From the IMG/VR virus record IMGVR_UViG_3300042890_005556: a stretch of DNA of 64,000 bases; one strand, 5' to 3'. Below are positions 1 to 64,000 of this stretch, one piece after another. The stretch is from a virus. Below the pieces are notes generated by a model. The model was not told the origin of the DNA and did not search any database. It saw nothing but the letters and a program-made list of their open reading frames with translations. Every line of letters starts with the position of its first letter. Position 1 is the first letter of the stretch. The translations under genes were made by a program, and so were the position numbers.

Positions 1-1196
1 TTAGGCATCCACTCATTCATGCGGCTCTTACCTCCTGTAAGATTGCCACAATCCTTGAAATAGATCGGACGATTCTCTACAGGGAACCTATTCTTCATCC
101 TGTATGACGCAATTTGATCCTTCTCAAGACCCAAAGCATTACAAAAGACATTGATATCAAGAATCGTAGCGCTCATAATAAGCACCTTGTCAGCAAACCT
201 GAAAAGCATCTTATCCGCATAATCCCGAATGAAAACAGGCTTAAATTCGACCGAAAATTCCTTGCTCCTCTCAGCATAAGTAGTCTGACATACCCACTCA
301 GAATTTTCGAATGTCTCCAAGAACTGGATGACCCGTTTAACAAGCTTACTCAAATCGTCCTCAGTCTTGTGATCCTCTCTGCGTTTAGCATCTTCGATCG
401 CAAGAGCTATCACTTCAGCGATACGTTCTTCTTTACACCATTCAAAATAATCTCGCGGATCTTCATACTTTGGCAAAATGACACCAAAATCCTTAAATGT
501 ATCACTCGCAAACACAAACGACACAACGTCGAGCAAAACCTGCTCAATATTATGACCCTCATCGATAATCAAAAGATCTCTCGGCATATCGAACCTACGA
601 GTCATCATAGTCTGATAAATGAAGCTATTGAAATTCATACAGACGACAGGACCATTAACAGACTTAAAGACCTGCTCGTAATAAGCACATGCACTGTACA
701 CCTTACCAGCCGGAAGATGATTCAAGTCGCCCTTCGGGACACCCGGAATCTGATCTCTCAAGAAACACCCAGAGCACTTGTGACCGTCTTTGCGTCCTAC
801 CTTCGATTTGCAATACCCAGCTGCACAATCCGGCTTCTCATCAATCTTCTCATCGAGCCTATCAAGCGGAATAATTTTTGCGAGCTTATCCCTGTTTCTC
901 TCATAATAGTCGCAGTGATACGCATTCCTACCTTTGAGTTCTACAACCTTATCGCCAAAATCATTCATGAACTGATCTTGAAGAATCTTCGTGATTGTGA
1001 GATAATACGAGCTTTCAGCCATATTAGCCATCGTCATACCAATAGCTGATTTACCAGAGCCGGTAGGGCATTCGAGAATCACGACCTTCTTACCCTCATT
1101 GAACTGCTTACAAGCAAATTCAATAGCCTTCTTTTGGCCATCACGAAATTCAGCCTTCGGGAAACAGTCGTCAATTCTGTCTAGATCATATTGCAT
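1..1196 (-). CDS. DinG/XPD-family SF2 helicase (partial; runs off the left edge)
   Basis: Hand translation from ATG at 1196 gives MQYDLDRIDDCFPKAEFRDGQKKAIE... with Q motif (FRDGQ), Walker A (LECPTGSGKS), TKILQDQF, LKGRNAYHC with a Cys-rich segment, Walker B (IIDEGHN), IMSATIL and FPVENRPIY. No stop before position 1. Confidence 0.9.
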   Translation of the reverse strand, partial: MQYDLDRIDDCFPKAEFRDGQKKAIEFACKQFNEGKKVVILECPTGSGKSAIGMTMANMAESSYYLTITKILQDQFMNDFGDKVVELKGRNAYHCDYYERNRDKLAKIIPLDRLDEKIDEKPDCAAGYCKSKVGRKDGHKCSGCFLRDQIPGVPKGDLNHLPAGKVYSACAYYEQVFKSVNGPVVCMNFNSFIYQTMMTRRFDMPRDLLIIDEGHNIEQVLLDVVSFVFASDTFKDFGVILPKYEDPRDYFEWCKEERIAEVIALAIEDAKRREDHKTEDDLSKLVKRVIQFLETFENSEWVCQTTYAERSKEFSVEFKPVFIRDYADKMLFRFADKVLIMSATILDINVFCNALGLEKDQIASYRMKNRFPVENRPIYFKDCGNLTGGKSRMNEWMP

Positions 1197-1289
1197 TATT
1201 GCGCTCTCTTTCTAATTAAACAATACACGATTTATAACGATATTACTTCAGTATTTGAGCATTGAAACCAGACCCCATAGAAAGAACAT

Positions 1290-2378
1290 ATGAGCCAAGT
1301 ACTAATCACAGCAGACATCCACTTTGGCGTACCCGGCAGACTTGACGATATCTTATACTCTTGTAGAGTAATGAGAGAATATTGTCGACTAGCGAACATC
1401 GACACAATACTCGTGCTGGGTGACCTATATCACGACCGCAGATACCTTGAAATAGACGTACTATCAGCATCCTATAAATTCTTCGAAGAATGCTACTCAA
1501 AATATAACCAACGCTGGGTGATATTTCCAGGCAATCATGATATGTTTCTCAGACATAGCTGGAGAATTAACAGCCTAACGCCGTTAGCACAAGTAACCAC
1601 ATTAATAGAGGACGTATGCAAAATAGAAATAGAACGCCAAACATTCTGGATACTGCCATTCATATCATACGAAAAATCATATATGACAGTGCTGAACAAA
1701 ATAAATGAACAAGCAGATAAAAACGACATTCTCTTAACTCACATCGGTGTAAATGGCGCTACCATGAACACATGCTTCATGTTAAAAGACTGGGGCCTCG
1801 TTAATTTTAGCGATACGAAATTCAAGAGAGTCTACACAGGACACTTCCACAGCAAACAATCAATTGGTGATAGAGTATTCTATCCAGGCAGCCCAATACC
1901 ATTTAAACACGACGAAGGCAATGTTCCTCACGGCTTCTACGTCTATAATCTAGAAACAAGCGAACACAAATTCATAAACATCTGGAAGGCCGGAAAGCAA
2001 TTTTTCCCTAACGAAACGCCACCACCACAATTCTGCAGCATACTGGATACAGACCTTGACAATCTAACACCAGAAGATGTAAAACACAACAAAGTCAGAA
2101 TAGCATTATCCGCTGACACCCCAGCAGATAAAAAAAGAGAAATAAAAGAAAGACTCGAAGCATTAGGGGCTGAAAATGTAAGCTGGATGAACCTAAAAGA
2201 AGCAGCCCCAGACATACAAGAAATAAATCACAATATCGAAAAATCAGACTTATTCGAACTGTTCATAGCTAATAACGAAAAAAGCACAAAAGATTTAAAC
2301 ATAGACCTACTAAGAAGACTAAATGCTGAGATAATCCGCGAAGGAGATGAACAATATAGTCTCTCATCAGATAATTGA
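1290..2378 (+). CDS. Mre11/SbcD-type DNA repair nuclease (T4 gp47-like)
   Basis: Metallophosphoesterase motifs ADIHFG, LGDLYH, PGNHD, LTH, TGHFH, and YPGSP...D..HGF typical of SbcD/gp47. Confidence 0.9.
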   Translation: MSQVLITADIHFGVPGRLDDILYSCRVMREYCRLANIDTILVLGDLYHDRRYLEIDVLSASYKFFEECYSKYNQRWVIFPGNHDMFLRHSWRINSLTPLAQVTTLIEDVCKIEIERQTFWILPFISYEKSYMTVLNKINEQADKNDILLTHIGVNGATMNTCFMLKDWGLVNFSDTKFKRVYTGHFHSKQSIGDRVFYPGSPIPFKHDEGNVPHGFYVYNLETSEHKFINIWKAGKQFFPNETPPPQFCSILDTDLDNLTPEDVKHNKVRIALSADTPADKKREIKERLEALGAENVSWMNLKEAAPDIQEINHNIEKSDLFELFIANNEKSTKDLNIDLLRRLNAEIIREGDEQYSLSSDN

Positions 2379-2419
2379 GAAAATAACACCGCACTGTCAT
2401 ATTAATTCAGGAGGCAATA

Positions 2420-2830
2420 ATGCTAAACGACCTAAAGACAGAGATGAAGAATGCGTTCTCAATACCAGCACCTGCAATCGGCATTGACGTCGACGGCACA
2501 ATCGACCAAGCACCTGAGTTTTTTGCTACGCTAACACAGAATTGGCCAGGCGAAATTCACATCATCACGATGAGAAGCGACCCGCAGGACATCGCTGATA
2601 CACTTACACATTACGGCCTTAAATGGACACATATCCACCCAGTGTATGGTGTAAAATGCAAGGCCGAAATCATTGCGCGGCACAAGCTTGTCATGTACTT
2701 TGATGATATGCCTGAAGTGTTGCAGACAGTCGAAGAGCCATATAACGTCTGCTTGATCAGAAATCCAGGTAACTTCGATCATGATACCAAGCAATATATT
2801 ATGAGTAATAAAACCGCTTATCTCATATAA
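2420..2830 (+). CDS. HAD-superfamily phosphatase/nucleotidase-like protein
   Basis: IGIDVDGTI (DxDGT), IITMR, K and YFDD motifs; GGAGG RBS upstream. Confidence 0.75.
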   Translation: MLNDLKTEMKNAFSIPAPAIGIDVDGTIDQAPEFFATLTQNWPGEIHIITMRSDPQDIADTLTHYGLKWTHIHPVYGVKCKAEIIARHKLVMYFDDMPEVLQTVEEPYNVCLIRNPGNFDHDTKQYIMSNKTAYLI

Positions 2831-4193
2831 GCGGTTCATCCGGAAGTCCCAAAGCTCTTCTATTAGATCGAAGCTTATCTAATTCCCGATCTGGATCATA
2901 ATTTCCAGGCTGATTTGGTCCCAAATCGGGAATTACAACTTCGCCTTTATACATCCCAATATTCGTAGGGGTAGCATCAGTGTGAATAAAGCCAGTATCA
3001 TCATAAAGTTTTCGCAAGATCTTAAGCATATCCATCATATAAGGCTTAAGACTTTCTTGTAGCCTATTATCCTTAATGATATCATCACATATTTTCGATT
3101 GTACTGTTACATCAGAAGGAAAACCATTAAAATCATCATCGTCAATCAGAAGAGTAAGATAGTCACTTGCTTTTTTGTATTGCTTATCGACATTTTGCAT
3201 GTCCACTGCTGGCATCAAAATAGCATAGTAGCCGCCATCCAGCTTCTTAATATCCATAGCCACAGTGTTGGTGTTTTTTTGTTGTTTCGCAAGATACGCA
3301 ACATTAGCCTCTACTCTGTTGTTTGTTATCTTAATCACGAGATTATCGATGAAATACGCCCTCGCTGTACCCCCTTCACGAAAATAAGGCACTTTGCCAG
3401 GGACGAGTTCAACTCCGTGGGATTCAGCCCAGCTAATAAACTCTGGGTCACTAAAATACCGGTCAGAAGCAGCTAATTTGCTTTCTGTAAGTTGAGCCCC
3501 GATATTAAATGTACTTGATATTATATCAGATACCTCTCTGAGCCTGTATTTTAATAACGCTTTTTTGCGTCCCAATTCTAATTTCTTCTCTTTCCCATCA
3601 CCGATAGTGTACTTCCATCTGTCTTGATATTCTTGTTTTTCTCTTGGTTTTATAGACTTATGAGACTCTTTGATATAGAACGGCTCGAATTTAAATTCTG
3701 TTGAATTATATGCAGGATATACAATTGACGTTGGGGGTATACCACGCTTTAAAAGCGTTTGTGCCATCGAATCTAAACTTCTTTTTGAGTCGCCGATTGC
3801 CCATACACATACGAATGGAACACCGTTTATTAGGTCATGATATCCGTCTTCTACATCCACTTTACAAAATGCTTTAAGATCGGTCTCATCGATAGTCAAG
3901 TTTCCGAACCTGCCCCACACTGCTATCTTTTCAATGTTTAACGTAGCATATTCTTCTGCCCAGTCTAAATTGGGTGTCTTCTCTAACTGCTGTTGATGGT
4001 AGTAGAAAAAGTCTTTGTCGTTAAACCAATCTTGATGTGATCTGTTTAAAACCCAGTCTATGAACACCACACCAGTCTGTATGTGGTATGCAAAGTTGTA
4101 AACATGGTCGACTTTTGCTACACCTATTCCCATGGCTTCGTCCATGGTCATGTTTCGGAATATGCTAAGTGTTTGAGACTCGATAGTATCCAT
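2823..4193 (-). CDS. Protein with C-terminal protein-kinase-like (PKL) domain
   Basis: C-terminal half has EGGTARAY (Gly loop), VIKIT (beta3 Lys), EANVAY (helix C Glu), HTDATPTNIG (HxDxxxxN) and IPDLG (DFG-like). N-terminal half unassigned. Confidence 0.7.
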   Translation of the reverse strand: MDTIESQTLSIFRNMTMDEAMGIGVAKVDHVYNFAYHIQTGVVFIDWVLNRSHQDWFNDKDFFYYHQQQLEKTPNLDWAEEYATLNIEKIAVWGRFGNLTIDETDLKAFCKVDVEDGYHDLINGVPFVCVWAIGDSKRSLDSMAQTLLKRGIPPTSIVYPAYNSTEFKFEPFYIKESHKSIKPREKQEYQDRWKYTIGDGKEKKLELGRKKALLKYRLREVSDIISSTFNIGAQLTESKLAASDRYFSDPEFISWAESHGVELVPGKVPYFREGGTARAYFIDNLVIKITNNRVEANVAYLAKQQKNTNTVAMDIKKLDGGYYAILMPAVDMQNVDKQYKKASDYLTLLIDDDDFNGFPSDVTVQSKICDDIIKDNRLQESLKPYMMDMLKILRKLYDDTGFIHTDATPTNIGMYKGEVVIPDLGPNQPGNYDPDRELDKLRSNRRALGLPDEPLI

Positions 4194-4227
4194 TGTGTAT
4201 CCTTATTGTGATTCCAGTTTATTTTTT

Positions 4228-4233
4228 TATTTA
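4228..4233 (-). promoter_or_regulatory. Candidate T4-type late promoter core TAAATA
   Basis: TAAATA on the minus strand about 35 nt upstream of the 4193 start; the same hexamer recurs at similar spacing before other genes. Confidence 0.4.
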
Positions 4234-4308
4234 ATTATTGAGAACATGACAAAACCGTGCCACAACATATCAGTTCAATGACCCCGAAATCCTACTAAGG
4301 ACCTAGCA

Positions 4309-5613
4309 TTGCAAAACGCAATCGACACGATCAAAGCACTCGAAGCCACCAATAGCCGAAATGAAAAAGAAGCGATCCTAACAGAAGCAATCACACAATA
4401 CCCAGAATTATCACAGATCTTCACAGCAGCACTAGACCCATACATCAACTACTATATCATCCAAATGCCGACCAAAGGCACAGGAACCGGACTACCATTA
4501 AACGAATTTCTAGAAAAAGTCAGCTTCCTGTCGAACAGAACCATCACCGGCAACGACGCCAGAGACCTCGTCAGGACACTTAGCCAACAAGCTACAGAAG
4601 AAGAATGGCACTACATCTACAAACGCATCATCCTTAAAGACCTCAAATGTGGTGCGACTGAAAAGACGATTAACAAAGTCTACAAAGCAGTGACAGGCAA
4701 AGAACTCGTCCAAGTATTCTCATGCCAACTAGCTCACGATAGTGCCGATCACCTCACTAAAATGGTAGGACCAAAAATCATCCAAGCCAAATTAGATGGC
4801 GTCCGAATCGTAGCGATCAGAATTGGCAAAGCATGTACACTGTATAGCCGCACTGGCAAAATCATCTCAAACTTCCCGCAGATCCAGGATGCAATAAGCT
4901 CGCTAGAACTGCCGCAAGGATACGAAGAAGGAATTGTATTTGATGGCGAAATCATGAGTGCATCATTCCAAGACCTTATGAAGCAGCTCAACCGTAAAGA
5001 CAACGTTAACACCAATGATAGCAAATATTACATCTTCGATATGCTTCCATTGAACGAGTTTACTAAGGGGACTAGCACCCTCAGCCAGCTTGAAAGGATG
5101 GAAAAAATAACCGAAGTCATCAAAACCAGCAATAGCAGCGAACTGCTCGACACATTGCTTCATGATATAGTGGACCTCAGCACAGATGAAGGACAATCAC
5201 AATACAAGGAAATCAACAGGAGAGCAATAGAATCAGGTTACGAGGGCATCATGATTAAAGACCCCGCAGCAATCTACCAATGCAAGAGAACGTCAGCATG
5301 GTTAAAAATGAAGCCATTCATCGAAGTGACTGTAGAGATAAAGGGCTATGAAGAAGGCACTGGCAAACACATTGGAATCCTGGGTGGTTTTCAATGTGAT
5401 GGTTATGACAATGGCAAGAATTTTACGGTCAGCGTTGGTGGCGGGTACACCGATGAGCAACGCAAGACATTCTGGGAATCAAGAGAAGATCTGATTGGTC
5501 AACTTATCGAAGTGAGAGCAGATGCTATCACTCAAAATCAGGATGGAACTTACAGTCTGAGGTTCCCTAGATTTCAACGATTTAGAAGCATGGCTGCTGG
5601 TGAGAAGATCTGA
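4309..5613 (+). CDS. lig: ATP-dependent DNA ligase
   Basis: KLDGVR (motif I), FDGEI, YIFDML, EGIMIK, WLKMKP, C-terminal OB fold ending SLRFPRF; TTG start after AAGGA. Confidence 0.95.
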   Translation: MQNAIDTIKALEATNSRNEKEAILTEAITQYPELSQIFTAALDPYINYYIIQMPTKGTGTGLPLNEFLEKVSFLSNRTITGNDARDLVRTLSQQATEEEWHYIYKRIILKDLKCGATEKTINKVYKAVTGKELVQVFSCQLAHDSADHLTKMVGPKIIQAKLDGVRIVAIRIGKACTLYSRTGKIISNFPQIQDAISSLELPQGYEEGIVFDGEIMSASFQDLMKQLNRKDNVNTNDSKYYIFDMLPLNEFTKGTSTLSQLERMEKITEVIKTSNSSELLDTLLHDIVDLSTDEGQSQYKEINRRAIESGYEGIMIKDPAAIYQCKRTSAWLKMKPFIEVTVEIKGYEEGTGKHIGILGGFQCDGYDNGKNFTVSVGGGYTDEQRKTFWESREDLIGQLIEVRADAITQNQDGTYSLRFPRFQRFRSMAAGEKI

Positions 5614-5617
5614 TTAT

Positions 5618-5666
5618 AGACAGCCAGCAAAACGAGGCATGTAAGTGTTGCTGGCTGTCTTTGTTT
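5618..5666. terminator. Stem-loop between convergent genes, probable terminator
   Basis: Perfect 13-bp inverted repeat agacagccagcaa (5618-5630) / ttgctggctgtct (5648-5660) followed by ttgttt, just after the ligase stop. Confidence 0.6.
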
Positions 5667-5722
5667 CTATGAACTATCGCGTACATCCAAGCTTCTCCTT
5701 CTTATTTTCGAAGATCATCTTC

Positions 5723-7924
5723 CTATTGATCATTTTTAACACAGACAACACTAGCACCATTACTTAGATTAGTAATCGAGTTTGTGCATGAAACCTGCTC
5801 CCAATTGTTACCCCCTGCTATTGTCTGAACGGGGGAAGACCTGGCGAGAAGCGTATTATCACCCAGCCGACCACCTGCGCCAAAGGTACCAGGACCATTC
5901 TTGCCCCACATCCATAAAGTCCCATCATATTTAACAGCGCCAGTAAAACCAATACCACATGCTACTTGTTTCCAATCAGTACCGAGAGTTACAGTCTGGA
6001 CAGGTGAAGACATATTAGATCTAGCATTATTACCTAAATCACCATCTGTTCCCCGGCCCCATAACCATAAGGTACCGTCAGTTTTTATAGCAGCACAATG
6101 CATTCCTATCGACACTTGTTTCCAATCAGTACCGCGAGATATAGTCTGAACGGGAGATGATCTACCAACTGTGGTATTATCACCAAGCTGACCATAACTA
6201 TTACCGCCCCACGTCCATAATGTGCCATCAGTCTTAATAGCGGCCATGCTGTATGTCCCACACGACACCTGCTTCCAATTATTACCCCTTGCAATTGTCT
6301 GAACTGGAGAAGACCTGGTAATTCCAGTATTATCGCCAAGCACTCCGACATGGTCGTAAGAATTAAAGCCCCACGTCCATAATGTGCCATCAGTCTTTAT
6401 AGCAGCACAATTATACTTACCGTTGGATACTTGCTTCCAATTATTCCCAGCACATACAGTTTGCACCGGAGAACTTTTATTAACCACAGTATTGTCACCA
6501 AGATTACCGGCGTATAAATAATTTTGGCCCCACACCCATAATGTGCCATCAGTCTTAATAGCAGCAGTGCTAAAACCACCAGCAGATACCTGCTTCCAAT
6601 CGTACCCACCAGATACAGTTTGTACCGGCGAAAATCTGGAAATAGTAGTATTATCACCAAGACAGCCATCAGGATTATTCTTGCCCCACAGCCACAATGT
6701 ACCATCAGTCTTAATACCAGCGGTAAAGCCAAGACCCTGTGACGCTTGCTGCCAATTTATTCCACGAGCAATAGTCTGCACAGGCGAAGACCTGCTTGTA
6801 CCAGTATTATCTCCTAATGCACCTTGGTTATATCCCCAACCCCACAGTGTACCACCAATAGCCGTCACCGTTATAGTGAATACATTCTCATAATACAAAC
6901 CACCCTGATCCGTCGAACGGATTCGAACCGAATAACTGTCCTCGGTCTGATAGTCAAAAGCAGCATCGGCTTTCAGGCTTGATCCATCAATAGTAAACGA
7001 AGCGTTATTCGTATCACCAGTGCCGCTGGCAAGCGAATACGTGAAAGAATCACCAGCATCTGGGTCGACTGTAGAAAACGTTCCAATAACTGCCCCGATC
7101 GCATTATTCTCAGCAACCGAAGCAGCTGAAATCGAGATATCTGTTGGAGCTTGATTCTCTGCTACGTCCGTCACCGTAATGGTGAAAGCCTTCTCCGTAG
7201 TTAACCCACCCTGATCTGTCGAACGTACACGAACCGTATAGCTATTCTTGGACTCAAAGTTGAAAGCCGCATTCGCCTTCAGGCTTGATCCTACTATAGT
7301 AAACGAAGCGTTATTCGTATCCCCAGTACCAGCTACAAATGTGCACGTGAAAGAATTACCAGCATCTGGGTCGACTGTAGAAAATGTACCAATAACAGCC
7401 CCGATTTCATTATTCTCAGCAATCGAAGCAGATGATAACGTGATGTCTGTAGGCGCGAGATTGAGAACTGCGACCTCGCTAACAGAGCTCACAGACTGTA
7501 AAGCATCTGTAATAGCACCGCTAGCCACTGGATCAGCAAGCAAAGCATAAAAATTCGCCTTCCCATCTAAATCATTAAAGCTTCCATTTCTATACTGAAC
7601 ACAATAGTAACCACTAGTCTCATCATCATAAGTAACAATACCACTAATATCCATCCACCAATCAGAAATCGTTTTATCTATAACAGGAGCAGATACAATA
7701 AAATTCAGATACTTCCCATCTGGAGATCCAAGAGTGAGTAGCTCCTGAAGAGAATCAACCACATCAGATTCGTCCGTATAAAGCTGACTAAAATTAATAT
7801 TGCTTTCTGATTCAAATGGGCTAGAGATGACGCCGTTTGAGTAAGTCGTTTCAAATGGACCACTTGTCCCATCTGTGTATGCCGCGACGCCAGAGATTTT
7901 GAACGTGAATGATGTGATAGGCAA
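5723..7924 (-). CDS. Cadherin-like x2 + RCC1-repeat beta-propeller protein (probable virion adhesin)
   Basis: Two APTDI.(L/I)S..S.AEN..IG.VIG.FSTVDPD repeats, then about seven AAIKTDGTLW.WG.N..G.LGDNT...SSPVQT RCC1 repeats; TTG start after AGGGA. Confidence 0.85.
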   Translation of the reverse strand: MPITSFTFKISGVAAYTDGTSGPFETTYSNGVISSPFESESNINFSQLYTDESDVVDSLQELLTLGSPDGKYLNFIVSAPVIDKTISDWWMDISGIVTYDDETSGYYCVQYRNGSFNDLDGKANFYALLADPVASGAITDALQSVSSVSEVAVLNLAPTDITLSSASIAENNEIGAVIGTFSTVDPDAGNSFTCTFVAGTGDTNNASFTIVGSSLKANAAFNFESKNSYTVRVRSTDQGGLTTEKAFTITVTDVAENQAPTDISISAASVAENNAIGAVIGTFSTVDPDAGDSFTYSLASGTGDTNNASFTIDGSSLKADAAFDYQTEDSYSVRIRSTDQGGLYYENVFTITVTAIGGTLWGWGYNQGALGDNTGTSRSSPVQTIARGINWQQASQGLGFTAGIKTDGTLWLWGKNNPDGCLGDNTTISRFSPVQTVSGGYDWKQVSAGGFSTAAIKTDGTLWVWGQNYLYAGNLGDNTVVNKSSPVQTVCAGNNWKQVSNGKYNCAAIKTDGTLWTWGFNSYDHVGVLGDNTGITRSSPVQTIARGNNWKQVSCGTYSMAAIKTDGTLWTWGGNSYGQLGDNTTVGRSSPVQTISRGTDWKQVSIGMHCAAIKTDGTLWLWGRGTDGDLGNNARSNMSSPVQTVTLGTDWKQVACGIGFTGAVKYDGTLWMWGKNGPGTFGAGGRLGDNTLLARSSPVQTIAGGNNWEQVSCTNSITNLSNGASVVCVKNDQ

Positions 7925-7955
7925 TTGGTTTGTCCCTTTTAATCGTCTAATTTAA

Positions 7956-7961
7956 TATTTA
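7956..7961 (-). promoter_or_regulatory. Candidate late promoter core TAAATA
   Basis: About 32 nt upstream of the 7924 start. Confidence 0.4.
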
Positions 7962-7966
7962 ATTCA

Positions 7967-9817
7967 TCAATCTTTTATAGCGACAGTATGGTTTTCGGCC
8001 ATCGCTACTTGTAACCAGCTAGATCCACCCATAATCGTCTGCACTGGAGAAGATTTTGATTCTGTCGTGTTATCCCCTAACTGACCATACCCATTATCTC
8101 CCCAAGTCCACAGTGTGCCATCAGACTTAATACCAGCAGAACTAGTACCAGAAGTCGAAGAATACTTCCAATTCCCAGCGGTCATCACCTGGACCGGATT
8201 AGACCTATTTTCAGTTGTGTTATCACCTAGACCTCCACCATTGTTATTGCCCCAAAGCCATAACGTACCGTCGGTTTTTATAGCAGACATGGATATATAA
8301 TAAATGGTATCTGCGCCACCACACGCTACAGACTTCCAATTTGTACCACCAAGCGATGTTTGAACTGGCGATGAGCGATTTCTGAAAGAGCCACCGCCAA
8401 AAGCCCTGTTATTGCCCAACTGCCCAGAAAAGTTACCACCAACCGTCCATAATGTTCCATCAGCCTTAATTGCCGCCATATTATCAGTACAAGCAGCTAC
8501 TTGAACCCAGTCGCTACCTCCACTGATCGTCTGAACAGGAGAACTTTTGTCTACAGTAGAAGCATCACCAAGACTTCCAGAGCGATTATTGCCCCATGCC
8601 CATAACGTACCATCAGTCTTGATAGCAGCAGTACTCCACCTGCCGCAAGCTACCTGTGACCAATTACTGCCACCAGTAATGGTCTGGACGGGAGAGCTCC
8701 TATACTCTGTTGTGCCATCGCCGATCTCACCATAATAATTCAAGCCCCAAGTCCACAAAGTGCCATCGGTCTTTATAGCCGCAGCATGAAAAGCATCTAC
8801 TGAAACTTGCTTCCAGCTAGAACCCAAATCGTCAAAAATTCGTACTGGTTCTAAAACTACGCCTTCAAAAAATCCCTGTGCCCACATAGTTCCATCAGCT
8901 TTAACAGCCAGGTCGCGAGCACCATAAATATCAAAATTACTAATGAAACCAGTAGAAGCCTGCTTCCAAGTATCGCCACCAAGTGAAATCTGGACCGGAG
9001 ATGAATTAGGATTGATCAATTCATAAGAATTCCGACCCCAATACCACAAAGAACCAGACTGCACCACCACAGTAATACTAAAAGCCTTCTCAGTAGTTAA
9101 CCCACCCTGATCAGTAGAACGCACACGAACCGTGTAACTGCTCTTAATAGCTAAACTAAAGACCTCATCAGCAAGCAGATTAGCACCATCAATAGTAAAT
9201 GAAGCATTGTCAGTATCGCCAGCACCAGCCACCAGAGTGTACGTGAACGTATCACCAGCATCTGTGTCGACAGTAGTAAAAATCCCGATCACATCCCCGA
9301 TTTCATTATTCTCAGCAATCGAAGCTGAGGAAATTGTAATGTCCGTTGGCGCTAAATTTGCAACAGCAACCGTACTAGAAGTGCTAACAGATTGCAAAAC
9401 GTTAACAATAATATCACTGGCATCACCATCAGCTAAAATCGCATGAAAATTCACTTTCCCAAAAACATCATTAAAATTTCCATTCCTATACTGCACACAA
9501 TAAGCGCCACTAGATTCATCATCATAAGTAACAATACCGTTAATATCCATCCACCAATCAGAAATAGTCTTATCCTGAACAGGAGAAGTAACAACAAAAT
9601 TCAAATATTTGCCACCAGGAGAACCCAAAGTCAACAAATCCTGAAGAGCATCAACATCACCCGGTTCGTCTGTGTAAAGCTGACTGAAATTAATATTACT
9701 TTCTAATTCAAACGGGTTAGAAATGATGCCATTTGAATAAGTTGACTCGAACGGCCCGCTTGTCCCATCAGTGTATGCTGCAACGCCAGATATTTTAAAC
9801 GTGAAAGACGTTATCAT
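7967..9817 (-). CDS. Cadherin-like x1 + RCC1-repeat protein, tandem paralog of 5723..7924
   Basis: Shares the N-terminus ITSFTFKISGVAAYTDGTSGPFE. Start set at ATG 9817 (AAGGA upstream, matches the paralog) rather than 9856. Confidence 0.85.
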   Translation of the reverse strand: MITSFTFKISGVAAYTDGTSGPFESTYSNGIISNPFELESNINFSQLYTDEPGDVDALQDLLTLGSPGGKYLNFVVTSPVQDKTISDWWMDINGIVTYDDESSGAYCVQYRNGNFNDVFGKVNFHAILADGDASDIIVNVLQSVSTSSTVAVANLAPTDITISSASIAENNEIGDVIGIFTTVDTDAGDTFTYTLVAGAGDTDNASFTIDGANLLADEVFSLAIKSSYTVRVRSTDQGGLTTEKAFSITVVVQSGSLWYWGRNSYELINPNSSPVQISLGGDTWKQASTGFISNFDIYGARDLAVKADGTMWAQGFFEGVVLEPVRIFDDLGSSWKQVSVDAFHAAAIKTDGTLWTWGLNYYGEIGDGTTEYRSSPVQTITGGSNWSQVACGRWSTAAIKTDGTLWAWGNNRSGSLGDASTVDKSSPVQTISGGSDWVQVAACTDNMAAIKADGTLWTVGGNFSGQLGNNRAFGGGSFRNRSSPVQTSLGGTNWKSVACGGADTIYYISMSAIKTDGTLWLWGNNNGGGLGDNTTENRSNPVQVMTAGNWKYSSTSGTSSAGIKSDGTLWTWGDNGYGQLGDNTTESKSSPVQTIMGGSSWLQVAMAENHTVAIKD

Positions 9818-9870
9818 AGTATTAATCCTTCGAGTTGATTCATTGTATTCTTCCATTGTATTTTATTTTC

Positions 9871-19854: not shown

Positions 19855-21639
19855 ATGCTAGAAATACAAAATGTAAGCTGGCGTAACTTTATGAGTTACG
19901 GCGAAGAAACATCGAGCCTAGACCTGTCAGAGCTAGGGCAGGTTTTAATAACAGGCGAAATCGAAGACGAAACACAAGACGGTTTAAAGAAAAGCAACGG
20001 ATCGGGAAAATCAACCATCCCAAACGTCATCCTATGGGCATTATTCGGGCGCACAATGCACTCGGCTAATCCAGGGGATGCCGTGATAAACCATTTCATT
20101 GGCAAAGACTGCTGGGTTAAAATAACGTTAAAGAACGGCGATAGTATAACCAGAACACGAGGATTAAAAGGCCACAACGAGCTACTCTATACAAAGAATG
20201 GCGAAGAAAACACGCTCAGCACAAATAAAAACTTACAGCAATTATTAAATAAAGACTTACAGTTAGACTGGGAGTTATTCACAAGCTCAGCGTTCTTCAC
20301 ACAATATAGCAAATCATGGCTAGAAATGGCAGACAATAACAGGAAGAAAGCACTAGAGCGAATCCTGAGGGTCGATAGGTTTACATTCTACGCTACAGCT
20401 GCAAAATCAAGCGCAGAAAAAGTCGACGCTAAGCTGTCAAAAATTAATATCAAAATCGAAAGCGCTAAAGCCAGAATCGCCAAGGCCACCACACAAATCG
20501 AAAGAAACACACAATTAAGAGATAATTTCGAAGGCAGCAAAACCGACAGAATACGATCAATACAAGCATCAGTAGACGTAAACCAGCAGAAAGCTGATGT
20601 TATAAAGATACCAGACTTGGATAAAATAACACAGATTTGGGAGGTCTACACCAGAATTAATGATAAGATAGAAGCGATGAAGAATGACCAGAACGACATT
20701 CTTCGCAAGACAAAGTTAGTTGAATCGACGATAAATGATTTAAAGTCCAAGGCAGCTTCGTGGAAAAACAAGAAAGGCAAGCAGTGCCTGTCTTGCATGC
20801 AAGACATAGATGAAAGCCACATTCAGCAGCACATTGAGCCATTGATTACCCAACAAGCGACAGAAGAAGCCACCTTGAATGGCCTATTAGCGGAAAAAAG
20901 CAAATTAACGCAAAATATATCAGCCACGGAATCTAAACTCGCTGAACGAAAGCCAAAGGTAACACTAAGAGAAGCAAAATCGATAATTGATGAAAAAAAT
21001 CAATTGCTAAAGTTAATAAACAGAGATCTAGAGCACATTACAAAGATAGAAAATGAGCAGAACCCGTACACGTCTAGCTTAGATGACTTAGAAAATTCGA
21101 TAATAGAAGACCAAACCATAATAATTGATTCAACACAAGAGAAAGAGCAACAAGAGTTACTGTATAGGCATTACACATATCTCAGTAAAGCATACTCAGA
21201 AAGAAATAAAATTAAAAGCTATGTTTTTAAAGAGCATATCCCTTTCATTAACCAGAGACTGAACCACTATTTGGACATGCTGAATCTGGATATTAAGGTC
21301 AATTTAACTGAAAATCTGGGTTTAGACAGCAACATGTGGGGTTATGATTTTCAGTCTGGTGGAGAGAGGAAACGCACGGACGTAGCATTTATGCTCGCTG
21401 CCTTTGACTTTCATGAGGCGATGTACGGTAGGCAGTGCAATGTTTTGGTCTTAGATGAGGTAGATGGTCGTATGGATGATGATGGTATAGACGGGCTTAT
21501 CGATATAATTAAGCAAGAATTATCAAGGAAGGCTGAAACGATCTTAATCATATCACATAGAAACCAAATGCATGATGTGTTTGATAAGGAAATTAAAGTG
21601 ACTAAGTCTAATAATTATTCCAAAATAAGGCAGATGTAA
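19855..21639 (+). CDS. Rad50/SbcC SMC-type ATPase (T4 gp46-like)
   Basis: RNFMSYG, Walker A NGSGKST, coiled coil with CLSC zinc hook, signature SGGERKR, Walker B VLDEVDGRMD, LIISH. Confidence 0.93.
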   Translation: MLEIQNVSWRNFMSYGEETSSLDLSELGQVLITGEIEDETQDGLKKSNGSGKSTIPNVILWALFGRTMHSANPGDAVINHFIGKDCWVKITLKNGDSITRTRGLKGHNELLYTKNGEENTLSTNKNLQQLLNKDLQLDWELFTSSAFFTQYSKSWLEMADNNRKKALERILRVDRFTFYATAAKSSAEKVDAKLSKINIKIESAKARIAKATTQIERNTQLRDNFEGSKTDRIRSIQASVDVNQQKADVIKIPDLDKITQIWEVYTRINDKIEAMKNDQNDILRKTKLVESTINDLKSKAASWKNKKGKQCLSCMQDIDESHIQQHIEPLITQQATEEATLNGLLAEKSKLTQNISATESKLAERKPKVTLREAKSIIDEKNQLLKLINRDLEHITKIENEQNPYTSSLDDLENSIIEDQTIIIDSTQEKEQQELLYRHYTYLSKAYSERNKIKSYVFKEHIPFINQRLNHYLDMLNLDIKVNLTENLGLDSNMWGYDFQSGGERKRTDVAFMLAAFDFHEAMYGRQCNVLVLDEVDGRMDDDGIDGLIDIIKQELSRKAETILIISHRNQMHDVFDKEIKVTKSNNYSKIRQM

Positions 21640-21664
21640 AAATAAAGTAACTAGTGAGAAAAAT

Positions 21665-22207
21665 ATGGAATCTACAGACTTAGAAAAAATCAGACACGTT
21701 TCCAACACAGATGTTGTTCGTAAACTCCTGATTAGATATTTTATTGACAAAGGGTTTGAGAACAGTTTTGATAGGCAAGTATATCCGTCTAATCTACAAG
21801 ATATGACTGCAGTTATTCCGATATTATCAAGTAAAATAGAGATAGTCCCTCATTGCGTTGATATTGATACAGCATTGGGAAGAGCAGTCCTAGGTTGGAA
21901 CCTATTCGTGTTAGGCGATCACAGAATGTATATCGGTGAGACATATCATAACAATTTACATGATTTGGCAAGACAAATCAAGAACGGTATGCTATCTAAC
22001 ACAGATCAGTTTGAAGGTCAAGCCACTCGGACGACGACTCCAAGAAAAATAATCACTTTTGTTTGTAGGGTCTTCGGTGACCATAAGTCTGGCTACATCG
22101 ACCTTAGTCCAGCTAACAATGTTAAGCAGCCCGGCGACGCTTTTGTCGCTAAGCAAACTATGAATGCTGTGCCAGGCCAGTTCTTTGGGCGTTCTGGGTA
22201 CGGTTAA
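21665..22207 (+). CDS. Hypothetical protein
   Basis: 180-aa ORF, no recognised motif. Confidence 0.7.
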   Translation: MESTDLEKIRHVSNTDVVRKLLIRYFIDKGFENSFDRQVYPSNLQDMTAVIPILSSKIEIVPHCVDIDTALGRAVLGWNLFVLGDHRMYIGETYHNNLHDLARQIKNGMLSNTDQFEGQATRTTTPRKIITFVCRVFGDHKSGYIDLSPANNVKQPGDAFVAKQTMNAVPGQFFGRSGYG

Positions 22208-22295
22208 ATATCAAGAACGGATATTTTATCCTATCTTGTATATACCGAATACAAGCCAGCTTCGCAAGTACACCTCGTCATAGAAGATCAAAAAG

Positions 22296-23183
22296 ATGAT
22301 CCATCCCGACACGGGCTATCATTATATCCACGTCATAAGTGACTGCATGTCCTTCGTTGATGTATACAAAAGCTACCAAAACCTCGCTCAAGAAACGCCA
22401 TATATGACCACCATAAGTTTAAGAGATTTTAGAGATAACCACGCTGGTTTACTTAATAACCCGAACAACGTAATCATAATATGGCATGACGATAGACTCA
22501 TCACAAAAGATAGAAAATGCAAAGCGATAATACGCTATTCAGAAATGGTAACAGAAAACGAAAACATAGGTCATCAAAAAGAACTACTAGATGACTATAA
22601 AGCCCATATAGATAACTATGACTACACAATAGTTCATTCAAAATCTGCAGAGAAACACATTAAAAACCTTACAGATAAAGTAGTATACCTGCCAGTTGGG
22701 TATGATCCCCTAGTGTACGGTACACCAGAATTCGACATTCCAAAAAAATTCGACCTCATAACATTTGGCTCGAACCTTGGTAGGAGAATTCAGATAAACG
22801 AAAACCTTAAAAAGCATTTCGGCGACAGGTTTCTAGAAACATCCTGCTGGGATACAGGTAGAAAACAGCTATTGGAACAAAGCAGAATCAACTTAATCAT
22901 ACCATGGTGCAAAAACCCATCCTTTCCGGCATTCAGGATGCTTCAGACACTAGGAACATCAGCAGCCATGTTGACAGAAAAAACGAACTCGCATCCAGCA
23001 AAGCAGAATAAACACATTATTCAAATAACAGACTTTGATAACGAAACGCTTACAAACCAAGAGATAGAAAGCGCCCTAACCAAAGACCTTGTAGCTATTT
23101 CAAAAAAGGCCCACGAAGATCTTAGAACTTCCACCAGAGAAGTAATGGACAAACTCGTTAAATTAACAAAAAAACACCTATGA
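22296..23183 (+). CDS. GT-B glycosyltransferase-like protein (CgeB/YkvP-like)
   Basis: YLPVGYDP..Y, KKFDLITFGS...RR, SRINLII, FRMLQTLG...MLTE. Confidence 0.65.
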   Translation: MIHPDTGYHYIHVISDCMSFVDVYKSYQNLAQETPYMTTISLRDFRDNHAGLLNNPNNVIIIWHDDRLITKDRKCKAIIRYSEMVTENENIGHQKELLDDYKAHIDNYDYTIVHSKSAEKHIKNLTDKVVYLPVGYDPLVYGTPEFDIPKKFDLITFGSNLGRRIQINENLKKHFGDRFLETSCWDTGRKQLLEQSRINLIIPWCKNPSFPAFRMLQTLGTSAAMLTEKTNSHPAKQNKHIIQITDFDNETLTNQEIESALTKDLVAISKKAHEDLRTSTREVMDKLVKLTKKHL

Positions 23184-23248
23184 CCGGCTCTCCACCAAAC
23201 GGTAACTATAATTAGCGCCTATATTCTTTGCATACAAATGGGAATGAT

Positions 23249-25093
23249 ATGATAAACATAGAATCAGATCCAATTGACTTGGATACTATCCTCAAAGCTT
23301 TCAAAGAACTAGCCAGTAATATAAACATTAATGATGACAGACAAAAATTAGAAGATGATGTGGTAATATTATGTCAGACTTTCAGAGCTATAAAAGTAAC
23401 TGGTTATGAAGACGGTGTAAGAGAAGCTTATCAAGAAGTATGCGAAAAATTAGCAGACACGATATGTGATAGCCGATTCGATTTTGATAGACATTTCTGC
23501 TTTAAAATGCAAGAGTATGGTAATGTCTTCTCGAATCTCGTAGCATCATGCGACCTAAAAAACACAGACAAGTATATCGAAAGATTAAGAAATGACGATC
23601 AAAAACACAGCATTTACAAAAGACTGTTTCTAACATCGTCTAGAAACAAGCAGGAGTACATTAAAGAGGTAGCTGACCACTACCACACAGATATACCGCT
23701 ATACAACAATTGGGCGTCTAATTTATTCCAAATAATATCATGCGGCCTTCTGAATATGCACGTAAGAGATAATTTAATATTCTTAAGCAATTACATAATT
23801 GCAAACGAGTTCAAATGGGCTGCAGCAATCGGCGACGTGTATAACCATTCAGCATACACAGATAACCCATTAGAAAGACGATTAAAGGAACATATAAACG
23901 ACCAATGCAAAGAACTTTTTCATCCAGACTTTGTACCCATAAACAATAAGACTAAAAGAATAGGCATTTTTACAGAAAATTTTTTTCAAGGTCACAGCAC
24001 CCACAGGACAGTGGCGAAATACATTCATGCTTTGGCTGATAGATACGAATTAATATTGCTGCACGGTGAACGATACAGGGTATTACCGCTGAACGTTAAA
24101 TCCGATGAGAGAATATTCAAGGAAATTCATCAAATAAGCATTTTTGGGACTTACGATCCATTTGAAATGTCCATAGTTGGGCCACAGAATCTAAAGCTGG
24201 ACATATTGATATACCCAGACTGTGCATGCGACGCATTATCACTAATAATGGCAAATATGCGGCTTGCACCAGCGCAGATGGCTATGACAGGAATGCCCAC
24301 TAGCACATTTAATAGCGAAATAGATTACTTTATATCAGGCAGAGACGTAGAATGCCTTGAAAAAATCGATGACAATTATAACGAAAGAGTCGTTTGCTTG
24401 CCGGGTTTAGGGGCGATCCATACGAGACACACACCTATAAAAGAATTCACAAAGCCAGAACCCAAAGACGACATTCTAATTGGCGGCTCATGGGTATGCC
24501 CCAAAACGCACCACTTTATGGCTTCCGCATTAGGTGAAGCGCTTAACAGAGTGAATAAAAAATGCACATTGAGAGTGTTCGCAGGGCTAGCTTGGTTTAC
24601 AGCCAACAGAGTATACGTTCCATATATCGATGAACTTGGAAAATATTTCAACGACAACATCACTCTTAGTATTATTGAAGGTGCAGAAGGGCACAAATAT
24701 AACGACTTGATGGCAGAAGTAGATTTAGCTGTTGACAGTTACCCTTGGGGAGGTTCTAACACGGTCAGCGACTGTATCCAATTAAATAAACCAGTTGTAG
24801 TTTGGCAAGGCGACAAATGGTATAATAGAATCGGTCCAGCTATGTTAAGACGCATAGGTCTAGAGAGTCTAATAGCTAAAAACAGAACAGAATATATTGA
24901 TAAGACTATCAGATTAGTGGAAGATGATGCTTGGAGAATAGAGCTAAGCGAGCTGATTAGCGAGCATAACAAATCGGGACTTGTGGACTCCGAAATCTAC
25001 AATAGTCAGAAAGGTGTAGAAGCATTTTCTACATTTATAGATAACGTGATAAATGGTAACATACAACCAGGAAAAGAGCCGCTTTTATTGTGA
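23249..25093 (+). CDS. GT41 glycosyltransferase (HMW1C/N-glycosyltransferase or SPINDLY-like)
   Basis: IGIFTENFFQGHSTHR, LDILIYPD, MRLAPAQMAMTGMPTST...IDYFISG, DLAVDSYPWGGSNTVSDC, PVV...R.G..ML..IGL..LIA....YI. ATG 23249 preferred over TTG 23228. Confidence 0.85.
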   Translation: MINIESDPIDLDTILKAFKELASNININDDRQKLEDDVVILCQTFRAIKVTGYEDGVREAYQEVCEKLADTICDSRFDFDRHFCFKMQEYGNVFSNLVASCDLKNTDKYIERLRNDDQKHSIYKRLFLTSSRNKQEYIKEVADHYHTDIPLYNNWASNLFQIISCGLLNMHVRDNLIFLSNYIIANEFKWAAAIGDVYNHSAYTDNPLERRLKEHINDQCKELFHPDFVPINNKTKRIGIFTENFFQGHSTHRTVAKYIHALADRYELILLHGERYRVLPLNVKSDERIFKEIHQISIFGTYDPFEMSIVGPQNLKLDILIYPDCACDALSLIMANMRLAPAQMAMTGMPTSTFNSEIDYFISGRDVECLEKIDDNYNERVVCLPGLGAIHTRHTPIKEFTKPEPKDDILIGGSWVCPKTHHFMASALGEALNRVNKKCTLRVFAGLAWFTANRVYVPYIDELGKYFNDNITLSIIEGAEGHKYNDLMAEVDLAVDSYPWGGSNTVSDCIQLNKPVVVWQGDKWYNRIGPAMLRRIGLESLIAKNRTEYIDKTIRLVEDDAWRIELSELISEHNKSGLVDSEIYNSQKGVEAFSTFIDNVINGNIQPGKEPLLL

Positions 25094-25971
25094 AAATACT
25101 TTTCATCGCAGATCCAATAGAAAGCATAAAGAAATATAGTTTCATAAATGACTATATGAGAGATCTGCTATACCATGGATTATTAGAAACTGAAGATGTG
25201 GAAATAGAATGCACAAAACCAATTATACCAGCTCACAAACAGTATAAAAGCCAAATAAGCCCAGAGTTATTATGGGGAAAAGGATTTACAGCATCATTTC
25301 TTATAGACGACGCGCCAAAAATAGCAGAAGACGTTGAAAATAAAATCAAAGACAAACATTATGATCTCATACTCTATGCTGATTCGAGAACATGTCTAGA
25401 CTACTATAGAATATGTAATGATGTTTATGATAGTGACCGAATTTTTATGGTTGATGGTCGTGATGATAACGAAGTGGCTAGTACCGCTGACAAGCATTTA
25501 TATTTCAAACGGGAGCTGGTTGACGATAGCCGATGTGAACCTATTTCATTTGCGATCCCCGAGTCTAAAATCTTTTCTGATGATGTAATGAAAGCGATGC
25601 ATATTGCTACGATTATACCAGGAGACATGTCAACATACATTTTCGATACTGAGAGCAGTTACTATAATGACTATCAAATGTCTATGTTTGGATTAACCCG
25701 TAAGAAAATGGGCTGGGATTGCATGAGACATTATGAGATAATAGCTAATAGGTGTGTGCCTGTTTTTGCGGATATAGCTGAGTGCCCTAAAAAGACATTA
25801 GTAAACTTTCCTAAAGAGCTGTGTCTTGAAGCTTTGGATTTATATCATAACTTTAAAAATAATGATGCATGTCACGAGAGATATTTTAATATAGAGCTCC
25901 AGTTCATAAATCATTTGATTAAGCATCAAACCACAAAAGCTTTGGCATCTTACGTGTTATCGTTTTCGTAA
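25090..25971 (+). CDS. Glycosyltransferase-like protein (exostosin-like C-terminus)
   Basis: VDGRD, YFKREL, PISFAIP, YYNDYQMSMFGLTRKKMGWDCMRHYEIIANRCVP. Confidence 0.6.
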   Translation: MKILFIADPIESIKKYSFINDYMRDLLYHGLLETEDVEIECTKPIIPAHKQYKSQISPELLWGKGFTASFLIDDAPKIAEDVENKIKDKHYDLILYADSRTCLDYYRICNDVYDSDRIFMVDGRDDNEVASTADKHLYFKRELVDDSRCEPISFAIPESKIFSDDVMKAMHIATIIPGDMSTYIFDTESSYYNDYQMSMFGLTRKKMGWDCMRHYEIIANRCVPVFADIAECPKKTLVNFPKELCLEALDLYHNFKNNDACHERYFNIELQFINHLIKHQTTKALASYVLSFS

Positions 25972-26717
25972 AATATGGCGTTTTGGGACGTATAGTCTAT
26001 ATCGCTGGCTATGTCGACTAATATTTTTGGTCTTACTATGTCGGATTCTACATTAATATCTTTTAAATATGTTCGGAATATTGTTTCAGGGTGATATATC
26101 CCGCACATTCTGGTGTAGTATCCGAATGTTGGGAAAAGATTGCTATATTTGTCCATCAGTTCAGATGGTCCAAATGCAAACTGGTCGTTAATGCCTCCCA
26201 TCCAATCTCTATAGATCGGCACGTTTATTTTATGAAGATCATATTGGTCTAGCGGGCTCATTACCTTAATTTCTGAGTCATATCGCATACGGATTACGAC
26301 GTCGAATTTCATTGCGTTTTCGTTTTCGTAATATGATTTTAAAGCATTTGCTGCTCTGATTGAGTAGTGCATGCTTATTGGGCCTATGTTTGAGCCTATA
26401 GAGTGTAGGTTAATGTCTTCTACGCTGGTTATCTCTAAGAAATGCGGTAGCAGTTCCATTGTAACTTGATCGTAGTCTTCTATGGCTTGGTATATTGGGT
26501 TATAGAGCTGGGCTATTTGGTGTGTGTTGAGTTCTACGTTGGTCAGGTATTCGTGTTGCTTGTGTTTTGACCAGCTGTCTTCTATCAATCTGAGGGGGTT
26601 AATATTGTATGTGTGTAGGAATATTTTTGGATTGTAGTCTGAAAAATAGTCTTGTATGCTTTTTAGGCTGTTTTGGTAGTATTTTGTTGTGCCTGAGATG
26701 CAGATTGCTATTTGCAT
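25950..26717 (-). CDS. Putative GT-A glycosyltransferase of the phage/giant-virus IAICISG family
   Basis: IAICISG, IFLHTY, SMHYSI, FDVVIRMRYD, GINDQFAFG..ELMDKYS, HPET. Confidence 0.6.
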   Translation of the reverse strand: MQIAICISGTTKYYQNSLKSIQDYFSDYNPKIFLHTYNINPLRLIEDSWSKHKQHEYLTNVELNTHQIAQLYNPIYQAIEDYDQVTMELLPHFLEITSVEDINLHSIGSNIGPISMHYSIRAANALKSYYENENAMKFDVVIRMRYDSEIKVMSPLDQYDLHKINVPIYRDWMGGINDQFAFGPSELMDKYSNLFPTFGYYTRMCGIYHPETIFRTYLKDINVESDIVRPKILVDIASDIDYTSQNAIFYENDNT

Positions 26718-26729
26718 GTTTTGCCCTTT

Positions 26730-26773
26730 ATTATAAGTAAAGAGCCCTTTTGTGTGGGCTCTTTACTTATAAT
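26730..26773. repeat. Perfect 18-bp inverted repeat (terminator or processing stem)
   Basis: attataagtaaagagccc (26730-26747), 8-nt loop, gggctctttacttataat (26756-26773), directly after the stop of the minus-strand sigma-like gene. Confidence 0.85.
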
Positions 26774-26776
26774 TAT

Positions 26777-28066
26777 TCAGGGAGTGAGACCGTGTGATAG
26801 GCAGACTAGTTTTATTTGGTCTCTAAAGTCATTTACTGATCTTATGGTGATTCCAAAGAATTCGGCCATGTGGTTGATTTTTGGGTCACCAGCTCCAAAT
26901 CTGTCGCTGAATGATTCATATACTTCACCGTTTTGGATCAGTATATCGTAAACTTGTTGACAAAGTCCCTTTGGCAGGGATTTCCGTATGGTAGACAAAG
27001 CATCTTCGGCTTCTATTACTGAAACGTGATCTTCCAAGATCATTTTCTGGCCCTCAACAAAGCGGTGGCCTATCTGGTCTAGAGTAGAACCACCTTCGTC
27101 CTCGGTGACACTTAGTTGATTGTCCAGAACAGTTACGTGTTCTGGGCGAATCACTACTGCTTCAAGCTCATCCTGACAAGAAGACTCATCCGTGATTTGG
27201 ATAGATATCGTATTGTTATCGATACCTAATAATACGCCATGTCTTATTGCTTTTTCTTTGATTTTAGAAAATTCAATAGAGAATTCTGGTGGCGTTTGCA
27301 TTCCTAAAATATGGAACGCATAGTGACTATCTTCCTTGGCACAATTGTAATCAATGTTCATCTGGGAGCATGTACTTGCTAGCTCTTCGGAGATGATGTA
27401 GTCTGGGCGACCGCTGATCAATTGTGGTACCTTTTTATGTTCTTGGCGTTTGTTTTCTTTTAAGTGTTGTCTGAAGTAATTCCAGGCGAATTCACCAAAG
27501 AATTTCTTGAGCTGCTTTGGGTCGTTGACGATTGCTTCTGGGTTCTCATATTTTCTCTCGCCAGGGATTGGCTGTATTGGCGATATGATTTTTGATCCTG
27601 AGTACCCTTCTGCTAGAAGCAAGCGGTAGTCGTCGTAGTCAATGAATGTTTTTTCGGTGGTGAGGTTGCCTTTTTCGGCTATTTTGACTTTATTACAGCT
27701 AGGGCAACATATGAGTTGCTGGTCTATGCTCTTGGCTTTACCTCTTTTTGTCAGATATTGTGTCTGCTGGCAACTTTCGCATTTAAATGTGTAGTCGCGG
27801 TGGTAAAAGAGGTTTATCACTCCGCGCCATATTGCTATCTGATATTCTAGCTCGGCTGCTGTAGAGTCGTCGGCGTAGTCTCCGCCAATTGTCACCCTGA
27901 ATTGTTTCATTATCTCTGCTCTATGTCTTACCATTTCTTTATGATTTGACACATATGTCACCATGTCATGCACTTTTTGTCGTTCGTCTTCTGAGATTTG
28001 CGACATGGTGATGTTTACCAATGAGCCTCTGAGATATAGCTTTGGCATTTGACGAACAATCGGCAT
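26777..28066 (-). CDS. Sigma70-family-like factor with zinc-ribbon insertion
   Basis: Region-2-like AELEYQIAIWRGV and FFGEFAWNYFRQHLK flank a CESC...CPSC insert; region-4-like ALSTIRKSLP..QQVYDIL...INHMAEFFGITIRSVNDFRDQIK (HTH); GGAGGT RBS. Confidence 0.6.
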   Translation of the reverse strand: MPIVRQMPKLYLRGSLVNITMSQISEDERQKVHDMVTYVSNHKEMVRHRAEIMKQFRVTIGGDYADDSTAAELEYQIAIWRGVINLFYHRDYTFKCESCQQTQYLTKRGKAKSIDQQLICCPSCNKVKIAEKGNLTTEKTFIDYDDYRLLLAEGYSGSKIISPIQPIPGERKYENPEAIVNDPKQLKKFFGEFAWNYFRQHLKENKRQEHKKVPQLISGRPDYIISEELASTCSQMNIDYNCAKEDSHYAFHILGMQTPPEFSIEFSKIKEKAIRHGVLLGIDNNTISIQITDESSCQDELEAVVIRPEHVTVLDNQLSVTEDEGGSTLDQIGHRFVEGQKMILEDHVSVIEAEDALSTIRKSLPKGLCQQVYDILIQNGEVYESFSDRFGAGDPKINHMAEFFGITIRSVNDFRDQIKLVCLSHGLTP

Positions 28067-28141
28067 TTGTTACCTCCATGGTTGTGTGATTACCACTGCC
28101 GTATTTTAGAACAGACAATCCTTTTTGGCAGGAGATCCGCC

Positions 28142-28903
28142 ATGGCTCAGTATTGCGACACGAAGAAACTCGAAAAGGTCTGGTTTAACTGGCTTCTATC
28201 CAAATCAGCACCCACGCTGGAGCCATACAGGAAAGCGGGTGTGTTGTGGACTAAAGCCATAGGTCTCGTCGATGTGAAGGGTGAGGTGATTGTCAAAGGT
28301 GGTAAGACCTTTAAAAGTCCTACACATCCTATCAGATCGCACTGTATCTTGTCAAGATATCCGTTCTTCTTTACCACTTTTAATGGTAAGCCACAAGAAC
28401 TTGCGTCCCAAATACATTATAACGAAGATGGTGATTATACGACAACCCCCATTGCACTTTCAGAGATAGAAATAGTAAAAACCAAGCCGGAAATAAAAGA
28501 CATAGAACAAATACTACTAAAAGATGGCTACATCCTAGATGCAGAAACAGGAAAAAGCTGGGAGTCCATGTTAATAGACATCAATAAAATGTGCCTCGGA
28601 ATAGCATCTAAATTCCATCAAAAAACAGCAGAAGAATTGAATGATTTAGCTAACGAAGCATTATTGCAAGTAGCTAACAAATTATCTACGGATAGGCTGG
28701 TATATACTCCCGGAAGGGCACCAGTATTCAATTTATTAACCACCACTATACATCGATGCATGTTTTCAATTATGAATAAAAGGAAAAATCAAAGAGAAGG
28801 GCTTAACAGATTACTGCAGGACGCACAATCTGGGTCATTACCTCAAACTAACAGAAGCCTGAGACTCCAAACATTCACGACGAGAAAACATGAAAATCGT
28901 TAG
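28142..28903 (+). CDS. T4 gp55-like late sigma factor with internal insertion
   Basis: YCDTKKLEKVWFNW, INKMCLGIASKF, NDLANEALLQVANKL, YTPGRAPVFNLLTTTIHRCMFSIMNKRK parallel the gp55 region-2-only pattern; ATG 28142 follows AGGAG. Confidence 0.65.
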   Translation: MAQYCDTKKLEKVWFNWLLSKSAPTLEPYRKAGVLWTKAIGLVDVKGEVIVKGGKTFKSPTHPIRSHCILSRYPFFFTTFNGKPQELASQIHYNEDGDYTTTPIALSEIEIVKTKPEIKDIEQILLKDGYILDAETGKSWESMLIDINKMCLGIASKFHQKTAEELNDLANEALLQVANKLSTDRLVYTPGRAPVFNLLTTTIHRCMFSIMNKRKNQREGLNRLLQDAQSGSLPQTNRSLRLQTFTTRKHENR

Positions 28904-29831
28904 TAACAAACACATTGTGCCAGCAGTAACAAAAAAACCAATAGACAATATTAAAATAGTTGTTAGTCCCCATAATAAAACTATAAGCACACTAAATGCT
29001 TATAATCAATCAGCCCATATGAAAGTAATCCCAGCACAAATAGCACCGCAGATCAAAAACAAAGCAGTCATTGATAAAAGCCTAGTAAAAAGAACTCAAA
29101 ACCCAAATAAACCAAAACCACCAGCATCGGTAACTTACGCTTCCGGCGAAGCACCAATCGAAAGCATACCAAAAATATACGGTATAAAAGACATAGGTAA
29201 AGGTAAGACATTAGTAGTCATAGCAAACGGCCCAAGTATAAACGAAGTTGAATTGGAGAGGCTAAAAGACAAGCCAGGCATCGACACTCTATCAATAAAC
29301 AGACCGGACCCACGGGTCTGGCCAACCACATATTGGTCATTTTACGACCAATCACAGCTTGTGCGACACGAAGACCTGTATAATTATTATGAAGGCATAA
29401 CCTTTCTAAGCACAGCCATCAAGAGAGACAAGGCCAGAAGCATAAAGTTTAAAAATTTTGGCAAAAAGCAATTTAGCAGAGACTTAACAAAGGGATTATG
29501 TATAGGACGCACAAGCTGCTATGCTGCTATGCAACTTGCTTTATGGATGGATTACGATAAGATATTCTTTTTTGGGGTTGATATGCACCCAGATGGTATT
29601 GACGGCAAGCTCCATTTCTACGGGACAAATCCCGACGTAGACCCTGATATTAGGAAAAAACGATTTAACTCAGAAGCAGAATACTTCGAATTTGCCGCAG
29701 ATAACATGGAATACCAAGAGAGAAAGAGATTTCACTTTTGTTCGTCTTACCTGACATGGCCCTTTAAATCGCGTTTCAATTACTTAGATCACAAGACTGC
29801 TATAGACGTGATTTTAGGGTCAATGCTATGA
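28890..29831 (+). CDS. Maf/DUF115-type glycosyltransferase-like protein
   Basis: VVIANGPSI, TLSINR, PTTYW.FYD, TSCYAAMQLALWMDYDKIFFFGVDM, HFY. Confidence 0.7.
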   Translation: MKIVSNKHIVPAVTKKPIDNIKIVVSPHNKTISTLNAYNQSAHMKVIPAQIAPQIKNKAVIDKSLVKRTQNPNKPKPPASVTYASGEAPIESIPKIYGIKDIGKGKTLVVIANGPSINEVELERLKDKPGIDTLSINRPDPRVWPTTYWSFYDQSQLVRHEDLYNYYEGITFLSTAIKRDKARSIKFKNFGKKQFSRDLTKGLCIGRTSCYAAMQLALWMDYDKIFFFGVDMHPDGIDGKLHFYGTNPDVDPDIRKKRFNSEAEYFEFAADNMEYQERKRFHFCSSYLTWPFKSRFNYLDHKTAIDVILGSML

Positions 29832-29840
29832 TTCAACCTA

Positions 29841-30227
29841 ATGTATTATAAAACCATGAGATACTACATAGCATCTAGTTTAGACAATGTTGCCAATGTT
29901 CGTAACGCCATTATGAGGCTGACCGAAGCTGGGTTTAGTGTCACACATGATTGGACAAGACATGGCAGAATCACAGACCCATCACAGTATCAAGCCATTG
30001 GCGAAGCAGAGTACCAAGGCGTGATTGATGCAGATTTCATCGTGTTTTTTATGCCGACTAGGTATGGAAGCCATGTTGAATTCGGTATAGCACTAGCCTC
30101 TAACAAACCGATTTATATGGTCACAAACGGCGTGGAATTTGAAGAAAAAACATTCTATCATCTACCATCCGTACATAGATACAGCGATTTAAATGAACTA
30201 TTGCGCGAATGGGGAATAGACAAATGA
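29841..30227 (+). CDS. Nucleoside 2-deoxyribosyltransferase / dNMP N-glycosidase-like protein
   Basis: YYIASS, THDWT, EYQGVIDADFIV, GSHVEFGIALASNKPIY (family catalytic Glu in G..xE.G.A). Confidence 0.8.
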   Translation: MYYKTMRYYIASSLDNVANVRNAIMRLTEAGFSVTHDWTRHGRITDPSQYQAIGEAEYQGVIDADFIVFFMPTRYGSHVEFGIALASNKPIYMVTNGVEFEEKTFYHLPSVHRYSDLNELLREWGIDK

Positions 30228-30928
30228 GTGGAAGCGTATCAACTAAGCTCGAATTAGACGTAATGCAAGTCAATGAATTGCTTGAAGCAAGCGAGCTAAT
30301 GTCCCAACATACGCTACCAGCCATGGTCATACATTCTGGCTTGGCCCCAGACGCTTACGCAGCACGGATGAGAGTCAGAGGCAGGTACAAGATAATCATC
30401 CCTATTGATTGGCCAAAAGGCGAAAATTTTTCTAACTTGAAATTCAGGGGACTAAGCAAGCAAGCACTGGAAGCTGATGGGTTCGAGATAATGGTCACGC
30501 CAGGTAAGACCCTTCTAGATACAAAAAATGAGATCAACGTTCTGACTGAATTCATCAGAAACTTCCTGGGGGAATATGTGGAGGTTCGGTTTGTAATAGG
30601 CAATACTATTAAAACCGACGAGGAAATTGAAGTAATATGCAATGCCTTGTTAGGTATGAGAAACCCCACATTGTTGCGTAGCGATACTATCTTGAAAGTA
30701 CAGCAAAATGTCATCAGCGCAGAGTCGCATCTAGCCTTTGTTAATAAGCTACGCGGCTTTGGTCTTCCCACACCTATAAAGCTATCGGGGAACATGAACA
30801 ACCTGAAATCTATCGCTTCAGCGCCAGCAGTTTTCAGGTATGCTGTCAATGTAACACAAGCCAAGAATATTATTCGAGAGATCTTGCAGCAGCCCAGTGA
30901 ATTGAAGGAAATCCTGTCCGACGTTTGA
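30224..30928 (+). CDS. DeoC (deoxyribose-phosphate aldolase)-fold protein, catalytically divergent
   Basis: PIDWPKG, ADGFEIMV, VRFVIG..IKTDEEI..IC, LLRSDT (Schiff-base Lys position reads Arg by my alignment), PIKLSGN; ATGA overlap with the upstream gene. Confidence 0.55.
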   Translation: MSGSVSTKLELDVMQVNELLEASELMSQHTLPAMVIHSGLAPDAYAARMRVRGRYKIIIPIDWPKGENFSNLKFRGLSKQALEADGFEIMVTPGKTLLDTKNEINVLTEFIRNFLGEYVEVRFVIGNTIKTDEEIEVICNALLGMRNPTLLRSDTILKVQQNVISAESHLAFVNKLRGFGLPTPIKLSGNMNNLKSIASAPAVFRYAVNVTQAKNIIREILQQPSELKEILSDV

Positions 30929-30938
30929 GAATGACAAT

Positions 30939-31328
30939 ATGATACACGATCATCTAATGGAAGCAATCAGGCAAGATGCCGACCTATTGACTAAATCCGA
31001 TGCGTGGCTCGAAGAAGAGAAGAATTACTTCACAGAGCAGATGCGCAAATCCATAGAAGAGCTAAAACCCATCCTCTTAGCTATAGCTATAAAACAAAAA
31101 TTGCAGCAGCAGAACATGGTGCCTAGGCAGAAGTTCATAAGAGGCAGCACAGGCCAGATAGAGAATGTTGTGATTGACTTCTGTAAGCTACCAGAAGCAC
31201 TGAGAGATATGCTCAATAACGGCAGAGATACCTTAGATCAGTTGATAGCAGCTGGCAATATTGCCACATGGCAGATAGACGGGTATGACGTTAATACCTG
31301 CCTCCAAACGGCACCGAAAGGGATATAA
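30939..31328 (+). CDS. Hypothetical protein translationally coupled to purZ
   Basis: 129 aa; TAATG overlap with the purZ start. Confidence 0.7.
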   Translation: MIHDHLMEAIRQDADLLTKSDAWLEEEKNYFTEQMRKSIEELKPILLAIAIKQKLQQQNMVPRQKFIRGSTGQIENVVIDFCKLPEALRDMLNNGRDTLDQLIAAGNIATWQIDGYDVNTCLQTAPKGI

Positions 31329-32428
31329 TGCAAAACGGCAAGCTCAATATAGTCACAGACGGACAGCACGGTAGCACAGGCAAGGGTCTAATCAACGCAT
31401 ATCTAGCCGATAAACACCGACCAGAAATACTCAGCACGACCAATATGGCCAACGCTGGCCACACCGCAGTCAACGAAAACGGCGAACCGTTCATAGCAAA
31501 AGCATTACCGTCATCAGCGGTCCTAAACAAATGGCGAGAGGGCTATAAACCGACAGTATTCGTAGGAGCTTCATCTGCTTTTGATCTGCAACAGCTACTA
31601 AAAGAATGGGAAGAATGCGACAAGCCATTCACACTAATCCATCAAAGAGCGGGTGTCATTACACAAGAGCAAAAAGAAAGAGAATCCGGAGCATCAGGCA
31701 CAAAGCACGTTGCTAGCACCATGCAAGGATGTGGAGCATTTCTAGCAGATAAAGTCATGCGAAGAACAGATTTAAAACTCGCTAGAGATTATGAAGAGCT
31801 TCAACAATTCATGGCCATCAAAGAAGCACATACATGGCTAAAGGCACAGCTCGAAAGCTACGGTACAATTCTCCATGAAGGAAGCCAAGGATTCAGCTTG
31901 GATATAAGCCACGGTAGTCACTATCCAGAGTGTACAAGCCGCAGCACCACTGCTATTCAAAACCTTGCTGACCTTGGTCTTAACCACAAGCAAGTTGGTG
32001 ATGTGTACGTGGTTTTCCGGCCATACCCGATCAGAGTCGGCAATGTCTATGAAAATGGGGTAGAAGTAGGCAACAGTGGTGGTTGTTATGGCGACAACCA
32101 AGAGACTACTTGGGAAGCAATAGCCGATGCTGCAGGTGCACCGCCAGAGATTAAAGCCAAGGAGCTTACAACTGTCACAAAGCGACTTCGAAGGGTCTTC
32201 ACGTTTAGCATGCAGCAAATCACCGAAGCTGCTGCAGCTAACGGTGCATCATATCTTGCGCTGAATTTTGCTAACTATATTGACTGGACTTGCTATGGCA
32301 CCAACGACAAGGCAAAATTGTCAAGCAAGATTTGGGATTTCATTCATTCAGTACAAGAGCAAACAGGCGTCAAGGTGGGGCTTGTTGGTACGGGTCCTCA
32401 GATAAACCACGTAATTGACCTAAGATGA
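31328..32428 (+). CDS. purZ: PurZ, N6-succino-2-amino-2'-deoxyadenylate synthase (Z-base pathway; PurA paralog)
   Basis: DGQHGSTGKG (Ser where PurA has Asp in GDEGKG), NMANAGHT, EGSQGFSL, YPECTSR, RPYPIRVG, ELTTVTKRLRRVFTFS, and LNFANY in place of PurA TKLD; short 366-aa length as in phage PurZ. Confidence 0.85.
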   Translation: MQNGKLNIVTDGQHGSTGKGLINAYLADKHRPEILSTTNMANAGHTAVNENGEPFIAKALPSSAVLNKWREGYKPTVFVGASSAFDLQQLLKEWEECDKPFTLIHQRAGVITQEQKERESGASGTKHVASTMQGCGAFLADKVMRRTDLKLARDYEELQQFMAIKEAHTWLKAQLESYGTILHEGSQGFSLDISHGSHYPECTSRSTTAIQNLADLGLNHKQVGDVYVVFRPYPIRVGNVYENGVEVGNSGGCYGDNQETTWEAIADAAGAPPEIKAKELTTVTKRLRRVFTFSMQQITEAAAANGASYLALNFANYIDWTCYGTNDKAKLSSKIWDFIHSVQEQTGVKVGLVGTGPQINHVIDLR

Positions 32429-33204
32429 TCAACCTATTCAAAGTCGCAATTTACACAGACGAAGCGGGGTCTACCCTCGCTTCGTCTAAGAGTATTATAT
32501 CAGAATTAAATATTCCAAATGTCATTTTTAGAAACGTAGACAATAGGAATATTCTAAAATATGACGAAACTCGAATAAAGGCTGTCCTCAAAGAGTTCGA
32601 GGATTTTACCGTAGCTGGTCTGTCGACAGATATCAGAATAGATGATATGTTGTCAGATGATCAGATTTTCGATTTACGGAAGAAGATTTACCTTATTAAA
32701 CCAGTATTTGTCAGATTCGGGTGGGCTGGAGAGAAATACTCTACGGAATTTATTGCTAGAATAATAGATATGAGTATAGAGAGCAATTTTATACCGGTTA
32801 TTGAGTATGAGCATACGCATTTTAATTCTCCAAAAATCATAAAGGCACAGGACTGGGTCAACCTTTTGTCATTATCGAAGCGATTGAGAGTGAATTTTGA
32901 TCCTGTTCAGTATCTTATGCGGGTAAGAACTGATCCTATAGAGACGGTTTATGTTCCGCTTAGGAATCAAGTGAGCGTGATCGATGTAAGAGATTATAAG
33001 ATTGGCGTTGGGGCTAAGACGATTGGTTACGGGTCTATTGATTGGGCTGCGTTGTTAAAGAGACTATATTCCGATAAATATAACGGTTGGTTGGCTATTA
33101 AGCCGTCTCTGGGTATCATGCATGGTGATACTCTTGGTAGAGAGATGGTTTTTTCCCATGCTTTCAGCAATTTCAAAGAAACATTGGAGGAAGCGTGTCA
33201 ATAA
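32425..33204 (+). CDS. Xylose-isomerase-like (AP endonuclease 2 family) TIM barrel, divergent
   Basis: AIYTDE, VIEYE, VNFDPVQY, IDVRD, IGYGSIDWAALLKRLYSDKYNGWLAIKP; several metal ligands appear replaced; ATGA overlap with purZ. Confidence 0.7.
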   Translation: MINLFKVAIYTDEAGSTLASSKSIISELNIPNVIFRNVDNRNILKYDETRIKAVLKEFEDFTVAGLSTDIRIDDMLSDDQIFDLRKKIYLIKPVFVRFGWAGEKYSTEFIARIIDMSIESNFIPVIEYEHTHFNSPKIIKAQDWVNLLSLSKRLRVNFDPVQYLMRVRTDPIETVYVPLRNQVSVIDVRDYKIGVGAKTIGYGSIDWAALLKRLYSDKYNGWLAIKPSLGIMHGDTLGREMVFSHAFSNFKETLEEACQ

Positions 33205-33410
33205 ATCTTAATGAGACGACAGCTGCTATTAGAAAAGCTGGAGCCGTCAATGTTCGCGTTGTCCCTATGAAGGGGCAAACAATCGATGGTGAGCACCAAA
33301 TTGAGATTCAGAACGTGCCAGGGACTTGGCAGACTATTTTGACTGGTATTAAAAAACCTATGGCTGAGAGCATCGTGCGTGACGCCACAAACAGGGTATT
33401 GTTAGGATAA
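33195..33410 (+). CDS. Hypothetical protein
   Basis: GTG start after GGAGG; 71 aa. Confidence 0.7.
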   Translation: MSINLNETTAAIRKAGAVNVRVVPMKGQTIDGEHQIEIQNVPGTWQTILTGIKKPMAESIVRDATNRVLLG

Positions 33411-33414
33411 CCTA

Positions 33415-33837
33415 ATGGCTGGCTCAGACGTATTCGAAGTCGCACGCTACAAAATCGGAGATGTGGCGTGGTGGGTGAATTTAACAGCCAAGGATGACCC
33501 ACAAGAAGTCCCTGAAAAAGACGAATGGATGAAAAAGCATCATCCTAAGGTCTTATTCGAACGCGGTTTATACAAGTCCCTGTGGAAGACGACTGCTGCT
33601 TTGCCTAAATTAGAGAAGACGGATTTTCTCAGTATAATGCATATATTGACGTGTGAGATGAAAATAAGCGAATTCATTGTCTCAAGTATCGCAAGAAGCA
33701 ACGATACCGGCGAATTCTTTTATTCTAACTTAAACACCGAATGGCTTCCAGAGTCCAGCATGTTTGACACTAAAGAGGCAGCTGCGAAGGAAAGAAAAAG
33801 GATCATAGGGTTGGTGAAAAAATGGTGTGATTCTTAA
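33415..33837 (+). CDS. Hypothetical protein
   Basis: 140 aa; YKIGDVAW and FDTKEAA resemble common small phage proteins. Confidence 0.7.
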   Translation: MAGSDVFEVARYKIGDVAWWVNLTAKDDPQEVPEKDEWMKKHHPKVLFERGLYKSLWKTTAALPKLEKTDFLSIMHILTCEMKISEFIVSSIARSNDTGEFFYSNLNTEWLPESSMFDTKEAAAKERKRIIGLVKKWCDS

Positions 33838-33874
33838 CATTATTCAAAACTAAAGTATAAGAAGAGGACAAATC

Positions 33875-36800
33875 ATGGCAACAGATCCGTTTGCGAATAT
33901 AGGTTTTAGGGAAAACTTCTCCCAAGCTTACTACACAGAAATAATTATAGCTAGGAATAAAAAAAGCATAAGATTTGCTTCTTCCACTCCTACAGTAACA
34001 AACAGCTACCGCCAACTGATGGGTGGTAATTTATACAGAGTAGCGGAGTTACTAAGTATAACAGGACCAAAACAGCCCGTAGCCATAGAAAATAAACTAC
34101 AATATAAAAAAGACCAGCCATACTCACTCTATGATCAAGGCCAAATAAGCGACGAATTCAGAATACAAAACGTCGACCCTACCCTCTCGTTAGAGAACAG
34201 AGAAAGCTATTGGGCAAGAGTGAGTAGCCCATTAGGGAGAGAGTGGGCTGCCTACTACGCTGGAACAGATGCTAAAATAGGCTACCTCGCAAACTTCATA
34301 GACAGAAACTTAGATGACTTCACAGGCACTAATTTTGCAGGATTTGTATCTGGAACACTTAATAATGATAACGATAAGCCCAACCTATATGACACTGTTA
34401 AGATAGGAAACATATTCGGCTCCACAGTTCAAGGTAGCCAAACTGCATCTGTGTCTGTTGAGCCAGGCATGTACAAGAGCTTCATCTCGTGCAAAGTCAC
34501 ACAAGACACGAGATATTTTGACCCTACAGGCGCAGAAATAATCCAAACTGCTGAATCAGGTGATTTATTCGCCGACGAGTTCGTGTTAAACTTTTATATA
34601 TTCCCAGGTTATCACACATTTTATTATGGCTCTTGGAAGATAACAATCGAGCCGACTAATACGACAGGAACGCATAGGGTATTCATCCAGCATGCCAGAT
34701 ACTATACCTCTGCTGAATACAATATGCAGCCAATTGTGAGGAAATTTAGTGCAGACTTTGATTGGGATGGGACTTTAAGCGAGTTTAATCTTATAACTAT
34801 TAAGTACCTGTTCACTCCAAGACCTCAGGGGAGTGCGTCGACTGGCACAATTAACATTGGTAATTCTACTAGTAAAGTTAGTCTATTTGTAAATGCTGTT
34901 CCTGTCTTCGCAAGTGGTAGTGATTCGATATGGCCCCCATCTTATCCAAAAGTCTACCGTGGTTCAAGCGGTGCGGGATTGCCTAGTTATACACAGAAAC
35001 CATATATTGACCTAAAGATGGCCCCAGATAACACGCCTGTCTTCATAGTATGGGATAATGCAGTACCTTTCGGGATCACAAAAAGCGAGTTTGCATTTAT
35101 TCTTATAACTGATAAGTTAGTGGATCTTAAAGGTCTTTATACTCACCTCATTAGATTCGAAAGGATAATGCCTAATCTCACAATTGAGACGACCCCTAAC
35201 CCAGTTGTTCCTCCAACACCCCCAGTAGGCGGTATTACTTCGAAATTTTACAACAGGGCTACTTATAGTCTTGCCCCAGCGGTCTTGATGGAATTAAACA
35301 AGATACTCTTAGATTTCATGTTGTCCCAGCCAAATATTAGGATCTCTAGCGGGCCACTTGAATCAGATCCAATTCTTAATAGAATGCTAGCCGCCGCAAG
35401 CACCACCAAAAAATATTCATCAGCGATAGAATCTGACAAGAACGTTTTAGATCTCTTAAGAGAGCCAGTCTTGGTAGTAGATGATACGAATTCACTTCTA
35501 CCATATATCTTGCTAGAATATGGACTGCCCAATGACAACGTCGGGCAACTACGAGTTAAAATAACAGAAATAAAATCACCAAATGTAATCGATGAAGTAT
35601 CATCAGAAATTGAGCTACAGGGCTACGCAGAGTATATTATTAAAACCATTACCACAGACAGCTGGACAGCTGGCACGGTGACGTTGTCTACGAATTTCAG
35701 ATTTTATGTCGATGATAGTGGAATGTACGAGCCAAAATTAGATCCGTATATCGTCAACAATCCTAATCAGCTGACTCTTAATGAGTTTGGACAAGTATAT
35801 GTTGAGAGTATGCGCGTTACTTGGGCTTTTCCAAGGGACGTGAACAGTCCTTTTGTTATTCCAGATAGCTTTTTTACTAGGTATAACAGGGTGGTGGATG
35901 TAGTAACCCAGGAAGTTGAAATAGCGAAGCTCTTTGATACGGAGAGAGACTTATTACCAAATGGGTTGCCGGTCGATCTAAATATGTCTAATAAGCCGGG
36001 CACGACCCCTCCAATACCACCTAACCCTGGAACAACTCCAACACTATATTATAATCGAGCTGAATGGAGTGTACAGCCTGCTAAGGAAGCGGAAATAGAA
36101 GAAGTCCTAAAACAATTCATGATTAGTAATCAAGTGATAACTAGCGCGGATTCGCGTTTTAGAAATATATTGAATACCGCTTTGTTGACTGATTATAGAG
36201 TGATCAGAACATTCGAAATGTCATTAGGGTTTGGAGAACAGATTCTTGATGTAGTTGATACACCTCTTGCTACTAGTAGTAATGAAGTTGAAATATTTTA
36301 TGCACCAACTGATTCAACTTTTGTTGATCATTCAAAAACTAGCGGGGTGCAATTACGCGCCAGAATACCAATAAATGACCCTAATAGAAATAATTCTCAA
36401 ATTGACCTATCTAGCACAGCTAAATTTACCTTCGACATACCAGCAAATTTCGACAGTCCATCTGGTGATCTGTCCGAATATGGTGCTGGGACCATTGAAA
36501 TATTCGTAGATTTTGTTTTGAGGCAGGCAGATGTTGCGAGACCGGATATCGGCAGTGCTAACCCTTATATCGTTGGGAATAACAACGAATTTATACTTAG
36601 CTCATCTTACAGATTGGGAGCGTTACGCGCTACTATTACTGCTGATATCGGTTTAGGTACTGATTTCATTGACGAGTTTGATATTAATTTAGAACCAATA
36701 AAACTCGATCAGTTCGGGGCTGGAACTTTAGTGGACATAACGCCTTTCATTACTGGTGGTGTTCCAGTTTCCATAAATATGTCAAATGCTCCAGGCACAG

Positions 36801-39800
36801 TCGGAATTGGTGTGCCAGGTGGTACACCATTACCGCCATCTGGTGGGTCATTATCACCATCCAAGAATTATACCGCAACATTCACCCTGGCAGACCAGCC
36901 ATTTAAAATATTCGAGATAGACAATTTAAAAGGGCTGTTAAATTTTTACAGTTTCCAAGACACTCTAAACTACACATTATATGATCTTCTTCTAACCCCA
37001 TATTCTCAGAAAGTACCCATTTCGAGATACGCGTCTGACGTTTTCAAGCTAGCCCTAATCGAACAGGGTAAGATACCTGGACACCCATCAGATCAGACTG
37101 CAGGATTTTTAAAAGCGTATACTGCCTATTTTAATGACCAGGATTGTGTGCTACCGGAAGGCAGTCCGCTAGACCCCTCTTGCCAGGCATTGACCATTGA
37201 ATATATCATAGCACCTAAAGAGACGAATAAGGTATTAACATTAGGCACAAATCTCCTGAAAATGGGCATGGTTATTAATCTAGGGTGTAATGGTGGTGCC
37301 AATTGCGTTGTTGTTAGCGGCAAACAGATTCCTAGAGTGAATGGTGTGCCTACGGCCCAGTTAAGTTATGATTTTACCATGGAGATGATAGTAACAGAAG
37401 ACACATCAGGTGTGACGCCACCGACGAGTCCAAGTATAATCGTGACATATAATCTTTCAGGGCCCATAGCGCTCTGGGGTTTTTTAATAGGACAATACTC
37501 TCTTATTAATGTTTCTAGATACACTGGTGGTGCATACAATAAAGTCATAGCGTATGATGAAGCGACTATGAAATCAGGCACAAATTTTCTAGTAAAAGCT
37601 TTCGGCACCGATTCACCACTATATGAAGCCGGTAACATAGCGCCAATTAAATTGTCTGCTAGAGGGAAGAGGCTTTGGGGTTCCGATCCGGACGATTTTA
37701 CTAATGACTACACACAAATCGACTTTTTTGTGACAGCTTACATAGACACAAGATTTACAAAAACACTAACTGGCTCGTTAATTAGTGACCTAGATGCTCC
37801 CAATACAACACGAGCAGCAATAGTTTATGTGATAGAGCCTGTAACCGTACCATTTCCAAGATTCGACGGCACGATAGTTCCCTCTAAAAAATTACCAACA
37901 GTTACCTATACTGATTACACTAATGTATTAATGACCAAGCGTTTTCCCTCTGACGGCGGAGACGGCGGAGACGGCGGAGACGGCGGAGATACGACGGTCA
38001 AGAAGTACAACGGTAAATGGAATTTGGGTCCAGATTTCATTAGAGCTATAGAAAACACATACATCGAATTTCTGCAAGTACCCACATTTAATTGGCGACT
38101 TGACAATGTGGCGTCAAAGGGCTTAGGAAGCTATGATAAGCTTTTGTGGGAATTAGTAAGTGGAGGTGTCAATCCAATCGTCAATAACTGGCAGACTGCC
38201 GGATACCCAACTGGAGTTGGTCTGCAAAGACCAATAGACTCTAGATCCGTCCAATATTGGATGGAAGACGTATTAAAATACAACGGCGTCGGAACCGGAC
38301 CGACCGGAGCACCAGTCACACTAGCTTACTCATCCAGCTTCCAAGGATCTAATTTAAAATTAACAGTTTATATGAATATAGCAGTTAGAGACATAAGATT
38401 AGAAGCTGAAAAGTCAACTAGTGTAACATTGGACATCTCTAACATAATAGGCGAGTTGTCTGAAGGTGGAATAAATAAAACCTATCTGTTTGCGAATAGA
38501 AGTACTTCATTTACCATATTAGTAGACGTATACGAAGCGATGCAAACATTCAGTGCTCCGCAAGAAATGATGCTCGCACAGACAGTTCCCGACAGTTACA
38601 TCTGGCAGCCACCCAAATACATTATAGTAAACAGTGACAGCCTCAAATACAATGATGGCCTAAACGACGTATACTACTTCAGAGACGGCTACCAAACCGC
38701 TCTAAGACAGACCTACTCATTCGTTGGCACAAGAACATCACAAAACGACGTAATAGCAACATATAGGCACGGCGATGCCAGCTCATACGACCCAGAAACT
38801 ACAAACTACGACGTAGTGGTTGGCGGCTTCGACTTGGTATACCATAAAGGCACACCCAACACTCTAACTTTACTACCGATCGAAATAATAGAGTCTAAAA
38901 CCAAAAAGAAATTTGTGTGCTTTGGCAGCATCAGAGAAGTAGGAAATATATTAAACGCCTCAATAAAATCAAACGTTGTGATGACATTCATAACAGATAA
39001 CGGATCGACATCCGACACAGACGGAGCATACTGGGTATACGACAATACCTGGAAAGAGTGGTCACATACAATTCCGATCAATACCGGCGATGAGCTAAAC
39101 TTATACTGCTACAGCTGTCTCACTAATCAGGTTGGTACGCTAGAAACCAACATCAATATAATCACCAAATTCAACGTTAAACCAACTCCCAATAACCCAC
39201 CGCCATCAGTAGATCCCACCGAAATATTCCCAGCAGAATTTTCTTACGACCAATTAATCCAAAAAGTACCGGCACTACCAGTTGTATACCCCCCAGGCTT
39301 CCCAAATCCATCAGTATATCGGTTTGAATACCCTAAAACGATGGCAGTAAAGGCCAAAAGCTCAACAGATACATATGAGTTCTTTCTAGAATCTATTGAC
39401 AGCACACAACGCATTGCTACTTATAAGCTGTATGAATTCGTGAACAACGAACTGACGGTAGGTGGTTTTACTGTAGAATACACACCACACGTATCATTCA
39501 AGCTAAGTAAAGTAGACGTGTACTCAGCAGATTTAGATAGAGATTTTGAATGCTTTGGAGTAATACACATAATCTATGACAATGACGGTGCATTATTGTC
39601 GGCTGATACGTGGGAAATAATACCCACATTTGAAGACCCTAATGATTTCGCTAACTGGTATTTGACTGTCGTACAAGACCCGTTGACTGGTGGTAACCAT
39701 TTTAACACTTATTGCAACGATGGCACAAATTTTAAATGCTCAGCAAATAACTTGAAATTCGTGATGCGTATAGACGCGAATTTTAAGCATTATGCTCCAG

Positions 39801-42800
39801 AACCTCCAGCAATCATTGTCGCTCCACCCGTATCAGGTCCGCCAATACCATTGCCCATATACAGCACCGGTTATAACGTTGCTTCAGACAGGCAGATTGC
39901 ATTCATTGGTGAGCCTGATAGTAACTGGAAAATCACCAGTTTTATTACGGGTCCAGAAACTGCTCCTACACATTATTGGAAACTAAATAATGGCTTAACT
40001 GATAGTGTGGGTGACTTACCATTTGTAGCACATCCAGCTATGAGAGTTGAACAGGGACAAAGCCGACCGCGATTCGCACGCATCGCAGATTTCACCTACG
40101 GGGTGGGTGCTGTTTGGTCGAATATACAGACGCAAACGACTCCTGAGAATGCTATTTATCCTAATAATCCTGGAGTAGTCAGTGGCAGTACTACTATAGG
40201 AAAAGGCATAGAACACGGTTTATATGCTTATGTGGCTTCACAGACCTCAAACCGAATTTTGGATTCAAATGCTTGGACGATAACTGGATGGCTAAAAATG
40301 CCTATTAAACCATATGTCGCCAATATAGACAATGCTGGCGGCATATTAGAAGAAATGGTATTTAGTATTTCCCCATTCACACCTTTGCCACTTCAGCCCC
40401 CATCAGTAACCAGTTCATATGTCTTTGGTCCTGAACTCATTGTCGGTAGTGCCCCTAGGATATCAGTTTATGTGATCTACGCTTTTAGAGACTCAACACC
40501 TGCTGAGGTGTATGGTGAAAGATTCTTTAAGAAAGCCGGCCATATTTATGTTTATTTTAAATCAACCCGCACCAGCGAACCGACTTACGCAGGAAAAGAG
40601 ACTGGGCTGAATGCAGTATTAGTAGATGAGGCTGGTGACATCATCTATAGGGATTTATTAACAGGAGACATAGCGTCTGAAGAGGGTACTACATCAAGAG
40701 CCTGTAATTTCCTTGAAATACCTGGACCAGATCTAATAAGAGCGAATGTCTGGTCATTTATATCAATAAAAAAACAAGAAGCATTTGATGACAGGCTGAT
40801 AATAAGTATAAATGGCCGAGATTACACAGCGATATTTCAGTCTGCCATCGTCACAGATGAGCTGTTAAAGAAAGTTAATTTCATCCAGGCAATGGCCCCG
40901 CTAGACGATTTAAGAACATACGACTCAGAGCTCTCAGACTTAGAATTAAAACTGATATCGCGAGTCGGTAGCGCAGAAGGCGGGGTAGTACCACGAGAAT
41001 ACAGCCCCGGTGGAGTGGTATCAGGGGTCATATCAAGCCAAGTTTTTGCTTACGACCACTTTAACCCTTCAGAAGAGATCCAGCCATACTGGTGGCCAGC
41101 CGGATATACCTCTGGTAGCACCATCGTGCCAGATCGCACAAACCTCTACCAACAATACAATGCAAGATGGGTGTCGCCACCGCCTAAGCTGGGCATTGAC
41201 GCATCACCAGTAGCAAAATCCTTCCATTACGCCACCGAATTTGATCTTACAGGTATTACTCTCAATACAGTCAAGATATCGTTTCTATGCTCTGGTGACG
41301 ATAGAATAGTTGATATAATTGTTAACGGCACGAGCACAGGCTATAACAACATCTCAGAGATCGGCGGGCTGCCAGCTACTAATACGACAGCATATGACAA
41401 CTTAAGGTACAGGAACCTATGGGACGTGAAGCTACCGACCGGTAGTGGCCATCTCTTCGTTCAAACAATTAATACGATCGATATAGTGGTAGAAAACCAA
41501 GCTATCACAGATCTTTCAGTGGCTACTAACCCAACTGGGTTATACGTGTACGTTTACGAGAAGACCGGTGTTCCATTACCCATACTGGAAGACCCAAGAG
41601 CAATCATTTTAGACATAGTCGATACTGGCCACAATAAGATATTGAATCAACCAATACCTATAGGTTCGTCAGATAGCAATTGGGTGATAGAAAAAGTAGA
41701 AAGATCAGAAACCGCTCCTTCTCACTATTGGAAGTTTAATAATAGCCTAAATGATCTTGCTCCAGCTGTTGGCTCAACACCATTACCATTTGCGCAATAC
41801 CTGGTACAGTCTACTTTTAAAGCTGGTGTGGTAGTCGGTAATGCTGGAAATCCGCAAAACACCGGGGTAGTTCAGAACGCAGTATTTCCTTTTATTCCTG
41901 GTTCACCAACTTCTGAATATGGCAAGCACATCCTTGTTATATCTGAAGGAGGTACAAATAGTAAGCTCATTAATTCATCAGTAGGCTGGACGATTACCGG
42001 CTGGATTAAAATTCCATTATACGATGGATCAATACCGTCACTCGCGGAATTAACAACAATATCTGCTATTTCTCTTGACGTCTTTGCTGCTAACACGCCT
42101 ACCATGAAGTTTAAGTTTTGTTACTTTGGTGCTGGCAATAGAAAAACAGGAGCTCTCTATTTAGACTTTACTTATGGCGAATTGGATAGTAACAGAGCTA
42201 TGACAATACCTGACCAATCCACCAACTTCATCGAGATAATACCGAATCAAGGGGCGTTCTCTCAGAACGAATGGGTTTTCTTTTCAATACGCAGAACTCC
42301 ACGGACTACCGCTCCTTCTGGAGCTATATCTGATGGCACAATAATATTAACAATCAACGGTATTGATTACACTATTAAAGAACCATATATCCCAGGAGCC
42401 AGCTCGACTTTCGACACTATGAGCTGGATTGATTTTAGTTGCCCGGCAGATGATCTAAGAATATACGGAAATAAGGTACTGTCTAACTCTGAACTTAAAT
42501 TCATTTCCAAATACGATTTCACATCAATTATACCCGGTGAAAATGACCACGCCACTGCGGAAGGTGTACCGAGAGAATACTTGAACACATACATTACCGC
42601 GCCTTCCCCCGTCTTCGCCTACGATTACGTAAACCAATACAGCCCAGCACAACCATACTGGTGGCCACAAGCAGTTCCCAACCAAGCCTCACTCTACGGA
42701 GAATACAAAGCACGATGGGTATCGCCACCATCAACCACAGGCATTAACATAAGCAGATTAGAAAACACAGGATTCCACTACTATAAAACAACATTCAACC

Positions 42801-45800
42801 TAGCGAATATCGACCTAGAAACAGTAAAAATATCATTCCTCTGCTCTGGTGACGACCAAATATCCGACATAATAGTCAACGGAAAAAGCACAGGCTACAA
42901 CAATCTATCGCAAGTAGGAGGGCTGCCAGGGAGCGACTCAGCATACCAAAATTCAAGATTCCGAAACCTATGGGATGTAAAACTGCCAGTAGGAAAAACA
43001 CACCTTTACGTTCAAACAATCAACACGCTCACCATAGTAGTACAGAATAAAAACCTAGAAGACACAATAGCAATATCAAATCCAACAGGATTATACGTGC
43101 ACTTCTACGAGAAAAAAGGAATCCCAGTCCCTGCACAGCCAATAATCGACCCAATATTATTCACAATCAGCCAACAACTATATAAAGACCCGACAGTAAT
43201 ACCAATAGACCCAGAACCAATAGTCTTGCCCAAGCCAGCACCACGCCCAGTAGACTTAACAAGATCCAGTAAATGTCTGGAACTAGCAGCCTACAGCTAC
43301 TTCGCGCTTGGACCAGTCAACACCACCAAATTAACCACATTTAACAGAGCGTCAAACATATGGGCATTCGCAACGACAAATAAGCCCAACGCCTTTGGAC
43401 AAAATAGAAACAGATATGGATTCACTACGTCAGATGCAGTATGGGTAAGGCCAACCACAGAGCCAAATACCTGCAAATACCAGCTAAATTGCAGAGACAC
43501 ACAATCAGCAACGATGGCTAAAAACAACGTAATATACCGCACAATCACAGCGCCAGCTGATACCTGGATCACAATAGGCTGGAGACAAGAAACCCCACTG
43601 CCCGGCTTCAGACTAGCCGGTGATACGGTGGGAATAAAGGTAGCCACAGTCATAAAATCAGCGGTAGGTCCTGACCACATAAAAGTGACCACAGACACGC
43701 AGACCGTATTCGGAATGCCAACAAAGCGTGTAATACCACCATGCTACACTGCGGTCGCTGAATACAATAAGACAATTGTCAGTATAGAAATCATAATCTA
43801 TTCTACAGGCATAGTTTACGAAAACTTCATAGACGACATAGTCATCGAATACGGACCAGGGTACTGCGACGAAATAAATTGCATTGATACATTCACCGGC
43901 ACTGACGCTATCCTGAAATATACCGGAATGTCTCGTGAATTGGTATCAAAAGACAGCACTGAAGCTAAACTTATCCAGTACGGCCCGACAGAACTTAACT
44001 TTGGATCACGCTACTACATTAACGCTGGTGTCACTGCATCCCAGACTATAGAGCTTGGCGGATTCCTAAATAAAAACGCCAAAGTGAGCATATCAATATC
44101 GGGGTACAGCGCTACTAAAACAAACGGCGTAACCGTAAGATTAGAGACATTTGATGAAAACATGCAACCACTCGAATTATTCACTGAAAACCTAGGAGTA
44201 ACGAATCCTGGCAGCTTCTACACGACAGATACATTCGACAATGCAAGCCAAGTAAACCTGTTAACCACCAGCAAATTCGTGCTGGGACAAGCTGCCAGAA
44301 TTATAAAAGTGCTGGTCACGTCACAGCTCAATAAGTTCTACCTTGGCTTCATTGATGTCTGTACAGACCAAGACGTGACATTTATAAAAACACCGCCAAC
44401 ACTTGATTGCAAAGGCAATGTTAATAAGCTTCGAGTGCTGCTGAATGTAAATGGTGTTCCACGTGAAGAAGTGAACATCTTCCAAGCTTTCTGCCGATAC
44501 ACGGTACTGACCAACACTACCTACAGAACACAGCAAATCGTTGAAACCACTTCGACTGCTGATGGAAGAACCGGCACAGCGCTTCCAACTAAATGCGATG
44601 ATGCAGCACTCTGCAATTATTGGAAGCAACAGGGTGTGAATGACACGGTGGATCAGTTGATTCTGACAAGGACCATCACAGATAACGACGCTGCTGTCGA
44701 CATATCAAGAATAGCATCTGGCTCTTATAACCTTCTGACAGGTATTGATAACTGGATATGGGCATCACCACTTAATAGAGGTTTTGGTCCAGACCAGTAT
44801 ATTTTGCAATTCCCAGATACACAGAATAAAGTCGCAGAAGACAATTATGTAGAATCACTTGAAATATTCCTATCTGCCAATAGAGCCCAAGTGAGCAACG
44901 CAACATGCTTGCCAGCCATAGGTTTAGCATACAAATTCGCAGATTTCATCACAGTTAGCTCTACTTCGGCAATTCTACCAATTAGCATACCAAAATTGAA
45001 TGTAGAGAATCCAACCACTCTACGATTCGACAGAGTATCACTGAATAAGATTGGAAGCATAACGACAGCTAACTATGTTCTTGCGAGAAGAACATGTAGT
45101 GATAAATTCGTCTTAACCGGAGGATTCACAGTAGAGCATCATCCAGAAAATGGCGAGTATTTCGTCATCAAAGCATACGACTGGTCTAAGTCACCAAACA
45201 CTCTGCTAGGAGTAGTTGACAGCTGCCGTAACATCCTTGATTACAGCACGCTCTTCACCTTAGGATCACTAACGACAGCCAATAATCTTGCTGCGAATGA
45301 CACCACCAGGACCGCATTCTTCTTTAAACCAACTAATAACGCTTATTCCAGCACTGGCCCGAATAACACACAATTCTTTGAGTTGTTGGTCCCACAGTCC
45401 TCACAATTCGACATATTCTCAGCCAACAACAATACTAACAGTGTGCCAGTTACATTAGTAATTGATAAAGCTAATGTCCAGAGCTATGAGATATCTGCTA
45501 CATTTACTTGGGACAATACTTCTGGTGAGATAATAACAGATCTTACGGGAGAAAGCGATTGCAAAGACCCGGCAGACGCGATATCAGTAACAATCGAATA
45601 CATCAACGCTGTTGGTGCAAAGAAGAGGTTCACCAGAGAAATACCTTTAACAGAATTGAATACCATAGAAGAGACAAATACAGAAGACTGGAACGCGCTA
45701 CGGGCATTCGGTAATGGGCTTAAAGGTGATTACGCGACATGGGCATCCACAAAGTTTGAGCTCGATAAGCCGTATGGAGGCGGGTTGGATCAATGTCTTC

Positions 45801-47674
45801 CACCGTTCATACCACCTGAATTCAGAGCCACATGTACAAACCTGTTTGGAACATTACTACAAAATAGCATCATAGGGAAATACATCCCTTTCTGTACGCC
45901 AGAAGTAATAGTAACTGAGACGACACAGGGCGTGTCACAAAATGAAATCCAATCGATCATCGTACCAATATCAACAGGCGGTTTTTATACTTTAACCTTC
46001 GACTATAACGGTTCATACTCTGTCGAAGTGCCATACAACGCTGATGCTGCCGGTCTAAGAGCAAGCCTCGCTGGCCTACCCAATATCGGCACGACGAGCA
46101 ACGTCTCTGTCAGCGGCAGCGGCTCAACCAGCGTTCCATTTATCATCGAATTCACTGGTGACCTGGCTCTAAAAGAGTTGCCACTCTTCATCGGTAACAC
46201 CGAATCACTGAGCAGCATCGCATCAGGAACTGTCATAGTACTGACGACCGGTTCTACCTCGGAACGTCAAAGAATCATAAATTCAGCGTCCACAAGATCA
46301 CCACTGATACTTTCATTTGATAGCTTCGTGACCGGAAGCATACCATACAATGCGTCTCTAAACGCATTTCAAGGAGCTCTCTCACTCATACCGTCACTCG
46401 GCTCACAAGTATCAGTTAGCGGTAACACAGTCGACAGAGATTCGGCTTTCACTGGACCATACGATGTCGATTTCACGGGTGGTCTCGCTGGCCAATCCCA
46501 ACCAGCGTTGACACCGCTAGTAGTTGGTTATAGCCAAGAGCTGCTGTGGTCCGGCGCAACAGGTGTTAACAGCAAACAGCTAATTAGAATTTCAGCGACT
46601 TCAGGGACGTTCACTATTACCATATACGACACAGTTAATGGAGCACAATTAAGCGCCACGACTGCTCCTATAAGCTACGATGCGTCTGACATCATCGTCA
46701 GCAACTACATAGCGGCGGCTGCTAACTTCATAACTGTTGCAGACATGATCGTTACAAAGCTACCCTCCACTTCAGATACCACTCTTCATGAATGGACCAT
46801 CGAATTTGTCGGAAGTTTCGCTAAAGTGCCGGTGCAAAAACTGGTCTTAAACACTGGGCTGCTGGTAAAACAGGATCAATTGTCAATCACAAGGAACCAG
46901 ACCGGTTTTAGTGTCAGTGAAAAACAAAGGCTATCATTAAAGTTCGTTACCGGTGGTTATTACTATCTGCAAGTAACCGTGGGACTAGAGACTTTAATAA
47001 CGGCAGCTATTCCATTCGACGCAACTGATGTACGATTGGAACAGGAATTGTCAGCTTTAAGCTTCTTCTCATCCGGCGACGTGGCTGTCAGAAGAACCCC
47101 TCTACAGCTTGACGAGCAGAAGGCTTATATCATTACGTTTAGAAACTCATTTGGCGACTTGCCGATGATCAGGCCAATATACGACGGTTTTCTTATTTGC
47201 GACCCAACGATTCAGATTGCTGGCCCGCCATATGATTACAAGGTGCCAATCTGCGAGACTGACCCATTGTCTCTTGCAGGATATAAAGACTTCTGTTACC
47301 CTGGACCGAATGATGGTGCTTCACCATTACCTGATTGCTGCGATCTGAGCAGAACTGGTGATAATACGATTGATGTCATTCAGTATCAACGTGAACTGTA
47401 TAATCCTGATACTCGGCTCAATGGCAAGGTGGTTACGGTTAGACAGCTTGCAGCTATGAGAAGGCTGGCGGAGCACGATTTTTCTGTGTATTCTAGGGAT
47501 TTCACTACTAGTTCCATCACGCCTATCTCTTATGATGCTGTGATTAGATCTGGGCTGAGTCTGCTGTTCGTCGAGAAGACCGTAGATACCTCCGCTGGCT
47601 TAGGCCAGATTGTGGGTCATCTATCATCATCTCAAGAGCTGCTGCCAACCAGAGTCTTATGGAATCTCAAATAA
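33875..47674 (+). CDS. Giant (4599 aa) modular virion/adhesin protein with two LamG domains and several repeat families
   Basis: Uninterrupted 13.8-kb ORF with GAGG RBS; two THYWK.NN...DDLR.Y LamG domains; Pro/Gly linkers; four C-terminal E/K.Q.I...GG.F.L.F...I.Y(N/D)A repeats. Confidence 0.85.
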   Translation: MATDPFANIGFRENFSQAYYTEIIIARNKKSIRFASSTPTVTNSYRQLMGGNLYRVAELLSITGPKQPVAIENKLQYKKDQPYSLYDQGQISDEFRIQNVDPTLSLENRESYWARVSSPLGREWAAYYAGTDAKIGYLANFIDRNLDDFTGTNFAGFVSGTLNNDNDKPNLYDTVKIGNIFGSTVQGSQTASVSVEPGMYKSFISCKVTQDTRYFDPTGAEIIQTAESGDLFADEFVLNFYIFPGYHTFYYGSWKITIEPTNTTGTHRVFIQHARYYTSAEYNMQPIVRKFSADFDWDGTLSEFNLITIKYLFTPRPQGSASTGTINIGNSTSKVSLFVNAVPVFASGSDSIWPPSYPKVYRGSSGAGLPSYTQKPYIDLKMAPDNTPVFIVWDNAVPFGITKSEFAFILITDKLVDLKGLYTHLIRFERIMPNLTIETTPNPVVPPTPPVGGITSKFYNRATYSLAPAVLMELNKILLDFMLSQPNIRISSGPLESDPILNRMLAAASTTKKYSSAIESDKNVLDLLREPVLVVDDTNSLLPYILLEYGLPNDNVGQLRVKITEIKSPNVIDEVSSEIELQGYAEYIIKTITTDSWTAGTVTLSTNFRFYVDDSGMYEPKLDPYIVNNPNQLTLNEFGQVYVESMRVTWAFPRDVNSPFVIPDSFFTRYNRVVDVVTQEVEIAKLFDTERDLLPNGLPVDLNMSNKPGTTPPIPPNPGTTPTLYYNRAEWSVQPAKEAEIEEVLKQFMISNQVITSADSRFRNILNTALLTDYRVIRTFEMSLGFGEQILDVVDTPLATSSNEVEIFYAPTDSTFVDHSKTSGVQLRARIPINDPNRNNSQIDLSSTAKFTFDIPANFDSPSGDLSEYGAGTIEIFVDFVLRQADVARPDIGSANPYIVGNNNEFILSSSYRLGALRATITADIGLGTDFIDEFDINLEPIKLDQFGAGTLVDITPFITGGVPVSINMSNAPGTVGIGVPGGTPLPPSGGSLSPSKNYTATFTLADQPFKIFEIDNLKGLLNFYSFQDTLNYTLYDLLLTPYSQKVPISRYASDVFKLALIEQGKIPGHPSDQTAGFLKAYTAYFNDQDCVLPEGSPLDPSCQALTIEYIIAPKETNKVLTLGTNLLKMGMVINLGCNGGANCVVVSGKQIPRVNGVPTAQLSYDFTMEMIVTEDTSGVTPPTSPSIIVTYNLSGPIALWGFLIGQYSLINVSRYTGGAYNKVIAYDEATMKSGTNFLVKAFGTDSPLYEAGNIAPIKLSARGKRLWGSDPDDFTNDYTQIDFFVTAYIDTRFTKTLTGSLISDLDAPNTTRAAIVYVIEPVTVPFPRFDGTIVPSKKLPTVTYTDYTNVLMTKRFPSDGGDGGDGGDGGDTTVKKYNGKWNLGPDFIRAIENTYIEFLQVPTFNWRLDNVASKGLGSYDKLLWELVSGGVNPIVNNWQTAGYPTGVGLQRPIDSRSVQYWMEDVLKYNGVGTGPTGAPVTLAYSSSFQGSNLKLTVYMNIAVRDIRLEAEKSTSVTLDISNIIGELSEGGINKTYLFANRSTSFTILVDVYEAMQTFSAPQEMMLAQTVPDSYIWQPPKYIIVNSDSLKYNDGLNDVYYFRDGYQTALRQTYSFVGTRTSQNDVIATYRHGDASSYDPETTNYDVVVGGFDLVYHKGTPNTLTLLPIEIIESKTKKKFVCFGSIREVGNILNASIKSNVVMTFITDNGSTSDTDGAYWVYDNTWKEWSHTIPINTGDELNLYCYSCLTNQVGTLETNINIITKFNVKPTPNNPPPSVDPTEIFPAEFSYDQLIQKVPALPVVYPPGFPNPSVYRFEYPKTMAVKAKSSTDTYEFFLESIDSTQRIATYKLYEFVNNELTVGGFTVEYTPHVSFKLSKVDVYSADLDRDFECFGVIHIIYDNDGALLSADTWEIIPTFEDPNDFANWYLTVVQDPLTGGNHFNTYCNDGTNFKCSANNLKFVMRIDANFKHYAPEPPAIIVAPPVSGPPIPLPIYSTGYNVASDRQIAFIGEPDSNWKITSFITGPETAPTHYWKLNNGLTDSVGDLPFVAHPAMRVEQGQSRPRFARIADFTYGVGAVWSNIQTQTTPENAIYPNNPGVVSGSTTIGKGIEHGLYAYVASQTSNRILDSNAWTITGWLKMPIKPYVANIDNAGGILEEMVFSISPFTPLPLQPPSVTSSYVFGPELIVGSAPRISVYVIYAFRDSTPAEVYGERFFKKAGHIYVYFKSTRTSEPTYAGKETGLNAVLVDEAGDIIYRDLLTGDIASEEGTTSRACNFLEIPGPDLIRANVWSFISIKKQEAFDDRLIISINGRDYTAIFQSAIVTDELLKKVNFIQAMAPLDDLRTYDSELSDLELKLISRVGSAEGGVVPREYSPGGVVSGVISSQVFAYDHFNPSEEIQPYWWPAGYTSGSTIVPDRTNLYQQYNARWVSPPPKLGIDASPVAKSFHYATEFDLTGITLNTVKISFLCSGDDRIVDIIVNGTSTGYNNISEIGGLPATNTTAYDNLRYRNLWDVKLPTGSGHLFVQTINTIDIVVENQAITDLSVATNPTGLYVYVYEKTGVPLPILEDPRAIILDIVDTGHNKILNQPIPIGSSDSNWVIEKVERSETAPSHYWKFNNSLNDLAPAVGSTPLPFAQYLVQSTFKAGVVVGNAGNPQNTGVVQNAVFPFIPGSPTSEYGKHILVISEGGTNSKLINSSVGWTITGWIKIPLYDGSIPSLAELTTISAISLDVFAANTPTMKFKFCYFGAGNRKTGALYLDFTYGELDSNRAMTIPDQSTNFIEIIPNQGAFSQNEWVFFSIRRTPRTTAPSGAISDGTIILTINGIDYTIKEPYIPGASSTFDTMSWIDFSCPADDLRIYGNKVLSNSELKFISKYDFTSIIPGENDHATAEGVPREYLNTYITAPSPVFAYDYVNQYSPAQPYWWPQAVPNQASLYGEYKARWVSPPSTTGINISRLENTGFHYYKTTFNLANIDLETVKISFLCSGDDQISDIIVNGKSTGYNNLSQVGGLPGSDSAYQNSRFRNLWDVKLPVGKTHLYVQTINTLTIVVQNKNLEDTIAISNPTGLYVHFYEKKGIPVPAQPIIDPILFTISQQLYKDPTVIPIDPEPIVLPKPAPRPVDLTRSSKCLELAAYSYFALGPVNTTKLTTFNRASNIWAFATTNKPNAFGQNRNRYGFTTSDAVWVRPTTEPNTCKYQLNCRDTQSATMAKNNVIYRTITAPADTWITIGWRQETPLPGFRLAGDTVGIKVATVIKSAVGPDHIKVTTDTQTVFGMPTKRVIPPCYTAVAEYNKTIVSIEIIIYSTGIVYENFIDDIVIEYGPGYCDEINCIDTFTGTDAILKYTGMSRELVSKDSTEAKLIQYGPTELNFGSRYYINAGVTASQTIELGGFLNKNAKVSISISGYSATKTNGVTVRLETFDENMQPLELFTENLGVTNPGSFYTTDTFDNASQVNLLTTSKFVLGQAARIIKVLVTSQLNKFYLGFIDVCTDQDVTFIKTPPTLDCKGNVNKLRVLLNVNGVPREEVNIFQAFCRYTVLTNTTYRTQQIVETTSTADGRTGTALPTKCDDAALCNYWKQQGVNDTVDQLILTRTITDNDAAVDISRIASGSYNLLTGIDNWIWASPLNRGFGPDQYILQFPDTQNKVAEDNYVESLEIFLSANRAQVSNATCLPAIGLAYKFADFITVSSTSAILPISIPKLNVENPTTLRFDRVSLNKIGSITTANYVLARRTCSDKFVLTGGFTVEHHPENGEYFVIKAYDWSKSPNTLLGVVDSCRNILDYSTLFTLGSLTTANNLAANDTTRTAFFFKPTNNAYSSTGPNNTQFFELLVPQSSQFDIFSANNNTNSVPVTLVIDKANVQSYEISATFTWDNTSGEIITDLTGESDCKDPADAISVTIEYINAVGAKKRFTREIPLTELNTIEETNTEDWNALRAFGNGLKGDYATWASTKFELDKPYGGGLDQCLPPFIPPEFRATCTNLFGTLLQNSIIGKYIPFCTPEVIVTETTQGVSQNEIQSIIVPISTGGFYTLTFDYNGSYSVEVPYNADAAGLRASLAGLPNIGTTSNVSVSGSGSTSVPFIIEFTGDLALKELPLFIGNTESLSSIASGTVIVLTTGSTSERQRIINSASTRSPLILSFDSFVTGSIPYNASLNAFQGALSLIPSLGSQVSVSGNTVDRDSAFTGPYDVDFTGGLAGQSQPALTPLVVGYSQELLWSGATGVNSKQLIRISATSGTFTITIYDTVNGAQLSATTAPISYDASDIIVSNYIAAAANFITVADMIVTKLPSTSDTTLHEWTIEFVGSFAKVPVQKLVLNTGLLVKQDQLSITRNQTGFSVSEKQRLSLKFVTGGYYYLQVTVGLETLITAAIPFDATDVRLEQELSALSFFSSGDVAVRRTPLQLDEQKAYIITFRNSFGDLPMIRPIYDGFLICDPTIQIAGPPYDYKVPICETDPLSLAGYKDFCYPGPNDGASPLPDCCDLSRTGDNTIDVIQYQRELYNPDTRLNGKVVTVRQLAAMRRLAEHDFSVYSRDFTTSSITPISYDAVIRSGLSLLFVEKTVDTSAGLGQIVGHLSSSQELLPTRVLWNLK
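37952..37987 (+). repeat. In-frame 9-bp tandem repeat (gacggcgga x4) encoding DGG linker
   Basis: Four perfect copies read directly. Confidence 0.95.
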
Positions 47675-48240
47675 TATTCGGAACGTGTAATGTCCAATAT
47701 GATGGTAGAGCTACGAGCACACTTATTGATGGGAAGTACCTCATCATCATTAAGAGTGATGGTAGCCTCATAATTCATGATAGTAAGATGCTAAAGCCTA
47801 AGAACTATATAGGCCCAAAGGCTAGAATCTCTATGGTCGGCAATCAGATTATTGCTGAGTGTAAGAAGGAGAAGATTATTATAAATCTGTTAGAAGCTGA
47901 AAGCTTGCATTTAGCTGGCTGGGAAAATAAGAATATTGAGTTGACACGAACTGAGTTTGAGTTGCGTGATAAGCTCACTGAGAATATTGAATGGTACTTG
48001 GGCGTTGTGCCGGTTAAGGTGGAGAAGGAGTTTAAGACGAAGTATGGTGTTATTGATCTTTTGGTGGTGGATGATTGTGAGGTTACGCATATTATTGAGG
48101 TGAAGAGGGATAAGGCTTCTGTTTCTGCTTGTTCTCAGCTTTATAGGTATTATCAGAATCTAGGTGCTGCTAGGGTGATGGGTTATATTGCTTCGCCTAG
48201 GATCACTGAAAGTGCTATGATGTTTTTGGAGGAGTATGGG

Positions 48241-49944
<1,704 letters not shown>

Positions 49945-49959
49945 ATTAGGAGTAAGTCC

Positions 49960-50319
49960 ATGGCAGACAGTTGGATGTTAATCAGCTACGGTAATTTTGA
50001 GAAAACTAAAAAACTATTTAGCTATGACAGGTTTGGAATCCATACCCTGCCAATATTCGAAGATGCTATGATCGCCGACGAATTTATGAAAAATTTGTCT
50101 GAGCTATACCGCAAGGAAAAGAAGTTCACGCTGAACTACTGCGAAAGTAAGAAAAAACTCATCGATATCATAGACCTAATAACCATAGTGACATACGACC
50201 TAGACCAAATAATAATAGACCCATCTTCTGCGAACGAGAGTACGCCAGAAAGATTTTCCATCGGAGAGAAAGTCTATAAGATCCAAGACTTCAAAGAATT
50301 ACTTCTTCAAAAGTCTTAA
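49960..50319 (+). CDS. Hypothetical protein
   Basis: ATG 49960 after AGGAG; the ORF-track start at 49888 overlaps the opposite gene. Confidence 0.65.
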   Translation: MADSWMLISYGNFEKTKKLFSYDRFGIHTLPIFEDAMIADEFMKNLSELYRKEKKFTLNYCESKKKLIDIIDLITIVTYDLDQIIIDPSSANESTPERFSIGEKVYKIQDFKELLLQKS

Positions 50320-50333
50320 AATCATCAGAGCAC

Positions 50334-51281
50334 TCAAAATAAGACATCGTCCTTGGCTGCTGGCCACTTTCCGTTCGCTGTGGAAAAGAAATGGCTGTTT
50401 TCGAACCATCTAACTTTGATGGTTTGATAAAAAGATGTATAGGAAATGGCAAATCCGTTCTTGTGTTGGATAATTGACGGATACGAGCCATATGAGTCAA
50501 GCCCCGCAAAATGCAAGTAATTTTTAGAACCAGTGAAGACACCGACGGAAAGGTCTTTACGTCGTATCCCAGTGGTATTGTTGTAAACGTACAGAAGACA
50601 ATTCATATAATAAAGAACAGCAATGCTGCTATTATTATTAGGAATGCTTGTGTTGCTGGACACATTACCAGCATGTAGTTTACTGTACAGATTACTAGAT
50701 TTAAAATTTCGTGTTAAAGCGTTGATCTCACCATCATACCAAATAGCCGGCTGGATCTCGCAAGATCCAAAACGCTTGGATTCAGAGTAGTCAAAGCCAT
50801 TGCCAGTGTACAGAACACACTCTCCAGAAAACTCATCATACAGCGGCAAAATCGTCTTGCCGTCGTGCGTTATTGGTGAGCACCTGCCAAGAAGATGAAG
50901 CTGACTATCTGCAATTTTAACCGGTTCAGAGCATTTTAGAGAGTCAGTATCTTCTATCTTTCTGACGAATAGATCACAGAAAGCCCATTTCATAACAGGT
51001 CTGGTAATGAACGGATGGGCCACGAACTTAGAGTACAAGATATAACAATCACCTAGCGAATCTTTATACAATACTGGATTACCAGTACCATCTTCAAATT
51101 CGACGCTGGCTTTGTCGTTTGTTAAAATTACTCTTTGATTGTCTGAGCATTCATATTCACATGTATAGAAGGCGACTAGAAGTTTATCATCTATCGAAAG
51201 CAATGTTGAGCAATGATTAAATACTTCACAGCTGTATAAGCTTGTGGTTTCACCTAAAATATACTTTAGAGATTTTCTCAT
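50334..51281 (-). CDS. BNR/sialidase-like beta-propeller
   Basis: HCSTLL...LLVAFY..E, GNPVLY, ILPLYDE, IQPAI, IPNNNSSI, R..LSV, SYPSIIQ...ISYT follow the exo-alpha-sialidase (BNR_2) pattern. Confidence 0.7.
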   Translation of the reverse strand: MRKSLKYILGETTSLYSCEVFNHCSTLLSIDDKLLVAFYTCEYECSDNQRVILTNDKASVEFEDGTGNPVLYKDSLGDCYILYSKFVAHPFITRPVMKWAFCDLFVRKIEDTDSLKCSEPVKIADSQLHLLGRCSPITHDGKTILPLYDEFSGECVLYTGNGFDYSESKRFGSCEIQPAIWYDGEINALTRNFKSSNLYSKLHAGNVSSNTSIPNNNSSIAVLYYMNCLLYVYNNTTGIRRKDLSVGVFTGSKNYLHFAGLDSYGSYPSIIQHKNGFAISYTSFYQTIKVRWFENSHFFSTANGKWPAAKDDVLF

Positions 51282-51292
51282 AGGATTGAACC

Positions 51293-51685
51293 ATGGCTAT
51301 TGATGTCAAAGCTTTAAGCAGTTGGGTTAGGCAATTAAGGCATAGAGCCAAAAAGCACAATTTATATAACGATTTAACAATCCAAGAGATACAAACTGTC
51401 ATAATAGAATATAAGAATATGTGTTGTCTGTGTGAAAATGTTTCTGAAGTATTAGATATGGCGTACCCCCTACGTAATGGTGCTCCTAATGTCCAAGCGA
51501 ATGTCTTGCCACTGTGCAAACAATGTAAAAAGACTAAAGGTAATGATGATTTGACTGCAATGTACACTTCTGGTGTTATAGATAGGGATAAATTTTTAAC
51601 TATTATAAAGTCTTGTTTTGGTTTTAATCATGGCGATGTATTAAGGATACATGTGCGTACTTTGAGTGGTCATATTGACGATTGA
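51293..51685 (+). CDS. Degenerate HNH-fold zinc-finger protein
   Basis: CCLC...LDMAYPLRNGAPNVQANVLPLCKQCKKTKG; the usual DH..P His reads Met and the C..CN Asn reads Lys. Confidence 0.65.
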   Translation: MAIDVKALSSWVRQLRHRAKKHNLYNDLTIQEIQTVIIEYKNMCCLCENVSEVLDMAYPLRNGAPNVQANVLPLCKQCKKTKGNDDLTAMYTSGVIDRDKFLTIIKSCFGFNHGDVLRIHVRTLSGHIDD

Positions 51686-51720
51686 TTGGATCATTTGCCA
51701 TATAGTCAAGGAGGAAAACC

Positions 51721-52446
51721 ATGAGTAATACAGGTGGTCGTGCGATATACGGTGTGAATGATAATATCCGGATTTTAGAGCTAGATGGCTCTGTAAGTCG
51801 AGATGTATACGTTGTAGATCAAGACCGTTCCGATAGGAAGGGACATCTACGATTAATACATAAGAATTCCGGACTTGCAAAGAAAGTCCATCACCGAAGG
51901 ATTCTCACTAATTATGACGATGACATGGCGGTCGTGCTTGAGAATGGTAATAAATTCTATGCCTTGTGCCCGAAATGCGGCAAAACCGAAGAAATACTGC
52001 CAACACGAGATGACATAACATGCCCACAATGTGGACAGTTCTCATTGTACTGGTTGAGCACCAAGCCCGATTTGGGAGTCTACCAGACAAAAACCCTGAA
52101 CGAAAGAAAGCCGAAGAAAGAAATGGCTAAAAATAATAAAGTAGACATAACACAGTTACTGACATTAGAAGAATGTGAATTATGGTCGAAAACAGTAGCG
52201 TTCGATCATGAGAGAATAGACGCTAGAGCGTTCGTTCTCATTTACACGGCTGAGAATACAAGAAAGTACTGTTTTAACACCTATGATGGTATGCTTGGTA
52301 AAAAATCGAAACTATACATAGAGGAATTCATATCAAACGCCAGCATAGATGGTATTAGTCACGTGCCTTGGTTCAGTATTTCAGAAATTGAGGCAGTCAG
52401 AAAGAAGCTAGCGAAGTCTGGGTACGCCATACACAAGGAGGTATAG
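51721..52446 (+). CDS. Zinc-ribbon-containing hypothetical protein
   Basis: CPKCG...CPQCG; GAGGA RBS. Confidence 0.7.
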   Translation: MSNTGGRAIYGVNDNIRILELDGSVSRDVYVVDQDRSDRKGHLRLIHKNSGLAKKVHHRRILTNYDDDMAVVLENGNKFYALCPKCGKTEEILPTRDDITCPQCGQFSLYWLSTKPDLGVYQTKTLNERKPKKEMAKNNKVDITQLLTLEECELWSKTVAFDHERIDARAFVLIYTAENTRKYCFNTYDGMLGKKSKLYIEEFISNASIDGISHVPWFSISEIEAVRKKLAKSGYAIHKEV

Positions 52447-52632
52447 ATGTTAGTGCTTGCAAGAAAATTGAACCAGAAGATCATCATAGACGACCACACT
52501 GTAGTAACTATAGTGAAGATCGGGAAGGATTATGTTCGTCTCGGCATCGAGGCACCTGATCAAGTAAAAATATTCAGAGAAGAGATATATCCTTCTGAGG
52601 CAAATGATGGCGGAAAACCAAGCAGCGCATAA
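52447..52632 (+). CDS. csrA: Carbon storage regulator CsrA/RsmA RNA-binding protein
   Basis: MLVLARK...I.I......TIV.I....VRLGIEAP..V.IFREEI; AGGAGG RBS. Confidence 0.93.
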   Translation: MLVLARKLNQKIIIDDHTVVTIVKIGKDYVRLGIEAPDQVKIFREEIYPSEANDGGKPSSA

Positions 52633-52861
52633 CTTATATGTTTTGCGTAAAATGATAAGAGCACTGCAAGAACCGGCCAGAACTGCCATCTTTGAACAGA
52701 TAGAGCTAATGATTGATTCCATAGCAGACCAAGAACGAACATTCCACGCTAAAATATCGTCAGATATGCACGACATACAAGTTCTATTGTCTGCTATGCA
52801 ATTTGATCTAGAGTCCACTAAAAAAGAACGTGACAAATATAGAGCCATGCTAGGAGAATAA
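52604..52861 (+). CDS. Small coiled-coil protein (FDLE.T..ERD motif)
   Basis: GAGG RBS; C-terminal MQFDLESTKKERDKYR. Confidence 0.7.
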   Translation: MMAENQAAHNLYVLRKMIRALQEPARTAIFEQIELMIDSIADQERTFHAKISSDMHDIQVLLSAMQFDLESTKKERDKYRAMLGE

Positions 52862-52863
52862 TC

Positions 52864-53841
52864 ATGGATCTGCGTGATAAAAAAGTGCTGATTACAGGCG
52901 GAAAAGGTTTTTTAGGTACTCACGTTGCAGATGAAATAAAGCGACTTGGGTTACACATCGAAGACCTCGACCAAAACATTGTTAACGCAGCAAAACCAGG
53001 CACAGCGTATGTTTTTAAGTCAGAAACAGCAGACCTCACCAGCATCGAACAGACATACTGGCTATTTAAAAAAATAAGACCAGATGTAGTCATCCATCTG
53101 GCAGCTGCAGTCGGTGGCATCAAAGCAAATAGCAAAGCCCCAGGAACATTCTTCTACAAGAATATGACTATGGGTATGAATGTCATAGAGGCATGCAGAA
53201 TTTACAAAACAAGTAAACTGGCTATAATAGGAACAGTCTGCAGCTATCCCAAATGGACACCAACGCCGTTCAAAGAGATAGACCTATGGAATGGCTACCC
53301 AGAAGAAACGAACGCACCATACGGAATAGCCAAAAAAGCTCTATTCGTACAAGCAGACGCATATAAAAAAGAATACGGCATGGACTCAATATGTCTACTA
53401 CCCGTAAACCTGTATGGTCCCCACGACAACTTCGACCTAGAAACATCACACGTAATACCAGCACTCATCAAAAAAATGTATGATGCTAAAAAATATGACA
53501 TGCCGAAAATGGAATGCTGGGGTTCAGGATCAGCATCAAGAGAATTCCTCTATGTTAAAGATGCCGCAGCAGCCATTGTGAAAGCAGTGACATTCTACAA
53601 TAAAACCGAGCCAGTCAACATAGGGACAGGACAAGAAATCACCATTGCTGACCTAGCGAACAAAATAAAAGAATATACTCGCTATAGAGGCGAGATAGTA
53701 TGGAGAAATGACGACATAGATGGACAAAAAAGACGCTGCCTCGACACCACCAAAGCCGCCGAAGAGTTCGGTTTTACTGCCAGAACAACCCTCGACGAAG
53801 GACTCAAAGAAACCATTAAATGGTATGACCAAAACAATTAA
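52864..53841 (+). CDS. fcl: GDP-L-fucose synthase
   Basis: TGGKGFLG, VIHLAAAVGGIKAN, GTVCSYPK, LWNGYPEETNAPYGIAKK, PVNLYGPHDNFDLETSHVIPALIKK, WGSG...REFLYV. Confidence 0.95.
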   Translation: MDLRDKKVLITGGKGFLGTHVADEIKRLGLHIEDLDQNIVNAAKPGTAYVFKSETADLTSIEQTYWLFKKIRPDVVIHLAAAVGGIKANSKAPGTFFYKNMTMGMNVIEACRIYKTSKLAIIGTVCSYPKWTPTPFKEIDLWNGYPEETNAPYGIAKKALFVQADAYKKEYGMDSICLLPVNLYGPHDNFDLETSHVIPALIKKMYDAKKYDMPKMECWGSGSASREFLYVKDAAAAIVKAVTFYNKTEPVNIGTGQEITIADLANKIKEYTRYRGEIVWRNDDIDGQKRRCLDTTKAAEEFGFTARTTLDEGLKETIKWYDQNN

Positions 53842-54250
53842 CATAGAGATAAGCCCAGGCGAGCTAATCGACAGATACTCAATCGTGCTAATCAAACGAG
53901 AAATGATTTGGGACGAGGATAAGCAAAATAGCATCCAAATAGAATTAACCAGATTAAAAACAACATTTGAAGCACTTAACATATCAGACCGCGACATTCA
54001 CCTTATAAACCTGTATAAGGTGAACAGAGCCATATGGGACAAAGAAGAAGACATAAGAGAGATACACAGAAACTCAGCCATAGAATCCATATGGTGGTCG
54101 AATAAAAATAAGCGAATAAGAGCTGGAGAGATAGGTATAGCAATAGCCATACTTAATGACCAAAGGTGTTCCATAAAACGAGAGATTAACCGAAGTTGCG
54201 GATACGCAGTCTTAGAAGAAAAAAGCCACATGACGACGGAAAACGAATGA
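53825..54250 (+). CDS. DUF6165-like protein
   Basis: IEISPGELIDRYSIVLIK, LYKVNRAIWDKEEDIR, NDQR..IKREIN, EEKS; ATG at 53825. Confidence 0.75.
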   Translation: MTKTINIEISPGELIDRYSIVLIKREMIWDEDKQNSIQIELTRLKTTFEALNISDRDIHLINLYKVNRAIWDKEEDIREIHRNSAIESIWWSNKNKRIRAGEIGIAIAILNDQRCSIKREINRSCGYAVLEEKSHMTTENE

Positions 54251-54477
54251 CACAAGACTTCAAACAAACAGTAAACAGCGGGCAACCGTTTAAACTTAAA
54301 ACAATCCATATGACAACAATGTCGATATACTACCTAAAATATGACGGAACAGACTATACGCTAGAGAGCGAAAATGACAAATTAAGCGTAGAACGTATTA
54401 AATTCATATCAGACGAAAACGTCTCATTACACCTGAGTAACGGCAGAGAAGATACCTTCATCATAATAGGGGCTTGA
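54247..54477 (+). CDS. Hypothetical protein
   Basis: ATGA overlap with the upstream stop; fills the gap to thyX. Confidence 0.6.
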   Translation: MTQDFKQTVNSGQPFKLKTIHMTTMSIYYLKYDGTDYTLESENDKLSVERIKFISDENVSLHLSNGREDTFIIIGA

Positions 54478-54478
54478 A

Positions 54479-55288
54479 ATGGGCAAACTGGTACAGCCAA
54501 AAGTCTACCACGTTGGGTACACAGAAGTAGACACAGATACCATACTAGAATATCTTAAAGATAGCGGGAATCTAGACTTCTATGAAAGCATCAAAGAAGC
54601 CAAAGCGATTGGAATAAGTAACGCAGAAGTACTTTGCAGCCTCTACGCTAAACTCTGTTATAAGAGCCTTACATTAGGGCAAAACCAAAACATAACAAGA
54701 GTGAGAGACATCAAAGACAACCTCATAGGTTGTTTTCATACAGGTCACGGAAGCATATTCGAGCATATTAACTTTAATTTTATAATCACAGATTGTAGCA
54801 GAATATTCACACACGAATTGATAAGACATAGGCCAGGTATGGCTTATTCACAAAATAGCGGGCGATATATTAGAATAGACGAAATTGATATAGTATTTGA
54901 TCCAATCTTAGAGCCAGTAAAAGACGACGTAGAAGAAATAATCGAATATCTAGAACACAAGTACAGAATAATGGAGCAAAAGCTAGACTTGAATAATATC
55001 AAGGACTTTGCTACTAAAAAAGAAATGACATCCGCATTACGAAGACTTGCACCAAATGGTCAATCTAACGAAATAGGGGTTACAGCAAACCTCAGATCCC
55101 TCCGCCATATTATCATGCTTAGGACCAGCAGGCATGCTGAATGGGAGATAAGAGTAATATTCGAACAGATCTATAACATAATGAAGAGCAAATACCCGTT
55201 GATGTTTGCTGACGCGAAAGAAGAGATCGTTAAGGGAATCATAGAAGTCACCGGAATGAGGATGCAGCCTTATGAAAATAGTATTTGA
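54479..55288 (+). CDS. thyX: FAD-dependent thymidylate synthase
   Basis: GHGSIFEH, SRIFTHELIRHR...SQNSGRY, N.RSL.H..MLR...AEWEIR. Confidence 0.95.
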   Translation: MGKLVQPKVYHVGYTEVDTDTILEYLKDSGNLDFYESIKEAKAIGISNAEVLCSLYAKLCYKSLTLGQNQNITRVRDIKDNLIGCFHTGHGSIFEHINFNFIITDCSRIFTHELIRHRPGMAYSQNSGRYIRIDEIDIVFDPILEPVKDDVEEIIEYLEHKYRIMEQKLDLNNIKDFATKKEMTSALRRLAPNGQSNEIGVTANLRSLRHIIMLRTSRHAEWEIRVIFEQIYNIMKSKYPLMFADAKEEIVKGIIEVTGMRMQPYENSI

Positions 55289-55820
55289 ACGCCTACCAAG
55301 AAACAACAACCCAATACCGAGCTACGCGACGCAAGGGAGCGCAGCTTTTGATCTAAGCACATGCCTTAGAAGATCCTGCAGACAATTTCTGGCAGGAAGG
55401 GGTACTATCAATTTCAGATGTACTACAGACGGCGGAAGGCGTGATAGCGATGAAGAAGGCAACTTAAGAGAGATAGGAAATTGTGATATCCCGGTGTTAA
55501 GGATTAACCCAGGTGAAATAATTCTAATACCGACTGGATTCAAGACCTCTTTCGTAAACGCCGTATTGAAGATATTTGTGAGATCTTCAATCAGCTTGGA
55601 TGGTCTTCAGCTAGCCAATAATGTCGGTATCATAGATTCAGACTATAGGGGTGAATTGTTCTTAGCATTTAAGAATACCAGTGATAAAGTGAAAAACATA
55701 TCTGATAACTACAGGATGGCACAAGGTATTCTTGAACCGCTTGAACAGTGCATCATAGAAGAAGGTACCGTCGACATTACTGTCAGAGGTGCTGGTGGGT
55801 TTGGTTCCACTAACGAATAA
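55272..55820 (+). CDS. dut: Trimeric dUTPase
   Basis: GSAAFDL, RSS, GIIDSDYRGE, RMAQG, RGAGGFGST (motifs 1-5). Confidence 0.93.
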   Translation: MKIVFERLPRNNNPIPSYATQGSAAFDLSTCLRRSCRQFLAGRGTINFRCTTDGGRRDSDEEGNLREIGNCDIPVLRINPGEIILIPTGFKTSFVNAVLKIFVRSSISLDGLQLANNVGIIDSDYRGELFLAFKNTSDKVKNISDNYRMAQGILEPLEQCIIEEGTVDITVRGAGGFGSTNE

Positions 55821-55828
55821 AAATTCCG

Positions 55829-55859
55829 AGCGCAAACAGCCAGAAAGCTTGTTTGCGCT
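55829..55859. terminator. Stem-loop after dut
   Basis: 10-bp agcgcaaaca/tgtttgcgct inverted repeat; no strong U-tract. Confidence 0.45.
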
Positions 55860-55951
55860 AATTACGATTCAATGAACGCCCATCTTGATTAAGACTAAAT
55901 ATACAATGTCTAGGATAACTCACTACGTTATTTTAAGATTGATAAACCATT

Positions 55952-56290
55952 ATGGACAGTAAAATAATCGAACTCAAAAAATGTCTAAACCACGCTATAG
56001 GACATATTGAACATAATTTTTACAACTTCGCTATAGATGGCCTGAAAGACGCTTTGCTAAAAATCGACGCTCTACAAGAAAAAAGAGAGCGTAACGTTAT
56101 TTCAGAAGAATACTATACGGCAATAATGGCAATTATAACAGAAAAATATGGATCAGACGGTCTCGAAGCTTTTTGCCTTGGTACATTCCTGATATCTAAG
56201 GGACGGGGAGGTAAGCATGACTTATCAAGCGAAATAAAAAAGCTGCTCTGTTCGCAACCAGAAGATGAAAACACAAACACAGGACACTAA
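55952..56290 (+). CDS. Hypothetical protein
   Basis: 112-aa ORF overlapping the phoH start. Confidence 0.6.
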   Translation: MDSKIIELKKCLNHAIGHIEHNFYNFAIDGLKDALLKIDALQEKRERNVISEEYYTAIMAIITEKYGSDGLEAFCLGTFLISKGRGGKHDLSSEIKKLLCSQPEDENTNTGH

Positions 56291-56993
56291 CGTGGCAAGA
56301 AAAAGAAGCGTAAAGCCAACAGCCAGAGTAGCAAGATCAACCCGGACACAGCAACAGCCAAAACCAATATTTAAAACAGTTAAACCAAAAACAGTAGGTC
56401 AAGCAGCATATTTTAAAGCATTAAAAGAGAGCGTAGTAACGTTCGGTGTAGGCCCAGCAGGCTCAGGAAAAACATATCTAGCAGTTGCACAAGCAGCTGA
56501 ATCGCTATTCAAAGGCGAAACCAAGAAGATAATACTGGTAAGACCAGCCGTAGAAGCTGGCGAGCATTTAGGATTCCTGCCAGGCGACATGGCAGAAAAA
56601 ATCAACCCATATCTTAGACCACTGTTAGACGCTTTAAACGATATTATAGATCCCAAAGTGATCCAAGAGATGATGGCGTCAGATATAATAGAAATTGCAC
56701 CGCTCGCTTTCATGCGTGGTAGAACATTAAACGATGCGACTATCATACTTGATGAGGCACAAAACGCAACCAAAGAACAGATCAAAATGTTCCTAACTAG
56801 AATTGGCCAAAATTCTAGGGTTATCGTGACGGGAGACCCGACCCAAAATGATCTCCCATTCGATAAGCAGAGCGGATTAATAGACGCTATGCAAAGGACA
56901 TCGCACATCAAAGGCATAAGCATAATTAAACTCGAAAAGACAGATATTGTCCGGCATCCAATAGTCCAAGAAATCGTCGAAGCCTACTACTGA
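56265..56993 (+). CDS. phoH: PhoH-family ATPase
   Basis: GPAGSGKTYLA, RPAVEAGEHLGFLPG, PLAFMRGRTL, LDEAQN, TGDPTQND, IVRHP. Confidence 0.95.
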   Translation: MKTQTQDTNVARKRSVKPTARVARSTRTQQQPKPIFKTVKPKTVGQAAYFKALKESVVTFGVGPAGSGKTYLAVAQAAESLFKGETKKIILVRPAVEAGEHLGFLPGDMAEKINPYLRPLLDALNDIIDPKVIQEMMASDIIEIAPLAFMRGRTLNDATIILDEAQNATKEQIKMFLTRIGQNSRVIVTGDPTQNDLPFDKQSGLIDAMQRTSHIKGISIIKLEKTDIVRHPIVQEIVEAYY

Positions 56994-57769
56994 TGCTAAC
57001 GATATGCTCATTCGAAGCAAACAGTTACCAATTATGGCAAGTAGAGCTACTCTATAAAACATTCATGCTTAACCAAAGCGGAAATTTTATGGGAGTAGCT
57101 CATAACGACGGAAACGACATACAAGCACACTGCTTCCCAATATACTGGACAAAAAACAACTACAAGTATTTCAACCAGGATAATTATTCACCATATAATA
57201 AAATAGCAGGCATCAAAGAATTTCTTCTGGATGTTCCAGGCCCACCAAATGAAACAATAATGTTAATAGACCCAGACTGCATAATACTGAAAGACATAAA
57301 CATATTACTAAGACCAAGAACGTTATTAACAAATTATTATTCATACATGCATATTAATGACACCATAAAAAACCATATAGATGGCATATCAGACGTAGAA
57401 GATTTTCCAGCTGTTGGAATACCATATATCATGAGAAGAATAGATTTACTAACAATAATCGACAGATGGTTTGAATTATGTGTGAAAATACGAGAAAGGT
57501 CAAAGGACTGGATAGTAGAAATGTGGGCGTTCAGCATAGCAATACAGGAATCAGAAATGAAAGTGATAACGGAAGACTATGTAGGTTTTTCAAATTCAGA
57601 TAGCAATCCGCCGCATATAATTCACTATTGCAATGAGATACAGAACTTAGATGACAAAGACATATGGTCAAAAAGATATTTCGTAAGAGGTGGGTATCCA
57701 GATCCAAAAGAAGCTAAAACCCACTGTGGGAGAATAATGCTAGAGACCTTACACCTATTAATGAAATGA
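56993..57769 (+). CDS. GT-A glycosyltransferase resembling plant peptidyl-Ser galactosyl / hydroxyproline arabinosyl transferases (GT96/GT95-like)
   Basis: YQLWQVELLYKTF, DNYSPYNK..GIKEFL, LIDPDCI (DxD), GIPYIM...DL..I...W, WIVEMWAFSIA, IIHYC. Confidence 0.7.
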   Translation: MLTICSFEANSYQLWQVELLYKTFMLNQSGNFMGVAHNDGNDIQAHCFPIYWTKNNYKYFNQDNYSPYNKIAGIKEFLLDVPGPPNETIMLIDPDCIILKDINILLRPRTLLTNYYSYMHINDTIKNHIDGISDVEDFPAVGIPYIMRRIDLLTIIDRWFELCVKIRERSKDWIVEMWAFSIAIQESEMKVITEDYVGFSNSDSNPPHIIHYCNEIQNLDDKDIWSKRYFVRGGYPDPKEAKTHCGRIMLETLHLLMK

Positions 57770-58183
57770 TCAAGGCTTGTGCCAATTACCATTCTCATCC
57801 ATATAACCAGACTTGCTCCAATATAGATGACCGAACAGGAGCCCAAAGCCAAAAGGAAACCAAGTGTGGCTCATACTAAATTGCCATAAAAAATAGCCGA
57901 TAAAACTATGAGAGAAAACCATCGCAGAGACAGTCTGAATAATGATTAATAATACTAATACCTCAAATACTATCTTCACAAATGGTGTGAGCCTATTCTT
58001 ATCAAGGTAGAAATGGCCCATAACAGTCCCAAGCAGTGCTGGCAATAGCGGGACTCTCGCAGATTGCTCCCAGATGTACAAGCTTACAGTCTGTCCATTC
58101 ACGAGATAGACGTATAAGTCATATATTCCCAATAAGGATATGAAAGCGATCACCACGAACGGTGTAAAATTTTGATATTTCAT
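57770..58183 (-). CDS. Membrane protein with internal duplication
   Basis: Two copies of TPFV...W..S...P...G...GH(F/L)Y; about four hydrophobic segments. Confidence 0.7.
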   Translation of the reverse strand: MKYQNFTPFVVIAFISLLGIYDLYVYLVNGQTVSLYIWEQSARVPLLPALLGTVMGHFYLDKNRLTPFVKIVFEVLVLLIIIQTVSAMVFSHSFIGYFLWQFSMSHTWFPFGFGLLFGHLYWSKSGYMDENGNWHKP

Positions 58184-58215
58184 ATAATATCATCCTGTTC
58201 GGTTGCATTAGGGAA

Positions 58216-59481
58216 TTAGAAGGCATACCCGTTATCAGTTATGATCTGGACCGCTACGGGGCTTATCAGCTTGTGCTTGCCGTACGGCGACCCATTTCTT
58301 GACCTTACATACTCTTTGGTATTAAGGCCAAGTGTCTCCATAATGCCTATAAATTCTTTATTCTTTAACCTTAACATCATAGCCGCCTCAGTTAAGGTAT
58401 ACCAAACATTGTAGCCACGCGATGGTGCCTCACGTTCTACTGTATGCTTGGGTGTTTCATATGATTTAAATCCTTCGACAAGTAATTTAGCTGCATTTTC
58501 TTCGAAATACTTTACTGTTCCAATTTGGATATATTGGACGTTCTGGTATTGAGATATCAAACCACGCAGTGTGGTAGTCTTGATATCCAGTCTTCCAGCC
58601 AGAGTGGCTACCGTATAGTAACCATCTGGAGGGCCTGATTCTTTAGATTCTAAAAAAGTCTCTATAAAATCTTCACTGATGTATGAGGAGATCCGGCTGC
58701 TTGATAATTTCACACAAATTGATTCATCGTCTTTAATCTCTCTAGCTGCAATAATCTGATGTACGCGTTGTCTGGAAACGCATAACCGCAACGCCGATTC
58801 TGCAGCACTGATGAAACCCACACTACGCATATAATCATCCAGAATCTGCTTGTGTCGTATCGACTTTGGCACATGCGGCACGCCATCAATGTGCTTAACA
58901 TCTGTGCGAAGTCCAATAAATTGCATAAAATCTGGGGTAATAAACTTATCATCTAAAAAATCAGATATTGGCTGTAATTTTAAAACCTTCTTATAGCTCT
59001 TTTTATCGCGAGCTACTTCATGGTATTTTTCTAGTATCTCATTTGCTAGCTCTGGAGAAAACATGACTCTATAAAATCGTCGTTTTTTGCTACCTATTTT
59101 TAGAGCACGGTCATAGAAACCGTATTTGTAGATGAATGCGTATAATGTAGGGCTAACGATGTCTAGCTTTTTACAGAGCTGTGAAGCACTCAAGAAGTCA
59201 TTAGGGATGACGTAATTAGACGATTTAAGTCGATCCATGCCTTCCTGGCTTATAAAGATCTTGCGTCTTTTGCTGTTTGGAGCGTACTGTTGCCTGGTGT
59301 ATAGAGCGTCTGGCAGCTTTATTACATTATTGAGAACTGTGCTTATGGTACAGGATAGTATCTTAGCAGCTTGTTTTAACGTATAATAATCAGTTGGGGC
59401 TTCATACTCTGCGTTTTCATTTTTCATTTTGATTGTCGAGAATATCTGACTGTATTTGTTTAGGATCATTCTGCTCTTCAT
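58216..59481 (-). CDS. DNA-binding protein with about five excisionase/MerR-type HTH repeats
   Basis: YYTLKQAAKIL, FLSASQLCKKL, FISAAESALRLCVSRQRV, YYTVATLAGRL, WYTLTEAAMML. Confidence 0.75.
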   Translation of the reverse strand: MKSRMILNKYSQIFSTIKMKNENAEYEAPTDYYTLKQAAKILSCTISTVLNNVIKLPDALYTRQQYAPNSKRRKIFISQEGMDRLKSSNYVIPNDFLSASQLCKKLDIVSPTLYAFIYKYGFYDRALKIGSKKRRFYRVMFSPELANEILEKYHEVARDKKSYKKVLKLQPISDFLDDKFITPDFMQFIGLRTDVKHIDGVPHVPKSIRHKQILDDYMRSVGFISAAESALRLCVSRQRVHQIIAAREIKDDESICVKLSSSRISSYISEDFIETFLESKESGPPDGYYTVATLAGRLDIKTTTLRGLISQYQNVQYIQIGTVKYFEENAAKLLVEGFKSYETPKHTVEREAPSRGYNVWYTLTEAAMMLRLKNKEFIGIMETLGLNTKEYVRSRNGSPYGKHKLISPVAVQIITDNGYAF

Positions 59482-59662
59482 AAGTACCCTCTGTTATATT
59501 CGCGGCTATAGTATCTGGATCGCCTGAGGTATTGTGGCATATTTCGCCATTGTTCTCAATATACGGACAATGCCTGCACCCGCAGGCACAGCAATATCCT
59601 CTGCTGATCAAATACTCACTAGTGAATACTCGGTACCCATTTTCATAATAAAAATCAGTCAT
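59417..59662 (-). CDS. DUF5522-like Cys-rich protein
   Basis: DFYYENG..VFT..YL..RGYCC.CGCRHCPY. Confidence 0.75.
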   Translation of the reverse strand: MTDFYYENGYRVFTSEYLISRGYCCACGCRHCPYIENNGEICHNTSGDPDTIAANITEGTYEEQNDPKQIQSDILDNQNEK

Positions 59663-60170
59663 TATAAGCACCGCTCATTACATTGTCCAAATGCAACGCA
59701 TAGACCAAGTCAACAAGACCTGGAGGCAGATCAGACACGTCAAAAGACGATAGACTTTTATATCCTTTTGTTGGGGGTATAACTGTATAAGCGTTTCGAA
59801 TGTTTATGAATATACCGAGCTGATCATTTAGACACTTCAGCCTTAACTGATCATAAGGCAGGTCATCAAATCTATTCGGATAGTTGAAGAGCAGATGCTC
59901 TGAATTCTTCCCTTTGTAATAGACTGTGTTAAGATCATAAATTTTAATAATATTTCTTAATTGATTCATGCCAGCTTTTGTCACAGCCCGCATCTCAATT
60001 AAGCTCTTGCCTATAGGCAAGGCTAGTTTGCTATCATCAAATATTTCGCCATTATTACTATAGTAATAATGTTTCTTATCATTTATAATAAGCGGCGAGT
60101 AGCCAGCAGCTTTGGTAGTCTCAGCAGCCTCTTTGAGGCTTTTGGAGGTAATCGCATCAATTAAACTCAT
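59655..60170 (-). CDS. Hypothetical protein with weak similarity to the bifunctional primase-polymerase N-domain
   Basis: HLLFNYP, GIFINIRNAYTVIPPT..Y...LPPGL recall prim-pol C-terminal motifs but no DxD was seen. Start at 60170 or TTG 60179 after GGAGG. Confidence 0.5.
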   Translation of the reverse strand: MSLIDAITSKSLKEAAETTKAAGYSPLIINDKKHYYYSNNGEIFDDSKLALPIGKSLIEMRAVTKAGMNQLRNIIKIYDLNTVYYKGKNSEHLLFNYPNRFDDLPYDQLRLKCLNDQLGIFINIRNAYTVIPPTKGYKSLSSFDVSDLPPGLVDLVYALHLDNVMSGAYND

Positions 60171-60250
60171 TTTGTTCAAACTCCCTCCACATAAAAATTT
60201 TACCAACATTGAAAGCTTATAATAGTATATTATTAGCAAGTAGATACAAT

Positions 60251-60472
60251 ATGAGCCAAAATGATCTCCCGAAAATAAGGATGAATAGCCTATGCAATAT
60301 CAAGAAGCATCTAACCGAATACCATAAACTACTTTTAGACATCGAAAAAGATAAAGCAATCCAGAAAAAGCTCAAAACAAATGATGGATTTGAACTTCTA
60401 GAGATCACACATCTTATAGAACTCATAACACAAATAGAGGAGAAAAATAATGCGAATAATGTGGTTTTCTAA
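60251..60472 (+). CDS. Hypothetical protein
   Basis: ATG 60251; overlaps the next gene start. Confidence 0.55.
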   Translation: MSQNDLPKIRMNSLCNIKKHLTEYHKLLLDIEKDKAIQKKLKTNDGFELLEITHLIELITQIEEKNNANNVVF

Positions 60473-61562
60473 CGCACCCTGGCTTAATACCGGCTATGGC
60501 AGACAAACGAGGTTTATGATCCAACGCCTGAAACAAGCGGGCCATGAAATCGCGTGTCTAGCATACTCTGGCCTAGAGAATGGATCATTATATCATGAAG
60601 GGATACTTTGCCTACCTAGAAAACATTATTTGTATGGCCAAGATTCTATAGCTGAGCATTGTGTCAACTGGGGAGCAGAGGTCTTAATATCCCTAACAGA
60701 CGTCTGGGCTATGAACCCAGAGACATTTAAAGATCACGTCAAATGGATACCATGGTATCCAGTAGACCACGACCCAATGCCAAACCCGGTAAAAGAGAAA
60801 TTATCCATCGCCACAAAAAGAATAGCGATGTCTGAATACGGGAGAGCTAAAACTCAAGAAGCCGGTTTAGATTGTGATTTTATACCACACGGAATAGACA
60901 CCACCATTTATAGACCAAAAGACAAGACAGAAGCAAGGAAAACTCTAGGATTACCAAACGATTCGTTTATTGTTGGGACTGTGGCGATGAATAAGGGAAA
61001 TCCGAGTCGTAAAAACATAGTCGAGCTCCTGACGGCTTTTAGGGATTTTAACAGATTATATAAAGACTCGATATATGTTCTGCATACTAATCTAACCGGC
61101 CCAGCAGATGACTCTATTAATATACCAGATCTAGTAAATTTCTTAGGACTAGAGATGGGTAAAAATGTGTATGCTTGCAATCAATATTATAATTCAATCG
61201 GAATACCAGACGGCTATATGGCAGATTTTTATAACGCAATGGATGTGCATTTGCTAGTGTCAATGGGTGAAGGTTTTGGTATTCCGATAATAGAGGCGCA
61301 AGCTTGTGAGTGCCCTGTGATCGTTGGGGATTGGACAGCCATGAGCGAACTTTGCCACGCCGGAAGAAAAATCAGCAAAGACGACGCACAAGAATGGTAC
61401 ACCCCGCTAGGGTCTTACCAATATAAGCCAAATACCGGCGCAATTACTAAGGCAATGTGCCTAGAATACGAATCGCCAACGAAAACCGATGGTGTACACG
61501 ACGTGATAGATAGTCTATTCAATATAGACAAGGTAGCGGCTTCTTTTATAAATGCATTGTGA
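60450..61562 (+). CDS. GT4 family glycosyltransferase
   Basis: SNAPW..TGYG.QT, IPHGIDT..Y.P, N...RKN, FYNAMDV....S.GEGFGIPIIEAQAC..PVI. Confidence 0.9.
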   Translation: MRIMWFSNAPWLNTGYGRQTRFMIQRLKQAGHEIACLAYSGLENGSLYHEGILCLPRKHYLYGQDSIAEHCVNWGAEVLISLTDVWAMNPETFKDHVKWIPWYPVDHDPMPNPVKEKLSIATKRIAMSEYGRAKTQEAGLDCDFIPHGIDTTIYRPKDKTEARKTLGLPNDSFIVGTVAMNKGNPSRKNIVELLTAFRDFNRLYKDSIYVLHTNLTGPADDSINIPDLVNFLGLEMGKNVYACNQYYNSIGIPDGYMADFYNAMDVHLLVSMGEGFGIPIIEAQACECPVIVGDWTAMSELCHAGRKISKDDAQEWYTPLGSYQYKPNTGAITKAMCLEYESPTKTDGVHDVIDSLFNIDKVAASFINAL

Positions 61563-61568
61563 TAAATA
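61563..61568 (+). promoter_or_regulatory. Candidate late promoter core TAAATA
   Basis: About 20 nt upstream of ATG 61589 with GGAGG between. Confidence 0.4.
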
Positions 61569-61588
61569 TAGGTAAAGGGGAGGCTAAG

Positions 61589-62050
61589 ATGGCATACTTA
61601 ACGTTCAAGCCTGCTGGTACAGACGGCACACAGATTGCCGCATATTTCACTGTAAGATTCACTATCGCCCCTCAAGGTGATAAATTTAGAATGACCGCTG
61701 GTTATAGACTCCAGAACCAGCTGTACACTGTAGTGACAGATTCTGACACTATTGAAGCTGCAAAAGCATCAGCTGAAAAAGTAGTCATGGCTTCTTTTAG
61801 TTTAAAGCCTAAACCAGATGTTCCAGACAACAGTAATAGTGTAAGACAGGCAGCTATCTTGAGATGGACTGAAGCACAAAGGATATACGTCAGTTTAACG
61901 ACTAGCCTTGTGCGAGTGCCTAAGCCAGAGCTTGATGATTTCATCAAGGACCCAAATTACGTCTGGCCTTACATGAATACAGCACCTGATGGCGGGAACG
62001 CCCGGCCAGGTGGTGGTGGCGGCACAATTATTCCTCCGAGACCGATATGA
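61589..62050 (+). CDS. Hypothetical protein
   Basis: ATG 61589 after GGGGAGG; Gly/Pro-rich C-terminus. Confidence 0.7.
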   Translation: MAYLTFKPAGTDGTQIAAYFTVRFTIAPQGDKFRMTAGYRLQNQLYTVVTDSDTIEAAKASAEKVVMASFSLKPKPDVPDNSNSVRQAAILRWTEAQRIYVSLTTSLVRVPKPELDDFIKDPNYVWPYMNTAPDGGNARPGGGGGTIIPPRPI

Positions 62051-62544
62051 TTAAATTCTATGGTGATGTAATCCCAAAAGATATGTTGTATCATATCAAC
62101 TCTGAGATGATCAGAGCAGAAAGATACAACATTTTAAATTATGAAGCAGACACGGATAGCAGATATGGCGCATCTCTAGGCGTTGGCAATCTGCCAGAAT
62201 CAGATCGAGCATTCGAAATACTGACACCGCTAATAGAGAGAGACTACGGCCCAGTAACAAGAGAAAACTCGTATTCTCGAATATACTATAATGGAGGAAA
62301 GCTCCACAGACATATAGATCGTGAAAGTCTACATATAACATTATCATTATGCACATATTCAGACATTGATTTTGAATGGCCCCTGATGGTGGAGGAGGGT
62401 GAACAGCTACATGCCGTGGTGACACCGCCTGGATCCGCCGCTGCGATACTAGGTACAGAATATTATCACTATCGTCCTAATTTAATCTGCAAAAATGGCC
62501 AGAAAGTAATACAAGTTTTTTACCACTGGAAATTTAATGAATAA
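62047..62544 (+). CDS. 2OG-Fe(II) dioxygenase-like protein
   Basis: YSRIY..G..LHRHIDR (HxD), distal HYR, QVFYHW; a family common in aquatic phages. Confidence 0.8.
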   Translation: MIKFYGDVIPKDMLYHINSEMIRAERYNILNYEADTDSRYGASLGVGNLPESDRAFEILTPLIERDYGPVTRENSYSRIYYNGGKLHRHIDRESLHITLSLCTYSDIDFEWPLMVEEGEQLHAVVTPPGSAAAILGTEYYHYRPNLICKNGQKVIQVFYHWKFNE

Positions 62545-62812
62545 AGAGCCTGATGCAATAATACTTTTAGACGCTGGTAGAACGCTAGCAGCTGCATTAG
62601 AGTGCAAATGCGAAGAATGCCTAGATCTAATGTTAACGGTTGATATAGAATTCATAAAAGTCAGCACTAGATACGCACAGCTAGCCAAAAGAAATCCTGG
62701 TTTAATGTTTAAAATCTTGGTAGAAGAATGGGACAAAGACAGGATATTAGAGGAATTACCAATGCTCTATATGAAAAAAGAACCATCAACAGGCAAAGAA
62801 TTCTCGAAATGA
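62537..62812 (+). CDS. Hypothetical protein
   Basis: 91 aa; overlaps neighbours at both ends. Confidence 0.5.
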   Translation: MNKEPDAIILLDAGRTLAAALECKCEECLDLMLTVDIEFIKVSTRYAQLAKRNPGLMFKILVEEWDKDRILEELPMLYMKKEPSTGKEFSK

Positions 62813-63483
62813 ATTAAATCGACAGTTTTACCCGGTAACCATTTTTTAAACACATACGCCTTAGAAGGTTCCCCAAGAAAAGCTGCCCACCATGCAAACG
62901 TGCTGTTCGAACATATAATTCTATCGAAACTAGAAATAAAGAAAAAATCGCTCTTAACATCTTCCGAGACTATAATAGCATCAAAGTCTCGGAAATAGTC
63001 CAAATAGTCTTGTTCTAGCGGAGACATGACAATATACAGCTTGTCGAATGACTCCTGTCGTAATATATCAATATACCAGCTAGGGTGAATTCTATGGCCA
63101 AGCCCATAATCATCGCACCGCACATGCATCACTATATCTTTAGTATTCTTCTCTAGCTTAGGTAATTCGAAGAATGATTTTATTCTATCTCTGTGCTGAT
63201 TATACCGCTTTGATTGCTGGAAATATCCTGCAAAAAACACAGCACCATCGAGCTTTAAATTAAATAGGCTGTCTACATTTCTATCATCAATACATCTCAT
63301 CGGATCTTGCACGCATGTGCCAGATTGGGGTTCTGTCGCTTTAATTATATCGTCATGGTTCCATGCAGTCATTAGCTGAAGACCATGGTCTTCAGCATAC
63401 ATTCTACCTAGGGCATACTGAAACAGGTTGTTGCCAAATCTCCCGAGGAATCCAATATGCACGCCCATTTTTTGTCCCATCAA
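62767..63483 (-). CDS. GT11 alpha-1,2-fucosyltransferase
   Basis: GRFGNNLFQYA, GYFQ, MHVRCDDY, ICSNSTFAWWAAFL. Confidence 0.9.
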   Translation of the reverse strand: MMGQKMGVHIGFLGRFGNNLFQYALGRMYAEDHGLQLMTAWNHDDIIKATEPQSGTCVQDPMRCIDDRNVDSLFNLKLDGAVFFAGYFQQSKRYNQHRDRIKSFFELPKLEKNTKDIVMHVRCDDYGLGHRIHPSWYIDILRQESFDKLYIVMSPLEQDYLDYFRDFDAIIVSEDVKSDFFFISSFDRIICSNSTFAWWAAFLGEPSKAYVFKKWLPGKTVDLIHFENSLPVDGSFFI

Positions 63484-64000
63484 GTCAGCTTTATAGACAC
63501 GTTTTCTGGTATTATTCCAATATCCACCAAATCATCTTTAATTACCTGCATCGCTGATTCAGGTGTCTCTGATGTTATTAGACAATACCTCGTGAGCAGT
63601 GCTTTAAAAGCAGCTAGTATTAGCTCGTCTGATTCGACGGTTACATGTCTCTCAAGAGCTTTTTCAGTTAAGACTTTTGAGACAGATTCAACGATACCAC
63701 TAGGGCTATCTTGCCAAAGCACATCTGTCCCTATCTCGTCCATCAATGATTTTAATCTTGAATGTGCCTCTTTGCGTTTTTCTGAATTACCCGTATTAAA
63801 ATCTTTTGGGAGCTTTAACGTGGATGCTTCCAGAAGTTTCTCAAGCAATAAGCCTTCGAATTCTTTCACAGCTGCGACGATTGTGGCGTATTCGGGCTGT
63901 ATCGTTTTGATACTGCTAGTCCATCCTGGTTTAACAGTGACGATATAAGTGCCTTCATCATAAGCAGAAAAAACCATCTCTTCAGCAATAGGTACGTATC
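63480..64000 (-). CDS. Hypothetical protein (frame open to the right edge; possibly 5'-truncated)
   Basis: No in-frame stop between ATG 63977 and position 64000; ATGA-type overlap with the GT11 gene. Confidence 0.6.
   Translation of the reverse strand, partial: YVPIAEEMVFSAYDEGTYIVTVKPGWTSSIKTIQPEYATIVAAVKEFEGLLLEKLLEASTLKLPKDFNTGNSEKRKEAHSRLKSLMDEIGTDVLWQDSPSGIVESVSKVLTEKALERHVTVESDELILAAFKALLTRYCLITSETPESAMQVIKDDLVDIGIIPENVSIKLT

Follow-up and report, generated by a model that had tools for sequence, protein, structure and literature searches.

Do the two genes that diverge from a short region in the genome of an uncultured giant lake phage encode sigma factors, and what could the large insertions in both proteins contribute? 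To our knowledge, jumbo phages without a polymerase are assumed to use their own sigma factors, almost none of which has been tested. The window analysed here is the whole 64,000-nucleotide stretch of IMG/VR record IMGVR_UViG_3300042890_005556, and 17 studies of freshwater and lakes yielded metagenomes that contain the same DNA. A sequence-only reading of the locus had proposed a head-to-head pair of atypical sigma factors, each interrupted by an insertion, which would together operate a two-step transcription switch. The features of the locus are as follows.

26777..28066, minus strand: gene A, an open reading frame of 429 amino acids encoding a predicted two-domain sigma-like factor; 55 homologs
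28067..28141: control region between A and B, 75 bp, divergent, containing GTATT and TGCCAAA
28142..28903, plus strand: gene B, 253 amino acids, predicted gp55-like factor with sigma domain 2 only; 271 homologs
28890..33204, plus strand: genes coupled to B, comprising MptE-like, nucleoside deoxyribosyltransferase-like, two unknowns, purZ and TIM barrel genes (Pfam and PHROG matches)
31328-32428, plus strand: purZ, in the run headed by B
32425-33204, plus strand: TIM barrel gene, directly after purZ

A conserved head-to-head gene pair

The start of gene A was set at 28066 because the N-terminus MPIVRQMP.LYLRGS is common to 38 aligned homologs. The start of gene B was set at 28142, inside an open frame that spans 28049..28903 on the plus strand in the ORF list, because every B homolog begins with M(A/G/S)QYCD. 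Both genes are preceded by a Shine-Dalgarno sequence, GGAGG for A (minus strand, 28073-28077) and AGGAG for B (28130-28134). The open reading frames and the homolog-supported starts agree on a divergent pair separated by 75 bp (28067-28141), as had been read from the letters. With 55 and 271 homologs, respectively, and conservation over the full length, A and B are genuine families and not chance open reading frames.

The stop codon of B overlaps the start of the next gene (28890), and the junctions beyond this neighbour range from -19 to +10 nt through purZ and the TIM barrel gene, which bears out the earlier placement of B at the head of a coupled run leading to purZ. A terminator-like hairpin was located past the run at 33316-33331. 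Moreover, the arrangement of A on the minus strand and B on the plus strand was kept in all 37 related IMG/VR loci with upstream sequence, with a spacing of 27-134 bp, and the run from the MptE-like gene to purZ follows B in the same order in most, not all, of the related loci.

Neither protein was called a sigma factor by Pfam, PHROGs or NCBIfam, and the orthologs without insertions were also missed by these libraries. Additionally, tblastn and megablast searches against 50,697 phage records found nothing similar to A, to B or to the region.

Gene A has the predicted domains of a complete sigma factor

The AlphaFold model of A has a pLDDT of 80.8, and the predicted segments of the protein, all encoded on the minus strand, are listed below.

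Residues 24-91 (27794..27997, minus strand): first three helices of sigma domain 2 (26-40, 43-59 and 68-87)
Residues 92-176 (27539..27793, minus strand): inserted module, a C4 zinc ribbon plus a small alpha/beta extension
Residues 93-128 (27683-27790, minus strand): C4 zinc ribbon
Residues 177-206 (27449..27538, minus strand): last helix of sigma domain 2, QLKKFFGEFAWNYFRQHLKENKR
Residues 213-306 (27149..27430, minus strand): ferredoxin-like alpha/beta middle domain at the position of sigma domain 3
Residues 347-428 (26783..27028, minus strand): sigma domain 4, helix-turn-helix

In VIA structure comparisons, in which Z values of 6-11 for helical domains fall in the range where the tool warns of a common arrangement, domain 2 of A (residues 24-91 plus 177-206) matched the N-terminal domain of SigE (8b3z_A; 78 of 80 residues, rmsd 3.0, Z 6.4) and pro-sigmaK (8vjl_B; Z 5.9). 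Domain 4 matched region 4 of sigmaE (2h27_D; 66 of 69 residues, rmsd 2.4, Z 8.2), sigma-H of F. nucleatum (3mzy_A; Z 8.2) and more than 15 further sigma-4 chains, including SigF, SigK, SigW and SigA, with overall values of Z 7-8.2, 61-69 aligned residues and rmsd 2.0-2.6. Both domains were colinear with ECF SigL (6dv9_F; 160 of 174 residues) and with about 12 other full sigma chains, 8hkc_E and 1rp3_A among them. The segments previously likened to regions 2 and 4 correspond to these two matched folds, and as modelled, A is a complete sigma-70-type factor with domain 2 and domain 4. Profile searches gave no such signal: Pfam Sigma70_r2 and Sigma70_r4 and TIGR02937 had no match at E<=1 on A, the 38 family members or the orthologs without the insertion. 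A Foldseek search of the model against the PDB yielded no match at E<=0.001, and sigma entries appeared as high-probability local matches only.

A shares the order of domains 2 and 4 and the number of helices with bacterial two-domain sigma factors (SigE, SigH and SigL of the ECF/group 4 type; SigB and FliA of group 3), and its four-helix domain 2 with a loop before the last helix is likewise described for SigH. Unlike these proteins, A carries a zinc-ribbon module of about 85 amino acids, a ferredoxin-like domain of about 95 amino acids plus a disordered linker between its two sigma domains, and a conserved N-terminal peptide (RQ.P.L.LRGS), and it has no Pfam or TIGRFAM match. The middle domain matched only de novo or ferredoxin-like folds in VIA (9dd2_A, Z 9.9; 5dxl_A, Z 6.8) and is kept in all orthologs, including those without the insertion.

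Gene B resembles the T4 late factor gp55

The model of B has a pLDDT of 87.6, and the protein is divided into two main segments.

Residues ~23-135 (28208..28546, plus strand): inserted beta-rich domain, from helix 1 to the sigma-2 core
Residues 136-229 (28547..28828, plus strand): predicted helices of the sigma-2 core; loop and helix YTPGRAPVFNLLTTT invariant

Among 48,161 solved chains, the top VIA match of B was 7d7d_F (Z 11.2, 117 aligned residues), a chain whose identity is T4 gp55; SigB came next (Z 10.3, rmsd 2.4), ahead of about 40 further sigma domain-2 chains with Z 5-10. Foldseek paired B with region 2 of sigmaE (probability 0.97, TM 0.66; E above 0.001) and gave no match at E<=0.001 in either the PDB or BFVD. 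In addition, Sigma70_r2 was annotated on 19% of the members of the Atlas cluster neighbouring B (score 0.96). No domain 4 is present in the model, in which residue 229 is followed only by a short tail. By its modelled fold, B is thus a minimal factor of the gp55 type whose sole sigma domain is domain 2. A sigma domain-2 fold is found in both proteins of the pair, so that the refuting observation named in the sequence-only reading, no such fold in either protein, was not borne out.

T4 gp55 (7D7C/7D7D chain F; PHROG 234) likewise has sigma domain 2 and no domain 4, and the two proteins share colinear motifs (helix 1 YV...LE..W; I..IC/A.G..; P..F/Y..T....F). When the insert-less B orthologs were compared with the gp55 family, the core was colinear with IMKIAEGLS...NPHAYITQ.CFNAF (hhalign E 0.006 over 95 columns, 6% probability). 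The B-family alignment was not significant in hhalign against either T4 gp55 alone or the gp55 family, PHROGs 234 and 12791 had no match on B at E<=0.1 or on 10 orthologs at E<=1, and a PDB sequence profile search with the B family returned nothing meaningful. One insert-less ortholog touched TIGR02937 with E 0.057, which is not above the cut-off. In contrast to gp55, B has no profile match and carries an inserted domain of about 115 amino acids, and its conserved tail is basic (G.LP...RSLR), whereas that of gp55 is acidic and binds the clamp. The gp55 pattern with extra residues after the first helix was therefore recovered as first described, at ~115 residues instead of the ~120 then counted, and the insert-less orthologs confirm it.

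Relatives of the phage encode no polymerase beta subunit

Five related genomes that are 98-100% complete (354-408 kb) contain T4-type capsid (gp23) and portal (gp20) genes; B, like gp55, belongs to a T4-type phage. No RNA polymerase beta subunit was detected in these five genomes. One or two extra canonical sigma genes (Sigma70_r2-positive) are located elsewhere in three of the five, and no extra Pfam-detectable sigma was found in two; in the 64-kb window, there is no canonical Sigma70_r2 gene. Because canonical sigma genes lie elsewhere in three of the five relatives, A would be an additional, far more diverged factor. The same genes led us to abandon the idea that A is what Iyer et al. call the 'RpoD-like' sigma.

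DnaN domain 3 had no match in the five complete relatives, and searches of these genomes for T4 gp33 and Pfam DNA_PPF (gp45) matched nowhere, the DNA_PPF controls included, and are thus uninformative. Since gp33, gp45 and DnaN were not detected in the relatives, a clamp-coupled late mechanism of the T4 style is unsupported.

Group 2 jumbo phages have no polymerase and encode one minimal and one complete RpoD-like sigma (Iyer et al. 2021, PMC7824862). The logic suggested for A and B is the same, with a complete and a minimal sigma recruiting the host polymerase; PMC7824862 does not describe a constant head-to-head arrangement of the two genes or a linkage with a purZ operon. Phages of the RaK2/121Q type belong to this polymerase-less group (PMC7824862), and their late sigmas (PHROG 12791; 279 amino acids in 121Q and 292 in RaK2) combine a gp55-like core with a large insertion after helix 1, as does B. 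The 121Q-type late sigma is weakly similar to B in the core and the tail (G..P...R; BLASTP E 3e-4 with 121Q, hhalign E 0.021), but B has no PHROG 12791 match, and the insertions share no detectable sequence similarity.

From the modelled folds and the gene content of the relatives, we propose that A and B direct the host RNA polymerase as its specificity subunits, in a jumbo phage that is T4-like and has no polymerase, a reading that we hold with a probability of roughly two in three, including the promoter cascade described below. Specifically, domain 2 of A would engage a -10-like element as well as the clamp helices of beta-prime, domain 4 would engage the beta flap and an upstream element, and the ferredoxin-like domain would replace domain 3.

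Candidate promoter motifs fit a cascade

Two motifs were located in the 75-bp control region.

28101-28105, plus strand: GTATT, in the sense of B, 41 nt before the B ATG
28130-28124, minus strand: TGCCAAA, 64 nt before the A ATG, overlapping the ribosome-binding site of B

Of 32 distinct A-B intergenic regions, 24 contain GTATT in the sense orientation (3.1 expected), and GTATTT was the top-enriched 6-mer across 407 upstream regions (62 versus 11.5 expected). In the window, GTATT is also located before the genes for the SbcD-like and SbcC-like proteins and for thymidylate synthase. TAAATA was enriched in upstream regions as well (38 versus 13.8), and TAAATATA was found 25-40 nt before the portal ATG in three of the five relatives. 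In one complete relative, TGCCACA occurred 26 times with a T-rich element ~19 nt upstream, including before the A ortholog. A scan for the sigma-70 consensus promoter gave 20 sites against 19.4 expected and was uninformative. Variants of the motifs were CCGTATTG, GTGTATTA and WWGTATTTWAG, and a TAAATATA site in the window lies before 10743.

Three candidate motif classes, namely TGCCA(C/A)A for A, GTATT for B and DNA metabolism, and TAAATATA for the portal gene, fit a promoter cascade in which each class is assigned to a factor by position and analogy only. In the first step, A may be made from a TGCCA(C/A)A-type promoter; in the second, GTATT promoters would drive the DNA-metabolism genes and the B-purZ operon; in the third, B would direct the late TAAATATA promoters. 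The two genes would be kept head to head with separate promoter types. In the cascade of the Bacillus phage SPO1 (gp28, then gp33/gp34), the later sigma is transcribed by the earlier holoenzyme. A and B would resemble it in the succession of phage sigmas, a likeness for which homology is not claimed and in which the order of A and B is taken from motifs only; the SPO1 sigma cascade is mentioned in PMC13401047. The two-step switch proposed earlier is best called plausible: different motifs stand before A, B and the late genes. More than two steps may be involved, because one or two additional canonical sigma genes are present in some of the relatives.

The same two sigmas might be wired in another way, a clearly less probable option that still deserves weight. 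B would read GTATT, reinforcing its own expression and serving the DNA-metabolism genes, A would read T-rich...TGCCACA sites including its own promoter, and TAAATATA would be read by another factor. GTATT is a single block without an upstream element and would suit the domain-2-only B better than A, while the TGCCACA class, being bipartite with a partner ~19 nt upstream, would suit A, in whose own upstream region TGCCA(C/A)A stands. Both GTATT and the B loop YTPGRAPVFNLLTTT are invariant in all lineages. The extra canonical sigma genes of three relatives could read any motif. Against this wiring, Pfam detects no additional sigma in two of the complete relatives, and the TAAATATA sequence before the late portal gene resembles the T4 late promoter TATAAATA used by gp55. 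Moreover, such wiring would break the analogy with gp55 as a late factor transcribed by an earlier holoenzyme, and a sole promoter dependent on its own product would require another way of starting.

Co-folding of A with the polymerase clamp

Co-folding of A residues 1-212 with residues 240-340 of beta-prime from E. coli, which may not be the host, gave a score of 0.60, whereas the best control reached 0.01. The runs agreed in at least 55% of contacts, and the pLDDT of the partner was at least 74. In the benchmark, 58 of 80 solved complexes reached the mark, as did 2 of 110 mismatched pairs, and passing scores of 0.60 or below were obtained for only 7 of the 80 solved complexes and for both passing mismatches. 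The tool rates the result as 'weak support', and resemblance to sigma-polymerase complexes already solved may account for the pass.

This result bears on whether A could instead be a helix-turn-helix regulator of the LuxR/GerE type, with an unrelated helical N-terminal domain and a zinc ribbon, that activates or represses the B operon, which it adjoins and could control. We consider this unlikely. The sequence hints at the C-terminus are to GerE only (Pfam GerE weakly touched by 5 of 38 family members, best E 0.004), together with Atlas neighbours of the LuxR/GerE type that score low (0.77), and the N-terminal domain match reaches just Z 6.4. However, that domain aligns over 78 of 80 residues with sigma domain 2, and the sigma order of domains recurs in about 13 whole chains. 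The last helix of domain 2 carries a sigma region 2.3/2.4-like pattern of aromatic and basic residues that is kept family-wide; K188, F190, N196, Y197, Q200, E204 and N205 are invariant in orthologs with or without the insertion. The beta-prime co-fold, even at its modest rating, argues in the same direction, as do phages without a polymerase, two of which have no other complete sigma.

Insertions in both factors are lineage-specific additions

The zinc ribbon of A is placed between the helix ending ...LFYHRDY and the helix FFGEFAWNYFRQHLKENKR, and its cysteines (C96-x2-C99 and C121-x2-C124) are invariant among 38 homologs. The A-family profile matched bL33 zinc ribbons over 36 residues (E 7.5e-4 to 0.08), and weak Pfam hits were obtained to Zn_ribbon_8 in 25 of 38 members and to Ribosomal_L33 in 6 of 38, the best of the latter (E 0.0077) staying below the cut-off. 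The insertion of about 85 amino acids is missing from the orthologs in loci L029, L033, L037 and L038 and is shrunk to a mini-ribbon of about 30 amino acids in L027, L028 and L031. Comparison with the insert-less orthologs identifies the zinc-ribbon segment that splits region 2 of A, noticed already in the letters, as a true insertion. It lies in the loop that leads into the last helix of domain 2, topologically where sigma factors have the -10 'specificity loop'.

In the model of B, the insertion consists of strands within residues 35-105 and a helix at 118-128, in the same place as the non-conserved region of sigma-70. B orthologs without it are 125-171 amino acids long and occur in L027-L039, and shorter versions are found in L020-L026. 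Structure searches assigned no fold to the insertion of B or to the extension of the A insertion. The insertions are lineage-specific add-ons and probably provide extra contacts with polymerase or DNA, or a regulatory handle. The sequence-only reading had also put forward, as a conjecture, an adaptation to an unusual host polymerase.

The further suggestion that the insertions are adaptations to promoters containing 2-aminoadenine (Z) draws on the linkage of purZ to the pair in nearly all loci and on the position of the A insertion at the loop with which ECF sigmas read the flipped -10 base (10.1101/534826), but it is unsupported and very improbable, because lineages without insertions keep purZ in the same operon and order (L033 and L037, purZ identity 48-49%; also L028 and L031, with the A mini-ribbon and an insert-less B, 41%), and the Z content of the phage DNA is itself only probable.

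A broader and doubtful idea is that A and B are devoted to transcribing a 2-aminoadenine genome and that their -10 loops would read GTZTT and TZZZTZ and would thereby keep phage promoters for phage factors only. If so, the presence of B and purZ in one GTATT operon would couple Z synthesis to the late switch, and the zinc ribbon at the specificity loop of A would touch the melted strand.

The locus contributes two protein families, with 271 and 55 homologs, that lack annotation and were missed by every profile library, and the insert-bearing form of the pair would extend the known reprogramming of host polymerase by T4-like jumbo phages. Versions with and without insertions occur naturally at the -10 specificity loop and at the position of the sigma-70 non-conserved region, and three candidate promoter classes are supplied in phages that probably make Z-DNA. 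With these versions and promoter classes, the tolerance of sigma factors for large modules and the reading and melting of -10 elements in which Z replaces A become testable. Residues C5, H67, C68 and C151 of B are invariant.

A divergent gene pair at the head of the purZ run

The sequence-only reading had described two genes diverging across 75 bp, the second heading a coupled run that leads to purZ. This description is correct, because the open reading frames, the conserved starts, the gap and the coupled junctions agree:

26777-28066, minus strand: gene A, open reading frame of 429 aa
28067-28141: 75-bp gap between the divergent starts of A and B
28142-28903, plus strand: gene B, open reading frame of 253 aa with a homolog-conserved start
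31328-32428: purZ, in the B-led run (Pfam Adenylsucc_synt, PHROG 1211)

Both starts were set by homologs: the peptide M..(V/L)RQ.P.L.LRGS opens 38 of 38 aligned A relatives, and M.QYCD opens every B relative. Good Shine-Dalgarno sites toward both genes lie in the gap. The stop codon of B overlaps the start of the next gene, the junctions downstream range from -19 to +10 nt, via purZ up to 33204, and a terminator-like hairpin is located at 33316, past the end of the run.

The window region had no match among 50,697 phage records, while metagenomic homologs numbered 55 for A and 271 for B, on contigs as long as 438 kb, and 38 related loci were found in IMG/VR. The A(-)/B(+) pair, with a gap of 27-134 bp, was present in all 37 related loci with upstream sequence. 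In most of these loci, B is followed by MptE-like and deoxyribosyltransferase-like genes, two genes of unknown function, purZ and a TIM barrel gene, and the pair with this gene order was kept down to 22% A identity.

Protein B has a gp55-like fold with an inserted domain

Protein B had no match in Pfam, PHROGs or NCBIfam. Its AlphaFold model is confident (pLDDT 87.6) and comprises helices at residues 7-31, a beta-rich domain at 35-105, a helix at 118-128 and three long helices at 136-229. Structural alignment (VIA) against 48,161 chains, one representative per PDB cluster, ranked 7d7d_F first (Z 11.2, 117 residues), which was checked to be T4 gp55, followed by approximately 40 sigma domain-2 structures, including SigB (Z 10.3, rmsd 2.4, 91 residues), SigA, sigma-32, RpoS and many ECF sigmas. 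Foldseek by itself gave local matches only, for example, to sigmaE region 2 (probability 0.97).

Judged by insert-less orthologs, the segment at residues ~23-135 is a true insertion, because B orthologs of 125-171 aa at the same syntenic position (L027-L039) join helix 1 (YVDSK.LE..W..W) directly to the core (W..L...YKIC.GVA). An intermediate form of 213-215 aa was found in L020-L026. The insert-less family is colinear with the gp55 family over 95 columns, at low probability (hhalign E 0.006). The insertion site, between helix 1 and the core, would correspond to the non-conserved region of sigma-70, as placed from VIA alignment ranges with 1sig_A and 3ugo_A and from established knowledge. B also showed weak direct similarity (BLASTP E 3e-4) to a protein of jumbo coliphage 121Q that is annotated as a late sigma; this gp55 relative bears a large insert at the corresponding site and has the tail pattern G..P...R in common with B.

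C5, H67 and C68 are invariant among insert-bearing B proteins; insert-less orthologs, which lack the segment carrying H67 and C68, also have C5 substituted. C151 is invariant in both forms. A putative metal site formed by these four residues may hold the insert against the sigma-2 helices.

Protein A carries a zinc ribbon within a probable sigma domain 2

The AlphaFold model of A (pLDDT 80.8) contains the following parts:

Residues 26-87: three helices
Residues ~90-171: zinc ribbon and small alpha/beta extension
Residues 183-205: long helix
Residues 214-306: alpha/beta domain
Residues 309-346: disordered linker
Residues 347-424: four-helix C-terminal domain

The C-terminal domain had many sigma domain 4 matches (for sigmaE region 4, Z 8.2 and rmsd 2.4 over 66 of 69 residues). 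The N-terminal helices, when combined with helix 183-205, matched sigma domain 2 (for the SigE N-domain, Z 6.4 over 78 of 80 residues). Roughly 13 complete sigma chains aligned in order across both domains. The middle domain resembled ferredoxin-like and designed folds only.

Comparison of ortholog sequences likewise identifies the ribbon module as an insertion, because four orthologs (L029, L033, L037 and L038) run from ...LYHKP straight to ..V..D...R.K(Y/F)F.....NY.RQIL.ENK without it, and three others (L027, L028 and L031) have only a mini-ribbon of ~30 aa. All four ribbon cysteines are invariant among the aligned homologs. The insertion point is the loop preceding the last domain-2 helix; in SigH, the equivalent "specificity loop" binds the flipped -10 base (10.1101/534826). 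The module itself may contact DNA. The inserted ribbon (27683-27790), with the pattern C..C...Y.TK....K..DR....CP.C, is closer to ribosomal protein bL33 than to other ribbon families, and the family profile matched bL33 zinc ribbons weakly (E 7.5e-4). In an insert-less lineage (L034-L036), A has 530 aa and a different, cysteine-free expansion with a weak match to a KOW motif (E 0.0014); therefore, A was enlarged independently in different lineages.

Residues 1-20 (28007-28066; M..(V/L)RQ.P.L.LRGS.AN.T) rank with the best-conserved segments of A, with L12, R13, G14 and T20 invariant, yet are modeled with low confidence. Known sigma factors lack an equivalent of this peptide, which may serve docking or regulation.

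When residues 1-212 of A were co-folded with residues 240-340 of E. coli beta-prime, the score was 0.60 (best control 0.01), with at least 55% contact agreement between runs and partner pLDDT of at least 74, a result graded "weak support". Of 80 solved complexes, 58 attained the co-fold mark, as did 2 of 110 mismatched pairs; at scores of 0.60 or below, only 7 of the 80 did so, along with both passing mismatches. The pass may be an effect of likeness to solved complexes.

Genome type and insert states

Five relatives (98-100% complete, 354-408 kb) carry T4-type capsid (Gp23) and portal genes. RNA polymerase beta subunit was not found in these five, by a search that was positive in 14 of 14 control genomes. 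These traits fit the group 2 jumbo phages, which, according to Iyer et al. 2021 (PMC7824862), are without polymerase and carry genes for one minimal and one complete sigma as well as for gp33. One or two canonical Sigma70_r2-positive genes occur elsewhere in three of the five (G001, G002 and G004) and none in the other two; A thus cannot simply be equated with the "RpoD-like" sigma described in the literature. These extra genes (L044-L047; 235-336 aa, Pfam E 1e-21 to 4e-8) lie far from A/B, and no homolog was found within the 64-kb window.

Three states occur among the lineages: inserts in both proteins, a mini-ribbon confined to A, and no insert in either. Because purZ is retained in place through all these states, the inserts are not tied to it.

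A minimal plus a complete sigma in polymerase-less jumbo phages is already known (PMC7824862; review PMC13282480). New here are two sigma-like families missed by all profile libraries (Pfam, PHROGs and NCBIfam), natural insert-less counterparts for both, and their fixed head-to-head pairing ahead of the purZ operon. Also new are three classes of candidate promoter and, as modeled, a sigma whose specificity-loop position holds a zinc-ribbon module.

Candidate promoter classes

Of 32 distinct intergenic regions, 24 have sense GTATT 22-80 nt upstream of the B ATG (3.1 expected; 7 in the antisense control); because the loci are related, the binomial P of 2e-18 exaggerates their independence. GTATTT was the top-enriched 6-mer in 407 upstream regions (62 vs 11.5), peaking 20-50 nt upstream of start codons. 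In the window, GTATT precedes the B, SbcD-like, SbcC-like and thymidylate synthase genes; a search for an upstream partner element found none. TAAATA was also enriched in upstream regions (38 vs 13.8) and, as TAAATATA, lies 25-40 nt upstream of the portal gene in three of the five relatives.

In G002, a complete 354-kb relative of L006, (C/T)TGCCACA with a T-rich element ~19 nt upstream was found in 26 instances, 30-60 nt before start codons, mostly of small genes clustered at 224-273 kb; one precedes the A ortholog. This bipartite motif is probably a separate promoter class, perhaps early. In the window, TGCCAAA (28124-28130) lies 64 nt before A, overlapping the B ribosome-binding site, and further positions of this class are upstream of 51721 and 59481.

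On the model of T4 and SPO1, we favour a cascade in which A would act first, GTATT genes, B included, would come next, and TAAATATA late genes would come last. In another wiring, GTATT may be read by B and the bipartite class by A.

A further intergenic block, GAAACGTTGCACA, containing the palindrome AACGTT, occurs between A and B in L002, L003, L004, L008, L017 and L018 (also L005 and L006), ~35-40 nt from the A start codon in several relatives, but the window lacks it. In upstream regions, AACGTT and CAACGT were enriched ~3-fold.

Metagenomes of lake and freshwater origin, from 17 studies, contain the window DNA; none of the sequencing runs with it were RNA runs. The window also encodes a Volactin-type actin homolog, two RCC1-repeat proteins (one with cadherin domains), a 4599-aa open reading frame and a NucS-like endonuclease (jointly at 15069-16508, 5723-9856, 33875-47674 and 47659-48294).

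Follow-up and report, generated by a model that had tools for sequence, protein, structure and literature searches.

The 64,000-nucleotide stretch of DNA analyzed here (the window) derives from an uncultured lake jumbo phage. In the reading that we prefer, and judge as likely to be right as wrong, its freshwater clade makes the unusual base Z (2-aminoadenine), removes adenine along a DutZ/DmtZ-like route and not with DatZ and MazZ, and replicates its DNA with DnaE. The initial annotation had regarded adenine excision from dAMP, or A-to-Z base exchange, as an undescribed route. This has been overtaken by the description of DmtZ, an NDT-family enzyme for which both dAMP hydrolysis and transfer of dAMP's deoxyribose-5-phosphate onto Z are published (PMC12884076; 2026), and the central mechanistic idea of NDT-type adenine removal is no longer new. 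As the usual adenine-removing helpers are absent and an NDT-like enzyme is present as in the published phages, the system appears to be a variant of a known pathway. What is added here is the presence of core dUTPase-like and adenosine-deaminase-family genes in all five relatives and weak evidence that A-containing restriction palindromes are avoided less than in control phages.

ORF analysis placed a six-gene run at 29841-33410, all on the + strand, as first stated. The run and its neighbors are as follows.

26777-28066, - strand: zinc-ribbon ORF, conserved and divergently transcribed, a member of the core block
28049-28903, + strand: ORF at the head of the coupled run, conserved in the clade, no family match
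28890-29831, + strand: MptE-like/DUF115 protein (PF01973, E 3e-5), directly 5' of the NDT-like gene, order conserved in the core block
29856-30227, + strand: NDT-family (2'-deoxynucleoside 5'-monophosphate N-glycosidase-like) protein, 123 aa, candidate DmtZ analogue (PF05014, PDB, hhalign, alignments)
30224-30928, + strand: DeoC/DERA-fold TIM barrel, 234 aa (AF2 with Foldseek/VIA; strand-motif mapping to E. coli DeoC)
30939-31328, + strand: conserved 129-aa protein, kept in most clade loci (dN/dS 0.04)
31328-32428, + strand: PurZ-type 2-amino-adenylosuccinate synthetase, 366 aa (NF038379, PDB 7ODX/6FKO, residue mapping, tree)
32425-33204, + strand: xylose-isomerase-like (AP_endonuc_2) TIM barrel of 259 aa that has lost part of its metal ligands (PF01261, E 6e-7; VIA)
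33195-33410, + strand: conserved 71-aa protein, clade-wide (dN/dS 0.04)
33415-33837, + strand: conserved 140-aa protein in the same coupled run (0 nonsynonymous versus 32 synonymous changes)

Start-stop overlaps join the NDT-like and DeoC-fold genes (ATGA), the 129-aa ORF and purZ (TAATG), and purZ and the xylose-isomerase-like gene (ATGA), a 10-bp gap lies between the end of the DeoC-fold gene at 30928 and the start of the 129-aa ORF at 30939, and the 71-aa ORF, which has a GTG start, overlaps the xylose-isomerase-like gene by 10 bp; the joins by overlap or a 10-bp gap that had been claimed are thus found in the ORF coordinates. An alternative ATG at 29841 would extend the NDT-like protein to 128 aa, and the first ATG of the DeoC-fold ORF is at 30209. 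Across the six genes, dN/dS against one close relative is 0.04-0.17, the NDT-like gene having the highest value (0.17); the genes are real and translationally coupled, with purifying selection acting on them. The module as first drawn stands in its six genes and falls in its boundaries, since the coupled run is wider on both sides: upstream, the ORF at its head overlaps the MptE-like gene, which is followed by a 9-bp gap before the NDT-like gene, and downstream, the 140-aa ORF follows after a 4-bp gap. Comparison of clade loci revealed that the purZ neighborhood is part of a 12-gene core block. PHROGs gives a name to PurZ only, the 129-aa ORF has no family or atlas match, and a promoter and terminator scan gave signals close to chance level.

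The purZ product matches PF00709 (E 3e-29) and the structures 7ODX and 6FKO (E 1e-40), and its best-scoring model is NCBIfam NF038379, with 234 bits under a 300-bit cutoff. Ser16, invariant in the clade, replaces the catalytic Asp13 of PurA and corresponds to Ser23 of S-2L and Ser14 of phiVC8. Residue mapping based on the S-2L pocket (PMC8342488) revealed that 24 of 27 substrate-pocket positions agree with S-2L or phiVC8. The dGMP pocket is kept at Val237 (the ribose gate, equivalent to Val241), Arg236, Gln187, Thr131 and Arg145, with the PurZ loop insertion present; the exceptions are Gly130, replaced by Ala, and a variable Tyr203 position. The NFAN motif is of the ATP type; the ATP-selecting residues are Asn313, Phe314, Asn316, Gly356 and Pro357, positions at which PurZ0 differs. 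This pattern supports a genuine ATP-type PurZ signature, and the enzyme is very probably active as predicted.

A PurZ-like enzyme operating without a full Z genome, by partial substitution, with GMP as substrate, or to supply a Z nucleotide for another purpose, would explain the missing usual helpers, and we consider this improbable. It would fit Arg286 at the position of PurA Arg303, which contacts the ribose 2'-OH, yet phiVC8 is likewise basic there (Lys267), and neither the Val at the ribose gate nor the PurZ loop insertion has been lost. It would also fit the missed family cutoff, the failure of phmmer to find DpoZ in one complete relative (G001) and in the window, and the tree, which puts clade PurZ on a branch of its own within an open polytomy that also contains PurZ, PurZ0 and BpsS-140, but the palindrome pattern resembles that of purZ phages. 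For six-base palindromes whose half-sites each contain a single A:T pair, the median O/E is 0.86 in the clade, 0.89 in purZ phages and 0.51 in controls (p 0.004 for the clade and p 0.019 for purZ phages, each versus controls), by a statistic that was chosen after seeing the data, from clade genomes that are not independent, and with one control resembling the clade. The ratio form is not significant (p 0.08), and neither 4-mers nor avoidance of GC-only palindromes (p 0.5-0.9) separates Z phages from controls. This is weak evidence that the clade, like Z phages, avoids A-containing restriction palindromes less than controls do. Overall, we lean toward the presence of Z in the phage DNA.

Regarding the canonical helpers, DatZ, MazZ and DUF550 have no homologue within the window, in agreement with the initial annotation, which had recognized no DatZ or MazZ/DUF550 gene. 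Whole-genome presence and absence were read from five near-complete or complete relatives of 354-408 kb. A full-genome search of these relatives for datZ and DUF550 pointed the same way: HD_3/DatZ is absent from 5/5, with S-2L, phiVC8 and Bhz20 as positive controls, and DUF550 is likewise absent from 5/5. DUF5664 was found in 0/4 relatives by Pfam and not in G001 by phmmer, neither S-2L MazZ nor MazG was found in G001 or the partial genomes searched, and three DpoZ queries gave no phmmer match in G001 or the window. The relatives carry a split DnaE replicase together with a conserved 400-aa mini PolA. No purZ-less sister genome suitable as a clean control was found: G022 and G023 represent 25% fragments, and G026, a distant genome, has an Asp-type synthetase.

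A core dUTPase-like gene, seen in relatives only, occurs in all five near-complete genomes and in two partial ones, where it adjoins a thymidylate-kinase-like gene; in G001, it spans 109809-110432. Its product groups weakly with DutZ (support 90/86, unstarred) in a thinly sampled tree of 21 sequences with long branches, and its best phage matches are mixed. A second dUTPase is also present in four of the five near-complete relatives, and no dUTPase lies near the purZ block. The window has a dUTPase of its own at another site.

54479-55288, + strand: ThyX thymidylate synthase (PF02511, E 5e-37)
55272-55820, + strand: accessory dUTPase coupled to thyX (PF00692; tree)

This copy was rejected as the DutZ candidate, which it probably is not, because it is coupled to thyX and groups with E. 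coli-type Dut. An adenosine-deaminase-family gene, again seen in relatives only, is present in 5/5 near-complete and three partial genomes and is nearly absent from cultured phages, with 7 matches in 50,697 phage records; its position in G001 is 81785-82708, and a pattern search recovered no deaminase motifs in G011, G014 and G020.

The NDT-like product matches PF05014 (E 6e-6), its best PDB matches are the NMP glycosidases BcmB and MilB (E 1e-5), and hhalign relates it to Ghobes DmtZ (E 4e-4) at about 20% identity. The triad Tyr4/Glu52/Glu75 is invariant in the clade, with the nucleophile intact, and the phosphate pocket is of the hydrolase type, without the 5'-OH-binding Asp. Tyr4 and Glu75 correspond to Tyr6 and the nucleophile Glu103 of DmtZ, and the third triad residue of DmtZ, Asn77, is replaced in 32/32 clade NDTs by Glu52, which aligns with the Wayne Asn and has the same spacing to the nucleophile as Ghobes Asn77. 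The position of DmtZ Asp12, proposed to confer adenine specificity, is Asp10 in the window and Asp in 14/32 of the clade, and is mostly Glu in purZ-less relatives; that of DmtZ Pro57, associated with transferase-type exclusion of water, is Val29 when counted from a shared Trp. Orthology to DmtZ was ruled out by the identity of about 20% and the Glu at the Asn77 position, the NDT tree leaves the placement of DmtZ open, and tblastn found no relative in cultured phages. That the protein acts on dAMP is about as likely as not.

Alternatively, Z-DNA could be real while the NDT-like protein, passed on with the core block, serves as a dNMP hydrolase for general house-cleaning; adenine would then be excluded by the Dut-like enzyme, by a deaminase acting on dATP or dAMP, or through the selectivity of DnaE or of the mini PolA. 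We consider this unlikely. Its subfamily is indeed large (6267 representatives at 50% clustering) and often lies in viral contexts without purZ, the residues invariant in clade NDTs are common to 25 NDTs of purZ-less loci, the DmtZ specificity residues are not conserved, and in L074, L063, L119 and L120 the gene has moved or is not in the block, while in some relatives without it there both barrels stay; the deaminase and Dut-like genes in 5/5 relatives and the conserved mini PolA are also compatible with it. Nevertheless, the NDT gene is kept in all near-complete genomes, even in G004, where it has been relocated, and adenine-preferring NDT enzymes have been found twice in Z phages, including dA-preferring NDTs from Z contigs (bioRxiv 2025.10.22.683976). 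The supposed linkage of this gene to purZ therefore holds for the genomes of 5/5 relatives, but at the locus it reflects the 12-gene block, from which the gene is displaced in some cases, and the subfamily is common without purZ.

Both TIM-barrel folds proposed at the outset were borne out by structure comparison. The xylose-isomerase-like barrel superposes on 3p6l with a VIA Z of 23.2 and an rmsd of 2.9 over 239 residues. The metal site of PF01261 is formed by conserved Glu/Asp/His/Glu ligands; here, Asp159 and Asp190 are invariant, the two Glu positions vary, the last being Lys in the window, and the His is replaced by Asp. The AF2 model of the DeoC-fold protein (pLDDT 90) gave a VIA Z of 20.9 and an rmsd of 2.8 over 208 residues to the DERA 1n7k; DERAs occupy ranks 1-6, and the next non-DERA follows at Z 15.7. 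The fold search alone links this family to DERA, as no sequence-profile match to PDB or E. coli DeoC and no Pfam match was found. Mapped by strand order and motif onto E. coli DeoC, not by superposed coordinates, the Schiff-base Lys167 is Arg152, which agrees with its suspected loss, and Lys137 is Arg122, both in 48/48, and Lys201 is kept as Lys186 (48/48). As Lys167 is not exchangeable without loss of DERA function (PMC6244999), the protein, on its residues, cannot be a normal aldolase of the Schiff-base type; binding of a sugar phosphate is only plausible.

It is very improbable, in our judgment, that the NDT-like and DeoC-fold proteins form a catalytic pair in which the barrel degrades deoxyribose-5-phosphate from dAMP, with Lys186 as an alternative Schiff base or by a non-covalent mechanism. 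Most loci do have the two genes coupled, and the barrel, which is closest to DERA, retains Asp12, Glu88, Lys186 and Gly189 as well as a strand-8 loop resembling that of DERA, under a dN/dS of 0.04. However, the Lys essential in DERA is replaced throughout, the barrel stays with purZ after the NDT gene has left (L108, L119, L120), and genes intervene between the two in L122-L125. The DeoC-fold gene occurs beside purZ only (23/23 viral loci).

In the DutZ/DmtZ-like route that we propose, PurZ, judged from its sequence, would couple aspartate to dGMP with ATP to give dSMP, and host PurB and kinases would complete dZTP. A dUTPase-fold enzyme, whose gene is seen in relatives only, may act as DutZ does, converting dATP into dAMP as well as dGTP into dGMP. 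The NDT-like enzyme, with dAMP as its presumed substrate, would then release adenine and deoxyribose-5-phosphate via a covalent intermediate at Glu75, and may in addition pass the sugar phosphate to free Z. The adenosine-deaminase-family enzyme, again of the relatives only, could deaminate the freed adenine or (d)A nucleotides, which would block adenine salvage and feed the GMP branch. The DeoC-fold protein most likely either binds a sugar phosphate without forming a covalent bond or catalyzes a different kind of reaction. A more elaborate version is tentative and rather doubtful, namely that Z replaces adenine throughout the clade, that the adenine drain is a three-enzyme chain, new as a combination, of a dUTPase-fold dATPase, an independently recruited NDT and an adenosine-deaminase-family enzyme, that Z-DNA is copied by the bacterial-type split DnaE, and that the Arg-substituted DERA barrel found only with purZ is a new pathway enzyme or regulator.

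Known Z genomes belong to phages of 40-70 kb that use DpoZ or PrimPol, and in published work DatZ/MazZ accompany ATP-type PurZ, and DutZ/DmtZ accompany PurZ0. If the proposed route is correct, the clade would depart from both patterns by combining an ATP-type PurZ and a sink of the NDT/dUTPase type in jumbo genomes that have a family-C replicase, implying another independent assembly of a Z pathway and a source of Z-DNA-copying DnaE and new nucleotide-pool enzymes for making Z-DNA.

Compared with the canonical Z-cluster of S-2L, phiVC8 and Acinetobacter phages (PDB 7ODX, 6FM1; PMC8342488), the dGMP and ATP active site is near-identical residue for residue, whereas PurZ is 36-38% identical, on a separate branch and under the NF038379 cutoff, and datZ, DUF550 and DpoZ were not found in the complete relatives. 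The NMP/dNMP N-glycosidases BcmB, MilB and DNPH1/Rcl (PF05014), which among solved structures are the best relatives for the NDT-like protein, share its Tyr-acid-Glu triad and its lack of a nucleoside 5'-OH-binding Asp; in contrast, its triad acid is Glu, and it has W-x-x-H and F-Y motifs of its own, common to a large uncharacterized subfamily. The DeoC-fold protein has the fold of DERA (PDB 1n7k, 6d33) and counterparts of its Asp16, its Asp102 (here a Glu) and its Lys201 as well as of its glycine phosphate loop, but differs in the invariant Arg for Lys167 and Lys137 and in an identity of 10-14%. The DmtZ/DutZ phages, like the clade, have no datZ or mazZ and carry near the synthetase an NDT-family enzyme with the Tyr and the nucleophile Glu; the window NDT also has Asp at the DmtZ Asp12 position, which varies in the clade, and the relatives have a dUTPase-fold candidate. 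Their synthetase is PurZ0, whereas that of the clade is ATP-type, and the NDT-like protein, at about 20% identity to DmtZ, carries Glu in place of Asn77 and lacks Pro57, and its gene neither adjoins nor is fused to that of a dUTPase. Moreover, in contrast to the 45 kb DpoZ phage, the clade consists of 350-400 kb DnaE phages that additionally carry two barrels, one DERA-like and the other xylose-isomerase-like, and a deaminase.

The six ORFs at 29841-33410 were all found on the plus strand, with the junctions as the initial annotation had them. Comparison with the close relative L138 gives a dN/dS of 0.17 for the NDT-like gene and of 0.04-0.065 for its five companions, so all six are genuine genes. 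Translational coupling extends further than first described, taking in an ORF (28049-28903) and an MptE-like gene upstream and a 140-aa ORF downstream. The clade-wide gene order is SbcC, a 180-aa ORF, a zinc-ribbon ORF (reverse), a sigma-like ORF, MptE-like, NDT, DeoC-like, a 129-aa ORF, purZ, the second barrel, a 71-aa ORF and the 140-aa ORF. As this order is conserved across the clade, the adjacency of NDT to purZ reflects core gene order and is not specific evidence for a pathway. The NDT gene is present in 5/5 near-complete genomes, but in two relatives (L074 and L063) it has moved beside SbcC, and in L119 and L120, both fragments, the block lacks it. The DeoC-like gene adjoins purZ in 23/23 viral loci. 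Directly after the block, a 4599-aa ORF (33875-47674) is a probable virion or adhesion protein; large, variable ORFs occupy the same place in relatives.

Metagenomes of lakes and freshwater from numerous studies contain DNA of the window. A purZ search of IMG/VR returned 13 loci (54-62% identity, contigs up to 356 kb); among cultured phages, the identity does not go above 40%. Five relatives are near-complete (G001, G011, G012, G013 and G014; 354-408 kb), and genome-wide statements are based on relatives rather than on the window's own genome. HD_3/DatZ was found in 0/5 near-complete genomes, with S-2L, phiVC8 and Bhz20 as positive controls, and DUF550 likewise in 0/5; DUF5664 was found in 0/4 by Pfam and not in G001 by phmmer, and MazG and S-2L MazZ were not found in G001. 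These searches thus gave no sign of the datZ or mazZ elsewhere that would have counted against the initial interpretation. DnaE in pieces is encoded by all five relatives searched for it (G001-G005), four of which also encode a 400-aa mini PolA, whereas known DpoZ sequences had no match in G001. This conserved mini family-A polymerase (L055-L058; e.g., G001 about 254.9-256.0 kb), with rewritten motifs, could have a part in Z-DNA synthesis or repair. Other features of the window are listed below; the NucS/EndoMS enzyme is of possible interest in a modified-base genome.

5723-9856, reverse: two paralogous proteins with cadherin-like and RCC1-like repeats (judged by eye)
9857-10742: the sole long non-coding stretch, between divergent genes
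15069-16508: Volactin-like actin homologue (PF25216, E 3e-37), conserved in G001
47659-48294: NucS/EndoMS mismatch endonuclease, clade-conserved
48241-49944, reverse: ORF in which tandem Pro/Ala/Ser/Thr repeats occur together with a long stretch of poly-Gln

The PurZ protein scores 234 bits against NF038379 (cutoff 300). At the positions named by Czernecki et al. (PMC8342488), 24 of 27 mapped residues agree with S-2L or phiVC8, including Ser16 (Asp in PurA), the Val237 ribose gate, the ATP-selecting Asn313, Phe314, Asn316 and Pro357. Differences lie at Gly130, here Ala; at the Tyr203 position, which varies; and at that of PurA Arg303, where the protein has Arg286, phiVC8 a Lys and S-2L a Leu. 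The tree separates the clade's PurZ as a branch whose order with respect to PurZ and PurZ0 it does not resolve. This divergent branch falls short of cutoff-level membership in NF038379; it should work like an ATP-type PurZ. Some relatives have, in the same gene block, a PurZ-like branch that is far more divergent (31-35% identity to the window's; L102:7938-9122, L122:7569-8804, L123:7223-8494, L124:7255-8472 and L125:7305-8456), which points to replacement or to rapid divergence in situ. One relative has a 1212-aa purZ ORF (L069:8094-11732) with both end motifs intact, probably arising from intein insertions. The nearest cultured synthetase (40% identity) is that of Bacillus phage vB_BpsS-140 (L039:7956-9077), which is Ser-type with the same NFAN motif; the phage has no annotated datZ near the synthetase, strongly avoids GC-only 4-mers, and offers a culturable proxy for the question of Z in DNA. 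The unrelated 214-kb phage G026 encodes a homologue of adenylosuccinate synthetase that has diverged very far but retains the Asp (GDESKG; L171:1279-2409).

The first barrel has the DERA fold (pLDDT 90; Z 20.9, rmsd 2.8, 208 aligned; DERAs at ranks 1-6). Judged from the order of strands and from motifs, E. coli Asp16/Asp102/Lys137/Lys167/Lys201 correspond to Asp12/Glu88/Arg122/Arg152/Lys186, all but Asp12 being present in 48/48 homologues. The suspected loss of the Schiff-base Lys is borne out, with Arg152 in place of Lys167; since DERA does not tolerate loss of Lys167 (PMC6244999), the protein is not a normal aldolase and not a DERA. Its fixed basic active site and partly kept phosphate loop suggest sugar-phosphate binding. 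The second, xylose-isomerase-like barrel (Z 23.2, rmsd 2.9, 239 aligned) evolves faster and keeps its metal site only in part.

Because DmtZ, whose partner is the dUTPase-fold DutZ (PMC12884076), needs dAMP, the clade was searched for DutZ. Two genes, both outside the window and known from relatives, are of relevance.

L044:1459-1893, L045:1495-2118 (minus) and L128-L131: core dUTPase-fold gene; its motif III is altered, and its neighbors are a thymidylate-kinase-like gene and a small ORF that is likewise conserved
G001 81785-82708 (L022:5785-6708), plus: adenosine-deaminase-family gene, clade-core, also in G002, G005, G011-G014 and G020, nearly absent from cultured phages

The former occurs in 5/5 near-complete genomes, G002 and G020, and adjoins the thymidylate-kinase-like gene in 6/6 loci examined; 4/5 near-complete genomes have a second dUTPase. 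A tree of 21 sequences places the core copy, weakly, with DutZ (90/86) and the window's thyX-linked dUTPase with E. coli Dut; the core gene is a lead for a DutZ-like enzyme. The deaminase is encoded in 5/5 near-complete and three partial genomes, and matches to it occur in only 7 of 50,697 phage records (22-25% identity). Where extractable, its metal and catalytic motifs are intact in G001 and G005 and partly so in G002, G012 and G013. Gly replaces the Asp that follows the HxH motif in bacterial ADA, which may leave room for a 5'-phosphorylated substrate, and the enzyme is a candidate adenine sink.

Replacement of A by Z is expected to relax avoidance of A-containing restriction sites. Palindromes of six bases whose half-sites each contain one A:T pair had a median O/E of 0.51 in nine control phages; the median was 0.86 across 12 genomes of the clade (0.84 in the window; Mann-Whitney p 0.004) and 0.89 across five purZ phages (p 0.019). 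This statistic was picked after a first look at the data, the clade genomes are mutually related, and hosts differ. GC-only palindromes were similarly avoided in every group (window, 6 seen versus 24 expected). The control G026 scored a clade-like 0.91, and a ratio version was not significant (p 0.08). The relaxed avoidance weakly supports modified adenine.

The closest solved relatives of the NDT-like protein are the NMP glycosidases BcmB and MilB. Tyr4, Glu52 and Glu75 (numbered from the ATG at 29856) are invariant, and absence of the Asp with which nucleoside transferases bind the 5'-OH fits a monophosphate substrate (in part from PMC12884076). The subfamily exceeds 6000 clusters, and the invariant residues are common to 25 loci without purZ nearby, where contexts include a MazG fusion and a thymidylate synthase neighbor; substrate specificity cannot be read from such sequences. 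The route initially considered undescribed is already in the literature: in phages Ghobes and Wayne, the NDT-family enzyme DmtZ hydrolyzes dAMP, releasing adenine, and passes deoxyribose-5-phosphate on to Z (PMC12884076). A dA-preferring NDT from Z-enriched contigs appears in a preprint (bioRxiv 2025.10.22.683976). The initial observation stands and its interpretation is supported in part. Most likely, at about an even chance, is a pathway in this DnaE jumbo-phage clade in which PurZ would supply the ATP-type step of Z-nucleotide synthesis and a DutZ/DmtZ-like pair would drain adenine, perhaps backed up by the deaminase. The NDT-like protein shares homology with DmtZ (about 20% identity; hhalign E 4e-4), but it has Glu for Asn77, lacks Pro57 and a dutZ neighbor, and carries the Asp12 equivalent in just 14/32 clade sequences. 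The proposed adenine sink would function like DmtZ/DutZ, yet its NDT-like protein is not a DmtZ member.

Follow-up and report, generated by a model that had tools for sequence, protein, structure and literature searches.

A divergent PurZ and its conserved operon point to likely 2-aminoadenine DNA in a lineage of giant phages

The 64-kb stretch of viral DNA that we analyzed (the window) encodes an intact member of the PurZ family. Judging from its sequence, this protein is probably a working PurZ that feeds 2-aminoadenine (Z) into the DNA of a giant phage with a DnaE-type replicase; adenine exclusion, if any, would most likely fall to the operon around purZ. These data make Z-DNA likely in giant phages. 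Z-DNA, in which PurZ serves to substitute Z for adenine, has been chemically shown only in small phages (~38–83 kb) with a compact set of helper genes, and a literature search for PurZ, aminoadenine or diaminopurine in jumbo, huge or megaphages returned nothing relevant. The features discussed below are collected in Table 1.

Table 1. Features of the window, with the evidence used for each assignment.
Feature	Coordinates	Strand	Evidence
SbcD/gp47-like gene	1290-2378		PHROG
gp46/SbcC-like recombination nuclease subunit	19855..21639	+	PHROG
MptE/WaaZ-like protein, 313 aa, GNGPS motif	28890..29831	+	Weak PF01973 and TIGR04437 matches
NDT-superfamily protein, 128 aa	29841..30227	+	Pfam PF05014, profile vs PDB, hhalign
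DERA/DeoC-fold TIM barrel, 239 aa	30209..30928	+	AF2, Foldseek
Conserved protein, 129 aa, translationally coupled to PurZ	30939..31328	+	
PurZ-clade succino-amino-deoxyadenylate synthase homologue, ATP type, 366 aa	31328..32428	+	ORF, profiles, residues, trees
Xylose-isomerase-like TIM barrel, 259 aa, overlaps PurZ stop	32425..33204	+	Pfam, AF2, Foldseek
Two small conserved ORFs after the module, 71 and 140 aa	33195..33837	+	17/18 loci
ThyX, 269 aa, and overlapping dUTPase-family gene, 182 aa	54479..55820	+	TIGRFAM, PHROG

In the ORF list of the window, purZ is a single ORF that begins with ATG. Its start codon shares 1 nt with the stop codon of the preceding ORF (TAATG), and the purZ stop overlaps the start of the next gene (ATGA). 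The assigned start codon is correct, because Met1 and the N-terminus are kept in the homologues. A first-pass annotation had reported the signatures GSTGKG and LNFANY for this gene, and both are present in the translation of the intact ORF (DGQHGSTGKG at residues 11–20, LNFANY at residues 312–317), which matches PF00709 in Pfam (E 2.9e-29). In PHROG, the protein matched family 1211, '2-aminooxy adenylosuccinate synthetase' (E 3.8e-61), and its PDB matches included the PurZ proteins of S-2L (7odx) and phiVC8 (6fko) at E 1e-40. The signatures and family matches far exceed chance.

Ser16 in the HGSTGKG motif occupies the position of Asp13 of PurA. The exchange of this Asp for Ser and the NFxNY motif had been named as the marks that distinguish PurZ from PurA; Ser16, F314 and Y317 are indeed present in the window PurZ, and E. 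coli PurA has Asp. Of 253 aligned sequences, 249 have Ser at this position, as do all characterized PurZ and PurZ0; the exceptions are E. coli PurA and three rows with a gap. The catalytic residues of PurA are all retained in the window PurZ (N42, H45, T131, R145, Q187, T203, V237, and R288). K331/D333 of PurA are replaced by F314-A-N-Y317, the pattern of the ATP type, which all 120 clade members share without variation. PurZ0 retains Asp333, followed by Gln, where the window PurZ reads F-A-N-Y; Asp333 binds guanine in PurA, which makes PurZ0 the GTP type.

Residues that separate PurZ from PurA or are differentially conserved on dZ-modified contigs have been listed in a preprint, where F295 and Y298 are ATP contacts (bioRxiv 10.1101/2025.10.22.683976). 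We mapped these residues to T281 (T262), P234 (P233), Y254 (Y244), W262 (W252), F314 (F295), and Y317 (Y298) of the window PurZ, and they are invariant in its clade. At two further dZ-associated positions, S273 corresponds to T292 (Thr, as in S-2L) and G256 to Ala266. The position of phiVC8 F12 is occupied by His14 in the window PurZ and by Trp, as in PurA, in 88 of the 120 clade members. The SG-CY-D stretch aligns with S-2L PurZ and not with the archaeal PurA of P. horikoshii. PurZ was taken as the ATP type on the basis of the Asp333 kept in PurZ0, the ATP contacts F295/Y298 of the preprint, and the PurZ0 literature. One statement in the literature gives an order of nucleotides for PurZ and PurZ0 that conflicts with the residue pattern and with these ATP contacts. 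That order is reportedly also at odds with the PurZ0 literature.

The best-scoring model for the window PurZ was the NCBIfam PurZ model NF038379, with 234.2 bits, which is below the curated cut-off of 300 bits. Its relatives scored 222 bits, and all characterized PurZ and PurZ0 tested were above the cut-off (313–418 bits). The archaeal PurA model NF003295 gave 212 bits, and the PurZ model was thus only 22 bits higher. The first-pass annotation had suggested a phylogeny of PurA, PurZ, and PurZ0 as a check. In the careful tree, which was rooted on E. coli PurA and the PurA type of LR756503 and does not contain the archaeal short PurA, the window PurZ lies inside the PurZ clade (99/98), together with the S-2L, phiVC8, PMBT28, and Acinetobacter PurZ. 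PurZ0 forms a separate clade (98/96) in the same tree. The designation 'ATP-type PurZ' from the first-pass annotation is therefore upheld by residues and phylogeny, but not by the profile score. Within the PurZ clade, the window PurZ has its own 100/100 sub-clade, which is sister (84/93) to the characterized phiVC8/S-2L group. With 234 bits against a cut-off of 300, the window PurZ is, at the sequence level, a new, uncharacterized branch of PurZ.

Relatives in at least 120 clusters (55%–96% identity) were found on contigs from metagenomes, the longest of 408 kb. The 96%-identical contig is 96 kb long, and other relatives are on contigs of 228–408 kb, among them a complete genome of 356 kb with terminal repeats. 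In the phage collection, the window PurZ matched 201 records, every one of them <60% identical, and 20 kb of the window gave no megablast match. IMG/VR had no exact match to a 41-mer of purZ. Known Z-genome phages had been described as much smaller than a jumbo phage, in agreement with the size of the PurZ/PurZ0-bearing records among the matches listed in the phage collection (38–83 kb). The only huge match in this collection, LR756503 (735 kb), carries the canonical GDEGKG PurA type. Some PurZ homologues contain inteins, which tend to occupy important genes.

The genomic background had been called both jumbo and T4-like. The jumbo size holds for the relatives and, only through them, for the phage of the 64-kb window. 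The T4-like character is loosely supported by a Gp23-type capsid protein in the relatives (1e-78) and by the gp46/47-like genes of the window (PHROG 77 at 1e-77 and PHROG 100 at 1e-40). However, the capsid protein of the relatives is only 26%–37% identical to that of any phage record, and the relatives have a split DnaE replicase, with no PolB replicase in those examined. The T4 late promoter, TATAAATA, occurs twice in the window, compared with 5.9 expected occurrences, and TAAATA precedes only 2 of 39 genes. T4 late promoters were thereby ruled out as a feature of the window. The split DnaE, the lack of PolB, and the lack of a late-promoter excess indicate that the lineage is only distantly T4-like. 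The phage of the window appears to belong to a widespread uncultured lineage of 230–410 kb with a T4-type capsid, its size being judged from the relatives.

The purZ operon, with its NDT-family, DERA-fold, and epimerase-like genes, is kept in 17 of 18 loci. The NDT-family gene lies two genes upstream of purZ in these 17 loci. Its product matched PF05014 below the cut-off (E 6e-6), and its profile retrieved the CMP N-glycosidase 4jen from the PDB (1e-6), followed by BlsM and MilB; in the phage collection, tblastn found nothing for it at E 0.01. DmtZ has the NDT fold, the catalytic Tyr6, Asn77, and Glu103, a specificity for 5'-monophosphates, and Asp12, which serves the 6-amino group. In the window protein, Y9 and E80 are invariant, and so, at least nearly, are P72 and W38-T-x-H41-G42. 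A third residue may be E57. D15, which corresponds to Asp12 of DmtZ, is unconserved, and the adjacent N16 is invariant. The alignment with the DmtZ of phage Ghobes by hhalign (E 4e-4) includes the WTxHG motif common to both. The protein is most like nucleoside-5'-monophosphate N-glycosidases, which makes it a candidate dAMP hydrolase and DmtZ analogue.

The AF2 model of the DERA-fold protein has a pLDDT of 85, and all listed Foldseek PDB matches (ranks 1–49) are deoxyribose-5-phosphate aldolases (E 4e-11, TM 0.71). These aldolases are TIM barrels with the Schiff-base Lys167 and with Lys201/Asp102 (E. coli numbering). By strand order, K137 corresponds to R127, K167 to R157, which is invariant, and K201 to K191. 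This Lys-to-Arg mapping rests on strand order, because hhalign gave no significant match to E. coli DeoC and MAFFT-add did not align the middle of the protein reliably. In the model, the Schiff-base lysine thus seems to be replaced by arginine. The gene directly upstream of purZ has orthologues in 13 of 18 loci, and its product has no family match in Pfam, PHROG, or NCBIfam.

The xylose-isomerase-like TIM barrel downstream of purZ is present in 17 of 18 loci. It matched PF01261 just under the cut-off (E 6e-7), and its AF2 model (pLDDT 89.5) is closest in Foldseek to Art22 isomerase, the L-xylulose-5-P 3-epimerase UlaE, and ketose 3-epimerases (E 6e-11). The Pfam name AP_endonuc_2 suggests an Endo IV-type nuclease, which was rejected as the fold matches are sugar-phosphate epimerases/isomerases. 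The model therefore suggests a sugar(-phosphate) epimerase/isomerase-like protein. The MptE/WaaZ-like gene is also kept in 17 of 18 loci. Its product, with only faint sialyltransferase matches in the PDB, is probably a glycosyltransferase, and its tie to PurZ is uncertain. The window as a whole is rich in glycosyltransferases.

The classical helper genes were searched for in the window and in five relatives. DatZ, MazZ, and DpoZ of S-2L and phiVC8 gave nothing below E 1 by tblastn against the window. The five relatives, including the complete 356-kb genome, contain no DatZ (S-2L protein as query) and no MazG. Four of the five have a weak PolA-like ORF of ~400 aa, whose identity as DpoZ is not established, and one has a generic HD protein; neither ORF has a counterpart in the window. 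A search for DUF550 (PF04447) gave no match, but it gave none in the control genomes either. A PurB-like lyase is encoded by one relative (TIGR00928, 275 bits). In the window, ThyX scored above the cut-off of TIGR02170 (105.6 bits). The overlapping dUTPase-family gene scored 87.7 bits on the dut models, below the cut-off, with PHROG matches, and is 32% identical to Ghobes DutZ (E 2e-12). It is a candidate dNTP pyrophosphatase, but possibly just a normal dUTPase.

In the pathway that we propose, PurZ would convert dGMP and aspartate, with ATP, to N6-succino-2-amino-2'-deoxyadenylate. Host PurB, or the PurB-like lyase in the one relative that has it, would then release dZMP, and kinases would convert it to dZTP. 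The split DnaE-type replicase would place Z opposite T in the phage DNA. Adenine exclusion, if any, would most likely be carried out by the conserved operon: the NDT-family enzyme, which resembles (d)NMP N-glycosidases, would cleave dAMP to adenine and deoxyribose-5-phosphate, the reaction of DmtZ in PurZ0 phages, and the DERA-fold protein and the epimerase-like TIM barrel would act on the resulting pentose phosphate. If so, a bacterial-type Pol III alpha replicase is able to copy hundreds of kilobases of Z:T DNA, and adenine exclusion arose at least a third time, by different enzymes. A sizeable share of environmental giant-phage DNA might then be chemically non-canonical, with consequences for restriction, CRISPR, and library preparation by enzymes, and the enzymes encoded beside purZ would be new tools to make Z-DNA. 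Fully Z-substituted genomes in this lineage would exceed every Z-genome demonstrated to date several-fold in size. That the whole global 230–410 kb DnaE lineage is fully Z-substituted, with the dAMP N-glycosidase and the DERA-derived and epimerase-like proteins in place of DatZ, MazZ, and DpoZ, is put forward tentatively, as a rather doubtful extension.

A true PurZ could also serve a partial A/Z genome, or produce Z nucleotides that mainly perturb pools or defences, because the phage would lack both an efficient enzyme to clear dATP and a polymerase selective for Z. We regard this as unlikely. DatZ, MazZ, and DpoZ were found neither in the window nor in the complete relative, the replicase is of DnaE type, and the only pyrophosphatases are of generic dUTPase and NUDIX type, all of which would fit such a partial use. 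However, S-2L reportedly replaces adenine completely even though its polymerase is not selective, provided that dATP is cleared (PMC8342488). The NMP-glycosidase-like gene kept beside purZ offers a removal route, and PurZ0 phages also lack DatZ and rely on DutZ and DmtZ (PMC12884076). The nearly equal scores of the archaeal PurA and PurZ models, together with the alignment of the C-terminal 88 residues with P. horikoshii PurA, would suit an ATP-using adenylosuccinate synthetase-like enzyme that acts on IMP or another 6-oxopurine nucleotide, in an auxiliary purine salvage that boosts adenine nucleotides. Canonical PurA does occur in huge phages, such as LR756503. A related Ser-type protein is also the sole PF00709 match in seven small-genome bacterial metagenome-assembled genomes (MAGs), although this 'only copy' argument is weakened by MAG incompleteness. 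We nevertheless judge purine salvage to be decidedly improbable, as every member has Ser in place of the catalytic base Asp13, the residues that separate PurZ from PurA are present, the protein is nested in the PurZ clade, and the coupling of MAG homologues to MutT-like NUDIX proteins points to deoxynucleotide chemistry.

Z might also be only an intermediate, and the operon and the MptE/WaaZ-like gene would then yield a purine that is modified further, or an altered deoxynucleotide. In 17 of 18 loci, synteny with purZ extends to a putative glycosyltransferase and two TIM barrels of the sugar-phosphate type. The window is rich in glycosyltransferases, and DmtZ-type enzymes can move deoxyribose-5-phosphate between bases (PMC12884076). 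Yet synteny within a conserved core does not prove that the genes act in one pathway, the operon contains no recognized class of base-modifying enzyme, and the DERA-fold protein seemingly lacks the aldolase lysine; such a product is very improbable. Incorporation of Z into the phage DNA is the reading that we prefer.

The window PurZ shares with the characterized PurZ of phiVC8 (6FKO/6FM1), S-2L (7ODX), PMBT28, and Acinetobacter SH-Ab 15497-like phages the Ser at the Asp13 position, T262, P233, Y244, W252, and the F295/Y298 ATP pocket, as well as fold, length, and major clade. In contrast, it is only 33%–35% identical to them, has His14 where they have Phe or Tyr, and retains a PurA-like C-terminus. 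Its gene is without adjacent MazZ/DatZ and without the DpoZ or PrimPol context of the characterized Z phages, and the genomes of its lineage are ~5–9 times larger and have a DnaE replicase. NDT enzymes have been experimentally tied to Z pathways (PMC12884076 and a preprint). Like the window, PurZ0 phages combine a Ser-type synthetase with a dUTPase-family gene and an enzyme of the NDT family in place of DatZ, and their DmtZ shares the catalytic Tyr, Glu, and WTxHG with the NDT protein of the window. However, the window PurZ is 26%–29% identical to PurZ0, and its NDT neighbour is only remotely DmtZ-like and does not keep the Asp12 equivalent.

By E-value, the best PDB match of the window PurZ is P. 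horikoshii PurA (2D7U/5K7X; 1.3e-41), which has a similar length and C-terminal region but differs in its GDEGKG P-loop, its TMLDK guanine motif, and the absence of the SG-CY-D insert region. The closest record of the phage collection is Bacillus phage vB_BpsS-140, whose uncharacterized adenylosuccinate synthetase homologue is 39.7% identical along the full length and has the Ser-type P-loop GSEGKG. This homologue is a near-basal branch of the PurZ clade, outside the window sub-clade, and the phage genome (55 kb) is of siphovirus size. Homologues with 34%–37% identity were found in MAGs of gut Clostridia, Bacilli, and Saccharibacteria, in a scan with a narrow PurZ alignment. They have a Ser-type P-loop (GSCGKG) and the ATP-type motif LNFAQY. 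These MAG genes are adjacent (27) or fused (~10) to a MutT-like NUDIX gene, and not to the NDT, DERA-fold, and epimerase-like set, an arrangement that fits a dNTP-to-dNMP feed.

The ORF that the first-pass annotation had read as PurZ, on the strength of GSTGKG and LNFANY signatures, carries both of them, at residues 11-20 (DGQHGSTGKG) and 312-317 (LNFANY) of its translation. It encodes 366 residues and is the sole ORF at its position. The ATG of purZ shares bases with the stop codon of the upstream ORF (TAATG), and its own stop codon overlaps the next start; purZ is thus part of a tightly coupled operon. The protein matched Pfam family PF00709 (E = 2.9e-29), PHROG 1211, '2-aminooxy adenylosuccinate synthetase' (E = 3.8e-61), and the PDB entries of P. 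horikoshii PurA (1.3e-41), S-2L PurZ (7odx, 1.1e-40) and phiVC8 PurZ (6fko, 1.3e-40). Individual residues were compared in an alignment of 253 sequences, including E. coli PurA and the phiVC8, S-2L, Ghobes and Wayne proteins. All eight catalytic or substrate residues of PurA (N38, H41, T129, R143, Q224, T239, V273, and R305) are retained. Asp13 of PurA is replaced by Ser16, and Ser occupies this position in 249 of the 253 sequences, while the other four rows comprise three with gaps and E. coli PurA itself. The guanine-binding K331-L-D333-V of PurA is replaced by F314-A-N-Y317. A study of dZ-DNA enrichment in aquatic viromes reported which residues discriminate best between PurZ and PurA (bioRxiv 10.1101/2025.10.22.683976). 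T262, P233, Y244, W252, F295, and Y298 from this set are all present in the window PurZ and invariant in 120/120 close homologues. Elsewhere in the set, Thr stands at S273, as it does in S-2L, Ala at G256, and His at F12, where most clade members have Trp.

The proposed phylogeny with PurA, PurZ and PurZ0 placed the protein inside the PurZ clade. Two trees, a quick one of 109 rows and a careful one of 36, both built without the archaeal short PurA and with E. coli PurA and the GDEGKG-type protein from LR756503 (a 735-kb uncultured phage) as outgroup, agreed. The Ser-type proteins formed a single clade (100/100) and PurZ0 a separate one (98/96). The window PurZ grouped with the characterised PurZ of S-2L, PMBT28, Acinetobacter, phiVC8, and ZP6 (99/98), in its own sub-clade of 12 rows (100/100) that is sister (84/93) to the branch with the characterised enzymes. 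On the NCBI PurZ model it scored 234 bits against a cut-off of 300, with the archaeal PurA model just 22 bits lower, whereas all characterised PurZ and PurZ0 tested scored 313-418 bits. Because of this low score, the window protein is, as judged from its sequence, a new, uncharacterised PurZ-clade branch outside the curated family as now bounded.

None of 50,697 phage records was a near match to the window, and identity of its PurZ to proteins in these records reached at most 39.7% (Bacillus phage vB_BpsS-140). Among the matches listed, PurZ- or PurZ0-bearing records measured 38-83 kb. At least 120 clusters in a large protein collection share 55-96% identity with this PurZ, and their contigs reach 408, 321, 310, and 225 kb. 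Another 13 loci were found in IMG/VR, among them a 355,825-bp genome that carries direct terminal repeats and is rated complete. The 'jumbo' background is therefore well supported via these relatives. We were unable to find a literature link between PurZ or Z-DNA and jumbo or huge phages. The description 'T4-like' stood only for the capsid type and the recombination genes. For it speak the Gp23-type capsid protein found in four of five such relatives (1e-78) and the recombination genes; the window encodes gp46/gp47-like proteins, together with ligase, PhoH, ThyX, and many glycosyltransferases. Against it, PolB was found in none of the five relatives, all of which have DNA polymerase III alpha divided between two ORFs, TATAAATA is not enriched in the window (2 occurrences vs 5.9 expected), and TAAATA lies upstream of just 2 of 39 window genes. 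The relatives' capsid protein shares 37% identity with that of a 595-kb uncultured phage and 26-29% with those of cultured myoviruses. Of note, LR756503 encodes a canonical GDEGKG PurA-type synthetase (L041:5995-7194), so giant phages carry both PurA-type and PurZ-type genes.

Window features and their positions
Feature	Coordinates	Strand	Remarks
RCC1-repeat proteins, large, adjacent pair	5723-7924, 7967-9856	-	
ORF-free gap	9857-10742		886 bp; next to RCC1-repeat pair
Sugar-handling genes, in which the window is dense	23228-25093, 50334-51281, 52864-53841, 56993-57769, 60450-61562, 62767-63483		GT41-like, BNR/sialidase-like, nucleotide-sugar epimerase, HPAT-like arabinosyltransferase, two further glycosyltransferases
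PurZ-clade synthetase, predicted ATP type	31328..32428	+	
Giant ORF after PurZ operon	33875-47674	+	4,599 aa
NucS/EndoMS-like mismatch endonuclease	47659-48294	+	PF01939, PF21003

Gene order around purZ is conserved across 17 of the 18 related loci, even where PurZ identity falls to 54%: MptE/WaaZ-like, NDT-like, 239-aa, 129-aa, PurZ, 259-aa TIM barrel, 71-aa, 140-aa, and giant ORF. The NDT-like protein retains the catalytic Tyr and Glu, and as a profile it best matched the nucleotide N-glycosidases CMP N-glycosidase, BlsM, and MilB. The 239-aa protein is a predicted barrel (pLDDT 85), and every one of its listed PDB matches (ranks 1-49) is a deoxyribose-5-phosphate aldolase; mapping by strand order suggests that an invariant arginine occupies the Schiff-base lysine position. 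The model of the 259-aa protein (pLDDT 89.5) resembles L-xylulose-5-phosphate and ketose 3-epimerases, and its assignment as Endo IV was rejected on this ground. At the giant-ORF site, relatives have ORFs of 999-2,988 aa, one with a VWA domain, and the endonuclease gene that directly follows is kept.

DatZ, MazZ, and DpoZ were not detected in the window by tblastn with S-2L and phiVC8 queries, nor were DatZ and MazG found in the five relatives. A dUTPase family is present in all five, NUDIX in three, and a single generic HD protein in one. Four relatives have a weak PolA-like ORF of ~400 aa (L026:1465-2643 (-), equivalents in L023-L025), whose match to family A polymerases (34.7 bits) is confined to their C-terminal palm region; the ORF lies ~8 kb from purZ in the complete 356-kb relative and has no counterpart in the window. 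A shortened PurB-like lyase (349 aa) is encoded in one relative, IMGVR_UViG_3300020204_000009 (L051:1291-2337 (-); TIGR00928, 275 bits vs cut-off 326), and no adenylosuccinate-lyase-like protein was found in the complete one.

In the simplest account, a working ATP-dependent PurZ would supply dZTP synthesis, the NDT-like glycosidase would clear adenine nucleotides at the dAMP level, and the two barrels (239 and 259 aa) would deal with the freed pentose phosphate. From the sequence evidence, PurZ activity with Z entering DNA is probable; how much A it replaces, like the functions proposed for the adjacent genes, is unproven. Partial or pool-level use of Z appears unlikely, and a further-modified product highly improbable.

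Another substrate, such as IMP, is quite doubtful, and homologues in species genomes bear on it in both directions. Across 185,579 such genomes, 58 loci were found. The closest cellular ones, at 39-40% identity, are chromosomal, in Sorangium sp. So ce131 (L053:6001-7113) and Chondromyces apiculatus (L052), each alongside a normal PurA. In seven small MAG genomes, several of 0.9-1.5 Mb, the homologue is the only PF00709 match, which would favour an IMP-type substrate or PurA-like role, although MAG incompleteness weakens this argument. Many further homologues (34-37% identity; GSCGKG and LNFAQY) occur on MAG contigs of gut Clostridia, Bacilli, and Saccharibacteria, where a MutT-like NUDIX gene is directly upstream in 27 loci and fused to the Ser-type synthetase in ~10 (e.g., L056:5539-7110, L055:525-962). 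This coupling fits a dNTP-to-dNMP feed and is read as evidence against an ordinary housekeeping role as PurA. Several PurZ-clade homologues (P0122, P0123, P0135) reach 750-1,200 aa because each contains one or two inteins with a LAGLIDADG homing endonuclease.

Compared with known enzymes, the F-A-N-Y site of the window PurZ corresponds to F295-C-N-Y298 in phiVC8 and F-A-Q-Y in S-2L, whereas PurZ0 enzymes retain Asp333, followed by Gln. Its SG-CY-D stretch aligns to S-2L PurZ but is left unaligned against archaeal PurA. NDT enzymes have been tied to dZ contigs by a second group. The NDT-like protein aligns with Ghobes DmtZ (E = 4e-4) and shares its WTxHG motif. The service of DmtZ, a dAMP hydrolase/transferase, to PurZ0 phages was demonstrated recently (PMC12884076).

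Follow-up and report, generated by a model that had tools for sequence, protein, structure and literature searches.

A soluble HPAT-like glycosyltransferase and a predicted Fe(II)/2OG oxygenase in a phage sugar-gene island, with a possible role in hydroxyproline O-glycosylation

Introduction

Hydroxyproline O-glycosylation counts as a speciality of plants and algae and, to our knowledge, has so far been known in eukaryotes only. The question of whether a virus of bacteria might operate such a route was raised by a 64,000-nucleotide stretch of viral DNA (IMG/VR record IMGVR_UViG_3300042890_005556; the whole stretch is referred to here as the window), in which a sequence-only reading had proposed a plant-type peptide O-glycosyltransferase with a 2OG-Fe(II) oxygenase nearby. 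The window was regarded as phage DNA because PHROG families of the SbcCD, ligase, PhoH, ThyX and PurZ types are present; the phage is uncultured, very large and from a lake. The genes relevant to the question are the following.

48241..49944, minus strand: 567-aa repeat protein, candidate acceptor (translation, repeat counts)
52864..53841, plus strand: NAD-dependent sugar-nucleotide epimerase/reductase, GDP-L-fucose-synthase-like (PF01370, E 3.4e-53)
56265..56993, plus strand: PhoH-like ATPase, coupled to the HPAT-like gene (PF02562, E 3.5e-89)
56993..57769, plus strand: HPAT-like (PF23452, GT95-type) glycosyltransferase, 258 aa, predicted soluble (Pfam, motifs)
60450..61562, plus strand: GT4-type (GT-B) glycosyltransferase, 370 aa (PF13692/PF00534; phrog_2170, E 5.2e-37)
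61559..62050, plus strand: ORF of 163 aa flanked by the GT4 and oxygenase genes, with a Gly/Pro-rich C-terminus (coordinates, translation)
62047..62544, plus strand: small oxygenase of the Fe(II)/2OG type, 165 aa, predicted to fold like a PHD/P4H
62537..62812, plus strand: ORF of 91 aa overlapping the oxygenase stop by 8 bases (coordinates)
62767..63483, minus strand: GT11-like (fucosyltransferase-type) glycosyltransferase, 238 aa (phrog_2644, E 1e-12)

The HPAT-like transferase

Membership of PF23452 ('HPAT') was assigned when the whole-protein score exceeded the Pfam gathering cut-off. ORF 56993-57769 reached 47.4 bits, where the cut-off is 23.9 (E 2.2e-12), with aa 4-193 aligned to profile positions 4-214 of 307. 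The family assignment of the sequence-only reading holds for the GT95 type. The four motifs named with that proposal (Y..WQ, Y...NK, DxD and W..EM) were all found, as YQLWQ (aa 12-16), YSPYNK (65-70), DPD (93-95) and WIVEM (173-177). Across the 45 sequences of a family alignment, D95, M177 and H211 were invariant, and Y12, W15, Q16, Y65, N69, D93 and W173 were conserved in at least 90% of sequences; because of this conservation, the motifs are regarded as family signatures and not as chance matches. The DxD-type motif is intact, and D93/D95 supply the acidic x-D motif of GT95, aligning with the E-x-D of the eukaryotic family member P0116. An exhaustive search returned 310 relatives at E<=1e-3, and of the 150 top-scoring profile hits, 126 carried PF23452 at E<=1e-5 (63/70 and 63/80 in two batches). 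No PDB relatives were found by sequence search.

The phage protein belongs to the same Pfam family as the plant and green-algal HPAT1-3 (GT95), and shares with P0116 the Y..WQ, W..EM, acidic x-D and HY/KR motifs. It is, however, only 20% identical to P0116, which has E-x-D and Y...SR in place of DPD and Y...NK, and which carries about 130 extra N-terminal residues. The phage ORF has no N-terminal extension (the first aligned profile position is 4), and no membrane anchor was found; plant HPATs are described in an excerpt of PMC8012813 as type II Golgi proteins. In a quick, unrooted IQ-TREE analysis of 94 family rows, the phage transferase did not group with the eukaryotic HPATs. A phage clade of five rows (SH-aLRT 99) was sister to an eight-row group including the viral P0011, and the eukaryotic HPAT rows fell in another group of 12 rows. 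The term 'plant-type' is therefore a loose one, given the separate clade and the missing membrane anchor. Judged from its sequence, ORF 56993-57769 is a member of the HPAT (GT95-type) family and is predicted to be soluble. For GT95 a GT-A-like fold has been predicted, and for GT96 a novel one (PMC8476585, excerpt). HPATs are called 'plant-specific' in one abstract, and neither a characterised bacterial or phage PF23452 member nor an HPAT-like phage transferase was found in the literature searched.

The oxygenase

A 2OG dioxygenase had been proposed about 4 kb from the transferase, and ORF 62047-62544, which starts 4,277 bases past the transferase end, fits this proposal by its invariant triad and by a model matching 2OG oxygenases. 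The iron triad H89-x-D91...H141 was invariant in 71 sequences, and also in a set of eight including cyanophage homologues. The ORF had no Pfam hit at E<=0.1 or at E<=1, and hence no match to a Pfam 2OG model (PF13640 or similar), and no Pfam domains were found in the best 120 of its 2,744 relatives. The AlphaFold model (pLDDT 92.0, pTM 0.88) presents a double-stranded beta-helix fold, for which the best structural matches were the P. putida P4H, PHD2, a Dictyostelium PHD and the PBCV-1 collagen P4H. As SnoN, PiuC and a putative oxygenase were within 1 Z of the prolyl hydroxylases, the predicted fold leaves the substrate unfixed.

Identity to PPHD (4iw3, 4j25), human PHD2 and PBCV-1 collagen P4H (5c5t) was 8-14%. 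The phage protein differs from known prolyl hydroxylases in lacking a Pfam 2OG match and apparently in the placement of the basic 2OG-binding residue: the site about 9-12 positions past the second His, where the Arg/Lys for the 2OG C5-carboxylate usually stands, is not conserved in this family, in which R78, R92 and R143 are the invariant basic residues. An hhalign comparison of the family profile with canonical cyanophage 2OG proteins was weak (probability 0.5, E 0.11). ORF 62047-62544 is assigned to the Fe(II)/2OG oxygenases; its predicted fold is of the prolyl-hydroxylase type, and its His-Asp-His triad is intact. The family has 2,744 members, is present in 64 phage records and is widespread in cyanophages. 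Its 'ferrochelatase' label stems from phrog_2954 and GenBank records; the structural matches listed for the model were all oxygenases, with no ferrochelatase among the matches listed. The predicted fold provides a lead to the function of this very large orphan family of marine and freshwater phages, as 2OG oxygenases.

Gene neighbourhood

Both genes are part of a jumbo-phage sugar-gene island at 52.8-63.5 kb, which extends past the window. The epimerase/reductase gene, whose product scored 265.5 bits against the NCBIfam GDP-L-fucose synthase model, under its cut-off of 500, opens the plus-strand run whose last member is the HPAT-like gene. In this run the phoH stop overlaps the HPAT-like start (TGATG), an arrangement of translational coupling. 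The GT4 gene opens a second run, which ends with the oxygenase; the ORF between them (61559-62050) overlaps each by 4 bases, and gave no Pfam, PHROG or NCBIfam match and no tblastn match in phages. ORF 62537-62812 had a chance-level Pfam hit only (E 0.056). The GT11-like gene is convergent on the oxygenase run, and its product scored 18.6 bits against PF01531, below the cut-off of 23.9. Just past the window (L006) come a sulfotransferase gene and a weak match to a PIG-L-like deacetylase, and a GT41/NGT-like protein transferase is encoded at 23228-25093. In Mae-JY09 (41% identity) and phiPsal1 (32%), homologues of the GT4 gene follow the major capsid gene, either immediately or with one small gene in between. 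The window showed no PF11397 gene, no canonical PF13640 gene and no gene for a GT75 mutase, an enzyme that is required for the plant donor UDP-L-Araf (PMC8012813, excerpt). The transferase and oxygenase genes of the window are outside any structural module.

Relationship between the two families

The suggested connection between oxygenase and transferase gained support at the level of the families. A locally built HMM for the oxygenase family matched P0034 at aa 1060-1187 (56.7 bits) and P0169 at aa 1017-1170 (71.7 bits). In these multidomain proteins the oxygenase family supplies the C-terminal domain, and the other parts include an HPAT-like domain, a glycosyltransferase of PF11397 and a P4H-type domain of the canonical kind (HPAT, PF11397 and PF13640 were all found by Pfam). 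The HMM did not match the canonical PF13640 domains of either protein, and BLASTP of the window oxygenase against P0169 gave 32% identity (E 5e-8). The two families are directly linked by these fusions only, and the link is new here. They are rare, being present in 1/150 representatives and in 5/29 cluster members looked up, and are in the other half of the unrooted quick tree from the phage clade.

In the window, however, the two genes are in different operons, with three opposite-strand genes in the intervening 4,277 bases, and the oxygenase is translationally coupled to the GT4 transferase and not to the HPAT-like gene. An HPAT-like HMM matched none of 120 oxygenase-family proteins and none of seven phage loci, and the oxygenase family was absent within 8-10 kb from all eight independent HPAT-like loci (seven bacterial, one viral). 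An HMM (A4) of six canonical cyanophage 2OG proteins likewise had no match within 8-10 kb in these eight loci. DUF6065 was the conserved neighbour in five of the eight. In three of the seven bacterial loci, the gene two positions from the transferase encodes a PqqD protein that contains a long segment of poly-proline, and in bacterial locus L010 the homologue sits among GT4, GT2 and GINT1-like genes. The domain partners in the 150 best HPAT-profile hits were the peptide-binding PqqD (3), the P4H-type oxygenase PF13640 (2), PF11397 (7) and the O-FucT PF10250 (7).

Candidate acceptor

The sequence-only reading had also noted SP/TP/AP-rich and collagen-like segments in phage proteins. The first are real in ORF 48241-49944, located about 7 kb upstream of the transferase, but the collagen-like content is minimal, consisting of six consecutive G-X-Y triplets at one place in ORF 10743-13589. 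ORF 48241-49944 contains a stretch of about 75 residues made of P, A, S, T and G only, with an ASPTAP-type hexapeptide repeat (DNA 49295-49541) and three exact copies of ASPTAP, as well as a run of 25 Gln. At the DNA level, an 18-base unit is repeated 14.1 times at 49295-49532. ORF 48241-49944 was the only real ORF in the window with at least 15 P/S/T per 24 residues, and is thus the only candidate acceptor of P/A/S/T-rich composition there. No family match and no phage homologue were found for it. The window contained neither Thr runs nor Ser-rich virion proteins, and its sole P/S/T-rich segment is proline-rich.

Proposed route and alternatives

Since the phage carries an HPAT relative and a prolyl-hydroxylase-shaped oxygenase, it may hydroxylate and glycosylate its own proline-rich protein. 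In the preferred reading, which is advanced tentatively and at rather less than an even chance, the oxygenase would hydroxylate a phage protein on a side chain, most likely that of proline, within a disordered segment rich in Pro, Ala, Ser and Thr, for which the ASPTAP-type repeat is the best candidate in the window. The HPAT-like enzyme would then move the first sugar from a nucleotide sugar to the new hydroxyl, and the glycan may be extended by the enzymes of the GT4 and GT11-like types together with the fucose-synthase-like gene. The capsid-adjacent GT4 homologues and the GT41/NGT-like protein transferase were counted in favour, as a virion-protein context. A fuller version, in which an extensin- or arabinogalactan-protein-like glycoprotein would be made by way of cytoplasmic hydroxyproline on the (A/S/T)-P repeat, HPAT-like initiation of the O-glycan, fucose extension by the GT4/GT11-like enzymes and possible sulfation by the sulfotransferase just past the window, is considered improbable.

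Known systems resemble the preferred reading in part. In the cytoplasmic Skp1 pathway of Dictyostelium and Toxoplasma, the prolyl hydroxylase PhyA is followed by the GlcNAc transferase Gnt1, but a single proline is modified, whereas the phage acceptor would be a repeat. Virion glycosylation by capsid-adjacent transferases is likewise phage-encoded, and the GT4 homologues stand next to capsid genes or one small gene away, but that system has another transferase family and no hydroxylase. If the fuller version is true, hydroxyproline O-glycosylation would operate in a virus of bacteria. The soluble phage/bacterial HPAT branch (310 representatives, some fused to PqqD or P4H) would point to an undescribed prokaryotic or viral route of protein modification, and such enzymes could serve as tools for making Hyp-glycopeptides in bacteria.

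The two enzymes might instead belong to separate protein-modifying modules, the HPAT-like enzyme placing sugar directly on Ser/Thr residues of a protein of the phage or its host, no hydroxylation being needed, and the oxygenase working with GT4 or alone. The different operons and couplings agree with this, as does the abundance of the oxygenase family in phages: the phage collection in which the 64 records were found gave no match to the phage transferase or to P0011, so that in cyanophages the oxygenase must act with no HPAT-like partner. The oxygenase homologue of S-SCSM2R has three other transferases after it, of which none is HPAT-like, and the nearest transferase relatives pair with DUF6065, not with a 2OG oxygenase. 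GT96 SGT1/SERGT1, said in an excerpt of PMC8012813 to be related to GT95, glycosylates Ser directly, in Ser-Hyp4; such an acceptor type would suit direct Ser/Thr glycosylation, but Pfam gave the phage protein the HPAT family only. Against separate modules stand the joining of both families in one polypeptide in P0034/P0169 the want of Thr runs and Ser-rich virion proteins in the window, and the proline-rich character of its only P/S/T-rich segment; this explanation is rated as somewhat less likely than the preferred reading.

A non-protein role, in which the HPAT-like enzyme would be one of several island transferases that make or alter glycans, lipid-linked sugars, nucleic-acid bases or small molecules, for instance to remodel the host surface during infection, is less likely again. 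It would suit the sugar genes of the island and beyond it, the surroundings of the L010 homologue and the lack of a characterised bacterial or phage member in the literature searched. The only characterised members, however, act on peptide hydroxyls made by P4H (PMC8012813, excerpt), the family fusions involve peptide-binding PqqD and P4H-type domains, and poly-proline PqqD proteins are encoded near the transferase in bacterial loci. That the HPAT-like gene is a decaying or inactive passenger, its similarity uninformative on function, is highly improbable: the reading frame is intact and translationally coupled to phoH, and the four close homologues, from 98% down to 50% identity, all contain PF23452 and keep all of the family-invariant residues.

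The HPAT-like transferase

The genes considered in this section are the following:

56993-57769 (+): HPAT-like transferase, 258 aa
60450-61562 (+): GT4 gene
61559-62050 (+): ORF163
62047-62544 (+): predicted Fe(II)/2OG-type oxygenase, 165 aa
62537-62812 (+): ORF91

The product of ORF 56993-57769 matched the Pfam family PF23452 ('Hydroxyproline O-arabinosyltransferase family') over aa 4-193, with an E value of 2.2e-12. Four motifs had led the sequence-only reading to propose a plant SGT1/HPAT-type enzyme; all four were present (YQLWQ, YSPYNK, DPD and WIVEM), and the observation was confirmed by the family match, which scored 47.4 bits against a Pfam cut-off of 23.9. No match to the transferase was obtained in PHROGs or NCBIfam, and a PDB sequence search returned no relative. 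In an alignment of 45 family sequences, D95, M177 and H211 were invariant, and Y12, W15, Q16, Y65, N69, D93 and W173 were conserved in at least 90%. Pairwise alignment with the eukaryotic relative P0116 (PF23452 at 444 bits) showed that Y..WQ and W..EM were common to both proteins, while DPD aligned to E-x-D and Y...NK to Y...SR. The phage protein lacks an N-terminal extension; plant HPATs are described as type II Golgi membrane proteins (PMC8012813). The gene is the last of a + strand run opened by a GDP-fucose-synthase-like gene, and its start codon overlaps the phoH stop as TGATG.

A word-indexed search detected four close homologues (98, 79, 54 and 50% identity), all four with PF23452. When 1.84 billion representatives were searched exhaustively with a profile, 310 proteins were recovered at E<=1e-3, of which 86 reached <=1e-10 and 3 reached <=1e-30; no relative was found in IMG/VR when it was searched with the phage transferase. 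PF23452 was identified in 126 of the 150 best profile matches (63/70 plus 63/80; Pfam scan, E<=1e-5), and other domains were also encountered. One of these, PqqD, is a peptide-docking element of RiPP pathways. Some of the matches came from eukaryotes, namely from a Coleochaete record and from a cluster in which Micromonas is represented.

Other domains among the 150 best transferase-profile matches (P numbers are database relatives)
PqqD domain: 3 (P0036, P0084, P0096)
PF13640 2OG oxygenase: 2 (P0034, P0096)
PF11397 'GlcNAc' transferase: 7
PF10250 O-FucT: 7
ShK: 2
Radical SAM: 1
FkbM methyltransferase, GT18, nucleotidyltransferase: 1 each

A quick, unrooted IQ-TREE analysis was performed on 94 rows, comprising the window protein, 4 phage-clade relatives, 61 single-domain matches and 28 excised domains; the remaining listed matches, for the most part fragments or proteins matched in several stretches, were excluded. 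The window transferase and its 4 relatives formed a phage clade (SH-aLRT 99), whose sister (support 91) was an 8-row group with P0011, a protein encoded on a 119.7-kb IMG/VR viral contig (L014). The fused multidomain transferases were placed in the other half of the tree from the phage clade, and the three known eukaryotic rows were grouped in a separate 12-row group. From this placement and the viral location of P0011, the transferase gene belongs to a viral/bacterial branch of the HPAT family and is not a recent plant acquisition.

The oxygenase family

The 165-aa product of ORF 62047-62544 had no match in Pfam or NCBIfam, and matched phrog_2954, labelled 'ferrochelatase' (E 4.3e-17). Homologues, every one below 60% identity, were detected by tblastn in 64 phage records (55 Synechococcus phages, 7 'Cyanophage', 1 Pelagibacter phage and 1 marine virus), where they are annotated as 'ferrochelatase', 'hypothetical' or '2OG-Fe(II) oxygenase'. 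A profile search recovered 2,744 relatives, with a Pfam domain in none of the top 120. In an alignment of 71 sequences R78, Y80, L86, H89, D91, R92, W111, G129, G136, H141, R143, Q156, F158 and H160 were invariant; the basic residue that commonly binds 2OG, located after the second His, was not conserved in the family.

An AlphaFold2 model from the 71-sequence alignment reached a pLDDT of 92.0 and a pTM of 0.88 (an earlier model from 3 sequences, pLDDT 40.4, was not usable). The best PDB match by Foldseek was the prolyl 4-hydroxylase of P. putida (4iw3_A, E 6.8e-9, TMq 0.77), followed by PolD, Dictyostelium PHD, ALKBH5, PiuC, PHD2 and the PBCV-1 collagen P4H. Matches in a viral structure library were cyanophage proteins named ferrochelatase, prolyl 4-hydroxylase domain protein or 2OG oxygenase. 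A PDB sequence search gave only chance matches to ribosomal L21 (E>0.6), and profile comparison of the family with canonical cyanophage 2OG proteins was weak (probability 0.5, E 0.11), with HxD aligned to HxD. From the model and its structural matches, the protein is a predicted Fe(II)/2OG-type oxygenase that belongs structurally with the PHD/P4H enzymes; as modelled, the fold does not settle the substrate. As the family folds in this way, the 'ferrochelatase' label of this phage family (at least 2,744 proteins, phrog_2954, without a Pfam model) is probably wrong. Modification of DNA bases by the oxygenase and transferases was considered as a less likely role; the structural matches listed were prolyl hydroxylases, AlkB-type and small-molecule enzymes, with no TET/JBP entry among those rows.

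Fusion proteins joining the two families

A local HMM built from the 71-sequence oxygenase alignment matched the C-terminal domains of two transferase relatives, P0034 (1,190 aa; aa 1060-1187, 56.7 bits) and P0169 (1,173 aa; aa 1017-1170, 71.7 bits), and also that of the P0034 cluster mates P0162-P0165. Such fusions were found in 1 of the 150 transferase-profile representatives and in 5 of the 29 cluster members looked up. The canonical PF13640 domains of the same fusion proteins scored -3.4 bits with this HMM, and the PF13640 domain of P0096 was likewise unmatched, so the match is specific to the window oxygenase family. By BLASTP, the oxygenase was 32% identical to P0169 over aa 78-160 (E 5e-8). 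Pfam assigned HPAT (4-221), PF11397 (341-572) and PF13640 (874-979) domains to P0169, and P0034 was similar; PF11397 is the family to which the Skp1 hydroxyproline GlcNAc transferase belongs. Taken together, the HMM, BLASTP and Pfam results indicate that four domains are joined in each of these proteins: HPAT-like and PF11397 transferases, and oxygenases of the P4H type and of the window type.

In Synechococcus phage S-SCSM2R (L001:2764-6249), a window-type oxygenase domain and a canonical PF13640 domain are fused in a 427-aa protein, and three transferase genes, of which one is GT25, come after its gene. The GT25 family includes collagen hydroxylysine galactosyltransferases.

Neighbourhoods of HPAT-like genes

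A genome scan with 8 closer bacterial-type transferase sequences identified 7 loci: three in Gemmatimonadota, two in Planctomycetota (one of them Kolteria novifilia), one in Rhodothermales and one in Thermomicrobiales. DUF6065 (PF19541) adjoined the HPAT-like transferase in 4 of these 7 and in viral L014, i.e. in 5 of 8 independent loci (L007:8883-10797, L008:9094-10861, L012:8878-10660, L011:628-1332 and L014:4479-5312); it was called by Pfam in L007 and by tblastn in L008, L011 and L012 (59-67% identity). In the three Gemmatimonadota loci, the product of the gene after DUF6065 combines a PqqD domain with a stretch of over 20 prolines, among which Ser is interspersed, and with a C-terminal part rich in Cys. 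The DUF6065/HPAT-like/PqqD gene set looks like an undescribed peptide-modification cluster.

The window's oxygenase family was present in 0 of the 8 independent HPAT-like loci, a small HMM of 6 canonical cyanophage 2OG proteins had no match in them, and among the loci checked the family occurred only in the window and its near-copy L006. DUF6065 was rejected as a hidden hydroxylase: its alignment contains only one invariant His, and profile comparison with the oxygenase family showed no link (probability 0.2). No DUF6065 homologue was found in the window, a PDB sequence search with DUF6065 gave no match, an Atlas search returned DUF6065 clusters only, and a literature search on DUF6065 found no paper.

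Candidate acceptor

All frames were scanned for composition, and a single real ORF with a stretch strongly enriched in P/S/T was found:

48241-49944 (-): protein with an ASPTAP-type repeat

About 75 residues of its product are drawn solely from P, A, S, T and G; underlying this stretch is an 18-base unit in 14.1 copies. The ORF had no known family or phage homologue in Pfam, PHROG, NCBIfam and phage searches. Prolines in AP, SP and TP dipeptides are substrates of plant P4Hs, and by this analogy the repeat would be a plausible candidate acceptor. A poly-threonine acceptor was discarded, as the same scan found no Thr runs in the window and no ORF with at least 6 Thr in 12 residues. The product also contains 25 consecutive Gln, from a TGCTGT x 11.8 repeat (window 48755-48825); such a run beside an ASPTAP-type repeat in one protein is unusual for a phage protein.

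Are the two enzymes coupled?

The best single reading, although a tentative one, is that hydroxylation and glycosylation of a proline-rich phage protein are coupled. The proposal of a Ser or hydroxyproline O-glycosylation route in the phage, in which the oxygenase link had been called speculative, is partly supported, by the HPAT family match, the 2OG oxygenase fold and, for the oxygenase link, the P0034/P0169 fusions. The two genes are 4,277 bases apart, in separate runs with three opposite-strand genes between them, and the oxygenase run consists of GT4, ORF163, oxygenase and ORF91, overlapping by 4, 4 and 8 bases. A phage collection searched with the transferase and P0011 gave no match, though the oxygenase family is common there; an HPAT-like HMM had no match in the oxygenase-family proteins checked or in 7 phage loci; and the fusion proteins belong to another branch of the transferase tree than the phage clade. 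All of these count against the link, and most would fit a transferase and an oxygenase that act as independent protein-modifying modules, a somewhat less likely alternative to which the fusions stand opposed. A predicted complex of the two proteins (score 0.00, mark 0.32) counts neither way. That the transferase acceptor is not a protein is unlikely.

In Microcystis phage Mae-JY09, a homologue of the GT4 gene of the oxygenase run (41% identity) lies one small gene downstream of the major capsid gene, and in Pontimonas phage phiPsal1 another (32%) follows the capsid gene immediately (L015, L016). These positions suggest a capsid-glycosylating family; further GT4 homologues occur in archaeal rod-shaped viruses (rudiviruses).

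Among known systems, the coupled route would come closest to the P4H and HPAT (GT95) route of plants and to the Skp1 route in the cytoplasm of protists. In contrast to these, the window has a soluble transferase from a separate clade and an oxygenase whose family lacks a Pfam model, and the genes are dispersed. Literature searches found no paper on PF23452 and nothing relevant on GT95 and phage, and no mention of a bacterial or phage HPAT was found in the titles and abstract openings listed.

General gene content

The window consists of 64 kb of phage DNA with a G+C content of about 40% and has no close relatives among 50,697 deposited phage records. Promoter-like sites were not in excess (36, against a shuffled expectation of 36.3).

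Further genes of the window
5723-9856: two adjacent RCC1-repeat proteins, one with cadherin domains
15069-16508: actin-like protein (Pfam 'Volactin', E 3.1e-37)
23228-25093: 621-aa protein resembling GT41 and HMW1C-type protein N-glucosyltransferase
28890-29831: weak match to PF01973 (MptE-like; E 3.4e-5, below cut-off), also to Kdo transferase WaaZ
29841-33204: PurZ-type synthetase (phrog_1211, E 3.8e-61) and nucleoside deoxyribosyltransferase-like neighbour
33875-47674: single ORF of 4,599 aa without a Pfam match
Also encoded: SbcCD, ATP-dependent ligase, PhoH, ThyX, dUTPase, NucS

The 23228-25093 product matched NCBIfam NGT (E 3.1e-23, far under the cut-off) and PF13844 (E 4e-6), and its gene represents a second transferase family of protein-modifying kind in this phage. 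Judged by its weak matches, the 28890-29831 gene may be another sugar-handling gene. Metagenome locus L006 matches window 49451-64000 at 96.35% identity and thus provides no independent gene context. It extends 3.7 kb beyond the window end, where the sugar-gene island goes on with a sulfotransferase (PF13469, E 3.2e-27; L006:14837-18172), a region that also gives a weak PIG-L-like deacetylase match.
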